NCBI RefSeq assembly: GCF_006345805.1
Contig: NC_043014.1
Coordinates: forward strand, 15,996,001 to 16,060,000
Direction: 5' to 3'
DNA: 64,000 nucleotides
Source of the DNA: Octopus sinensis
Lineage: Eukaryota
Part shown: piece after piece, positions 1-64,000 of the stretch
Position numbering within the stretch: the stretch's first letter is position 1
Layout: each line of letters opens with the position of its first letter
The notes under the pieces: model-generated
Database searches by the model: none
Told to the model about the DNA's origin: nothing
The model's input: the letters and a program-made list of their open reading frames with translations, nothing else
Translations under genes and position numbers: made by a program

Positions 1-1399
1 TTAGATACCAAAAAGGCTAGATATAAAGCAAAACAAACCACTTCTTTCCTCCAAAGTTGCCCAACATTTGCAGATGTCCAAACGCATGTCCACAGTAGCT
101 ACCATAATAATCATCAGTTGAATTCCATCGCAAATATTCCATCCAAGGTTGTCACCAGTTGGCTGTCAATTGCAGATGTCATCCACATCTACAGAGAAAA
201 AAATACACAAAGAAAAACTCACCCCTTCTTTCAGCCTCACGATTCAACAATGATGAGCCACATTCTCTTCAACATATAAAGCTATCTCAAAGTTCACAAA
301 TCATCATGCTTCACAATGTCCTATCAAAGTTGCCAGTCTCCATCAGATGTGCTAAAGTTGCCATCCATCTCCAAATGTTCAAGACTTGCTATCAGTCTCC
401 AAATGTTCAATCAGTCAACACCACTCTCCAGATGAAACACCATAGTTGCCATTTCTTCCTTGTCCAACTTATTAAATATGAAAATGTCTGAAAACAAAAC
501 AAAAGAAACCACTTCTTTCTTCCTAATTTACCAAGTCTTGTTGACATTTGTAGATGATCAAGTCAGGGCAGTAATAACTTTGGTAAGAATTAGTTGCATT
601 CCATTAGATATTCTACTGGTCCACACTAGCTTCCTCCAATTCATCATGGATCTTCTATCACATAGTTATCACAAGTTGGTTGTCAATTGTAGATGTGATC
701 CTTATCTGCAACAGAAAATATCTCAAAAGCAAATCTCACCTCTTCTTTCAATCTAATTGGTGATGAGCAAGTCTCTTCGATACATGAAGCTGTTCCAGAA
801 GTCCAGATCTTTATGTCTCACAGTAGTCACCTCTAAGCTATGCAGTTATTCTTTTCTAAGCAGCTCTAATTAGGTATGCAAACCTGTCACCAGAATCCAT
901 TAGTTGCTCTGCCAGTTGATACCAGTCTGTCATATGCTCCATCTCTGTTGTATCCAGTGTCCATCAGATGGTTTGTCACCATTTCCATTAATTGTTCCAC
1001 TACAACTTCCGATATCTATTAGACGCTCCTCCACTGATGCCATTGGTAATCTGATGTTCCATCACAGTTGCCATCAATTTGCAGATGCTCCATCACTCTT
1101 CTTCACAGATACCACCAGCTTCTTGTCTGATTCATTAGGTATTGAAAAGCCTGAAAATGAAGGAAAATAAGCGACCTCTTTCCTCCTAAGTTATTGGTCC
1201 TTTCAAAATTTGATGTCATCCTCATTTGCAAACGAAAATACTTGAAAAAAGAAAGTGATCAGTTTCCAGATGTTACATCACGGTTGGTACCCATCTCTAG
1301 ACATTACATCATGGTGGCCACCAGTCTCCATAAGATTCTATTACAATTGCCACCAGTGCCCATCAGATGATTCTATTAGTTGCCACCAGTCACTATCAT

Positions 1400-1545
1400 A
1401 TGCTCCATCAGTTGCTACCAGTCACATCAGATGCTCCATCAGTTGCTACCAGTCACCATCAGCTGCTACATCTGTTGCTACCAGTCACCATCAGATGCTC
1501 CATCTGTTGCTACCATTCACCAGTCACCATCAGATGTTCCATCAC
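1400..1545. repeat. 32-bp minisatellite, short version (~4-5 degenerate units)
   Basis: ATGCTCCATCTGTTGCTACCAGTCACCATCAG-type units. Confidence 0.85.
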
Positions 1546-3754
1546 AGTTGCTCCCCATCTCCATCAATTGTTCAAAAGATGCATCCAGTTTGTCTCACCA
1601 ATCTACGTAAACAAAATAGCATGAACACGAAAGTAAGCAAACCACTTCTTGCCACCAAACTCATCAGTTCTGGTTGTAATCCGGACTTGCATTCCATCAA
1701 AATTGCTAACAGCCTTCTCTACCAATTTCCAGTTAATAATATTCTATTAGCATGTACCATCTTCTATTGTATTATCCATCAGACTATTTTCGTCATGAAG
1801 ATTCCATCGGAGTCACCACCAATGTCACAAATCTTCCATCATACAGCTGTCTCCAGTTAGTTGTCAATTACAGTTGTTATCCTTTTCTGCAAAAGAAAAC
1901 CTCAGAAAAGAAAAACTCACTCATCATTCAGCCTCACAAATCAGCAATTGAGCCATAGTTTCGACAATACACAAAGTTGCTTCAGACACTCAAATCATCA
2001 TCCACCATCAAATTTCACTGTAAGCATCGGTGAGGTACTTGGGAGTTTCTCTTGTGTTACCAATCACTCATCAACCGTCAAATACTGGACAAATGAAAAT
2101 AGGCCTGAAATTCAAGCAAAATGTACCTCCACTTCTATCATGAGCTTGGCAATATCACCGTTTGCACAATCCATTACAGCTGTCACTAATGTTCCACGAT
2201 TTTCTGTTAGACATTCTATCTAGCAGCTTCCAAAGATTCCAGTAGATGTTCCGTCAGTTGCCAAAAGTTTCCATTAGATGCTCCACCAGATACCAGTTTT
2301 CACCTAGAAGTTATGAAGTCGTCGCAAGTCTCGTTTGATGTATTAGATACCAAAAAGCCTAGGAATGAAGCAAAAACAACCACTTCTTTCCTCCAAAGTT
2401 GCCAGTCAACATTTGCAGATGTTCAAACGCATGTTCACAGTAGCTACTACATAATAATCATCAGTTGAATTCCATCGCAAATATTCCATCCAAAGTTGTC
2501 ACCAGTTGGCTGTCAATTGCAGATGTCATCCACATCTACAGAGAAAAAAATACACAAAGAAAAACTCACCCCTTCTTTCAGCCTCACGATTCACAATGAT
2601 GAGCCACATTCTCTTCAACATATAAAGCTATCTCAAAGTTCACAAATCATGCTTCACAATGTCCTATCAAAGTTACCAGTCTCCATCAGATGTGCTAAAG
2701 TTGCGATCCATCTCCAATGTTCAAGACTTGCCATCAGTCTCCAAATGTTCAGTCAACACTACCCTCCAGATGATCCACCATAGTTGCCATTTCTTCCTTG
2801 TCCAACTTATTAAAGATGAAAATGTCTGAAAACAAAAGAAAAGAAACCACTTCTTTCTTCCTAATGTACCAGTCTTGTTGACATTTGTAGATGATCAAGT
2901 CAGGGCAGTAATAACTTTGGTAAGAATTAGTTGCATTCCATCACAAGGGCAAGCAGATTTCATTAGATATTCTACTGGTCCACACTAGCTTCCTCCAATT
3001 CATCATGTATCTTCTATCACATAGTTATCACAAGTTGGTTGTCAATTGTAGATGTGATCCTTATCTGCAACAGAAAATATCTCAAAAGCAAAACTCACCT
3101 CTTTTTTCAATCTAAGTAATTGGTGATGAGGCAGTCTCTTCGATACATGAAGCTGTTCCAGAAGTCCAGATCATTTTGCCTCATGGTAGTCACCTCTAAG
3201 CTATGCAGTGATTCCTTTCTAAGCAGTTCTAGGCATTCAGACCTGTCACCAGAATCCATTAGTTGCTCTGCCAGCCGATACCAGTCTGTCATATGCTCCA
3301 TCTCTGTTGTATCCAGTGTCCATCAGATGGTTTGTCACCATTTCCATTACTTGTTCCACTACAACTTCCGATATCTATTAGATCTACCCACACACTCACT
3401 CCCATTGGTAATCTTATGTTCCATCAATTTGCATATGCTCGATCACAGCAGCCATCACTCTTCTTCACAGATACCACCAGCTTCTTGTCTGATTCATTAG
3501 GTATTGAAAAGCCTGAAAATGAAGTAAAATGAGCTACCTCTTTCCTCCTAAGTTATTGGTCCTTTCAAAATTTGATGTTATCTGATTTGCAAACGAAAAT
3601 ACTTGAAAAGAGAAAGTTCAGTCTCCAGATATTACATCACGGTTGCCACCAGTCTCCATAAGGTTCTATTACAATTGCCACCAGTGCCCATCAGATGATT
3701 CTATTACAGTTGCCACCAGTCACTATCATATGCTCCATCAGTTGTACCAGTCAC

Positions 3755-4025
3755 CATCGGATGCTCCATCTGTTGCTACCAGTCACCATGAGATGCTCCA
3801 TCTGTTGCTACCAGTCACCATTGGATGCTCCATCTGTTGCTACCAGTCACCATGAGATGCTCCATCTGTTGCTACCAGTCACCATGAGATGCTCCATCTG
3901 TTGCTACCAGTCACCATGAGATGCTCCATCTGTTCCTACCAGTCACCATCAGATGCTCCATCTGTTGCTACCAGTCACCATCAGATGCTCCATCTGTTGC
4001 TACCAGTCACCATCAGATGTTCCAT
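3755..4025. repeat. 32-bp minisatellite, expanded version (~8 units)
   Basis: Near-perfect tandem ATGCTCCATCTGTTGCTACCAGTCACCAT(G/C)AG. Confidence 0.93.
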
Positions 4026-7000
4026 CACAGTTGCTCCCCATCTCCATCAAATGTTCAAAAGATGCATCCAGTTTGTCTCACCAATTACGTAAACAAAATA
4101 GCATGAACATGAAAGTAAGCGAACCACTTCTTGCCACCAAACTCATCAGTTCTGGTTGTAATCTGGACTTGCATTCCATCAAAATTGCTAACAGCCTTTT
4201 CTACCAATTTCCAGTTAATAAATATTCTATTAGCATGTACCATCTTCTATTGTATTATCCATCAGACTATTTTCTTCATGAAGATTCCATCTGAGTCACC
4301 ACCAATGTCACAAATCTTCCATCATACAGCTGTCTCCAGTTAGTTGTCAATTACAGAAGTCATCTTTTTCTGCAAAAAAACCTCAGAAAAGAAAAACTCA
4401 CCTCATCATTCAGCCTCACAAATCAGCAATGATGAACCATAGTCTCTGCAATATACAAAGTTGCCTCAGACGCTCGAATCATCGGCCATCAAGTTTCATT
4501 GTAAGCATCATTGAGGCACATGGAGTTCTCTTGTGTTACCATCACTCGTCAACTGTCAATACTGGACAAAGGCGAATAGGCCTGAAATTCAAACAAAATA
4601 TACCTCCACTTCTACCATTAGCTTGGCAACATCACTCATATTGTAAATTCCATTACAGCTGTCACTAAATGTTCCATAGCTTCTCCATTTTCCGTTAGAC
4701 ATTCTATCGCAGCTACCAAAGATTCCAGAAGAATGTTCCGTCACAGTGACCACAAGTGTACATTGGATGCTGCACCAGATACCAGTCTCCAGATGCTACA
4801 TCATGGTTGCCACCAGTCTCCAGACATTACATCATGGTTGCTGACAGTTTCCATCAGACTATTCTATTGCAGTTGCCACCAGTCTATCAAATGTTCCATC
4901 ACAGTTGCCACCAGTCACCATCAGATGTTCCATTACGTTCAATCAAAATTCTCCTCATGAACATTCTACCTTAGAGTCACCACTAATATCACAAATCTTC
5001 TATCAAACTGCTGTCTCCAATTAATTGTCAATTACAGATGTTATCTTTTTCTGCAAAAGAAAACCTCAGAAAAGAAAGACTCACCTCATTCAGCCTCAAG
5101 TCAACAATGATGAGCCATAGTCTCGACAATACACAAAGTTGCTTCAGACACTCAAATCATCATCCACCATCAAATTTCACCGTAAGCATCTTTGAGGTAC
5201 TTGGTGTTTCTCTTGTGTTACCATCACTCATCAACCATCAAATACTGGACAAATGAGAATAGGCCTGAAATTCAAGCAAAATATACCTCCACTTCTATTA
5301 TGATTTTGGCAACATCACTCTTTGCACATTCCATTACAGCAGTTGCTAATGTTCCACAGCTTCTACAAAATTCTGTTAGACGTTCTATCATAGCTACCAA
5401 AGATTCTAGATGTTGTCAGTTGCTACAGGTCTCCATTAGATGCTCCACAAGATACCAGTCTATTAGAAGTTATGAAGTCCCAAAAAGCCTGGAAATAAAG
5501 CAAAACAAACCACTTCTTTCCTCCAAAGTTGCCAGTCAACATTTGCAGATGTCCAAATGCATGTTCACAGTAGCTACAATAATAATCATCAGTTGAATTC
5601 CATCGCAAATATTCCATCCAAAAGTTGTCACCAGTTGGTTGTCAATTACAGATGTCATCCACATCTACATAAAAAAAAAATACTCAAAGAAAAACTCACC
5701 CCTTCTTTCAGCCTCACGATTCAACAATGATGAGCCACATTCTCTTAACATATAAAGCTATCTCAAAGTTCACAAATCATCATGCTTCACATTGTCCTAT
5801 CAAAGTTGCCAGTCTCCATCAGATGTGCTAAAGTTGCCATCTGCCTCCAGATGTTTCAATAATACTTGATATCAGTCTCCAAATGTTCAATCAGTCAACA
5901 CCACTCTCCAGATGAAACACCATAGTTGCCATTTCTTCCTTGTCCAACTTATTAAATATGAAAATGTCTGAAAACAAAACAAAAGAAACCACTTCTTTCT
6001 TCCTAATTTACCAGTCTTGTTGATATTTGTAGATGATCAAGTCAGGGCAGTAATAACTTTGGTAAGAATTAATTGCATTCCATCACAAGTGCAAGCAGAT
6101 TTCATTAGATATTCTACTGGTCCACACTAGCTTCCTCCAATTCATCATGAATCTTCTATCACATAGTTATCACAAGTTGGTTGTCAATTGTAGATGTGAT
6201 CCTTATCTGCAACAGAAAATATCTCAAAAGCAAAACTCACCACTTCTTTCAATGTCACTAATTGGTGATGAGCAAGTCTCTTCGATACATGAAGCTGTTC
6301 CAGAAGTCCAGATCATCATCTCTCACGGTAGACACCAGTAAGCTATGCAGTGATTCCTTTCTAAGCAGTTCTAATCATTCAGACCTGTCACCAGCTGCCA
6401 TTAGTTGTTCTGCAAGTTGATACCAGTCTGTCATATGTTCCATCTCAGTTGTATTCAGTGTCTGTCAGACAGTTCATCACCATTTCCATCTATTTCTCCA
6501 CTACAATTGCTGATAACTACTAGACACTCCTGAATAGATGACATTGGTAATCTGTACCATCACAGTTGCCATCAATTTCAAGATGCTCCATCACAGTAGC
6601 CATTACTCTTCTTCACAGATACCACCAGCTTCTTGTCAGATTCTTTAGATATTGGGAAGCCTGAAAATGAAGTAAAATGACCGACCTCTTTCCATGTTAT
6701 TGGTCCTTTCAACACTTGATGTCATCCCATTTGCAAACGAAAATACTCGAAAAGAGAAAGTGATCAGTCTCCAAGTGTTACCCATCTCCAGACATTACAT
6801 CACAGTTGCCACCAGATTATCGAATGTTCCATCACAAATGCCACCAGTCATCACATGTTCCATCACAATTGCCAGTCACCATCTGATGCTCCCATCTCCA
6901 TCAAATGTTCCAGCGATGCCTCCAGTTTGTCTCACCAATTATATAAACATATTTCCAGTAAATAAGTGTTCTATTAGCAGGCACCATCTTGTACAGCATT

Positions 7001-8639
7001 ATCCACCAGAAAATTCTCATGAAGATTCAACCAAAAAGTCACCACCAACATCACAAATCTTCTATCATACAGCTGTCTCCAGTTAGTTGACAATTACAGA
7101 TAACTTTTTCTGCAAAAGAGGACCTCAGAAAAGAAAAACTCACCTCTTCAGTATCTGCAATATACAAAGTTGCCTCAGACACTCAAAACATCAGCCATCA
7201 AGTTTCATCATAAGCATCATTGAGGTACTTGGAGTTTCTCTAGTGTTACCATCATGCGTGAACCACTAAATACTGCACAAATGAGAATAAGCCTGAAATT
7301 CAAACAATTCATCTCCACCTCTATCATGAGCTTGGCAACGCCACCATTCGCACATTCCATTACAGCTATCACTAGATGTTCCAGTTTCTACCATTTTCCA
7401 TTAGACCTTTCATAGTTGTTCCTATCACAGTTGCCACAACTGTCCACTACAGATGCTAGTTTCCATTAGAAGCTCAATAGTTGTCACAAGTTTGTCTCAA
7501 GATACCAAAAATCCTGAAAATGAAGCAAAACAAACCACCACTTCCCTCTAAAGTCACCAGTCAACATTTTCAGATATTCAAACACATGCACACAATAACT
7601 TCGATAATTATTAGTTGCATTTTATCACAACTGCCACCAACCTTCATTACATGGTCCGTCTCCTTCTTGTCAATTTTCAGCAGACCATGTTCTATTTGCC
7701 AGGCGTCAGCTTACATAATACATCTCACCAGACAATTATCATCAAGATTCTAGCATGTAGTTACCATCAATTTATCACAAACATTCCATTAGGGATTTCT
7801 CGCAAGCTGGTTGTTAATTCCATGTCATCATCATGTGCAGAAAAAAATTTACTACAGAAGAAAAGCTCACCTCTCCTTTCAGTCTCATAATTCGGCAATA
7901 ATGAACTAGTCTATTCAACAAATCACTAACCATCAGGTTTCACAATAGACATCACTATGTTGAGGTTCTTTTGTACGCAACTTTCACTAGGTATTTCAGA
8001 GCAGTTACCCCAGCGTCCATCAGATGTTCTACCATGCTTGCCACCAGTTTTCATTATGTTCCATCACAGTTGCCAGTCTCCATCAGATGTGCCAAAGTTG
8101 CTATCAGCCTCCAGTTTTTCAATTACAGTTGTCATCAGTCTCCAGCCATCACTATATGTTGTCACCAGTTTGTCTTACATGTCCGATACCAAAAGGACTG
8201 AAAATGAAGCAAAACCAACCACTTCTTTCCTCCAAAGTCAACATTTGCAATAGTCCAAAGAAAGGTTCACCATAACAGTAATAATTAGTTGCATTACAAC
8301 ACAATTGCCACCAATCTCTTTTACATGTTCCCTATTTGCCAATTTCCAGTAGACTATGTTCTATTAGTAGTCATCAGCTTCCATATTATATCCACTAGAC
8401 AATTATCTTCAAGGAGATTCTACCATTTTGTCATTAGTTCATAGATAGTATATCCTCATCTGCAAAAGAAAATTTCTGAAAAGAGAAACTCACCTTTTTT
8501 TTTTCCAGTTCCAAAAATCAACATGTGTGAATCATTTCAGTTGTAAGTGGAGATTCTTTTGTTAGCTTCCCTAATGCATTCCAGAATTGTAATCAGCTTT
8601 CATAAACATTGTATCAGTTGCAACCAGTGTGAAGATGTT

Positions 8640-9650
8640 CTATGACAGTCGCCACCAGTCAGATGTTCCATCGCAGTCACCGCCAGTCTAAAAATGTTCC
8701 ATCACAGTCGCCACCAGTCTGAAGATGCTCCATCACAGTCGCCACAAGTCTGAAGATGCTCCATCGCAGTCGCCACCAGTTTGAAGTTGTTCCATTGTAG
8801 TCGCCACCTGTCTGAAGTTTTTCCATGACAGTCGCCACCAGTCTGAAGATGTTCCTCGCAGTCGTCACCAGCGTGAAGATGTTCCCTCGCAGTCGTCACC
8901 AGCGTGAAGATGTTCCCTCGCAGTCGTCACCAGTCTGAGATGTTCCATGATAGTCGTCACCAGTCTGAAGATGTTCCCTCGCAGTCGTCACCAGCGTGAA
9001 GATGTTCCATAACAGTCGTCACCAGCGTGAAGATGTACCCTCGCAGTCGTACCAGTGTGAAGATGTTCCATGACAGTCGTCACCAGCGTGAAGATGTTCC
9101 CTCGCAGTCGTCACCAGTGTGAAGATGTTCCCTCGCAGTCGTCACCAGTGTGAAGATGTTCCCTCGCAGTCGTCACCAGTGTGAAGATGTTCCATGACGG
9201 TCGTCACCAGTGTGAAGATGTTCCCTTGCAGTCGTCACCAGCGTGAAGATGTTCCATGACAGTTGTCACCAGCCTGAAGATGTTCCATGACAGTCGTCAC
9301 CAGTCTGAAGATGTTCCCTCGCAGTCGTCACCAGCGTGAAGATGTTCCATAACAGTCGTCACCAGCGTGATGATGTACCCTCGCAGTCGTTACCAGTGTG
9401 AAGATGTTCCATGACAGTCGTCACCAGCGTGAAGATGTTCCCTCGCAGTCGTCACCAGTGTGAAGATGTTCCATGACAGTCGTCACCAGCGTGAAGATGT
9501 TCCATGACAGTCGTCACCAGCGTGAAGATGTTCCCTCGCAGTCGTCACCAGTGTGAAGATGTTCCCTCGCAGTCGTCACCAGTGTGAAGATGTTCCATGA
9601 CGGTCGTCACCAGTGTGAAGATGTTCCATCACAGTAGCCACCAATTTGAA
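8640..9650. repeat. 31-bp minisatellite, ~32 units
   Basis: AGTCGTCACCAG(T/C)GTGAAGATGTTCC(CTCGC/ATGAC) in tandem; unit length not a multiple of 3. Confidence 0.95.
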
Positions 9651-11103
9651 GTTCCACCACAATTGCCACCAGTCGGACTCATTAGGCAGTACCAGCTTCC
9701 ATTGTATATCCAGTTATCCTCAAGGGGATTCCACCACATTATCATATGGTGAATTCATTTCCCCACTCACAGCCAACAATCAATGTCACTACATAATGCA
9801 GTAGAGAAACAGCTGACTAGATGCACAAGTTTCTACACCATCATGGGACATCTGGAAGAAACAAGAAAAACAGAAAGAAAAAACTCACCTTTTTTCCAAA
9901 CCAGGAATGTTCAAGAGCCTCCAGTCACTTTAGATACTTCAGGGCAGATCCATTACATTGGAAAGAAATTAGACATATCCCATAAGAACTGTTAGTCTTC
10001 AGTGGATGATGTCATTTTTCACCAGCCTCTCAACATTCCACCTGTCACTAGTTTTCATTCTTTGTCCCCCAGTTCTCATAGATCCCACCTCATATTCACA
10101 ATCAGTAGATGCAGTTTCATCTCCTCCCCTGATGTATACATTGACAATCATCGTTTCTGAACCATACAGTAAATACCTGGTGCCAAACAAATTCCCACAC
10201 CACAAAATATCTAAAAGAAAACCTGAGGAAAAAAGTAGCTATTCTTTCTATGTGATAAATCAGCAAATACAAGCCGAGTCAAATGCTTGAAGCAACTTCA
10301 TGTACAATTCATTTTGTGATGTGTAAATACTGTTAACATTACCAACTGATTTTCAAGAGAGTCAAACAAGAACCTGTAAAGGAAACTTAAGCCATAACTG
10401 GAGATACCTTCAGGGCAGTCCATCATATAATTGGTATTAAACGTCAGTCAGACCTTTATCAGCTACCATTAGATGCTCTATTAGTTTTCACCAGTCTTAT
10501 TCTTGTATCTGTGAGTGATCAGCAAGAAACCTGAAAATGAACCAAAATAAACCTCCACTTTCCACCTCTTGTCACCATTAATCAGTCACAACTTATCTCA
10601 GGGCAGGTGCATCATAATGCAGATATTGATACACCCACTCCTTTATTTGGCAAGTTATGCTATAATTTTTGTAATAGGTATTCATTAACAGAGAAGTTCC
10701 TATCCACCAATGTAGTTTCCTTAGATAATCTAAAGTTTTAAAAAAATGTAGTTCATGATTCAATCACATGGCTTACAAAAATCTCGTTTTAAATTGTGAA
10801 AATGAATTTGCCACTCCATATACCTGAAAATGAAAGATTACACCTCCACCTGTTGCTTGAAGGTATTAGTTGATCACACCTAATAGTAATTGTTAGATTA
10901 GGAAGCTACAAGTGAAGCATAGTAGTGATACCAACCATTAATCACAGATTTTAAATGTTAATTTCACGTGTATTAATCATAGCCCTCTATCATCAGGCTT
11001 TTAAAGATTCTTTTGTACATCTTAAGCTGTCCATTCCTCTTAGAATATGCTCCAGTTTTCTCTAATGTGGTGACATTGTTTTACAAAGATATAACAAAGA
11101 CCC

Positions 11104-11299
11104 AATTATGCAAATTTCTGTATAGATGTTACTGCGAAACAGGAAAAGGTAAACTTTCTTTTTGGTCTATCGTGTCAGCCAACTGTAGTGAATCATGAAA
11201 ATTATGCAAATTTCTGTATAGATGTTACTGCGAAACAGGAAAAGGTAAACTTTCTTTTTGGTCTATCGTGTCAGCCAACTGTAGTGAATCATGAAAATT
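11104..11299. repeat. Perfect 96-bp tandem duplication
   Basis: ATTATGCAAATTTCTGTATAG...GAATCATGAAA at 11105 and 11201. Confidence 0.95.
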
Positions 11300-11338
11300 C
11301 AACTGAATTTCAGTTAACACCATGTTAGATCTGCTGTG

Positions 11339-12078
11339 TCATGTATAGATGTGTTTATGTACCTGAAAATAAAAGAACCATATTCCACATGTTCATATAC
11401 CGAGTTGATCTTATACTTATATCAAACCCTCTAATTCACAAGTCTCCACTTAATACAAAATTCCAACGATGCCACCCATTGGACAATGTATTTGAAATTG
11501 CAAAAGCCATGCTTCTGATTATAAAGATATTGCACTGCACAAAACCATAAAAAAAAATTTTTTAATTCTGTAGGAGTTTGTTTGTCTACTATAGATTGTT
11601 TACATTTTTTTCCAATGTAGTTATGATCATAAATGATGCATTTTCTGTTATTGTCAATAACTGTTAGAGATGACTTGATCTTGTAAATATATATATATAA
11701 AAAATTTTCTTTTTACCTTGCATTCATATCCTTTGATACATTTGCTCCTAACCTGCTGCAAACTATCAATGATGCATTTTCTGTTATTGTCAATAACTGT
11801 TAGAGATGACTTGATCTTGTAAATATATATATAAAAAATTTTCTTTTTACCTTGTATTCATATCCTTTGATACATTTGCTCCTAACCTGCTGCAAACTAT
11901 CAATGATGTATGTATATTCATTATTAGTGTTGTCATCACCTTTTAAAAGAAAATACCAAATACCTGCAAGTGAAGGAAAAGTCTGGTGCTGCAACTTGTC
12001 AGTGCAACATTGCAATTTCTTTCCTATTTTCTCCTTTACAACAATTAATGCCAAGTGCTCTCACATACCTGAAGACAT
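11339..12078 (-). CDS. Possible spliced small ORF (~48 aa: MSSGIWYFLLKGDDNTNNEYTYIIDSLQQVRSKCIKGYEYK-VHKHIYT*)
   Basis: ATG in AACAAAATG context at 12078; exons 12078-12069, 11963-11851 and 11362-11339 joined in frame by GT-AG introns; no recognisable homology. Confidence 0.25.
11632..11908. repeat. Near-perfect 136-bp tandem duplication
   Basis: AATGATGCATTTTCTGTTATTGTC... at 11632 and 11768, one substitution seen. Confidence 0.95.
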
Positions 12079-13728
12079 TTTGTTCTTCCCTTCCCAAATC
12101 ACAATGAGTGGGAGACTGCTTTCTCTGCATTCTAACAGAGATGCTTGCACAAATATTACCTCATCCTATCCAAATATTTTAAGGGCTGATGAAAATTGCC
12201 GTCAATTACAGAATAGTCATTTCATCAATAATAACAGTATCTGCAAATGGAAAAAAATATGCTGGGTGGAAACCACCAAGCAACAATATAGAACTTTTCA
12301 CCCCCTCCCTACGAACAAAGAATTTGTCAAAGAATTTAAAATTATCTTCCATATTACTTGTAATTATAATTTAAATAGGCAATGGAACCTCTAAATTCAA
12401 GTTCTATTGATTAAACAAACTGAATCTCCACTAGCATCATTTGCCTTAACACTACATTTACATTTGGAAACAAAATTTAACACTTGTTTTTAGTTATGAT
12501 TAAAACCAAAATTAATTTTGCAGCCATGCAATGCTGTGATAAATTTATCTTATTACATTTTCATCCTATTTTCTTTTGTAAATTTAGTCATTGCAATACA
12601 ATGAAAAATCTGAAACAAAATAAAAAAAGCAATCTCTCCAACCCGTGAATTAACCTATCATACCTGAAGAATTTGTAGGAGTGTTTCAGGATAATATATA
12701 GTACATCATACTGTAGAACTTTCTTCTGTCATCCATTTCAAAATTCTATCAGTATTGCAGCAATAACAACTCATTTCAAATGGGACTTCATTCTGGAGAA
12801 CATTTAAAAATTCTGGTTCACTATTTAAAAATGTGATGTTTCATAAGAACCTATTTGTTTCCTATTCATGTAACCATGAAGCTCAAGATTTCACCCTAAT
12901 TTGTCAGCACATTTGTATATTCCAAAGCATTAGTGTTGTATGTCATCCAGAGCTGTTTTGTTGTATGCAGTTAAAATAGCTTGTCACTTTTTCAGTTTAG
13001 TATCTTATGTGGGATTGTCTTTTTGTGAATGTAAATTCATGTTTGCCTTGTCTATTTCCAGTTCCAGATTTGGTTATGATGCTCAATAAATTACAACTTA
13101 TTTCATTTAGAAAATGTGAAACTTGTTAAAATTTACAGAAACCCTTTTCTTCGAATATTCAAAAGCCATGTTTCATGAAGCACTCATCCAACACAACATT
13201 CCTGCCACTGCAGTTGTCCCAAGTGTCTTGGACAAGTATGCAAATTGCCTTGTAAGCTTCAAATATTGGACAGCAGACCTAAAAAGGAAAAGATCTTTTG
13301 TTGTTCAACTATTTTGTTAAACTTCAAAACAATACTAAAATATATATCCAAAAAATACCATAGTTATCTTAGCCACTTCATTGACAACCTAACCAGATAG
13401 CTCTATACACAAACTTTGGATTGGATATAATAGTATGCCTGCCCCATCATGCATTGCCTATGTGTCAGTTTTAATTCTATAAAACGCTTCAATACTACAC
13501 AAGATAAACAGAATATTCATGTAGCAGCTATTGATGTATTACTGACTGGCAAACAAGATCATAAATGAACTGATATGTCTACTTTAAGCCTATCAACCAT
13601 TTACATAGGTGTGAAATTCAAATTTCATTTCGTCAAGTCGAACGGAAAACTGCACTTGTGAAAAAAGTCTATTCATCTAACTGGTTCAAGACTAAATCAA
13701 GTTATCTCCCCTTAAATCTGCAACAAAG

Positions 13729-14012
13729 TTTTTGAGAGAAGCTTATATTTAGAAGTTATTTCACGTTAAAGTTGTAGTATTTCGGTAATTTCAACCAAGC
13801 AATGACGTGTATTCAGCTGAATAAATTATTGCTGTTGTCAACAAGAACTCCTGGCGGTGTATACTTCGTTTGTCACTTATTTTTGACAACCCTAACCCCT
13901 TACAGCTAAAACCAGTACAAACGCACGAACGATGTCATCATTTATTGGTTGAAATTACCGAAATACAACTTTAACGTGAAATAACTTCCTAAATATAAGC
14001 TTTTCTCAAAAA
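13729..14012. mobile_element. Inverted-repeat core of a MITE-like non-autonomous DNA element
   Basis: ~70-bp arms TTTGAGAGAAGCTTATATTTAGAAGTTATTTCACGTTAAAGTTGTA.. / ..TACAACTTTAACGTGAAATAACTTCCTAAATATAAGCTTTTCTCAAA. Confidence 0.7.
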
Positions 14013-14611
14013 CGCTAAGAGTAAAAGATATTTTACGACACATTCTGCCAGTGTCCAAAAAATTATTTTTTAAATCTGTCGGTCAAAAAAGGTAAAGATC
14101 TCAAAATGCTACATGTGATTTCAATAAGAGTGGAAAGTTGGGGTAAAATAGTGAAAAGAACATTCCACTCCTTTTAAGCAACTTGTATTGTCTACTTCTG
14201 CCCACTCCCTTGTAAATATGTGCTTGTATATTATGATATAACTAGTTTTATATTGAAAATTACAAGATCCAATCCAAAGTTAAACTGTGCATTAATTTTC
14301 TGGCAGCATCTAAAAACTTAATATTATCTAATCAGACATTTATCTTAGAAAACGCTGCACCACCTTGATGGTTTAGGTGGTCTATACTTTGTCCAAGAGA
14401 TGGTACCATTATATATAACAGCTTGTAGTAACATAGAATAGTTTCCCCATTACGAGAAAACCAAGAAACAAGATTAACGTTACATATATTAGAAACAGAC
14501 AAGCGTTTGGAATGAAGCACATTTTAAGGCCTAAACTTGCATTTTCGACAATCTTTTACATGTTTACGTGTAAGGATAGCGTGTGTAAAACGAATATGAA
14601 AAAAAGAGAGA

Positions 14612-15087
14612 GCTGACGACTCTGGGGTGGGGAGGAGACTTTCGGAAAATTCACAAGATCCGATTTTTCCGTCATAAATTGGGGTAAAATGGATATAGAT
14701 TTTTACGGAATCCCACGTTTTTGGCTATAGAGGATTCGATTCTGAAAATTTTTTTTTCAAAATTTCATTACGTCATCGCAGCTTTGTGAGATTTGGCCGT
14801 TATTTCTAGCATGTGGATAGCCTGCTTAAAGGCCTGAGGGTATATGTATTATTGTTGAAAAATTGAAGTTTTACAAATTTCTTTCAGAATCGTAATCTTC
14901 GCATTTCTCTACCTATTTCGGTCACCCACAAAATCCGGAAAAGGCTACTTTTGAAAAATTTCCAGGATCGAATCCTCCATAACCAAGAGCGTCGGATTCC
15001 GTAAAAAAATATCCATTTTCTCAAAAGTTATAACGGAAAAATCAGATGTTCCGAAAGTCCCCTTCCCACCCCGCCAGGATCGTCAGC
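14612..15087. mobile_element. MITE-like element with ~140-bp imperfect inverted arms
   Basis: GCTGACGA..GGGGTGGG..GACTTTCGGA..TTTTACGGAATCC mirrored by GGATTCCGTAAAA..TCCGAAAGTC..CCCACCCC..TCGTCAGC. Confidence 0.75.
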
Positions 15088-17002
15088 GAACATTTTCATC
15101 ATATTCGTTTTCCACACACCGGGGAATGTAAAAAAAAAAATATCCTAAAAAAACAACCAAATTGTACGGTGTGCTTCGCCAGCATCACACTAGATAAATC
15201 TCTACACGATATTAACCAAGACAAAACAAAGAGAAAACCTATCAAATTATGTGGAATCCCAAAATATAAGCACTTCCTGACCTTGTTTCCTTACTTTCAG
15301 AAATAACGAAGTTATCTAATGAAATTCCAACTTTCAGGTAATGTACATCGCGATTATAACGCAATTTAATGTGAGAAAGAGTTGCGCGCTCACCATCTAG
15401 ATAATGAAGCTCGAAATTATACCCACATTAAATTCCGATACCATCGTAATTTACATCTGAATGTTACTTCATGGAAATTTTCATTACAAAACACCCAATT
15501 TTCATGAAGTTGAGGAAACAAAATCTAAGAGTACATTATAAAAACCGCCAACTTATCCTTAATAAAATCATTTTACAGTGACAAAGCATAGTAGGAAGTT
15601 ACTTCAAAAATACAAGCTCATCTCTGTATTTGTTCACATCACAAAACTCCCACATCTGAAATCAATGATATATATTAACTCAAGGTGTAAAACCTCTTTA
15701 AACAAAGAGAAATTATCTATGAACTACAAAACTAAAACAAGTAGAGACTGCAACTCATGTGGTGACAAAACTTACCTTAACCAAAAATCATGGCCCAGGC
15801 AATTATCATCGTTATGTGTAGCTTGGTTGAACAAGATTTAACAGCTCCCCAATATCTGATGACTTTTTGTCTACCCTGTCACAGAATAGCCTTCCTATAA
15901 TTCTTCTAGTTATTTTTTTGCCAAAGAAGCTGACTTCGTCTTGCCAGCAACTCAGCCCCATTTTCATCCAGGTAACATAGTGTTGGGGGGAAAAAAAGAC
16001 ACATATTGGTACAAATTCCAATACTTTTATCAACAAACAATATTTACAATATCAATAGCCTGAAGCTAATTTAAGACTTATCAAAGATAGAAGCGTTACA
16101 TCTTAAAATACAATTTCGGGCACAATCACTCATTCACAATAATACACCTTGTTTTAATTTTAAGAATATTACATGACTCAATTGCAGAATAAACGAATAA
16201 AAGTAACAAGCTTTCATCGAAATATATCAATGCTAATTATATAACTATTTCAAGTTAAAATATAAGCATTCTAAATACCAAGTGTTTCGAGAAATGAACG
16301 CAAAATGAATTCAATCCTCGCATACAAGCAAAATAATCAATATTTGCTACCAAAGGTTAAAATTTTAAATTATGGGCGGTCCACGTCCAATGACATTTGT
16401 AATTTTTTTTTTTTTTTTTGTTGCAATGTGGTCATATACTGAACTAAGAACTCTTTCCACATAATTCAGAAGAATTCATTTTCATTTATGAAGTAGTCAA
16501 GATAAGCGCGTAACGAATATCACTATTCCAATTCTGACCTTGGAATTGAAATGTCAAAATATCGATATTAAACACGAGCTATAAATAGCTTGACAAAGTG
16601 TAATCAATATTTGTTTCCCCTTGACAGGAAATTACTAAAATTTGCATGGAGAAAAATATCCAAATAGAAATAGCCAGCTAAAACAAGTGGCTTCTTAAGC
16701 GTGGAAAACAACAAATTCCATCTAAAACTATATTCAGATTAATTTTACAAAAAAGATAATTTGTGAATTGCTATATCCCGCTTACTCGAGTATTCTGCAA
16801 AGCCAACCAAAGCAGCATCATACAGTGATATTTCCCATCCAAACTGGCATACACAAACCAAGTGCCTTGAATTAGTTTACTTTAAAGCTAACGTCGCTTT
16901 CGATTCCCTTAAAGTAACCGTACTATCAATCGAACATATTCACATTGCATCACAATCCAGTGTTGCCATACCGCGACCATAAAATATACTCAATACAATA
17001 CA

Positions 17003-17630
17003 GGGCGAAGTTTCGGTTGTCGTAGCACAAGTTTCCGTCGATTTCCGTAAAAAACTTTTATTTTTTTACATAGGGCTTGCGGGAACTTTTGAAGTAATGA
17101 GAGCGAAAGAGACTAAGAGAAAGCGATTGTATGACGAGGGAAGTTCTTTTGAAGTTACCGTGCATGGCAAGCATTGATGTACATGTGTGTGTGTGTGTTT
17201 CATGGAGTGTGGGAGACAGACAGTATGTTGTGTAAGTGAAGTGCTTCTGTTAGTGTGTGCGAAGAGACAGAGAGAGTAATGTGTGAAAGAGAGAGATAAC
17301 TGACATTTTTTACTCGGTGTATGTGTATATGTATGTATGTATGGTGTGTGTGTGTATGTATGGCCGATTCAGTGTAATTTTTTTACTCGGTGTATGTGTA
17401 TATGTATGTGTGCGTGTGTATGTATGTATGTATGTATGTATGGTGTGTGTGTGTATGTATGGCCGATTCAGTGTAATTTTTTACTCGGTGTATGTGTATA
17501 TATGTCTGCATGTATGTGTGTGTGTATGTATCTATGTATGTGTGTGTGTATGTATGTATGGCCGATTCAGTGTTTACATTTTTTACGGAAATCGACGGAA
17601 ACGTGTGCTACGACAAACGAAACATCGCCC
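17003..17630. mobile_element. MITE with ~52-bp TIRs, apparent 6-bp TSD (AATACA) and internal microsatellite-rich triple repeat
   Basis: TIRs 17003-17054 and 17579-17630 (3 mismatches); AATACA at 16997-17002 and 17631-17636. Confidence 0.8.
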
Positions 17631-19659
17631 AATACAGATGTCAATATCAATCATTCACTCCAACACGAATCACCATCAGCATCTCATACATTCAAGTGAC
17701 AACATTCACATCGTGTCCACATACACCGTTTAGCAAAAGTAAAACACTAGGGTTTACCTGAACCGTTGTATAGATATCCTTTGTTGTATCTGTATGTACA
17801 CAATATGATGGGGAGACATGAGCCTGGACAAGACAAAGGGTTTGGGTCCAAAGTAGCCAACTGGCGGCAACCCGTGGACCGGAAGAAATGACAGACCTTG
17901 CTGTAGTCTCAATAACAGGATTCTCAAGGTGAACACTGTAGCCATAAAATACAAACAAATTGCGTGGACGAGAAAATGCTATAACACAAGCAAGCATGTT
18001 TATAACAACTAATTGTTAGAGAAAATTCTTATCGTTTACCTCTTGAATTCAAACAGTATTCCGAAAACTATTCCCAAGAATACAGGTCTGGCATATGAAA
18101 TAGACCTAAAATCTCCGTAAATGCGGCCAAGCAAACACCTAAAGACGATCATCTTTGAGAGAAGAGCAAATCTACATCTCAAATCAAATTTAATCTTCAC
18201 AACGAAATGTCATTGCATTAGCATACAGAAAAATGCTTCGCATACTACGACAAATGAAGTTTATGATTAGTGAATTTCGTCACAATATTTAAATTCATGT
18301 AAAACAGGATTCTAAATTCACGTCAATTTAGCTTAAGAATGTTTCCGTTATCTTTACGTATGACGTATTTTGTTCTCTAAAATTTTTAATTAGAAAAAAA
18401 AAAAATTCCGTCATAATTCTCATATCGTCTGATCTACATCAGAACTATCTTAATTAAAAACCATCGTTTTACAATTATATTAACTTGAGATTTTTTTTTA
18501 AATGTCAATTTGAAAAAAAAATTAGTCTACAAAATAAGGTCACGAACTAAATACAATAGACGTAGAAAGAAATCAAAATGGCGTCTCAAGGACACTCGAC
18601 CTTTACTCAACACAACTTACAATTTTACCCACACACGTCACTCATCACTCACAGTAAGCAGGTTATTTCTTCTAGTAGCAGGTTCCGTCACAAAATGGTT
18701 TATTTCAATTTTATACGGCCAGCTTTCTCCTACTGAGGTATATGGCTATAGAAAAAAGAAAACCACGAACAAAGAGAATTGCGCCGCAACAAATTTCGCT
18801 ATTATTTCAATAAAATTAAATTATTGTAAGCATTTACACTGTAACCAATGTAATATATGTAGTTTCTTTAAAATTATTGTATTTTTGATTGTTTTTTCGC
18901 TTATAAAGAATTTTTATTACATTTGGAGCTGAAAATGTATAGAAGAATGTAAAGAGAAACCTTACAAAACGCGATTGTTTGATGTAGATGCCCGTGTACT
19001 TTTTCCAAGCTGCCAGGGTGGATGCGGAATATATTAAAAGTTTAACCATGATTACCCATAAAATGTAGGAATATACGCAGGAATTTAAGCAGAAATGGTA
19101 TGAGTACTTGGGAACCAGGATAGATCAGTGAACCTTTGATTCTCACTATGTTGACAAGCCAGATTGTCGAAGTATTTCACTTCTAATAATGTTAACTGCA
19201 GAAGAAAAAGTCAAGTAAAATATTAAAAAGAATAATAGACATATGTATAACACAAAATACAAATTTTATTTTCTGATATTTTACAAAACGTTGCACAAAT
19301 AATTAAATTTCGAAAAATAAGGGAAAAAGTTTTACGACAAATTGACAAAAACTTGCTGAGGCGACCAGGTACTGCAACTGCAGGAAAATAGTACACAAGT
19401 AGTATTTATACTAATAGGTCTAATCACATTTTTCGGTATTAATACGCACCCAAGGTAAAATATAGTTCCTTTCACATTTTGTTTTTATTTTCAAATACAA
19501 TTAAACCTAATAGATATTTTCCTCGTCCATCAAATAAAAATTATATATTAAATATATTAGAAAAAATATATCAAAATTTAAAACTTATAATACGATATAC
19601 ATAAATAGTATCATCGCGGAGGAATTCGTTAATGTTTGTTCTGCGACTCACACCCACGT

Positions 19660-19915
19660 CTTGATCACGTGTTGTTTACTTCATAGTAGTTGCCACGTCA
19701 CTTCATGGCCTAAAAAGAAGCTAAAGCCCCCCCCCCCCTCCGCCATTTTACATGTATCAAATATTAAAATAAATATTTACAAAAATCTAAAATGTAGAAT
19801 AATTACTAAAGTAAACTCCGATTGTTATTGTTTTAATAAAATATATTTCTTATTTTCTGCATTGAAAATTATTTAACAATCATGTTTAAAAATAAAAATA
19901 AATGGCGTCCCGGAA
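19660..19915. promoter_or_regulatory. Candidate bidirectional core promoter with divergent YY1-like motifs
   Basis: CGCCATTTT 19741-19749 (AAAATGGCG on minus), AAATGGCG 19900-19907 next to ETS-like CCGGAA 19909-19914, E-box CACGTG 19666-19671, minus-strand GTGAGT donor at 19651. Confidence 0.35.
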
Positions 19916-20778
19916 AATGAACTAAATGTTGGATATTTGATTTTAACTAGAAAGTAACTAGTTTGACTAAAAATAAAAATCCTTTTAGATAATCTGTTAC
20001 TCAAAAATTTGTTAAGAATGTATAAAAAATATATCAATACGACATATAGAATGATGGCTGATCGCCATTGTTTGAAATCTATAGCGTTGTGAAATTTAGG
20101 TTATTCGACTTAGTCAATAATAACTCCCATTTTCCATGGTTCAAGAGTTATAAACATTTTTATGTCTATTAAAATAAATATAGATTATAATGTTAGGCGA
20201 TCTTTCGTTTGTAGTGTTAATAATAATAGTAATAGTAAAGTCGCTGAGAATGGTTTTAAGTGTGGTTTCACAGTTTTATACTTACGAAATACAAAACCGA
20301 ATTAATAGGAAGCATTATCTTAATAATCGAGTCATATGTAGTTTTAAAAAGTAAATGCTAACGAACGGAGAAACGATCAGCTAAAGTAAAAGCTATATAT
20401 AAAGTGTGTGTATATAACTGACGAAAAATCTCCAAGGAAACTAAGACCTATTTATCATCACAGAACGACGCTAAACTTTCTGAATCCCCTAAGTTTCTTT
20501 TTTGGAATAAACTGATAATTTCAAGTTAATTTTTTTTTTTTTTGGCTATTAAATCGAGTCATTAGGTTAGAAAATTCAATGAGTAATTGTTTGTATGTGT
20601 GTGTACAATTATATATAACACACACAAATATAAATATGTGTGTATATATATATATATATATGATAGGGTAAAATCAGTAATAATTTTACCAAGTAGTAAG
20701 TTCGTAAATAAAAACCTTTTAGTAAATTTTACAAATTATTCTATATATTTATATATACATATATGTATATACACATAA

Positions 20779-20810
<32 letters not shown>

Positions 20811-21939
20811 GATTGATTGATTATATATATTGATTGAATATATATATATACACACACACACACACATATATATATAAAAATCCTTTCAATACACTATTTT
20901 GTGCAACAGCAATTTGTAAAATTTATAGAAAAGTATCGACACAACAATCGCCATAATTTTTTTTAAACATGGGGTTGGAATATTTGCAATAATCAAATCC
21001 GTTTATATAGTAATTATGATTATCCACTTTAATGTTTTTCAAACATTTCTTATGTATATTACAATGTATCGATAATAAAGAAACAGTTACTAAAACTATT
21101 TTACAGTAGTAGTAAAAACTAACAATAGTATTTCTTCTATGATGCCGTGGGGGTAGCCATTATTTATACATTTATATTAGTCTCGTGTTAAAGCTATGGT
21201 GGAGTTATATTCGTTAATAAGAGGAAATATCTCAAAAGAATTTTATTTAAAAAAAACTTTAAAATAAACTATCTTGTGCGTATAAACATACACACACAAT
21301 TTGGTATCGTTGATATATATATATATGCACGTATGTATATTTGGTTGCATCATCATTAAAATAAAGCATCGAAACGACAGGCTTGTCGCCATTGTTATAA
21401 TAGCTATGGCGTTGAGAAATTTAGTTTAATCGAATTGGTCAATATATTATCTAAAACTCTCACTTTCCGTAGTTGAATGTATTCAAATATTTCTGAAGTT
21501 TATTGCAATATGTACAAAGAAACTATTTGGAATATTTTATAGGAGTAGCTTGAAAGTAACGACAGTATCCTATGACGTAAGGGTTCCCATTTTTGAACAA
21601 GTTATAAGGAAGGACTATCCCACTTTACGAGTTCTTTTATTTCAGAAAATGTAAGAAAAATATACATCATTACAGTATATTTAGATAAAGATATTTAATA
21701 TGTGTTTATATTTTGAATACACATGCTGTTTCAACTAAAGAAAAATCCTTTTTTAAAATACATAACAATAAAAAACCCTGGAGTCAATTTATTCGAGAAA
21801 AAATGCCCCAACATGTCTGCAGTCAAATGACTGAAACAAATAAAATGAAAATGAAAACCATCGATACAACAGATCGAGATTTATATTACATATATACACA
21901 CACACACACACATGTAGAGAGAGGTGTGGTGTATGTATA

Positions 21940-22150
21940 TTGGCAGAAACGTTAGCGCGCCGGGCGAAATGCTTAGCGGTATTTCGTCTGTCGATACGTT
22001 CTGAGTTCAAATTTCGCCGAGGTCGACTTTGCCTTTCATCTTTTCGAGGTCGATAAATAAAGTACCAGTTTCGCACTGGGGTCGATGTAATCGACTTAAT
22101 CCCTTTGTTTGTCCCTTCTATGTTTAACCCCTTGTGAGCAGTAAAGAAAT
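21940..22150 (+). mobile_element. tRNA-derived SINE (family with TGGCAGAAACGTTAGC head)
   Basis: A-box-like head, B-box-like GAGTTCAAAT, GTCGAC..GTCGAT core; degenerate relatives near 55.8, 57.1, 57.5 and 59.8 kb. Confidence 0.75.
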
Positions 22151-22659
22151 ATATCTGTATGTATGTATAGTTCTAAAGAGGAAATACTTGGTGATGTTAT
22201 CAATAAACTATGTAAGGTGTGGAAACGACGGAAGGAATGACGCATGGTCACCATAGTTTTATACATTTGTAACTATGGTGTTAAGAATGTTACAATAAGC
22301 TAATAAATCAACTATGATAATCCACTTTCTGTGGTTCGATCTTTTCAAATATTTATTATGTGAAGTACAATGTATAGATAATAAATAGTGTTATTGAAAA
22401 TATTGGTAACGAAGATGTTATTGAGAATGCTAGTAATGAAGATGTTCTATTGTGTTAAGTTACCAATATTATACATTTGTTAAAAGTTTTAAAAATCTCA
22501 CTATCCTATCGTGTGTGAGAGTAAACTGTCACTGTGTGTAAATATATATGTGTGTGTGCATATATGCACACGCATACCACATACACATATTGTATATATA
22601 CATAAGGGACTATCCCTTTACATAGACATAAACATATCTATTCATTCGTCCATCTTCCC

Positions 22660-22900
22660 TGTCCACTATTCCTGGAAGGGTCATTGGGGAAGAGTCCTCA
22701 GGAACCTCCTCCACTGGGTCCTATCAGAACTATCATTGGAATTTCTGGCTGGATTTCCAAGCCTGTCCAATTGATGCCATGGATATTATCCAACCATCTT
22801 GTATGTGGTCTACTCTCGGGTATCTTGCTGATTGGTTCAGCTTGAAGAATCCCTCTTGCAATTCTTTCCTGCAACATGTCGGGTGGCTTTGGAACTCTGG
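22660..22900 (-). mobile_element. Degenerate LINE ORF2 C-terminal fragment (RTE/BovB-like)
   Basis: Translation ..RPHTRWLDNIHGINWTGL.. resembles the GRP.TRW.DNI...TGL C-terminal motif. Confidence 0.5.
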
Positions 22901-23161
22901 AAAAGACACTGAAGCAAAGCCAACCTGGATTGATAACATCAATTTTTTTAAATGGAGACAAGAGAAAGCGCTCTAATTATAGAGGGGAATCTCTTTATTC
23001 AGCCTCCCTGGTAAAGTCTATGGTTAATGTCTGGAAAAGAAATGTATGGAAATTGTTAACTTGAAGCTAGCTGAAGAATGGCATGACTTCCATCCTGGGG
23101 ACAGCAAAACCAACCATCTTTCAAAGAGCTATAGACATACACACAATACTACATATATTAT

Positions 23162-23304
23162 ACAGGCATGGCTGTGTGGTAAGAAGTTTGCTTCCTAACC
23201 ACATGGTTCCAGGTTCAGTCCCACTGCATGGCACCTTGAGCAAGTGTCTTCCACTATAGCCTTGGATTTGGTTGACAGAAACTGAAAGAAGCCCATCATA
23301 TATA

Positions 23305-23336
<32 letters not shown>

Positions 23337-23470
23337 TATGAATTTGTGTGTCTGTGTTTGTCCTCCACCTCTATCGCTTGACAACCGATGTTGGTGTGTT
23401 TAAGTCCCCCTGACTTAGTGGTTCAGCAAAAGAGACCGATAGAATAAGTACTAGGCTTACAAAGAGTAAA
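23162..23470 (+). mobile_element. SINE (GGCTGTGTGGTAAGAAGTTTGCTTCC family)
   Basis: Head GGCTGTGTGGTAAGAAG..GGTTCAGTCCCACTG, internal (TG)n, GATAGAATAAGTACTAGGCTTACAAAGA; many copies in window. Confidence 0.85.
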
Positions 23471-23511
23471 AGAAAATATAGAAGGATCAGTTAATTATGA
23501 TTTTATTCAAC

Positions 23512-24504
23512 GTGGACGAGGTGGTGAAGCACGACCTTCGAACTTTAGGTCTCACCAAGGAAATGACTGAAGACCGAGTCCTATGGAAGTGTGCTGTGCA
23601 TGAGAGGACCCGGCAGGACTAGTCAGGCATATCCCGTGGCCCCTACCTGGGATGTAGTCGATCCACCTGTGCATACCTTCCTTCTTGTGACACTTGTGAA
23701 GACCTGCTGAGGCAAGTGAAAATCAATCAAAACAAATCAAAATAGATGAACATCAATGGAATTTGTATCTTTGTGGTACCAGTGCCTGTGGCACACAAGA
23801 AAACCATCCGAACGTGGCCGTAGCCAGTACCGCATCGACTAGCCTCCGTGCTGTGGGAACATGGTGGCACATAAAAACACCATCCGAAGACCCGGCAAGA
23901 CTAGTCAGGCCATAACCTGTGGCCCCTACCTGGTCAGTCCACCTGTGCATACCTTCCTTCTTGTGACACTTGTGAAGACCTGTTGAGGCAAGTGAAAATC
24001 AAAACAAATCAAAATAGATGAACATCAATGGAATTTGTATCTTTGTGGTACCAGTGCCAGTGGCACGTGGCACACAAGAAAACTATCCGAACGTGGCCGT
24101 AGCCAGTACCGCATCGACTGGCCTCCGTGCTGTTGGCACGTAACAAACACCATCCGATCGTGGCCGTTTGCCAGCCTCATCTGGCACCTGTGTCGGTGGC
24201 ACATAAAAACACCATCCGAGCGTGGCCGTCTGCCAGCCTCGTCTGGCACCTGTGTCGGTGGCACATAAAAAACACCATCCGAGCATGGCCGTTTGCCAGC
24301 CTCGTCTGGCACCTGTGTCGGTGGCACATAAAATCACCCACTACACTCTCGGAGTGGTTGGCGTTAGGAAGGGCATCCAGCTGTAGAAACACTGCCAGAT
24401 CTGACTGGACTGGTGCAGCTTTCGGGCTCCCCAGACCCCAGTTGAACCGTCCAACCCATGCTAGCATGGAAAGCGGACGTTAAATGAAGATGATGATGAT
24501 GATG
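23512..24504 (+). mobile_element. 5'-truncated RTE LINE 3' end with internal ~270-bp duplication and (GAT)n tail
   Basis: Matches ORF end and 3' UTR of the RTE at 41.2-41.83 kb; splits a MITE whose intact copy is at 56.34-56.56 kb. Confidence 0.88.
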
Positions 24505-24739
24505 ATTCCCCTCTTAGATTCACACACTTATTGCAACAGTCCTTCAGTTTTTCTAAGCCCTGTAAAAGGATGCAGAAGGTTGGGCCTCCAATCAGGCCTT
24601 TCACGATACCCTCAAAACCAAGAACTTTTCAGCACTGGGGTCGATTTGTTCAACTAAAGGCGGTGCTCCAACATGGCGGCAGTCAAATGACTGAAACAAC
24701 TAAAAAAATGAATGCCTGAATGCCTGCCTACCTACTAAC

Positions 24740-24770
<31 letters not shown>

Positions 24771-24962
24771 CCTATCTATCCATCTACACACACACACACA
24801 TTAAAAAAATGTCCTGTTCCTTTGGTTTGTGTCTATGTTTTCGTTTCTCTATGTGTTCGACGTCCCTTTGGTGTCCTGTACTCATATATGCGTGTATATG
24901 TACATGTAGAGGTAGGTACGTACATATATGTTTATATATATGCATATGTTTTATTTCTTTTA

Positions 24963-24994
<32 letters not shown>

Positions 24995-24999
24995 CTCTT

Positions 25000-25395
25000 T
25001 TACTCTTTTAGTTGTTTCAGTCTTTTGACTGCGGCCATGCTGGAGCACTGCCTTTAGTCGAGCAGTTTGACCCCAGGACTTATTCTTTGTAAGCCTAGTA
25101 CTTATTCTATCAGTCTCTTTGCTGACCCGCTAAGTTACGGGGACGTAAACATACCAGCATTGGTTGTCAAGCGATGTTGGGGGGACAAACACAGACACAC
25201 AAACACACACACATACATATACATATATATGACAGGCTTCTTTCAGTTTTCGTCTACCAAATCCACTCACAAGGCTTTGGTCAGCCCGAGACTATAGTAG
25301 AAGACACTTGCCCAAAGTGCTACGCAGTGGGATTGAACCGGAACCATGTGGTTGGTAAGCAAGCTACTTACCACACAGCCACTCCTGTGCCTATA
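25000..25395 (-). mobile_element. SINE, near full length (same family as 23162)
   Basis: Reverse complement of the SINE from CTCTTTTACTCTTT tail to CTTACCACACAGCC head. Confidence 0.88.
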
Positions 25396-25616
25396 TACAT
25401 ACATACATACATACACACGCACGCATATATATATATATAGGTGCAGGTATGGTTGTAATTTAAGAAGTTTGCTTCCCAACCGCATGGTCTGAGGTTTAAT
25501 CCCACTGTGTGATACCCTAAATAAATATCTTCTATTATAGCGCTGGACTGACCAAAATATGTTAATAGATTTGGTACTCAGAAACTGAATGAAGCCCTTT
25601 CGTATATATATATTAT

Positions 25617-26230
25617 AATATCTAGCAGTATCGCCCGGCGTTGCTCGGGTTTGTAAGGGAAATAACTATATAAGCATTTTTAGAGAGTTATAGCCAAAAA
25701 ATAGCAAAAAATGCATTAAAATGGAAAAAAATATGATGGTAATTTTTTTTTAAATCGTTTGACTCTCGTAGACATTTTTAGAGAGTTACTTCCCTTATAT
25801 AATAGCGAAAAAAAGCATTAAAATGGAAAAAAAACGATGGTAATTTTTTTTAAATCGTAGACTCATGTAGACGCTTTCTTAGCCATTTCTGTTTTGGTGT
25901 CTTCAAGCCATGAAGTCGTTGTTCTAAAAGAACACTGGTCTCCTTGACAACGCATTACGACGTTGATTTCCTTACACCCCTTCCCCACAGGTGCAGGTGT
26001 GAGCGTGGACGCCAACTCCGCCGCCATCACACACGAAAATTATGCATTAAAATGGAATAAAAAATGATGTTAAATTATTTTAAAATCGTAGACTCATCGT
26101 AGACGCGCGCTAATATTCAGACGGGCTCGATATGAATCACGACTATAAGCTACCCGATTTGGTTAAACTGTACCGCAAAATGTGGGAGTAGTTAGGAATC
26201 TAATCGAAGGGGACAGACACTCACCAACTA
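25617..26230 (+). mobile_element. Non-autonomous Helitron/Helentron-like element
   Basis: TCTAGCAGTATCGCCCGGCGTTGCTCGGG terminal hairpin, internal direct repeats GCATTAAAATGGAA..GTAGACTC, other end running into TATATATAG; family assignment by resemblance only. Confidence 0.5.
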
Positions 26231-26439
26231 CAGTTTTATATATATAGATATCATAGCGCAGTCATGGTGAGATATGACAGCAAAGAAAAGCATACATCAC
26301 TCTCTGCATGCAATTAGACTCGGAAAGTTCGTGAGGAACCCATTGACCCAATTTGCTGACTTTTCCGATAGCACACAGGTGTCAATGAATGGTTGAATGA
26401 CCAAATCCAAGCTTCTCTGCTAGTTCTCAACAGTTACGA

Positions 26440-26620
26440 TGATATTTTGTTCACCAGGTTTTCAGGATGTCCTTGTCGAGTTCTACAGATCTTTCAGGAT
26501 GAGGCTCGTCTTCTAGGCTGTAGTTGATGGCTCGGGATTTCTGGAACCACCATTGACACTGCCTTACGCTTATTGTCCAATCCCCATATACTGCATTAAT
26601 ATTTCTTGTACTTTGCACAC
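26440..26620 (-). mobile_element. Mariner transposase N-terminal (HTH) remnant
   Basis: YGDWTISVRQCQWWFQKSRAINYSLEDEPHPERSVELD matches the Mos1-type WF.KF..G..SLED.P.SGRP motif. Confidence 0.8.
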
Positions 26621-27394
26621 ATTTATATTCTGTTATTGTTTTATATGTTTCAGCCTTGAGGTTGTGGCCATGCTGGATCATGTGTGTGTGTGTTTGTTGT
26701 GGTGTGTGTTGTCTATCTGTCTGTCTGTCTGTATGTATATGTATATGTATGTGTGTGAACAATAATATTTTCAACATATGTGTTGCAAATGTATCTGATT
26801 GTTCTCAAGCTTCAATACTGTGTGTGTGTGTGTATGTGTGTGTGTGTATGTGTGTATGTATAGTTGTATGTATGTATATGTATGTATGTATGTATGTGTG
26901 TATGTATGTGTGTGTATGTATGTATGTGTGTATGTGTGTGTGTTGTTGTATGTATGTATTATGTATGTATGTATGTATGTATGATGTTTACTTTATTAAC
27001 TAATTACTCTCTTCCAAGAACATTTTCACTCACTCTTAGCTCTTAGCTTCCCATACTTTTCTCATGTATCTATCAGCGTCATAGACAGAATACTTTCACT
27101 TTAGTCTTCCTCAAATCACTCTGTCGCTATTTACTTTCATTTTATTCGTTGCCCACTGTGTGTGTGCGTTTGCGTGTGGTGTAAACCAGACTAAGAAAAG
27201 CATTTCACACAACACCAGAATGTGAGTTTTCTGTAAATTTTGCTTAATTGGAGTTTAAATTTTAAAAACTGGACCTGGCATGACGCGATGCATTGACTCT
27301 TAAAAATCTAGGTAATTGTAATTGAAGAAATCCTATATTGTAGATTGTATATAACTCCCAAAGGGAGGCAGATAAAATCTGCCTTTATAATAAG

Positions 27395-27800
27395 AGATAT
27401 AATATATAATAATAGTAGGGAATATAATTCCAAAACTTACATGGAAAAATTCATTTTAACAATTTTAAATCAAATTTCACAATGTATAATATATGTATAT
27501 AATTTAGAGAAAAACCACTATTAAACAATTCAAAAAAGATGTTATTCACACCATATAGAAAACATATACTATAAAAAAAACTTATTTTAAATCAATAAAG
27601 TACAATAAATAGTAAGTGGTGGTAAAAAAACTACACACGTTTCATGGCCATATTTTCAAATAGATAATAATAAAATCAATTCAATTCAAAATTGAATCGA
27701 ACTAAAATTTATTCTATTTAAAAATATAGTCATTCATCAGGTCTAAGATAATAAATAATTTAAGGTAAATGGAAAAATTCCAAAGAAGGGAAAATATCAC
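27395..27800 (-). mobile_element. AT-rich repeat carrying a hammerhead fold, probably a Penelope-like terminal segment
   Basis: Hammerhead core at 27628-27744 on minus strand followed by a T-rich 3' region; PLE link is inference. Confidence 0.45.
27628..27744 (-). ncRNA. Type-I hammerhead ribozyme motif with long stem II
   Basis: AGAC-CTGATGA-ATGACTATATTTT..AAAATATGGCCAT-GAAAC-GTGT-GTA^GTTT; stem II pairs 12 of 13. Confidence 0.6.
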
Positions 27801-28385
27801 CAACAGCATGTGTGTAGTTATGTGTGTATGTATACACACATATGCACAGACACACACACTTTATATATAAGTTAACAAGGCTAATCCACATCATTCATCC
27901 ACCAATGCAGTGTCAAGCACTCATTCTCACTCTTTCATATCATCATCATCATCATTGATGAGAAAATGTGAATATTTACAAATATGCCAATATGTATATA
28001 ATGAGAGGAGAAAAAGAAGAGAGAAAGAGATGCTTTGAAAAACAATAACTGGAACAAGAATAACATCTTGAATTGTGATTAAATTTCAATGGGTTGATCA
28101 CCTCCTTATAATATAATTGAAAAGAAACCTCTCTCTCTCTTTCTTTCCCTCCCCCTCTCTCTATCTTCTCCTCCTCTTAGCTTTTCTTTCTCTTTCTCAC
28201 TTGTCCTGATCTCTATATTCCTCTCTTTCTCCCTCTCTCCAAAAAACAAAATTTCTCTTGGTTTCATATAAAAGACAAAGAAACTTCCTGTTTTATCTTG
28301 GTTTTATCTCAAAGAGTTCAGTCAAACAAACAAAAGCACTAATAATTATCCAAAATTCCAACCTCCCTTTTTCTTAATATATATA

Positions 28386-29091
28386 TGAGGGACATTCAAA
28401 AATTATATGCACCCCTGTTTTCTCAATGTATTTAAACAAAAGCAGGGGATAAACAAGTATGTCGTTTTCCTATATGGTCTCCTTCCTTTTTGATGCACTT
28501 GGTCCAGAAGTCCACAAGTTTGTGTATTCCCTCCAAGAAGGTTTCCGATTGTTTGTGCCACCATTTATGCACCACTTCTGTCATATCTTCATCTGTAGGA
28601 AATTCACAACCTTGTAAACCATCTTTGAGCAGTCTAAAGATATGATAGCCAGGAACAGTGAGATCTCTAGGCAGGGTGTTCCAGCACCTCCAAACCCAAT
28701 TGATTAATGGTTTTAACAGTCTGGGTAGCTGTATGTGGGTGTGTATTGTCATGCAACAACAAAACTTTCTTCCACAATAGGTGTTGGTGTTTGGTGCGAA
28801 TTGCTGGCTTCAGCTCCTTAGCCAGCAAAGCACTGTATCTTGCACTGTTGATCATACACCCCTTTTCCAGAGAAATTGGATCACTGCTCTTTGTTTTTCT
28901 TTGGTGTGCATTGCTAGTGGAGCAGCCATACTTACACTATAAAGCCAGAAAGAAAAATAGTGCAATCAGGCTCAAACTTCAATCACGTGACTACAATAGT
29001 ACCAACTATAAGCACACATGCGCAGAAGGCAATGTGACAATAATAAAGATATGTTATGGTGAAAGTGCAGATAATTTCTGACTTACCCTCA
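28386..29091 (-). mobile_element. Internally deleted mariner with TIRs, TA TSD and decayed DDE C-terminus
   Basis: TA|TGAGGG..CCCTCA|TA ends; LLLHDNTHPHTA..LEHP and DYHIFRLLKDGLQG..EGIHKLV..W.KCIKKEGD motifs. Confidence 0.9.
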
Positions 29092-29112
29092 TATATATAT
29101 ATATATATATAT

Positions 29113-29152
<40 letters not shown>

Positions 29153-29166
29153 AGAATGGTGTACAA

Positions 29167-29455
29167 ATATATATTGAGAAAAAGAAGGCAGTCAGAATTT
29201 TGGATAATCCTTTATTGGTGTTTTCATTTGTTTTGAAACTCGTCAAGACAAAATCAAAATTAAAATGGTAAAAACGGAATGTTTCATTGTTCATTTATAT
29301 GAATTGGATGCTTTTTGTTTAGTTTAGAAGAGGAGAATATTGTTTTTGTTGTTATGGGAAAAAGGGGAGGGAGAGAAAGAAAAGCAAAGAGGTGGGGGAA
29401 TAGACAGAAAGAGAGGTTTCGGGACAATCAAGAAAGAGGAGAAAAAATAATTAAG

Positions 29456-29495
<40 letters not shown>

Positions 29496-30434
29496 AAGAG
29501 CAATTTCTTTTCAATTTGATGGGGGTCAATTCATTGAAATTTCATTACAAAGCATTTTTCTTATTTTCCTTTCTTTTTTCTTTCCATTGTATACCTATCA
29601 ACATATTTGTAAATAAACACATTTTCTCAAAAGGGCTAGTGACTTTTCCAAGATGACAATTTTAGGAAGTAGGATAGGAAAAATAAGAAAATGGAGAAGG
29701 TGCAGTCATTACTGAAAAATAAAAGAGAGTTCAAAGTTCAAAGCCCTATGAAAATGTATATTCCTTTACACTTGTATAGTCAAGTCCCATATTCTGTGTA
29801 ATTCCATGTTTTGCATGGACAAACATTAAATATTAGTACAATATTCATAAATTAGGGAAATAAAGTCAGAATATAAAAAAAGGACTTTGAACTTTGAACT
29901 CTTTTTTATTTGTCAGCGATGACTGCACCCACCCCACTTTTCTTATTTTTCCATCTTACTTCCTAAAATTGACATTTTTGAAAGGCAACCAGCTCTTGTG
30001 AGAAAATGTGTTTATTTACAAATATGTTGATAAGTATACAATGGGAGGAAAAAAAAAGAAAGAAAGAAAAACACTTTGCAATGAAATTTCAATGAATTGA
30101 CCACTTAAAATTGAAAAGAAATCTCTCTCTATCTATCTATCCTTTCCCCATCCTTTATCATTTTTTCTCCTCTTTCTTGATTGTCTCGAAACCTTTCTTT
30201 CTGTCTATTCCTCCCCCTTTGCTTTTCTTTCTCTCTCTCTCTCCTTTTTTCCAAAAAAAACAAAAACAATATTTTCCTCTTCTAAACAAAGCATAAAAGC
30301 GTCTGATTCATATAAATGAACAACAAAATGTTCTGTTTTTACCGTTTTGATTTTAATTTTGTCTTGACAAGTTCAAAAAACGAATGAAAGTGCTAATAAA
30401 GGATTATCCAAAATTCTGACTGCCTTCTTTTTCT

Positions 30435-30441
<7 letters not shown>
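29167..30441. mobile_element. Foldback element: ~580-bp inverted arms, ~135-bp spacer
   Basis: 29167-29746 is the imperfect reverse complement of 29882-30441; a more diverged arm copy lies at ~28075-28385. Confidence 0.88.
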
Positions 30442-30483
<42 letters not shown>

Positions 30484-32141
30484 ATTTAATTCTCTCTCTG
30501 TTTATTTCCTTAAGTTCCTTTTTGTTGGAGAGCGTAGACTCCAAACATAAAAGACTTTCTTACTTTCCTGAGTGTTAAACTAATACACCTGTTTGTTGTT
30601 TATACACCTGCCTCTGTATTTTGTTTTTCTGTAAATTTCAACTATATATATATATAGTTGAAATTTACAGAAAAACAACTATATATATATATAAGTCAAT
30701 GGCAAAGGGTGACTAGAAAACCAGGGCATGCAGTCCACTCCACACCCCACTGCAGTTGGGGGTGGTTCCAATTGTTCCACCCTTCCCCATTCACCGTGAA
30801 AAGTGTAGTATTATATATGCTTTGAGATATGGTGAGTCTGAAAATGAAAATAGTTTCCCCCCTATGATGCACCATTTTGAAGTAGTTAGTAAGACATGAG
30901 AAACGTACATATAACTTTGGAAATCACCTTCCAACGCTTTCATTTAGTAGGGGCTATTCAAGCCATCAACTTTGAGGAAAAAGTCGAACTTCTTTTTAAA
31001 GTTTGGAAGAAAATTTGACATTCACAAACTCTTGAAGCTGATTGAAAGAGTACCAAGTTAAGTGAATATGTGTAACTATATACAACTTCTATCAGTGATG
31101 CGGCTTTTCTGTCTTTACTGACATCAACTCATCCCCTAAACCTTTCTTGAAGCCTTTCCATCTCATCAACAAATCGCAAAACATGTGATAGTTAAGATTT
31201 CATTCGAAGTTCTGTATTCTCACCAAACATAACAACAACAAATGCTATTTATTTCGACCATTGTCTTAATTATACCTTCACTTGTAACAGCTATACAATT
31301 AAACGATTTCGTTTTGAATATCACTTGAAAGTGACATTCATCTTCAATATCACTTCAAAGCTGAGAAAATGTGTTCTTATACTGACAAACAGATATGGGA
31401 AACAGAAAAATTTGTTCAGAATGGGTCATCTCGTCATTTGCTCAGACTATTCATAATACTTTCAATCAAAATAATGATGACATTCCTTGCTGCCCACTTC
31501 AGTTTTGACTTTCAGCTTAAGCTCTGGTTTCTCTTTTTCGAGAATGATATTCTTCTTATCTGTTTCAAAGTTGGGGAAAGTAGAGAGAAAACTGAACTAA
31601 CTGACCCTTTTGCCATCCTGGGGAGTCATTGAAGGCATGAGAAATTCTACTATGAATCAAAGATTTATGCTAATAGATAATTTAGTTTACTTTTTTTTAC
31701 ATAACCTTTCTTAGATAACTTTAAATATTTAAAACTTAATTTCAAAGCATTGTTATGAACAAATGGATAAAAACTTTATTTTTTAATCAAACACACACAA
31801 ATTGCTGGTTTCTTCTTTTCGTTGTATGTGTGTAATAGTAAAAAAACTCTGGGATCACATGACTAAATTCAGGTCTTAAGAAGGGATCAAAAATACTCTC
31901 TCCATTGGTGACATCTTTTTAGAAAGCAAGCGTGGGTGTGTGGTAAGAAGTTTGCTTCCCAACCACATGGTTCCAGGTCCAGTCTTTCACTAGTGTCTTC
32001 TACTATGTGTGTGTGTGTGTGTGCTTGTTCTTCACCAACCTTAACAACTACCGTTGGTATATTTATGTTCCCGTAACTTAGCAGTTCGGCACAAGAGACC
32101 AAAAGAATAAACACTAGGATTTTAAAAATGTACTGGGGTAG

Positions 32142-32566
32142 GGAACCTTTTCGATTTGAACGGCAGTTTTTTCTAGTGGTGTCATATGAAATTGTCATCC
32201 ATAATTATGACCCTAGTATCGATCTATTGACTTTCAATCTGTTTTAGGGTTAGGGTTAGAGTTAGGGGTGGGGAGAAGGATATCTTTTTTTCTTCAGAAA
32301 TGTAAATAAACCCAATCTGTTTCTTAAACGAGGGAGATATTCATACGGCACAGAATATTTTCACCTCAATATACGCCATTGATTGGTTGAAATTGCAGAA
32401 ATCGAAGTAAAAAAAACAACAAATGTCTTACAAACTATAGAATTTTCTCAATAAAGCCAAGAGAAAAAGATGTTTTATAAACACATTCTACCAGTATACG
32501 AAGTTTAAAAGTGTTTAGTTACGTGGAAATTATTAAAAAAAATTGCCGTTCAAACCGAAAAGATCC
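32142..32566. mobile_element. MITE with ~30-bp TIRs
   Basis: GGAACCTTTTCGATTTGAACGGCAGTTTTT / AAAAATTGCCGTTCAAACCGAAAAGATCC. Confidence 0.8.
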
Positions 32567-33305
32567 GTTCATTACACTAAAAATTATTAAAGGTGGTGCC
32601 CCAGCATGGCCACAATCTTCTGATTGAAACAAGTAGAAGATAAAGATAAAATGTGTACTCTTTGGTACCAAATAATCGTACGAAATATATCAGAAAGCAA
32701 TAAAGCAAACTTGTAAATTGACTAAATATGCATTTCTCGTCTATATCTGTCTTGACTATGGAGGAATGCCACAGGAAAGTCACTCACTTCAAGAGTAAAA
32801 AAAAGTCGACAATGTGTCTGCTGGCTTGATGCAGCAGAAAGGTAAGCAGTAAAAATCTGCTTTCTCTGTCTTCTTTTTTTGTCACTGCTCTTTCTATGAC
32901 TGAAAGCAAGCAGTAAAAAATTTGTTTTCTGTTGTTGACAACACAGCTAGCTGAAAGGCAGGCAGTAAAATATCAGCTTTCTCTGTCTTAGTCACTCACT
33001 CATTTTGTTTTGTTTCTCTTTTTTACGCTCTCTTCTCGAAAATAAGAGATTACAAACAAAATAACATCATTGCTCTTACTATGACTGAAAGCAACCAGTA
33101 AAACACATTTGTTTTCCTTCGCCTTTCTTCCTCTTGACCACTTTATATTAAAAAATGAAGGAATGCGATATGAAAGTAAATATGACTACAATGAATCTAG
33201 TGAAAAATATCAATAATCAAATATATTACACAAACGTTATCGTGGAAAAATAGTAAGGCATGCAGTGCATGCGTTGCATACATTGACGCTTCGTCCTTCA
33301 CACAC

Positions 33306-33338
<33 letters not shown>

Positions 33339-33359
33339 CACAGACACTTGGAAATGAAT

Positions 33360-33556
33360 GCGTGGTGTTCGGCTGCTCTGCATTGATAACAGGCAAATAC
33401 CCTGAAACGAGTCGGCAGATGCCTGATCAGCAAGGGGAAGCGGCTGACCTCCCCTGTTTGAATGGACACAGGTTCATGTGTCACATAGCTAGCTAGAGGC
33501 GATGGCCTCTTGGAGCTAATCAACGGCAGCATTCGTCTTATATTTCTGGACTGCCA
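33360..33556 (+). mobile_element. ~200-bp dispersed repeat with variant hammerhead (copy 1, partly degraded)
   Basis: Homologous to 46078-46280 in opposite orientation; TCTGCA-TTGATAA-C-AGG-CAAATAC-CCT-GAAAC-GA-GTC-GGCAGA at 33377-33419. Confidence 0.7.
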
Positions 33557-34254
33557 TATTAACTTGGTGATAACTATTAATATATATATATATGCATATA
33601 TGGGTACATATATATATATATATGCATATATGGGTACAGGGTACAGGAGTAAACAACATGAAATACGAGAGACATAGAAAATGGTGAAAGGGTTTATCTG
33701 TCTCTCTGTCCCCCTCTTTCTCTTTCTCTCTCTCGTTGCTCACACATGACCATTGTCCATTTTTCTTTTCCTGCACGGACCTTCTAAGGATTGGACGTCT
33801 CCTATCTTTTCTCTTTTAAAAGAAAATATTTCTCTCCACATTCACAATTTTCTCCTTGTTCTGGTCTAATGACCCTCCATGTTTGTTTTTGTTCGGTTTC
33901 CTTGTATGTCTCCACCGTCCTGTTTTTGTTCCTAAGTTGACATGCCATAAATTCAAAATTTTATTTTTGGTATTTATGGAAGCGACTGTCTTCGAAGATT
34001 CATATTGTCATTGATTGCTCGAAATGGGGAGTAGATAGACAGCTGACAACTGATAAGGGGTTGTTCTTTGTAATACTTGTCCTGTTTTCCAATTTTTTCT
34101 CTCATTGTTTGCATATTTAACTCATTTGTTTTTGCATTTCATGTTGTTTACTGTTGGTGACATCCTGTAACCATATATGCATATATATATACACACACAT
34201 ACACATATATATTATTTATATTATATATGTATATATATATACGTATATCTTTAT

Positions 34255-34530
34255 ATATATAAAACTGAGAATGTGTGTGTGTGTGTCTGTCTGTGTGTTT
34301 CCCTAAAACCTGAGAATTACACAACCAATTTCATTCAAATTTTACACATGCCTTACTTAGGGTCCATGTAGTTTCATGGGCAAAATAAATGTTCGACTTC
34401 TTGCCTACAGCGAGCCCATAGCAATATCATATCTTCTCCACTATTTCAGTATTACGTGTTAAAAGTGAAACAAAAACATTTCTCTAGTTTATGTCAGATA
34501 CTTTCACTTTAACAATAAAAATAATAATAA
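34255..34530. mobile_element. Microsatellite-containing Helitron/DINE-like non-autonomous repeat fragment
   Basis: TATATAAAACTGAGAATGTGTGTG..ACCAATTTCATTCAAATTTTACAC layout; assignment by resemblance only. Confidence 0.35.
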
Positions 34531-35657
34531 CAATTGAATTATATGTAGTAAGTAATAATTAAAATCAAACTAAAGTATAATATTATCGTAACATAACAAA
34601 AGTAAAAATATAGCAATTGGTATAAAATTGCATCAATGACTTGAACTTGAATCAGAGGTTTCACATGAATGGGAATAAATAAAAAATAAAATTTAAGTGC
34701 AGAAATGGAATAGTCCAGATGGAGGTGTGCACGGCTTTTACATTAGATTATTTGCTAATTAGCTAGCATTAAGCATTCTACTGAGTACCGCTGTTAGTTT
34801 ATTTCTGATCCATAAAGGCCTATAGCTTCAACAGAGTACTGCTTTTTGGTTTACCATAAGGTTTGTTGTTATTATTATTTCTGTTTAACTATTGTTATCA
34901 CGTTTGTTGGTTCCTTGTAAGGGAAGCGTTGTTGTGTTGCATTTGTTAAATAATTGTAAACCGTAACCTTCCCCCTTTACACGGAATTTGAATTTAAAAT
35001 TATCATTATCTTCCTCATGGTTGGTCAATTGAGAGCCACCCGACCTCCACCACACCGCACAAGCAAAACATACACATCCACATCTAACCCTAAACCCACA
35101 CATCCACACAGAAACTCACACGCACATGCACACACACATGAATACACCCCAACACATCCCTACACATTCAATAAATTGCAGAGTGCATCTCTGTCATCGC
35201 ATGGCTTATAGACAAATCAGTACAGGCAGCAGTGTCTAACACTAACACACACACTCACACGCACATCCGCATATACGCATAAATATTAATACACTTTCCT
35301 ATACTGTGTCAGGGAACTTTCGCACACACATATATATATATTTAAATATATATCTGCGCACTCATATGTACAAATAAAACCTATATTTATATCCACCCAT
35401 GAATGAATATTCGCATATACATATATACATATCCAAGTACGCACCTGCGTGCTCATATGTGTAATAAAAACATACATCCATACATCCACCCACGATCATA
35501 CCTATATGTACAAAAACATACATACATACACATACACATTTTCACACAGCTACAGAGGTTACTATTAATTTAGAATAAGTTTATTAATTATAAATTAAAT
35601 TAATTATAGATTAGTAAGTGCCAAATAAACAAAAATAAATAATTAAATAAATAAATA

Positions 35658-35744
<87 letters not shown>

Positions 35745-35748
<4 letters not shown>

Positions 35749-36012
35749 GCACCTGTGTCGGTGGCACATAAAAACACCATCCGAGTGTGGGCATTCGCCA
35801 GCCTCGTCTGGCACCTGTGTCGGTGGCACATAAAATCACCCGCTACACTCTCGGAGTGGTTGGCATTAGGAAGGGCATCCAGCTGTAGAAACACTGCCAG
35901 ATCTGACTGGCCTGGTGCAGCCTTCGAGCTCCCCAGACCCCAGTTGAACCGTCCAACCCATGCTAGCATGGAAAACGGACGTTAAATGACGATGATGATG
36001 ATGATGACGATG
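35745..36012 (+). mobile_element. RTE 3'-UTR fragment with (GAT)n tail inserted at a long (TA)n tract
   Basis: Matches 24.24-24.50 kb and 41.6-41.83 kb. Confidence 0.88.
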
Positions 36013-36721
36013 TATAGATAAATAGATAAATAAAATGGAATACAAATTAAGGAGGGCACAAAGATAAACCTAATATAGTAAGTATAAGTGGATACGCTGG
36101 AATGCACCCACATGCACATACATGTGCATGCACGCCCCCGCACGGACACGCGAGTTCAAGGCTGGGTACACCCGCACACGTCCCTCTCGCACACATAATC
36201 ACCAAGATACACACAAGAACACGCGTACAAGTACACGCGAATGTCCACAAGCACAGCACGCGAGAGTGCACACATTAATGCACATGCACGGACGTGCCCG
36301 TGCCCGCGCACGCTGGCGCACAAACTCCAGTTCGGTGCCATCCGGGCCCACGCCTGTGCCGCAGAAACCCCCAACAAACCAACCGTAAAAAAAAAAAAGC
36401 CCACCTTATATGCTCATCGATATAAACAACTTATAGTAATTATAGACTCTTACATATTACATATTGGTATAGTAAAAACTCAAACTAGTGCCCTAAGATA
36501 TGATGCGCATATACATCTTACACCTATAAAAGACTCTGTGGGGTTCCGAATATCATGCATATATCAGAATAACTATATATTTTTGTATATTTTTCCAGTC
36601 GGGATAGAAACAATCAATGTAGAACACATACATGGAGACACAAAAGTTATAAATTATAAATTGTAAGGACCAATAGTACAGTCCTATATAGATGAATGCT
36701 AAAAGGTTACTGGTAGAAGAA

Positions 36722-37783
36722 TTAGATGTTATTTAAATCTAGAGAAAGTGTACGCCAATTTGTGAAGGCAAAAAAATTTCGCTCATTAATGCTGTTAATA
36801 ATGGGTTGGCCGACTTTGATGATGAAGAAAATTTCATTGATACATAAAGAGCATTTTTTATTTCTACTATTGTATACAGGTGCAGATGTTAGTATTTCCC
36901 AATCTAATTTAAAATCTATGTTCTTACTCTTGAGTTCCCAGATATACGTACTTAACCCCGTAGAGTTCATCCTATTTTTATTTTTAAAAGTATATCTATG
37001 ATAGTTTAGCCGTTGTTTTATACTAATTTTAGTCGCACCAATGTACACCCTGCTATTATATTGTGTATTTACAGTGCATTGGTAAACCACCTCTCTCCTC
37101 AGGCATTTATTACCAAACACACATTGATTCATGCTTCTGCAATTGCAGCCATTAACAGACTGAGGAGATTTAACCCTGGCAGAAATCTCCGTAGCCCTAT
37201 TTCTGTTGATATTATTGCACTTATTTTCACTACTACCCATGTTTATCTTTCTATCATTATAGAAGCAATCCAATTTCTTGTTGTTGAAGGAGGAGATGAT
37301 GGTGGCTAGATTATTCGTGTTACTATATCCTATTCTAATAGTTCTATTGTTAATTATTTGGCTAAATTTATTCTTACCCTTAGTAAATAGTCTACATATT
37401 ACTTTATGTATAGTTCTGACTATATCCGTTTTAATCTGCATTGCATATGGTATTATTAGTCATAGTGTATCGTCATCACTATGTGGATTACTCCTCAAGT
37501 TGTTATTCTTGGGAAAAACTCTATTATTCTTCCAACCCATATGCTTTCTACCCTTAGTATTGTCAATATAATGCCTAGAATTCCCCTTTAGATTGGTTTT
37601 ATTAGTGACTTTATTGTTATTCTTCTTATTATTATTGTTTAGATGAACTCCATTATTACCATAAATATTATCAATGTTACTATGCCTATTGTTAATATCC
37701 CTACTCCTAGTAGTTCCACCTGTGTTCGAAGGATTATTATTGGGTATATACCAAATTTTATTTTTGTAGCCTGCCTTCAGCAA
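36722..37783 (-). pseudogene. Penelope-like element ORF C-terminus with GIY-YIG endonuclease; RT core absent
   Basis: GYK..I.Y.P, Asn-rich linker, IKTDI..I..LF.K..KFSQIIN..TIRIGYS..NNL..IIS, CNC..C..C, VVY..RVYIGAT, R..H..TF, LSTYIWELK, CSLC..E; one stop between the two ORF-track segments. Confidence 0.85.
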
Positions 37784-38338
37784 TGCTGTGTTGTATTTTT
37801 CCCAATGCTTATTGAATATGTCCTCGTTTGAGGATAGATAAGAGAGGTCGGGCGGCTCTCAATTGACCAACCGTGAGGAAGATAATGATAATTTTAAATT
37901 CAAATCCATAAGGAAAATTACTAACTGGAACCCGGACATACATATATACCGCTCTGGATCCTAATGTAAGCGTTATTAATAATATTATGAATGATAATAA
38001 TGGTAACATTAATGGTATTGACAACGATAATGATGCTAACTTTAATGACAATTTAGAAATTATTATGAAGTAATATAATGTACTATTGACTATGTATATT
38101 TGCATCTAGGTACTAATTTGTGTATGTTTATTATCACAATATTAAGTCGAAAAACTGAGACATTGAATGTGAAACACATATATATGTTTACTAATTTATA
38201 TTATTTATTTATATCATTATGTATATGTATATTTTTATATGTATAAGAGTGTGAGTATATGCACTCATATGTATATGTATATGTTGTATTATGGGTATGC
38301 ACCCACACCCATGTGGGTATATATGTAGACTGATTTAT

Positions 38339-38478
38339 ATTACATAATCTCCGAAGAGGGCTTATGATATTTTTGTAAATGTCTCATTTATATCTATATA
38401 TTGACCAACCATAAAGGGCTAATATTGGTAAAATGAGACATACTTATCTACATGGCCGAAACAGCTGTAAGATGTAAT
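38339..38478 (+). ncRNA. Type-I hammerhead ribozyme motif with palindromic stem III and ~90-nt stem II extension (U4->C)
   Basis: ATTAC(ATA)ATCT-CCGAAGA-GGGC..ATGTCTCATTT/AAATGAGACAT..GGCC-GAAAC-AGCT-GTA^AGATGTAAT. Confidence 0.6.
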
Positions 38479-38689
38479 CTATACTTATATTATATTCTCT
38501 TTTATATGTATTCTACTTATTATACAACATTACTCTTTTATGTACACTTTTTTATGTACATTCCTTTATGTACACTGATTTGTTCTGCTTTTTATATTTA
38601 ACCCTACAGTCTCTTATGTGGTGGTTTAATAAAGTATGTGATTGAGTATTATCTGGTAATTGATATTTGAACGAACGACAGAGACCTTC

Positions 38690-41600
38690 TCTTTGTGGCT
38701 GGTGACTTCAATGGTCACGTTGGACGACATGCTGGGGGCTTCCATGGCGTACATGGAGGCTATGGCTATGGCTCCCACAACGAGGAGGGAACCAGGCTGC
38801 TGGAGTTCTGCGATGCAAATAATCTTATGATTTGCAACACTAACTTCAGGAAACCTACCAGCCACCTAGTCACTTACCGATCGGGCCAACATACCAGCCA
38901 AATTGACTACATCCTTGCAAGGCAAAGGGAGAGATGGCTGCTTATAAATGCCAAAACCTTCCCAGGCGAAGAATGTACCCCACTACATAGACTGGTAGTT
39001 AGTGACTTTAGGATCAGGACTAGGAGGACAACCAGAAGACGACCAATATGGAGAAGAAGGATCTGGAAGCTTAAAGATCCTGCAAATGGACAGAGATTTA
39101 GGGACATATTACTTGAAGCCTTTGACGAAGTAGAAGGGGATAGAGCATCACAGGGGGTAGAAGGCAACTGGACGTTTCTAAGGGACAACCTGCTGAGAGC
39201 CACTGACCAGATCTGTGGCTGGTGCAAAGTCCCCTCTCGACCTAGAATAACGTGGTAGTGGAAAAATATTGTAGACAGGGCTATTAGAGAAAAGAGACAG
39301 GCTTGGAAGGTCTGGAAAAATGGGGGTAGCAGGGAATTGTATCAGACTGCCAAAAGAGAAGCTAGGAGACAGGTTTATTTAGCCAGAGGGGAAGCAGATA
39401 AGAAAAAATTTGCCAATGTTCTGCGCCGTGTGGACCAAAGACTGGAGGTGTTTCGCGTTGCAAGACAGTGTGTGAGAGAGAATCGTGATGTGGTAGGAGA
39501 GAAGTGTGTTCGCATGGAAGATGGTTCACTTGCGCTAAATGAGGATGCAAAGAGAGAGGTTTGGAGACGCCACTATGAAAGGTTGCTGAATAAAGAAAAT
39601 GAATGGGATAAGAGAGTCTGCCGAATGTTGACCCAACAGAGGGACCAGCTATCCGAGTTGATAGTTCCGTGGTAGCTAAGGCAATTAGAAGCATGAAGAC
39701 AGGGAAAGCCCCAGGCCCATCAGGAATCACTGCAGAGATGCTCAAAATGTCTGGTAGTGTCGGCTATAGCCTAGTCACCCGTATAGTTAATCAGGTGATA
39801 CACAAAGGAGTCATACCCAATGACTGGTGTAGCAGCATAATAGTCAACTGCTACAGGGGTAAAGGTGACGCCCTAGATACAAATAACTACAGAGGTATCA
39901 AGCTGTTGGATCAGGTGATGAAGGTTATGGAAAGGGTCATAGTCCAACTAATTAGAGAGAGAGTTAGTTTAGATGAGATGCAGTTTGGGTTTGTGCAAGG
40001 GAAAAGTACCCCTGATGCTATATTCCTGGTAAGGCAGCTGCAGGAGAAATACCTAGCCAAAGATAAGCCCCTGTACCTGGCTTTTGTTGACATGGAGAAA
40101 GCTTTCGACAGGGTCCCCCGATCCCTTATCTGGTGGTCAATGAGGAAACTAGGGATAGATGAATGGTTAGTGAGAGCTGTGTGGGCTATGTATAGGGACG
40201 CTGCTAGTAAGGTAAGGGTTGGCAACGAGTACAGTGAAGAATTCCGGGTAGAGGTTGGGGTTCACCAAGGCTCAGTCCTCAGCCCCCTCCTATTTATCAT
40301 AGTCCTCCAGGCAATAACGGAGGAATTCAAGACAGGATGCCCTTGGGAGCTCCTCTATGCTGATGACCTTGCTCTAATTGCTGAGTCGCTATCAGAACTG
40401 GAGGAGAAGTTTCAGGTGTGGAAACAAGGATTAGAATCGAAGAGCCTTAGAGTCAATCTAGCTAAAACCAAAGTCGGAAGGTAGAAAAATCACAAACGCC
40501 TTCAGGTAGATGGCCCTGCTCGATCTGTAGAAAAGGTGTAGGTAGAAACTCTATAAGATGCACCAAGTGTAAGCTATGGACACATAAGAGGTGCAGCAAT
40601 GTCAAAGGAAGGCTAACTAGGAAGATGGCTTTTGTATGTGGCAGATGCTCAGGAACAATAAACACTGAAAATGCTCTGAGACCAACTTCCGTCACTTTCC
40701 AGGGAGAAAAACTAGAAATAGTTGATAGTTTCCATTACCTAGGTGACCAAGTCAGCAGCGGGGTGGTGTGCTGAAAGTGTAACTGCTAGAGTAAGAATAG
40801 CTTGGGCAAAGTTCAGAGAGCTCTTACCTCTGCTGGTGACAAAAGGCCTCTCGCACAGAGTAAAAGGCAGACTGTATGATGCGTGTGTACGATCAGCCAT
40901 GCTACATGGCAGTGAAACATGGGCCGTGACTGCTGAGGATATGCGTAAGCTCGCAAGAAATGAAGCCAGTATGCTCCGATGGATGTGTAATGTCAGTACT
41001 CATACTCGGCAGAGTGTAAGTACCTTGAGAGAAAAGCTGGACCTAAGAAGCATCAGTTGTGGTGTGCAAGAGAGACGTTTGCGCTGGTATGGTCATGTGG
41101 CGAGAATGGATGAAGATAGTTGTGTGAAAAAGTGTCACACACTAGCGGTTGAGGGAACCTGTGGAAGAGGCAGACCCAGGAAAACCTGGGACGAGGTGGT
41201 GAAGCATGACCTTCGAACTTTAGGTCTCACTGAGGAAATGACTAGAGACCGAGACCTCTGGAAGTGTGCTGTGCACGACAAGACCCGGCAGGACAAGTGA
41301 ATCCATAACCCGTGGCCTTCTACATGGGATGGAGCCAGCCTACGTATGCATACCTTCCCTTCTTGGGACACAAAACCCTACTTGTGAAGACCTGTTGAGG
41401 CAAGTGAGGATCAGAATCGAAATCGATCAATGGAAATTGCAGATGTGTTACCAGTGCCGGTGGCATGTAAGAGAACCATCCGTTTGCGACCGTTGCCAGC
41501 GCCGCCCCGACTGGCCTCGTGCCGGTGGCACATAAAAAGCACCATCCGTTTGTGTTCGTTGCCAGCCTCGCCTGGCCCCCGTGTCGGTGGCACATAAAAA

Positions 41601-41830
41601 GCACCATCCGTTTGTGGCCGTTTTCCAGCTCTGTCTGTCACCTGTGCGGGTGGCACGTAAAAAGCACCCACTACACTCACGGAGTGGTTGGCATTAGGAA
41701 GGGCACCCAGCCGTAGAAACACTGCCAGATCTGACTGGGCCTGATGAAGCCTTCTGGCTTCACAGACCCCAGTTGAACCGTCCAACCCATGCTAGCATGG
41801 AAAACGGACGCTAAACGATGATGATGATGA
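38690..41830 (+). mobile_element. 5'-truncated, decayed RTE-clade LINE (APE C-terminus, RT, 3' UTR, (GAT)n tail)
   Basis: GDFNGHVG, NTNF, SQIDYIL, HRLVV; NYRGIKLL, QFGF, FVDMEKAFD, GVHQGSVLSP, LYADD; stop at ~39256 and frameshifts near 39650, 40470 and 40755. Confidence 0.96.
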
Positions 41831-41851
41831 TGTATTTCTCCATTTTCTTAT

Positions 41852-41884
<33 letters not shown>

Positions 41885-41888
<4 letters not shown>

Positions 41889-43165
41889 TCATCATCATCA
41901 TCATCATCATCGTTTAACGTCCGTTCTCCATGCTAGCATGGGTTGGACGGTTCGACCGGGGTTCTGGGAAGCCAGAAGGCTGCACCAGGCTCCAGTCTAA
42001 TCTGGCAATGTTTCTACAGCTGGATGCCCTTCCTAACGCCAACCACTCCATGAGTGTAGTGGGTGCTTTTTACGTGCCACCTGCACAGGTGCCAGGCGAG
42101 GCTGGCAACGCCCACGGTCAGATTGGTGTATTTTATGTGCCACCGGCATGGAAGCCAGTCGAGGCGGTGCTGGCATCGGCCACGAGTCGGATAGTGCTTT
42201 TTACGTACCACCAGACCAGGGATCCTGGCTGGTTCAATTCGATTTCGATTTCTCTTGCCCCAACATGTCTTCACAAGCAAAGGGGGTTGGCATGGGTGCC
42301 TGTCGTACGGTCGCATTGGAGTATTTTACGTGCCACGGCCACGAGTCGGATAGTGCTTTTTACGTACCACCAGGCCAGGGATCCTGGCTGGTTCAATTCG
42401 GTTTCGATTTCGCTTGCCCCAACATGTCTTCGCAAGCATGGGGGGTTGGCATGGGTGTCTGTCGTCGGATGAGGTTCTATATCGACTTCGCTTGCCTCAA
42501 CAGGTCTTTGTGTCCAAGGGAGGAAAGGCATTCATAAGTGGGCTGGGCTCACTTGTCCTGCCTGGTCTTCTCACGTACAGAGTATTTCCAAAGGTCTCGG
42601 TCGCTGGTCATTTCCTCAGTGAGGCCTAAAGTTCGAAGGTCGTGCTTCACCACCTCGTCCCAGGTTTTCCTGGGTCTGCCTCTTCCACAGGTTCCCTCAA
42701 CCGCTAGTGTGTGACACTTTTTCACACAACTATCTTCATCCATTCTCGCCACATGACCATACCAGCGCAAACGTCTCTCTTGCACACCACAACTGATGCT
42801 TCTTAGGTCCAGCTTTTCTCTCAAGGTACTTACACTCTGCCGAGTATGAGTACTGACATTACACATCCATCGGAGCATACTGGCTTCATTTCTTGCGAGC
42901 TTACGCATATCCTCAGCAGTCACGGCCCATGTTTCACTGCCATGTAGCATGGCTGATCGTACACACGCATCATACAGTCTGCCTTTTACGCTGAGAGGCC
43001 TTTTGTCACCAGCAGAGGTAAGAGCTCCCTAAACTTTGCCCAGGCTATTCTTATTCTAGCAGTTACACTTTCAGCGCACCCACCCCCACTACTGACTTGG
43101 TCACCTAGATAATGGAAGCTATCAACTACTTCTAGTTTTTCCCCATGGAAAGTGACGGAAGTTGT
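41885..43165 (-). mobile_element. Second 5'-truncated RTE copy, tail-to-tail with the first
   Basis: C-terminal ORF MLHGSETWAVTAEDMRKLARNEAS..REKTRQDK nearly identical to 40.9-41.3 kb; (CAT)n tail at ~41885-41910. Confidence 0.95.
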
Positions 43166-45689
43166 TTTCTGCAGTATATATATATACACACACACACACA
43201 TATACACTCATACACATATGCATAATATATGTGAATAGCCACCCTCATGGCTTTCCTTGCTTAAATACATCATATATGTCTATATATATCTACATATACA
43301 GACATTGAACTTGAGGTATTTACATGATGCTCACTTGCCACTACCCACATTAACAGTGGTGGATTTAGCTATCTGTATCTGAATTCTGCCACCCGAAGAA
43401 GCAATTTACCACTTCATTTTTGAAGCCTGCATCATCCCCAGCATAATTAGGCAGGTTATAAATCTAAGAGCACAAATTTCTTTGAATATTGCCATGAACA
43501 TATTTATGCATATACACGTGCACACACACACACACACATACACATTCAGATCATCACTGTTGTCATTATCATCATCATTAGCATTTTTTAATGTCCGATC
43601 GCCTTGCTGGCATGGGTTGGATGGATAATTTTTTGCACACACACACACACAAACACACAGCATTACTGATAGTGTTATTGAACATGTAAGTGTAAAAGTG
43701 AAAAGCTCTTCGAATGCTTGATGTTGAAGTACACCAATCTAACATTTTTTCATCTATGTTGGAATTCTATTTTTCTTGTTTCCAATCAATAAAAATTATT
43801 TTCCTATAGTGCTTTTCAATAATACTGAAATTGTTCCCAGTAATCCTTTAAAGGCAGCTCTGAAAAATGGGTCTTGAAATTTGATTTAAAATTACTATGG
43901 GGCTTAATTTTGCCATATCTTTAAATATATCACTTCTTGAAAGAAGTCTACATTTTGATTGTCTAATAGCTTCTTCTAGTTTAGTCAGCTTGTCTTTGAC
44001 ATTTTTTATTTCTATAAGAGATGCATTGTTACTCTCTTGTTGGAACATATACTTCATTCTGTTAGGAATTTAATTCCCCAAACAACATCATTAAATTGTC
44101 ATTTCTGATGATTGGCACCATACAGTCTATTGTTAAGACTCTTGTAATGCATGAGTAATTTTTGGTGTAGTTCATATGGACTAGCTTTAGTTTGTGGGAA
44201 AAACTACACAATCTTTCAAATTTCTGTACAAGTGTTGCAAATTCAGGAAAATAACTTTTAATTGTCCTTACTTTGAATCTTCTATCAAACTTTAATTTTG
44301 TTAAGTTAAATATATTAAAATAAACCTGAAGTTCTTCTCAGTTCATCAAAATATCTATAATATTATTCTACACATTCCTGTGTTACTGTCTGTTAAGGAG
44401 AGTAATAACTCAAATGGAGAAATATATATGGAGAGAAATGTGGGAGATAGGGAGACAATGAAATGGAAATAGTGGAATCACTGAAATAACCAAAAGGGAA
44501 AACACAAAATAGAGGAAGAGAAAGAGAGAGAGATGTCTATATTATTAAAGTTAGGGTGAGGGAGAGGGTCAATATTATTCTACATATGTGTGTTAGAATT
44601 GCAGACACAATTGCAATGTTTAACACAATGAAACAATGCCACGAAGATCTATAAATTTACACTTTAAAAGATATATGAATAGATATAAAATAGATATCAA
44701 TAGATTAAAGTGAAAAACCCTTAGTTAGCAAATAGCTGTGGAAGTTACACTTTTGTCTTTTATGTGTTCCAGACCAAAACCTGTGGCCATGCTGGGGCAC
44801 CACTATTTTTTTTTTTCTGTACAGTTTAAATGCTTTACAGTATCGGGAAAGTAAACAGATACACAATCAGTAGAAGGGAAAGTTGCGATAGTTATTTAGA
44901 AGGACAGAGAGAGACAGAGGTAGGTAGGTAGGTGAGCCTACCGCTATATCAAACATTGTGCAAATAGACAGATATATTAATAGATAGATCACTAAATTGA
45001 AGTGAAATGAAAAGAACTGAAAATAATCTCCATCAGTAAATAACTTAGACTGACCCTTGTGGGTGGTTGGACAATGAAAAATATAGTTTGTTTACATATT
45101 TCATTTTTAAAATTCCCTCAATTAATGCATGGGCAATTATATGTGATCAGGAAATTATCTGATGTGATAGTAAGAGTAGCTGAAACCAATAGACAAAGCA
45201 AACAAGAAGGTAAAATTCTTACAAAAAACGTTTATAAAGAAGTGCTGAGAGAGTAAATCTAGAATTTTGCTAATCTCATGCAATTCATATTACATTCAGT
45301 TCATACGGTTTGTAGAGTGCTTTCTCTGATCACACACAAAGCCTGTTTCATATACATTTAAATTAGTTCATGTTTTGTATTTCTGTTTATATATGTATGG
45401 CATAATAGTTTGTAAAGTTCAGTTTATAATGTAGAATGTTTGTATCTACTTCAGTGAGCACATATAATCGTATGAAATATTTCTCCTCATTTCACTGTAA
45501 TTAAAACAGTGAGGAATTTCAAAGAGCAGAAATCCCATGTTTGATGGTGGTTTTGACACCTGTTGAATACATAATACCAGCAAATGACAGACACATTAGA
45601 GATGCACATTGAAAGGTGACACATCTTTTGGTCTAGTCCACATAGAGTTGTTGCATCCTACCATATTTGAAGCACCATCAGAGACAAAC

Positions 45690-46029
45690 TGATGTCAGTG
45701 CCGCCTTGACTGGCTTCCATGCCGGTGGCACGTAAAAAGCACCAACCGATCGTGGCCATTGTCAGCCTCCACTGGCCCCTGTGCCGGAGGCATGTAAAAA
45801 GCACCCACTACACTCACAGAGTGGTTGGCGTTAGGAAGGGCATCCAGCTGTAGAAACACTGCCAGATCAGACTGGAGCCTGGTGCACAATTTTCTCTCAC
45901 TCTTTCTTCTGTTGGCCTGCTCACTTAGCCAGCGGGGTGGTGTCATTTGAAGGCTAAAACAATGTGAAGTGCATTGTGACCAGCGATGTGTAGCAACATC
46001 TGATAGCCTGGTCGGTCACGGTGATCACG

Positions 46030-46035
<6 letters not shown>
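45690..46035 (+). mobile_element. Chimeric RTE 3'-UTR fragment plus a different repeat 3' end with CACGGTGAT tail
   Basis: GCACCCACTACACTC..GGAAGGGCATCCAGCTGTAGAAAC then unrelated sequence ending GTCACGGTGATCACGGTGAT(TA)n. Confidence 0.7.
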
Positions 46036-46077
<42 letters not shown>

Positions 46078-46280
46078 GCAGTCCAGAAATATAGGACGAA
46101 TGCTGCCGTTGATTAGCTCCAAGGGTCATCGCCTCTAGCTAGCTATTTGATACACGAACCTGTGTCCATTATAACCTTCAAACAGGGGAGGTCAGCCGCT
46201 TCCCCTTGCTGGTCAGGTATCTGCAGACTAGTTTCAGGGTATTTGCCTTTTATCAATGCAGAGCAGCCGAACCCAGCAGG
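46078..46280 (-). mobile_element. ~200-bp dispersed repeat carrying an intact-looking variant hammerhead (copy 2)
   Basis: Reverse complement of 33360-33556; flanked by (TA)n and (TATG)n tracts. Confidence 0.75.
46208..46267 (-). ncRNA. Minimal type-I hammerhead ribozyme, U3-A8 core variant
   Basis: TCTGCA-TTGATAA-A-AGG-CAAATAC-CCT-GAAAC-TA-GTC^TGCAGA; 6-bp stem I plus distal GCTG/CAGC helix; ACTAGT palindrome in stem III. Confidence 0.7.
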
Positions 46281-46364
46281 CATCGCTACTGACCGTCTGT
46301 TCGAAGGATTATTTACCTAAATTCAGTGGAATACATCCACTGGTTTTCAAAAATAGAAATATTA

Positions 46365-46389
<25 letters not shown>

Positions 46390-46397
<8 letters not shown>

Positions 46398-46610
46398 TGT
46401 ATGTATATGTTTGTGTGTCTGTGTCCCCCAACATCACTTGACAACCGATGCTGGTGTGTTTACTTCCCCGTAACTTAGCAGTTCGGTAAAAGAGACCGAT
46501 AGAATAAGTACTAGGCTTACAAAGAATAAGTCCTGGGGTCGATTTCTTCGACTAAAGGCGGTGCTCCAGCATGGCCGCAGTCAAATGACTGAAACAAGTA
46601 AAAGAGTATA
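46390..46610 (+). mobile_element. SINE 3' half (family of 23162)
   Basis: GTCCCC..CTTGACAACCGATGCTGG..GATAGAATAAGTACTAGG..GAAACAAGTAAAAGAG. Confidence 0.85.
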
Positions 46611-46875
46611 CGTGTGTGTGTGTGTGTGTGTGTGTTGACATGTGTGAAAGCTACATCAGTGGAAAAGATAAAAAAAAAGCAGGTGATTGATGACTGTAAC
46701 CCTTTCTAGATCACTAGTAAAAACAGAAATCTTTCCCTTGCCCATCCTTACATTCTAAAAAAAAAAAAGCCATGTGAGATAACTGTAGTCTTAGATGTAA
46801 CTTAACCGTTTAGCATTTAAACTGGCTGTATCCAGTCTAAATATTCTACCTGTTTGATGCTTAAACTGGCTAGAT

Positions 46876-47245
46876 CTGGCCTCTCACTGTTTAATGTTTA
46901 AACTGGCTAGATCTGGCCCAACAATGTCATTCTGAAAATAAACAATCAGATCTTTGAAATCTCAAAGTTGCAACACAATGTATAATTAATTCATGCTTAA
47001 ACTGGCCTCTCACTGTTTAATGTTTAAACTGGCTAGATCTGGCCCAACAATGTCATTCTAAAAATAAACAATCAGATCATTGAAATCTCAAAGTTGCAAC
47101 ACAATGTATAATTATTTCATGCTTAAACTGGCCTCTCACTGTTTAATGTTTAAACTGGCTAGATCTGGCCCAACAACGTCATTCTAAAAATAAACAATCA
47201 GATCTTTGAAATCTCAAAATTGCAAAACAATGTATAATTATTTCA
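46876..47245. repeat. Three-copy 126-bp tandem repeat
   Basis: CTCTCACTGTTTAATGTTTAAACTGGCTAGATCTGGCCC at 46881, 47007 and 47133. Confidence 0.92.
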
Positions 47246-47778
47246 AAACAAATGTAAATAAATAAGCAATACGTTTTGGCACAATAATCTGAAGGTTAAA
47301 AGATAGTTAAAATTTCACTGATCATAGGTAAGTACCACAGGTCTTAGGTTATTACAACCACCCCAACCATTAACTATAAATAGCATTACCCCTATTACCA
47401 GCGACACCAACAGTCATCATCACCATCGACGACAACCATAGCGATAACACAAATGCCATCCCCACTAACACAACACCATCATTGACAACTACGACGACAC
47501 CAAAATGTTGGCGTCAACTACTGGAAGGAAACCAAATAGATGTTTTTAAATTTCATTATCTACCAAATAATTATTTCTTTCCCTCCATCGCTTACTTAAC
47601 TTCTACGGCGAGAAATATGACATACAAATGAAGGGAGATAATCAGGTGTACTTCACTGGTGGTTTGGAATTTTAAAATGAAAGTATTCTAGTGAGGTTAA
47701 TTTAACTAGTTTTACCATTTAAAAGAAAGAGACATTACGAAGTTAAATCCTGTTTTAGTATCGATTGAAACGAGGGCT

Positions 47779-48897
47779 GAAATCTGGTTTAAGCACCCCA
47801 TATAACTCCCTCATAACTTTTTTTTTTTTTTTTTGAATTTTCAGAAAATTTATGCGAATTTGTGTTCTATACACAAGAATTCAAACGATAAGGCAAAAAA
47901 AAAAAAAAATTTCAATTTTTCAACCCCCATCTCGTAAACCTTAAAATTTCTATTCTTTTTCGAGATTTTTTTCATTAAAGTTTTAAAATACAGACAATCC
48001 GAATCTGCTATTTGTTTCTGTTTCTAATTTCAAAATAATTTTCAGACGAAAAGGTGTTTGATATAAGGGAGATTTAGCTGTTGTTTTAACACATCTCCCG
48101 ATCACCTTCTACCTGTTTCGTTTCTTTGTCACTGACATGTATTGATGTTTTTCAATATTTTTCTCTCCATAAACACATCTAATGGAATTGTGCTATGCCC
48201 AAAGGTGGTCCATTGTTGGGATTTAAGTAAAAAAAAACTTATAAATTTTTGTAAGTAAAAAAAAAAGAACATTTACAAATAGAAAAGAATGCTGTTAAAT
48301 TATCTTTCACATACCTTTTCTTTAAATCACTGTGGATGAATCCCTGTAGTAACTCCAGGCTCTCCTGCACCTATGTGATTGATACAGGTTAACTCTAATT
48401 CAAGCATTCATAAGGTTTTAGTGGCGTTGGGGGATGAACAAATTTTAATTGAAAATTTTGTTTTTGTATAATCGTGCGAGGTCCAGGGTATAGAACACAG
48501 ATTTACAAAAAATTTCTTAAAATACTGAAATGCGAAAAGGTTTTGACCAGTTATGTAATGTGCTTTGATCAAGAATCCATAATAGGCTGTGTGCATGCAT
48601 GAATATTTGTTACTTTTTGAATTTGAATTTCAAAAATTATTTTGAAATCATAAACAGAATATACATGACAGATTTGGACTGACTGTATTTTAAACTCTGA
48701 TTTAAAAAAAAAAAGTCTGAGAAAGGGTGGAAGTTTTAGGGTTTTAGGGGGTGAGGTTAAAAAAATTAATAAATTATTTGTTGCATAATCATATGAATTC
48801 CCATGTGCAGACCATGAATTCACAATAATTTTCTGAAAATTTCAAAAAAAATGTAAAAGATTATGAGGGTTTATATGGTGTGCTTAAACCAAATTTC
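47779..48897. mobile_element. Non-autonomous TIR DNA element (~1.1 kb)
   Basis: GAAATCTGGTTTAAGCACCCCATATAA.CCCTCATAA / TTATGAGGGTTTATATGGTGTGCTTAAACCAAATTTC; related to 57609-59377. Confidence 0.75.
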
Positions 48898-51099
48898 CAC
48901 TGAAATGAGAATAAAATTTGAAGACAGAAAGTGAAAAACTGACACACAGGCAATGAAATTTACTTTGTTTCTGTGTGCATGTAATATGTGTGAGTGTGGG
49001 GAACTAGCTGGATACAGATTATACTTATTTGTACGTACAAACATCATTGAAATATGATGTTTCTATAACATATTTGCATTGAATTTGTTTGCTTCCTGTG
49101 CAGTTGCTCATTACAGTTCATGCACTAGCATTTCTCATTACAGTTCAAGCACTAGCATTACAGCTCATGTGCTAGCATTACAGTTCATGCACTAGTATTT
49201 ACCAAGTTCTACTACATATAAACTACTAGCATTTCTCTTTTGTGTTTAAGACTTAAAGAGTAACCCAAATCTTTATCATATGTGATAATGATGTTGCCAC
49301 TGCAGATTTTAGGACTTTGTAGATGGGGTGTTGATATTCTAATTTGGCTGGATTTGCTACTTATTGTTACTCATATTAAAAGCAACCCCTATTTAAAATT
49401 TCTTGAGGAAACTATTTATTTATACTTAAACATTACAATTGTACAAAGAAGAAAGTGGAAATCTTTCTGGATTTTTTGACAAACAAAATTTTTATTCTTT
49501 TCGGTTACAGAAAAACAAATACTGTCATTATTATAAATGACAAAATACCAAGAGAGTTTGAATGTTATTACTCTTGGTGTAAGTGTAATAATAGCCGAAA
49601 AGTTCACTGCTGGTCATTGTGTTGCTGTTGCCAATTGTTCATTGTGGTTGTTGTCAGCTTAGGTCAGCATCTGTCTGCATCTGTTCATCATTTGTCTGCC
49701 ATCTCATCTCTGCTGTCTCTCAATGCTCTCTCTGCATTGAAAGCTGCATCCCAAAGCTCTGTCAAGCAGTCCAGGTGTACTGAATTTATATAGGTGGATA
49801 GGCTCTGAAGAAAGTGTGCCAAAAGATGAAATCATCACTGGATCCTATTCCATGTGAATTTGGGCTTAGTCAGATTTTGTTAATCATGTGGGTAATATTC
49901 TAGCTAATTGCAACATCAGGTGTAGTGCTGAACATTCCTGCTCCACAATGATTACCATTGTAACTTGCCAGAGGCTGTATCACTGATTACCAGTTGTGAG
50001 TTACCTATGTATGCTAGTCAAGAATTAGATAGCTACATATTTGTGTTGGCAAGAGGCAGGAAAGTTCTGTGTTCATTGTTGACAAAATGATTCTTTGTAA
50101 CCCAAAGTTGAACAACCGACCAAGAATCCTGTTCATCTGCCTTCTTTGCAAACCACTGCATTAATTGTCCTGTGTTTCTACTTTTATGACCACATTATGA
50201 CAGGAAACTCATGGGAATTTCTGTTTAAACTTATGTGATTGAATAATTACTGCTGAAATACTATTGGCTATCAATTAGACAGAATCACCTGATATGCTGT
50301 GGCCCATTTTTTGTTGCTGAGCTAATCCAGCTTCATTTCTAAGCTCTGCTACAAGTTCTTGACAATGGCTTTTGTCATGAGTAAAAACAGATTTGTTGTA
50401 GATGATACATTCCATGTTGTATTCCCCCTGCCAGCATTGGTAGAGTAAGACATCAATTAAGGTGCCATGGTTGGTTTGGTGGATTTAAAATATTTTTGCA
50501 TTGGAAATGAATCAAAAAAAAAATTCATTACTATGAAAGACCCCATTGAGTATATTACTGTTACCAGCTGAGGTGGTATGAAAAATATCTGACATCACAT
50601 ATTCTATAATTAGTCCCATGTTCTCTCAGAAGTTCTTTTCAGATAGAACAGGGAAATTATTAGCAATATTTCTTTACTGTCTGGAATGTTACAAGATGAT
50701 TTTGTATTCTAATAAAACTTGGACAAAAAAAAAAAAAAAGAGAAAGGAAAATGCCAAAAGTATAATCAGTCTCCTATGGGAAAGGTTTACAAATAAAAGT
50801 ATTTCAATCTTTCAACACATCTCATTGACTCCATGTTCAATGTTGTTGAAATTTCTCTGACTGTGTATGACTGAATATTGCTATATCTCTGATTACATGC
50901 CACCAATAAAAAGTTATAACGCTAAAATTTCAGTACTAGATGTAGTTAAAAATAAGTTTTGCTCAGGGTACCAAGTTCTACTACACATAAAATAAGAGGT
51001 TTGTCTTACGGTGTCAACAATTGTTTGGTTACAAAGAAAAATGACTAATCAAGAACCTGATCTAATTACACAGTATCAAAATAACATGATTCAAACTTT

Positions 51100-51235
51100 T
51101 TCTTGTTCAACTCTCATTTTGAAAAAATGTTGACTGATATGCAAGAAGCAAATTTTTTTTCCACAGTTGATTTAAAGAATGGTTGCTGGCAGATTGGAGA
51201 AGGTTCAAAGAGACTATGTGCAATAAATATACACA
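51100..51235 (+). mobile_element. Ty3/gypsy reverse-transcriptase remnant
   Basis: EANFFSTVDLKNGCWQI..E.SKRLCAI resembles the A.YFS.LDL..GYWQI.L...S..LTAF motif. Confidence 0.5.
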
Positions 51236-52635
51236 ATACTGCTAAGCATTTCGCCTGGCATGCTAACATTTCTGCCAGCTCACTGCCTTAATGCACTGGT
51301 GCATACTGTCAGCTACCATGTATATCACCTTCGAAATCATGAGCAAAAGCGCTCTATTGTACAAGTCAGCTATTTAGAAGTCCTCAATTGTTTATCTGCC
51401 TACTGAAAGTAATCAGAAATATAAAAGGGCCCTTTACTGAAACATTAAAAAAAAAAACCTTGGATACATAAACTCCTAACGATGATACTGGAACAACCAA
51501 GCATTCAAGGATACACTCAGGGAAGATCAGCTGCTACAAACTCAATCAGAGACCAACTTCAAGTCTGCAACAACAAAACTGAGAGAAAATAAATTAAGGC
51601 AGTGCTCCAGCATGGCAGTGGCCTTATGACTAAAACTATTAAAAGAATATAGAATAATGTTTTACTAAATACCTTAATTTCATTTACTTTTTCTTCTTTT
51701 TTTACTTACATATTGTAAAGTTGTCTTCAGTATCATTATATAGAACAATTGAGTTGAAATATGAAGAAGTAAATTGTGAAAGTGCCTTGAGTAATGAAAA
51801 TGATTGATCTGGTTTGGCTTCTCAAAATTTCAGAGAAGGAAATATTTCATAAGTTTGTTTAAATATGTAGTCAAGCATTGCATTGCCATTTAATTTTCCT
51901 CCTTATTAGTGTTATTTTACATGAAGTAGTATTAATGATATGCAGTGTTACCTGAGAAAATATTGATAATTTTTATAAGAAGTAGCCTGACCAATCACAA
52001 ATTTGAATTGTATCTCATCTTTTATTAATCTTTCTGTTACATTCACCAACTTAGTCCATCAGATACCTTTGTACAGCATATTTTTGTCTTTTAAGCAGTT
52101 GATGATTATATTGCTATGCCAAGTAATACAAGGAAATACCTCTTTGTTTTACCTGGTTGACTAGACTTGGCCCTACTTTGCAAGATATTTTCAGTATCTC
52201 AGAAATAATACCTGATGAACCAGCTGCCTTCCAATCTGCAATGAGATAAAAAGAATTTTACTTCAGTAATGTTAGAAGTAGGATTTGACAAAAGCATGAA
52301 TGTCACAACATCAGTTTGTCTTTCATCACTCACCCAGAAGTCAACAAAGCTAATCATGACATCACACATTTATATGTATTCATACATCCCTGATGTAAGA
52401 ATAGACAACAAGGAAGTGTTTGGCTTTGGGATTTGCCTTGATTCATTTCTGCAGACACCTTGTGTTTGTTACCAAATCCTGAATTCAGCTGATGACAAAA
52501 CAAAGAAAAGCAAATATAAAGTCGTAGAATATTGTCAAAGAAAAAGAGTCAGCAGATTCAAAATTTAAAATAAAAGGGATAAGATCAAATAAAATAAGAA
52601 TATTGGAAAAAAAAAAAAAAAAAAAAAAAGAAAAT

Positions 52636-52791
52636 TGCATGGTTGTGTGGTTAGAAGTTTGCTTCCCAATCACATAGTTCTGGGTTCAGTCCCACTGTGT
52701 AGCACTTTGGGTAAGTGTCTTCTACTTTAGCTTCAGGCTGACCAAAGCTTTGTGAATGGATTTGGTAGATGGAAACTGAAAGATGCTCATC

Positions 52792-52825
<34 letters not shown>

Positions 52826-53070
52826 ATGCAAATACATGTGTGTGTATGTGCATCTGAGTTTGTCCCCCATCACCACTTGACAACTGGTATTGGTTTGTTT
52901 ATGTTCCAGTAACTTAGCAGTTTGGCAAAAAGAGACCAATAATCTAAGTATCAGGCTTTACGAAAAAGCAACAAGTACTGGAGTCGATGAGTTCAACTAA
53001 AATCCTTCAAGGTAGTGCCCCAGCATGGTCACCGTCTAATGACTGAAACGAGTAAAAGATAGAAAATAAA
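52636..53070 (+). mobile_element. SINE, full length, diverged (family of 23162)
   Basis: GGTTGTGTGGTTAGAAGTTTGCTTCCC head through GACTGAAACGAGTAAAAGA tail. Confidence 0.85.
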
Positions 53071-53264
53071 AGGTAAAGCTGGAAGATTGCTGATAGAAAT
53101 TTCATAACAAACAAACATGGAGACAAAAACAAGGACTCTATTTTCATGATTCATAAAGTGTGCATGTGCATGTAAAATTTGGATAATTTGAGATCTAAAG
53201 TAGACCTTTTTAATAAACATGCAATTTTTGTCTCATTGTTAAGAATAAACAAAGTGGTTATGTC

Positions 53265-53630
53265 AGATGTTTTATCTCTGTGGACCACCCATCTAACACC
53301 CGTGGACATATTTACAAAGTCAGAAAACAGCACAGCTCCCATGACTTCAGGAAACATTTTTTCACGCTGAGAGTTGCTGAAGCATGGAACAAACTGCCGG
53401 CATCAGTTGTTAGTTGTCGGAGCACTGCATCCTTCAAAACTTCCATGCTTCCTGAGATTCGCCAACACTACACTTGATTTTCTCCCCTCAATACACACAC
53501 AAGCATGTATCTGACTCATACATTGTTCGCTTTCCAGACATTTCTACATTACTGCATGTACTTTATATGCACTTTCTGACAAGTTGTGGTGCACCTGAGC
53601 ACTGTATACAATTAATTTCATTATTATTTT
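53265..53630 (+). mobile_element. CR1/L2-type LINE 3' end
   Basis: TRGHIYKV.K..RKHFFTLRVAEAWNKLPASVV..S.ASFK motif, 3' UTR and (ATT)n-like tail. Confidence 0.85.
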
Positions 53631-53989
53631 TTTAATAAATTGGATTGATCTAATTAGGAGAGATAAAACAGCTGCTGGTGTAATCACTATAATTGTTTTA
53701 TTACAGCGAGCTAAAATTATATCACACGTAGAAAGATATATTTTTCAATGCATAAATACTGATAAAACAGTATACATAGGATACCTTTATAGAGTAGAAA
53801 AATCTGTCAGCAACCAGCCATGAGAATCAAACTCACATATCTTTGACTTCCGGTCAAGTGCTTTACCATTAAGTTAAACTGCTTTTCTGACAAATTCTTC
53901 TGCAATTTAAGAACTTATAAAGTCATCCAGAAATGCTCGATGTAATACAGATTATGACATATGTAAACAAACATAAGTTTGTTTTTGAA

Positions 53990-54160
53990 GCACTGAAATG
54001 TATATATATGTGTGTATATATATATATGTGTGCGTATGTATATATGTGTGTGTGTGTATATATGTGTGTGTGTGTGTGTATGTTTTTTTAAGATAGTATG
54101 CTGTAAATTTCACACTCACACACTCACACACCCTCACATCTCTCTCTCTCTCTCTCTCTC

Positions 54161-54214
<54 letters not shown>

Positions 54215-55011
54215 CACATATATGTATAAATATATATATTTATACATATATGCATAAATATATATATATGTGTATATATGTATATATATGTATATATATG
54301 TGTATATGAATATATGTATATATATATATATGTGTGTGTGTGTATATGAATATATATATATATATGTGTGTGTGTGTGTATATATATACAGTGAAACACT
54401 GCCTGTTTATCCAGTGGTGAATCTGACTAGCGAGAATCTTTAGATTTGGTTTCGAATCTCAGCTCAGAAAAAGAAGTGTTAGTTTTTACACTACTCCACT
54501 TCTGGTGATCTGGCTTGATCTTGCTTGGGATTTGGAACCAGGTCTACCTGCTTGTTGCTTGTCAAAGCAAGAGGGGAAATCTTCTCTACACAAGATGATT
54601 GATGAGGAAACACTCAACTCCCTAGGACTTGTGCTGGTCAAGGAAAGGTCAGTCCTTTATTTAGGGTTTGACCTACATTACTGACCATAATCTATATAAC
54701 AGAGACAATTTCCTATCTCTTCCTCTTTTGTGTCAGTCAGACCAAGGAGCAACATGGTCTTTTGCGATAGCCATGACCAAAAGCAGCACTTTTCTCAGCC
54801 ACAAGAAAGACGATGCCACCTCTATCCTTTCTAGTCAGCACCATGTATTCCTTACTCTTTCACTATATATATATATTATATATACACACATACATATATA
54901 CTAGAGTAAGCATATAAATGTGAAACAAGATGGAAAAAAAATGGTACTCAAATATCGGAGGTAGAGTAATATGCTTTATTAATAAAGTATATATATATAT
55001 ATAAATATATG

Positions 55012-55078
<67 letters not shown>

Positions 55079-55087
55079 CATATACAC

Positions 55088-55131
<44 letters not shown>

Positions 55132-55603
55132 GTATATATATAATATATATATATACATACATACATACATATACACATGTATATATATATATTGATAAAA
55201 ATGTTAAGACAACAAAAGAAAGAAAGAGACCTCAATATTATGTAAATAGAGGAATTTATTTGTAAATGTAATATGTAATAAATATATGTGTGGGTGGACA
55301 CACCACACACACACACACACACACATACACATAGCCAGTGAAAATACACGAAGAGCAGTCATGGTGAGATTAAAGTCCTAGATTACATAATTTCTAATCT
55401 TTATATCTTATGTTGTGCTCCTGACCTGCATAGATAAGTGTTTGTCTCACTTTTATTGACAATAAAAAATGGAAAAGTACAGGTTCAGTTATCTTTCATC
55501 ATAGTAGAATGATAAACTGTAGGGCCACGCAGCAATGAAAAAGAAACAACTGTAACTGTATCTCTCATAAATGGAAATGGCTTTCTATCTCTTTCCCTCA
55601 CCC

Positions 55604-55653
<50 letters not shown>

Positions 55654-56160
55654 GAAATAAGGTACTCAGAAATCTGGATGGTTTTATATTTAGAGATTTT
55701 TATTAATATGTCACATGCTTTTATAAATTATATATTAGCGCTTGCATCTACTCTAGTAGAATCTCCAGATTTGATTCAAATATATATATAATTGGTTTCA
55801 AATTTTGGCACAATGCCAGCAATTTTGAGGACTTGTGTAAGACAATTACATCAACCCTAGTGCTCAACTGGTACTTATTCTATTGACCCCAAAAGGATGC
55901 TGTAAATGTTAGCCAATGAATATTGGTTGGGTGGTAAATAGCTTGCTTCCCAAGCACATAGCTTCATGTTCAATCCCAGGTGGGTCACTTTGGGTAAGTG
56001 ACTTCTACTATAGCTCCAGACTGACCAAAGTTTTGTGAGCAGATTTACAAGATAGAAACTGAAAGAAGCCTATGATGTCTATCTATCTATTTATCTAATA
56101 TATATTTACATGTATGTATGTATGTATGTATGTATGTATGTATGTATGTATGTATGTATG

Positions 56161-56194
<34 letters not shown>

Positions 56195-56196
56195 TG

Positions 56197-56230
<34 letters not shown>

Positions 56231-56250
56231 AGTACGTACATACATACATG

Positions 56251-56340
<90 letters not shown>
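53990..56340. repeat. Dense block of (TA)n/(TG)n/(TATG)n microsatellites with interspersed unique and SINE fragments
   Basis: Long tracts at 53995-54390, 54970-55190, 55610-55650 and 56105-56340; source of the YI/CV-repeat ORFs. Confidence 0.95.
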
Positions 56341-56341
<1 letters not shown>

Positions 56342-56560
56342 GAGGGCATGCTGAAAAGTTCCTGGGTTTGTGTGAAAGAAAATGCAGGAGGATCAGTTAA
56401 TTATGATTTTATCTAACATATTCCCCTTTCAGATTCACGCACTTATTGCAACTGGTCCTTCAGTTTTTCTAAGCCCTGTAAAAGAATTCAGAATGTTGGA
56501 CTTACAACCAGGCCTTTCATGACACTATTAAAGCCAGGCACTTTTCAACAGCCCCTTGTA
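56339..56560. mobile_element. Intact mariner-like MITE (~220 bp)
   Basis: GAGGGCATGCTGAAAAGTTCCTGG / CCAGGCACTTTTCAACAGCCCCT TIRs; split copy at 23472-23511 plus 24505-24635. Confidence 0.8.
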
Positions 56561-57790
56561 CACACACGTATGTATGTGGATGTGTGTGTGTGTGTCTGAC
56601 TGTTTCCTTGCCATAACATTGTGTGACAACTGTTAGCGAGTGTCACCATTATACAAGTGGTGTCCTTTGTTTCCAATCTTCTGTGAAAACACGTTTGGTT
56701 ATGGAAAAATATTACCTTACCTAGAAATGGGCGATGGTTGACAACAGGAAGAGCGCCCACCTATTAGAAATCCTCCACAGCTAACTCTGGCCCATCCATG
56801 CCAGGATGGGAAAGTGGATATGATGATAATGATAATGATGATGATTATATCCTCCTCCCCATCCCCCTCCTCCTGCTCCAGCTCCTCTTCCCCCTCTTCC
56901 TCCTCATCATCATCACTGTTATACATATTTTAAATTCATTATGTGGCTGTAAGGTTAATGTTCCCTCTCCTTCTCTCGCTATGTATGTATGAATATGTAT
57001 AAAGTCAATTCATTAGAATATTGTAACTCGTGTTTGCTATTCAGATCCCACTGGGTTCAGCTTTGCAGTCCATAAATATTATACTGGACTTGCTGATCCT
57101 TCTTCTCGTCTTTCACCTTAGCACCAACTCGTTGAAGTTTGGAAGGATAAAAGACCAAATCAACTGAGGTAGAATTCGAATGTGAAAACACAAAGTACCA
57201 ACCTGAGACACTGCAACCTAGACAACCTTAGTTGTCATCTTGGTCATCTCAAACAATGTGTGCTCAGCAGGCACAAAGTCTCATTAAAAATTAACCAAAA
57301 AAAAAAAGAAAAAGAAAACGAAATGATGATATTCATGCCTTTTTTAGATCAGTATAAAAAAGCGAATTTGTTCCAGTCAGGATGTAGACTTGATTCATGG
57401 TGATTTTTACTGCATTTGGTTATAAGCATGGTGTTTAACTGTGATTCTTTTAGTTCATTAGTGTATTAGACAAAATGATCTGCAGCTTTTCTTAAGGTTC
57501 TTTTCATTCTGTGTTCAAATTCCACTGAGGTGAACTTTGCCTTTCATCCTTTCGAGGTTGAAAAAATAAAGTTTCGGTCAAATACTGATGTTGTAATTGA
57601 TTTGCAGTGGAATTCTGCTTTCAGTACGTCATATAACCCCACATAATTTAAAAATTTTTTTTGGAATTTTCAGAAAAGTTTTGTGAATTTGTATTCTACA
57701 TATGGGAAGTCATACAACTATGAAAAAATATTAAAAAAAAGTTTATCGAAATTTAAAAAAAACAACAATTGCAGCGTGGAAACCATTTAA

Positions 57791-58865
57791 CCCTTCGTTA
57801 CCAAACCGCCCAAAGCCGCCCGAAAAAAATTTTGGTTTATGAAACCAAACCGCCCAAAGCCGCCCGAATTTACCTATTCATATTTAAATGAGAATATCAG
57901 AGCAAATCTCTTCAGTACATTCGTGAAAACACGTATTATACTTCGTAAACAGTTCACTACAGTTTTGTACAATAATCGAAGTGTAATTTTAATTCCGTGA
58001 ATTTTGGGAGATTTTTTTCCGAAATTTGTTCCTATTGTTTTAAAATTTGTAATTCTGACAAAAAATGGATACGAATTTCATTATATCAAGCAGCGAGTCA
58101 GAATTCGAAGGATTTTCTACTGAAGACCTTATAAATCTAACTCTATGACTGAAAAAAAAAAGCACATGGTATTTGATAATGAATTTGATGTTTCATTTTC
58201 CGAAAGTGAAAACAGTGAATCTGAGATCTCCGATAGCGATAAAGAAAACGAATTGGCACCTGAATGGAGTGAAAATTTAAAAACTGTTTCTTTCGGTGAT
58301 TTTTCTGCAGAAACTGGACCAAGCCACAGACTTTCCCAGAAGGGTAAAGCCTTAGGCTATTCTATTTACTTTTTCGAATGAGCCTATTTGAAATCATTAC
58401 AGCGAAAACGAACCGTTATGCTAAACGTAAACAAAACGAAAGAAAGGATAGTTTGTTATTTCCCACAACCTTAAATGAAATTAAGGCCTATTTTGCCATA
58501 AATATTATTATGGGTATCAGAAAGTTACCCAGAATAACAAATTCTATCGTAAAATTTTGTTGTATACCCAATTGAATATTAGCTAATATTTTCTATAGCG
58601 ATGTTTGAACAAAAATTTAATAATTTTATATTTTGTGGAATTTACCTGTATCTACCTGCAAATAGAGTCACTTTGTGACAAAAATTATAGTATAGAATTG
58701 GTTGAGAATATTTCATTAAATTATCTTCCAAAAATCAGATTAATATATCGATAAATAAAAAAGTTATAGTTGTTTAATGAAACCAGACTAAATTTATGAT
58801 TACGTTAGAAATTAATTGAAACGCATAAGGGGTGTAATTTGGTCAGAAATATAGTAACGAAAGGG
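57791..58865 (+). mobile_element. Internally deleted piggyBac with frameshifted transposase N-terminus
   Basis: TTAA|CCCTTCGTTAC .. GTAACGAAAGGG|TTAA; subterminal repeat ACCAAACCGCCCAAAGCCGCCCGAA x2; acidic N-terminus and IITAKTNRYA..TTLNEIKAYFAINIIMGIRKLP. Confidence 0.92.
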
Positions 58866-58939
58866 TTAAGAAACACACAAAAACCATTAGATTCACATCA
58901 ACATTTAAATTCAATTTGCTAAAATATTTTCGTTGCTTT

Positions 58940-59004
58940 GAGACCGCAACCTGTTCACTGACAAAATTCCGTGCTGCACGGAATTTTGTCAGGGAACAGG
59001 TCTC
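58940..59004. repeat. Near-perfect palindrome
   Basis: CCTGTTCACTGACAAAATTCCGTGC-T-GCACGGAATTTTGTCAGGGAACAGG with outer GAGACC/GGTCTC. Confidence 0.9.
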
Positions 59005-60872
59005 AGTTGTTTTCGTTCCAGCACACGATCTCAGAGCAGGTCACTTGCTATGCAAGTACATCTCCGTAAAAAAAAAAATTTAATTTTCAAATTTAAAAAA
59101 ACTTCAAATTTTTGACTTAAATCCTAGAAATAGATAATTAAATGTGCTTATGGGGAGAAAGATATTGAAAAACACCAATACATCAAAGTGACTAACAAAT
59201 GAGGAGGGTATGAGATGGGCTAAAGATAACAGCTAAATAGCCCTTAAATCACTCACCAAAAGTCTCTTTGTTTTGGTCTTTGCCTAATCATATGAATTTC
59301 AGTGTGTAAAACACAATTTTCTGAAAATTCCAAAAATTAAAAAAAGGGGTTATATGGCGTGCTTAAAGCAGAATCCCGTCTGATTTGCTCCCTCTCTTGG
59401 CCTTGTGTCAAAAATAAGAATATTTACTTGGTGTGCTATAAATTTTGTTTGTAGCATTGGAAGGGAAATAACTTTTTGTTATCTACTTTACATTCGTTGA
59501 GGTAGAGTTATCTACCTTGTTAGAGTTACACGTTATCTTCCACAACTATTATGCAATGTTTACATGATGTCACAGAGAGCATTAAGAAAAATGTCAACAA
59601 TAAAAAACACCCCCTACCTAAATACCCCCAAAACAAAATAAATAAAAAAATTAAGGAGAATGAAAACATACAAGTAAAGCGATAATTCACAGAATTTTTA
59701 ATCGGTGGTTTTAGTTGAATATTGATTCAAACGAAACCCGGCTTCCCGTACTATTTCAACCTTTATTTCCAGCTTAGACACAACTCGAAATTTTGGTGAC
59801 ATTTATTGGATTATATCAACTTGACTGGTATTCATTTTATCGACCCTGAAATGATGAAAAAATATCGAGCTCTGATAGGTTTTGAACGCAGAACTTTTCA
59901 AAACTACAGCTATACAAATCATTCAATGTCTTGGGTCTGTTTTTCGTCTCCCTGGCCATTCAGATCGGATTGAAGATAGTCTCCCCTACGAATGAGCCAC
60001 GTGCTGTTAAAATGTATTTCCCGCACCATTCTTTGAGGTAATGCGTTCCGCATTTTGTCGACGCACAAAACATTATTTTATTTTAGAATTTCCCCAAATT
60101 AATGTCCAATCGCGTTTTGTGCATGCGCGATCGGACATGCACTTGTTGTACATTGCGTGTATGGGAGTGGGGTGTGTGGGTGAGTGTTGGTGTGTACACA
60201 CATACATACGTATATACATACATACATGCATACATACATACATACATACAAACAAACATACATACATACATACATACATACATACATACATACATACATA
60301 CATACATACATACATACATACAAGCATTGCTGGCTCTGTGCCAAAACTTGAAACCAATATTTTCAGGTGAAAAAGTTATTTTTGTGTGATGTCACGTACA
60401 TCATATTTTCTGGATCCTACTCAAAAAAATTCAACATACATGCCAGGTAGAATATTTTTTGGTTTAATACTCGCCAGGCTTGTCAAACCTTGCAGTGAAA
60501 AATGAATCGACGCAATTCTTGTAAATGTTCAAGTTTTACACCTTAGATATTTCATAAGTTGTGTCTCTGATTGTCACGTACATCATGTGAGTAGGGTCCT
60601 GTTTATTTCGATTATGGGTATTCCCCCTCATTAATGCAACTCTTCCTGGCGGAGAGAACTTGTACAGAACTCCGTCAAGGAATCAGCCACTGTACACATC
60701 GACCAAGATTAAAGGGAACAGTTCTGATATCCGAATCTTGCTTCTGAGTCAGACCATTAATCTCCTGCGACGTGTGTCTTGTATATTCTCCAATACGTTT
60801 GACTGATCTGCATTCCAGAAATTTTGAAACTTTTTTTTAGGAGAGGCAGTTATAACTATTCTAGATAATTGT

Positions 60873-61212
60873 GAAGGCGCATGGCTCAGTGGTTAGAGCG
60901 TCGAGCTTACGATCGTGAGGTTGTGAGCTCGAATACCGGACCGGGCTGCGTTTTGTGTTATTGAGCAAGACACTTTATTTCACGTTACTCCAGTTCACTC
61001 GGCTGTAGAAATGAGTTGCGGCGTCACAGGTGCCAAGCTGCTTCGGCCGTTACCTTTCCCTTGGATAACACTGGTGGTGGCGTGGAGAGGGGAGGCCGGT
61101 ATGCATGGGCGACTGCTGGTCTTCCATAAACAACCTTGACTGGACTTGTGCCTGGGAGGGTAACTTTCTAGGTGCAATCCCATGGTCTGTGTCGTGACCG
61201 AAGGGGGTCTCA
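60873..61212 (+). mobile_element. tRNA-derived SINE
   Basis: A-box TGGCTCAGTGG, B-box-like GAGCTCGAATACC, non-tRNA body; related copy at 63343. Confidence 0.82.
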
Positions 61213-61625
61213 GATACCACTACTATACATCTAATAAGCTGACCTTTGTTATTCCAGATTGAGGAGACAGCTGTAACAGCACTTTGAATGCACCCTACTA
61301 AACACTGTTTGTCACAGCTGACTAGTTTGCAGAATGCAGTCGGGATGTGAAGACAATTTAGAAGTTCACTATGCAATAAAGTTTTGTGTTAAACTAGGCA
61401 AAAACGCTACAGAAACATACGAAATGCTCCAGACTGCTCATGGATTAACCTTTTCACCGAGACAAGAGGTGAGTGACGATAAGAGGTGTGGGAGGGATAT
61501 GGACTTCAGAACATCAGAGCTGGTTGAGAAAATTTGTAATTTTCCTTATGAAGACCGTCGTGTGTTTATAAGTATAATAAGCATACAGTTTGGAGTTGGT
61601 GTGGCAACTGTACACAGAGTTACCC

Positions 61626-62017
61626 TTTTACTCTTTTACTTGTTTCAGTCATTTGACTTGTGGCCATGCTGGAGCACCGCCTTTACGCGAGCAAATCGAC
61701 CCCAGGACTTATTCTTTGTAAGCCTAGTACTTATTCTATCGGTCTCTTTTGCCGAACTGCTAAGTTACGGGGACGTAAACACACCATCATCGGTGGTCAA
61801 GCGATGTGGGGGGGGGGGGCAAACACAGACACATATACACACACATACACATACCTATATACGACGGGCTTCTCACAGTTTCCGTCTACCAAATCCACTC
61901 ACAAGGCTTTGGTCGGTCCGAGGCTATACTAGAAGACACTTGCCCAAAGTGCCACGCGGTGGGACTGAACCCGGAACCATGTGGTTCGTAAGCAAGCTAC
62001 TTACCACACAGCCACTC
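61626..62017 (-). mobile_element. SINE, full length (family of 23162)
   Basis: Reverse complement, homologous to 25000-25395. Confidence 0.9.
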
Positions 62018-62488
62018 TTAGGCCTAGGAAGTTATTCATGAAGATCTGAACATACACAAAATTTGTGCAAAGTTTGTTCTCAGGGTGCTCAGTGATGAGC
62101 ATCCTGGTAACTAACTATTTGACAGAAAAGAGCATTTCTCACCCTCCGTACAGTCTAGATCTTGCCTCCTGTAACTTTTGCTTGTTCCCCAAGCTGAAGG
62201 AGAACCTCAGGGGCAGTCGTTTTGAAAACGAAGGAGTTTGTGACAAGTTTCCTGAACACCTTGGCGATGGGGGACTTCCATGGGACCGTTACAAGATGGC
62301 TGAATCGGTGGAACAAATGCATCGAAGTCAGAGGATCCTACTTTGAAGGAAATTAGAACTTTATCATTCTTTGAGATTAATAAATGTTTCTCCTGAAAAA
62401 GTTTGAACATTTCTGGAATGCACTTTGTATTTGAGATTTTTGAACGCATTAAAAATTATGAGTGAGCTAGAGCGAGCGAGTAAGCAAG

Positions 62489-62538
<50 letters not shown>

Positions 62539-63342
62539 AGAGAGATAGAGAGAAAGAGAGAGGGTGAGAGGGTGAAAGAAAAAGAAAGAGAGAGAGAGAA
62601 AGAGATCACTAAGCGTTCTAATACTTAAGTTAGATATGCTGCCACACGCTTCCTCCATTGTTTATCATGTGGATGAAGTCTCATAACTATTTAATTTCTG
62701 ATCAACCCTGTTTGTCTTCGCCAGACGTCGGTAACGTGCGGCCCGCAGGACTTTCTGAAAGGCACGTCTAACGAAAAGTTTCCTTCAATTTTTATTTTTT
62801 ATTTTTGGAATGTTGACCCACTTAATGATGAACCATGTCTCACGTGGCCCTTTTCTCGAAAAAGTTTTGCCCATGTCTGGTCTACACCAAGGAATACGCA
62901 TTTCATATGTTTACTTAGCAACTCGTTTACTAACATTTGGTATGTTCCAGAGAAGTTACACGTCCGCTGAAGGCACTCAGATGCAGAACTGTATCCAGAA
63001 TTATCCCCCCTGTGTGCTGCAAAAATGAGAAAATAATAATTATTTATAAACTAATATATATATTTTTCACAACACATTTGCGCTTTAGGTTTTAACTACT
63101 CCATGCATAAAATGCACCAACATCTACTTACTATTTTATTTATTCGGCATAAAACGAAACACGGAAAGTAAAGTTGTTTATCGAAAAAGAACGATAATGT
63201 TGGCTGATTTAGTGAGATGTAGAAAAACTTCTGAACATTTTGTAATGGTTTAATAACAAGCATTATAAAGTACTTTCTTTTAACGGTGTCCATTCCAGGG
63301 TGTAATTACTTTACAGACGCAAATATAACGATGTGAATGTCT

Positions 63343-63740
63343 GAAGGAGCGTGACTCAGTGGTTAGGGGTATTCGGCCCACGGTCGTAAGGTCAGGAGCT
63401 CGGTTCCTGGCCACACGGCGTGTCCTTGTGCAAGACACTTTATTTCCCCATCGCTCCAGTCCACTCAGCAGGCAAAAATGGTTTCTCTCACATAATTTTT
63501 TTAATGCGGTCAAAAATTCAAGCTTTGATCAAATACAAGATGCATTCCAACAGTTTTCAGCCCTTTCTTAAAATGAGTATTACCTGTGTTGCAATGGGCC
63601 AGCCTTGTCGCATTCTATGTCATGCTGAATCCCCTGGGAACTACGTTAAGGGTACGCGAGTCTGTGGAGTGCTCAGTTACCTGCACATTAATTTCACGAG
63701 CAGGCTGTTCCGTTGATCGTATCAACTGGAACCCTCGTTG
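63343..63740 (+). mobile_element. tRNA-derived SINE, diverged (family of 60873)
   Basis: GAAGGAGCGTGACTCAGTGGTTAG head, GCAAGACACTTTATTTC core. Confidence 0.75.
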
Positions 63741-63764
63741 TATATCAGTATATCTGTGCGATTA

Positions 63765-63903
63765 AGTACTCGCTTTGCAGCCACGTAGTTTCGGGTTCAG
63801 TCCCACCGCACGGCACCTTGAGCAACTATCTTCTACTATATCTCCGGACCGACCATTGCATTGTGAGTGAATTTGGTAGACGGAAACTCTGTGGAAGCCC
63901 GTC

Positions 63904-63905
<2 letters not shown>
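63765..63905 (+). mobile_element. SINE 5' half (family of 23162) running into (TA)n
   Basis: CGGGTTCAGTCCCACCGCACGGCACCTTGAGCAA..TTGGTAGACGGAAAC..GAAGCCCGTCG. Confidence 0.8.
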
Positions 63906-63950
<45 letters not shown>

Positions 63951-63968
63951 TATATACATATATATATT

Positions 63969-63999
<31 letters not shown>

Positions 64000-64000
64000 A

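What the first reader, a model, noticed from the sequence alone, without database searches (positions are those of the whole stretch)
1..12300. Hierarchical tandem array that preserves splice sites: candidate repeat-rich multi-exon lncRNA
Seen: monomers are strongly diverged from each other, yet nearly all keep a minus-strand acceptor (+ strand CT(G/A)AAAAT/CTGAAATT at 17, 488, 1151, 2105, 2359, 2826, 3513, ~4580, ~5262, ~5489, ~5968, ~6661, ~7293, ~7513, ~8198, ~10222, ~10531, ~10824, 11363, 11964) and a GTGAG donor (222, 739, 1920, 2569, 3098, 4401, 5084, 5699, 6240, 7143, 7870, 8493, 9888). Homologous motifs extend into the single-copy region at 11.8-12.3 kb. Divergence falls toward the left edge, where 2-3 kb higher-order copies are closely similar, which suggests polarised growth. 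The exon-like segments I translated close within ~5-30 codons of the acceptor, except one 74-codon frame at 10.0-10.2 kb. Established: tandem-repeat-rich spliced lncRNAs (Xist, Rsx, roX) use repeated modules as protein-binding platforms. Inference: a transcript that grows by exon-intron module duplication rather than a silent satellite.
Basis: partly seen in the sequence, partly recalled or inferred. Interest (0 to 1): 0.8.

Follow-up and report, generated by a model that had tools for sequence, protein, structure and literature searches.

The report
Non-coding tandem array with splice-like boxes
A 10.6-kb stretch of non-coding DNA, built from nested duplications, keeps short boxes that look like RNA splice signals on one strand; it may be a repeat-built non-coding RNA gene, but no expression data could be consulted here.

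Summary
The array is real. It runs from 1 to about 10,584 and is cut by the left edge of the window. It holds three 2.3-3.1 kb higher-order copies (85-89% identical), older 62-78% monomers to the right, and 31/32-nt minisatellites.

All 13 GTGAG sites exist. All 20 acceptor positions are YAG on the minus strand, and 12 match the strict motif.

Each donor-like site has an acceptor-like partner only 22-25 nt (t1) or 32-37 nt (t2) downstream.

These boxes are the best-conserved parts of old module types: 0.81-0.95, against 0.59-0.67 for the rest. The GT/AG dinucleotides are barely better conserved than their immediate neighbours. Between the recent copies, the lower variability of the boxes is weak and partly explained by base composition.

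Protein coding is excluded. No small-RNA or structured-RNA signal was found. Homology does not reach 11.8-12.3 kb.

No related sequence or transcript could be retrieved, so transcription is untested.

Verdict: a non-coding array grown from an exon-like module. A spliced minus-strand RNA is plausible (about 0.4). A silent array is nearly as likely.

The parts
1..10584 (-). Whole tandem array. It is cut by the left edge of the window. The sense of the splice-like signals is the minus strand.
   Evidence: Self-BLAST. No copy elsewhere in the window. GC skew is -0.25 to -0.32 on the plus strand.
1..2342 (-). Higher-order copy H1 (module types A, B, C, D, E)
   Evidence: 88-89% identical to H2 and 87% to H3
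2343..4790 (-). Higher-order copy H2
4948..5472 (-). Partial duplicate of the D/E modules of H2
   Evidence: 4269-4788 against 4948-5461, 82%
5473..7513 (-). Higher-order copy H3
7514..8600 (-). Two older A-type monomers (A4, A5)
   Evidence: 72-78% identical to the left-hand copies and 74% to each other
8620..9680 (-). 31-nt minisatellite, about 33 copies. It has one stop per 93 nt in each frame.
1347..1522 (-). 32-nt minisatellite, 5.5 copies (in H1)
3709..4026 (-). 32-nt minisatellite, 10 copies (in H2). It shows a copy-number difference between the higher-order copies.
9681..10584 (-). Oldest, degenerate modules. They include a t2-like box with its donor lost (acceptor at 10223) and the t1 box F.
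189..222 (-). t2 box (GTGAGT...TGTAG, 34 nt)
706..739 (-). t2 box, 34 nt
1887..1920 (-). t2 box, 34 nt
2536..2569 (-). t2 box, 34 nt
3065..3098 (-). t2 box, 34 nt
4370..4401 (-). t2 box, 32 nt
5051..5084 (-). t2 box, 34 nt
5665..5699 (-). t2 box, 35 nt
6207..6240 (-). t2 box, 34 nt
7110..7143 (-). t2 box, 34 nt
7836..7870 (-). t2 box with GTGAGC kept and the acceptor AG lost (CTGCAC)
8460..8493 (-). t2 box, 34 nt
9852..9888 (-). t2-like box, 37 nt. Similarity is at motif level only.
17..38 (-). t1 box (weak GT, then TATATCTAG)
488..509 (-). t1 box, 22 nt
1151..1175 (-). t1 box, 25 nt
2105..2126 (-). t1 box, 22 nt (E type, GTACAT)
2359..2380 (-). t1 box, 22 nt
2826..2847 (-). t1 box, 22 nt
3513..3537 (-). 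t1 box, 25 nt
4582..4603 (-). t1 box, 22 nt
5265..5286 (-). t1 box, 22 nt
5489..5510 (-). t1 box, 22 nt
5968..5989 (-). t1 box, 22 nt
6661..6685 (-). t1 box, 25 nt
7293..7318 (-). t1 box. The orthologous GT has mutated to AT.
7514..7538 (-). t1 box, 25 nt
8198..8219 (-). t1 box, 22 nt
10531..10554 (-). t1 box F, the rightmost alignable piece of the array
1620..1645 (-). Degenerate D-type t1 box with the acceptor AG lost. The same state is found at 4102-4127.

Best explanation
Shown: this is a locally confined, non-coding, strand-asymmetric tandem array. It grew by repeated unequal exchange (2.3-3.1 kb higher-order copies and a 0.5-kb partial duplicate) and by slippage of 31/32-nt minisatellites.

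Shown: the basic module is a 150-430 nt body that ends in a box. On the minus strand the box reads gaaagaagNG|GTGAGTTTTTCTTT...TTTTGCAG|at (t2) or aagaagtG|GTTTGTTTTGCTTCATTTTCAG|g (t1). The two box types look homologous to each other.

Inferred origin: an exon-like segment was duplicated in tandem together with only about 15-20 nt of each flanking intron. That would place a donor and the next acceptor 22-37 nt apart.

Inferred function: the array is transcribed from the minus strand as a non-coding RNA, either its own lncRNA or a non-coding part of a larger unit.
- The strong t2 donors (GTGAGT) would splice to the next t1 acceptor, removing about 200-280 nt.
- A donor and the acceptor 22-37 nt behind it are too close to be spliced to each other. 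Adjacent bodies would therefore be used alternately, or read through.

The DNA-level description is secure (about 0.9). The confidence given below is for the transcribed-and-spliced part.
For: - Array anatomy.
- Box geometry: 26 GT..AG boxes of 22-37 nt were found by pattern, 25 of them at homologous positions and one (7728-7692) a chance match.
- t1/t2 similarity: t2 sites appear as 4-mismatch matches to the t1 anchor.
- Strand specificity: GGTGAGT occurs 10 times on the minus strand of the array and 0 times on the plus strand. Strong donors and acceptors are enriched on the minus strand relative to the other strand and to the rest of the window.
- Old module types: homology blocks within one higher-order copy are centred on the boxes. 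The most conserved 7-mers of a 5-lineage alignment are AGGTGAGTTT, then TGCAGAT. Boxes score 0.81-0.95 against 0.59-0.67 for the rest.
- Position -3 of the acceptors varies only between C and T.
- Recent copies: boxes vary in 10.6% of columns against 16.7% for bodies, p=0.02. Only 1 of 28 GT/AG columns changed.
- Coding is excluded.
- Minimum intron length: the shortest validated human introns named in the passages of PMC4463651 that I read are 43-56 nt.
Against: - No transcript evidence of any kind could be obtained.
- The t1 'donors' are weak and variable (GTTTGT, GTCGCT, GTTGGT). Only the t2 donors score well.
- The GT/AG dinucleotides are not clearly better conserved than the rest of the box.
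- The module alignments were anchored on the boxes, which inflates conservation near them.
- The bodies hold indel-prone minisatellites, which deflates their apparent conservation.
- The recent-copy difference falls to p=0.06 without CpG sites. T columns vary less everywhere (9% against 14-16%), which accounts for part of it.
- Some boxes have decayed without replacement: the D-type t1 boxes, the acceptor of the box at 7870, and the donor of E3.
- No conserved RNA structure was found.
Confidence: 0.4

Rival explanations
1. Silent tandem array. The founding unit happened to contain, or was copied from, an exon with its splice signals. The motifs persist only by descent and recent duplication. 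The apparent box conservation comes from alignment anchoring, minisatellite turnover in the bodies, and the low mutability of T-rich tracts.
For: - Donor windows differ between higher-order copies as much as bodies do (7-14% against 8-14%).
- The box/body difference is weak after removing CpG sites, and T columns are generally less variable.
- Several boxes have decayed.
- CpG columns are hypervariable (37 of 63), as expected for methylated, possibly heterochromatic DNA.
- No RNA structure or small-RNA signal was found.
Against: - The single most conserved 7-mer among five old lineages is a perfect U1-type donor, and the next is a polypyrimidine-CAG.
- Only 1 of 28 GT/AG columns changed between the higher-order copies, where about 4.7 would be expected at the body rate of 16.7% variable columns.
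- The strand specificity of the strong sites is strict.
Confidence: 0.35
2. The array lies inside an intron of a larger minus-strand gene. It is transcribed, but the modules are pseudo-exons or decoy sites that are normally skipped, or are used as recursive or cryptic sites. They are not the exons of a dedicated lncRNA.
For: - Strong minus-strand acceptor-like sites continue beyond the array, to 12.7 kb.
- Four AG|GT junctions lie at 10824-11964.
- The negative GC skew continues to about 16 kb.
Against: - No flanking coding exon was recognised anywhere in the window.
- GC skews of that size also occur in unrelated parts of the window.
Confidence: 0.15
3. A decayed array of duplicated protein-coding exons: a pseudogene, or a mis-read mutually exclusive exon cluster.
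For: - The body sizes (150-430 nt) and flanking signals resemble tandemly duplicated exons.
- Some short peptide motifs recur, for example FGGKKW just before the t1 boxes.
Against: - Stops are equally frequent in all three minus-strand frames (203-223 per frame).
- Only 3 of 46 gaps between H1 and H2 are multiples of three.
- There are no Pfam hits.
- A 1,134-residue composite of the open minus-strand segments found no protein relatives among 5.8 billion sequences.
- The minisatellite periods are 31 and 32 nt.
Confidence: 0.07
4. A tandem host gene for intron-encoded small RNAs (snoRNA or miRNA), as in the SNORD116/115 arrays. There, splice sites are kept because processing of the small RNA needs splicing.
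For: The general pattern fits: splice signals are kept while the bodies diverge. In SNHG14, 29 and 48 tandem introns each carry a snoRNA (PMC11608373).
Against: - Rfam finds nothing better than E=2.4.
- Only one C/D-box candidate with a terminal stem was found, and it is not at a repeated position.
- Fold z-scores average 0.1-0.3, and none is below -2.7.
- The consensus fold is -0.39 kcal/mol with no covariation.
Confidence: 0.03

Closest known systems
FIRRE-type lncRNA loci built from local repeats (PMC4820808)
   Same: - The repeats are confined to one locus.
- In FIRRE the repeat unit coincides with exons: RRD makes up 7 of 13 human and 11 of 23 mouse exons.
- Both are non-coding.
- The repeats diverge quickly in sequence.
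   Different: - FIRRE is known to be transcribed, and its RRD has a tested function (nuclear retention through hnRNPU). Nothing here has been tested.
- FIRRE introns are long. Here a donor and the next acceptor are 22-37 nt apart.
SNHG14 SNORD116/SNORD115 tandem host-gene arrays (PMC11608373)
   Same: A tandem exon-intron module repeated tens of times in a non-coding transcript.
   Different: No intron-embedded small RNA was found here.
Higher-order-repeat satellites (alpha-satellite type; from general knowledge)
   Same: Head-to-tail monomers, higher-order copies much more alike than the monomers within a copy, and growth by unequal exchange.
   Different: - The monomers here have unequal length (230-690 nt).
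- Only three higher-order copies are visible, at 85-89% identity rather than the 95-99% typical of those satellites.
- The array is strongly strand-asymmetric and carries splice-like boxes.
Tandemly duplicated, mutually exclusive exons enforced by steric hindrance (alpha-tropomyosin exons 2/3, Dscam clusters; from general knowledge)
   Same: - Tandem exon copies each keep their own acceptor and donor.
- Spacing is too short for neighbouring copies to be spliced to each other.
   Different: Those are coding exons with a preserved frame. Here coding is excluded.

Membership tests
Spliced repeat-built lncRNA (FIRRE-like) | A transcript exists and its exons coincide with the repeat units | not testable with these tools
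   No transcript data or eukaryotic genome collection could be reached. Three ORFs of the window are not on record. DNA pattern scans returned 0 hits.
Spliced repeat-built lncRNA (FIRRE-like) | No protein-coding capacity | tested here: met
Spliced repeat-built lncRNA (FIRRE-like) | Repeat confined to the locus | tested here: inconclusive
   There is no copy in the other 53 kb of the window. The rest of the genome could not be reached.
Spliced repeat-built lncRNA (FIRRE-like) | Splice signals kept better than surrounding sequence | tested here: inconclusive
   Boxes score 0.81-0.95 against 0.59-0.67 for the rest in old lineages. The recent-copy signal is weak, and the dinucleotides are not distinct from the rest of the box.
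Higher-order-repeat satellite DNA | Tandem monomers organised in higher-order copies that are more alike than the monomers within a copy | tested here: met
   Higher-order copies are 85-89% identical, while module types within a copy are 58-74% identical
Higher-order-repeat satellite DNA | Uniform monomer length and long, homogeneous arrays | tested here: not met
   Box-to-box spacing is 182-435 nt and unequal. Only three higher-order copies are present in the window, and the array is cut by the window edge.
snoRNA/miRNA host tandem array | A conserved small-RNA gene inside each repeated intron | tested here: not met
Coding tandem-exon cluster | Open frame preserved and indels in multiples of three | tested here: not met
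Spliceosomal mini-introns (22-37 nt) | Length compatible with splicing in animals | tested here: not met
   The boxes are 22-37 nt. The shortest validated human introns named in the passages of PMC4463651 that I read are 43-56 nt. Introns of about 25 nt are known from ciliates (PMC5014332), and this window, with a non-LTR (LINE-type) retrotransposon and long microsatellites, does not look like such a genome.

The most novel reading that the evidence does not exclude
A repeat-built, spliced non-coding RNA gene whose exon modules are separated by sub-minimal spacers of 22-37 nt. Neighbouring modules cannot be joined to each other, so they would be used alternately or mutually exclusively. The gene lengthens at one end by higher-order duplication. 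It would be an invertebrate counterpart of FIRRE-type loci, with a built-in steric splicing rule.
Probability: 0.2. Interest if true: 0.6.

Novelty: new member of a known kind. Interest (0 to 1): 0.35.

Why it matters
If the array is transcribed and spliced as inferred, it would show how a non-coding RNA can lengthen by copying an exon together with minimal splice signals. It would also show how very short spacers could dictate which copies can be joined. If it is silent, it is an ordinary local tandem array whose unit descends from an exon-like fragment. The list of 29 box coordinates makes the question answerable with one stranded RNA-seq or long-read mapping.

Tried and rejected
**Protein coding: rejected.**
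- Pfam scan of nine open segments from both strands gave nothing significant.
- A protein search with the longest plus-strand ORF gave nothing.
- A protein search with a 1,134-residue composite of the open minus-strand segments gave nothing.
- Indel lengths and the stop-codon distribution argue against a frame.

**Real mini-introns joined into an ORF: rejected.** All three frames close inside each body.

**snoRNA or miRNA host: rejected.**
- Rfam in E-value mode.
- A C/D-box rule scan.
- Fold z-scores across one higher-order copy (an earlier, larger run timed out).
- RNAalifold on nine t2 blocks.

**Relatives elsewhere: nothing found.**
- Exact look-up of three window ORFs.
- Two metagenome pattern scans and one genome pattern scan.

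**Identifying the organism: failed.**
- The reverse transcriptase of the neighbouring retrotransposon has only 65%-identical relatives covering its full length (two partial hits, labelled as bacterial, reach 79-81%). The record name of the best hit was uninformative.

**Extension of the array to 11.8-12.3 kb: rejected by alignment**.

Full report
**Observation**

Positions 1 to about 10,584 form a nested tandem array that is cut by the left edge of the window.
- Self-comparison gives three higher-order copies: 1-2342, 2343-4790 and 5473-7513. They are 85-89% identical to one another.
- There is a partial duplicate, 4269-4788 against 4948-5461, at 82%.
- Older monomers at 6951-8426 are 72-78% identical to the left-hand copies.
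- Tandem Repeats Finder reports a 31-nt unit in 33 copies at 8623-9651. It also reports a 32-nt unit in 10 copies at 3709-4026 and 5.5 copies at 1347-1522.
- The core of that short unit occurs 58 times. All are between 933 and 9648 and all are in one orientation.
- The plus strand is strongly C-rich, with GC skew -0.25 to -0.32 over 1-8 kb.
- No piece of the array recurs in the other 53 kb of the window.
- Alignable homology stops at about 10,584.

The listed motif sites were checked one by one.
- All 20 acceptor positions read YAG on the minus strand. Only 12 fit the strict motif.

On the minus strand every donor-like site is followed, at very short range, by a polypyrimidine run and a YAG.
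- The t2 box reads gaaagaagNG|GTGAGTTTTTCTTT...TTTTGCAG|at. It is 32-37 nt long and has 13 copies. One copy has lost the AG.
- The t1 box reads aagaagtG|GTTTGTTTTGCTTCATTTTCAG|g. It is 22-25 nt long and has 16 copies. Two further D-type copies have lost the AG.
- The two box types resemble each other. The t2 sites turn up as 4-mismatch matches to the t1 anchor.
- The array is therefore, at base, one module: a 150-430 nt body plus a box.
- The boxes alternate t1, t2 along each monomer.

A simple position-weight scoring, with matrices taken from general knowledge of animal splice sites, gives this picture.
- t2 donors score 9-12 bits.
- Both kinds of acceptor score 10-13 bits.
- t1 'donors' are weak and variable.
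- Strong donors and acceptors are enriched on the minus strand of the array relative to its plus strand and to the rest of the window.

**Coding**

Protein coding is excluded on several independent grounds.
- Stop codons are equally frequent in the three minus-strand frames: 223, 203 and 212 in 8.6 kb.
- Only 3 of 46 gaps between H1 and H2 are multiples of three.
- The minisatellite periods are 31 and 32 nt.
- Pfam finds nothing.
- Neither the longest plus-strand ORF nor a 1,134-residue composite of the open minus-strand segments has any relative among 5.8 billion proteins.

**Are the splice-like signals conserved beyond descent?**

Old module types:
- Within one higher-order copy, homology between module types is concentrated in blocks of about 200 nt centred on t2. 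It is also found in 60-90 nt blocks centred on t1, apart from the minisatellite regions.
- In a 260-nt alignment of five old t2 lineages, the most conserved 7-mers are AGGTGAGTTT, then TGCAGAT, then AATTGAC.
- Lineage-level conservation for t2 and t1 respectively is as follows:

| Columns | t2 | t1 |
|---|---|---|
| GT/AG dinucleotides | 0.95 | 0.94 |
| Neighbours within 12 columns | 0.87 | 0.81 |
| Rest of the module | 0.67 | 0.59 |

- The box as a whole stands out. The dinucleotides hardly stand out from the box.
- Two biases inflate the contrast. The alignments were anchored on the boxes, and the bodies contain indel-prone minisatellites.

Recent copies (the three higher-order copies, global alignment, no anchoring):
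- Boxes vary in 10.6% of columns and bodies in 16.7% (p=0.02).
- Only 1 of 28 GT/AG columns changed (p=0.07).
- Donor windows alone differ as much as bodies do.
- The difference drops to p=0.06 without CpG sites.
- T columns vary less everywhere, 9% against 14-16%. This explains part of the effect in these T-rich boxes.

The evidence for constraint is suggestive for old divergences and weak for recent ones.

**Other RNA readings**

- Rfam in E-value mode gives nothing better than E=2.4.
- A C/D-box rule finds a single candidate, and it is not at a repeated position.
- Fold z-scores over one higher-order copy average 0.1 on the plus strand and 0.3 on the minus strand. None is below -2.7.
- The consensus fold of nine t2 blocks is -0.39 kcal/mol with no covariation.
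- A small-RNA host or a structured RNA is therefore not supported.

**External evidence**

None could be obtained.
- Three ORFs of the window are not on record.
- Pattern scans of the metagenome and prokaryotic genome collections returned nothing.
- The reverse transcriptase of the neighbouring retrotransposon has only 65%-identical relatives covering its full length (two partial hits, labelled as bacterial, reach 79-81%). The source genome is therefore not in the collection and the organism stays unidentified.

**Mechanism**

Shown: growth by higher-order duplication, partial duplication and minisatellite slippage. The youngest copies are at the left, which is the 3' side on the minus strand.

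Inferred origin: the founding unit was an exon-like segment copied with only about 15-20 nt of each flanking intron. That explains why a consensus donor and the next acceptor end up 22-37 nt apart.

Inferred splicing rule:
- That spacing is below the shortest validated human introns named in the passages I read (43-56 nt, PMC4463651).
- Introns of about 25 nt are known in ciliates (PMC5014332), and this retrotransposon- and microsatellite-rich window does not resemble such a genome.
- If the minus strand is transcribed, a donor therefore cannot use the acceptor right behind it.
- The self-consistent pattern is t2 donor to the next t1 acceptor, removing about 200-280 nt. Neighbouring bodies would be used alternately or read through.

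Probabilities:
- About 0.4 that such a spliced non-coding transcript exists.
- 0.35 that the array is silent.
- 0.15 that it is intronic decoy sequence of a larger gene.
- Under 0.1 each for decayed coding exons or a small-RNA host.

**Comparison and verdict**

- It works most like the local-repeat lncRNA locus FIRRE, where the RRD repeat makes up 7 of 13 human exons (PMC4820808).
- In its module logic it also resembles the SNHG14 snoRNA arrays (PMC11608373), but no small RNA is present here.
- It shares higher-order organisation with satellites, but not uniform monomers.
- It shares tandem exon copies with mutually exclusive exon clusters, but it is non-coding.
- Membership in the lncRNA class cannot be tested without transcripts.
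- I rate it a new member of a known kind, with moderate interest (0.35). The exact junction list makes it cheap to settle.

Noticed in passing
window 38695-41300 (+) and 42549-42950 (-): A non-LTR retrotransposon. ORF 39669-40484 is Pfam RVT_1 (E=2.4e-31). An inverted partial copy of its C-terminal ORF lies 1.2 kb downstream. The nearest database relatives covering the full ORF are only 65% identical; two partial hits, labelled as bacterial, reach 79-81%.
   Followed up: partly
window 10600-12700 (-): Outside the alignable array there is still an excess of strong minus-strand acceptor-like sites: 6 with score >=10 in 2.4 kb. There are four AG|GT junctions at 10824, 11363, 11940 and 11964 that resemble recursive splice sites. 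There is also a 54-nt GT..AG at 12663-12610. Local duplications are present: 96 nt x2 at 11104-11299 and 134 nt x2.1 at 11632-11908.
   Followed up: partly
window 17-7513 (alignment of the three higher-order copies): CpG-context columns are hypervariable between the copies: 37 of 63 vary, against about 15% elsewhere. This is the signature of CpG decay and suggests that the array is methylated in the germ line.
   Followed up: partly
about 35-40 nt upstream (minus strand) of each t2 donor, e.g. window 255-262: A conserved CUCAUC can pair with the GGUGAG of the donor in 8 of 9 copies. This would mask the 5' splice-like site. There is no covariation and the energy is negligible.
   Followed up: partly
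window 53812-53883 (-): A borderline tRNA-like match in Rfam (30.1 bits against a threshold of 29). ARAGORN finds no tRNA. It is possibly a tRNA-derived repeat or a pseudogene.
   Followed up: no
window 24134-24333, 41450-41668, 42177-42465, 46876-47245: Other local tandem repeats: units of 62-63 nt, 159 nt and 126 nt. The 62-63-nt units at the two sites resemble each other and flank or lie near the retrotransposon.
   Followed up: no
window 36722-37441 (-) and 61334-62041 (+): Two long ORFs (239 and 235 aa) have no Pfam match. They are probably remnants of mobile elements.
   Followed up: partly
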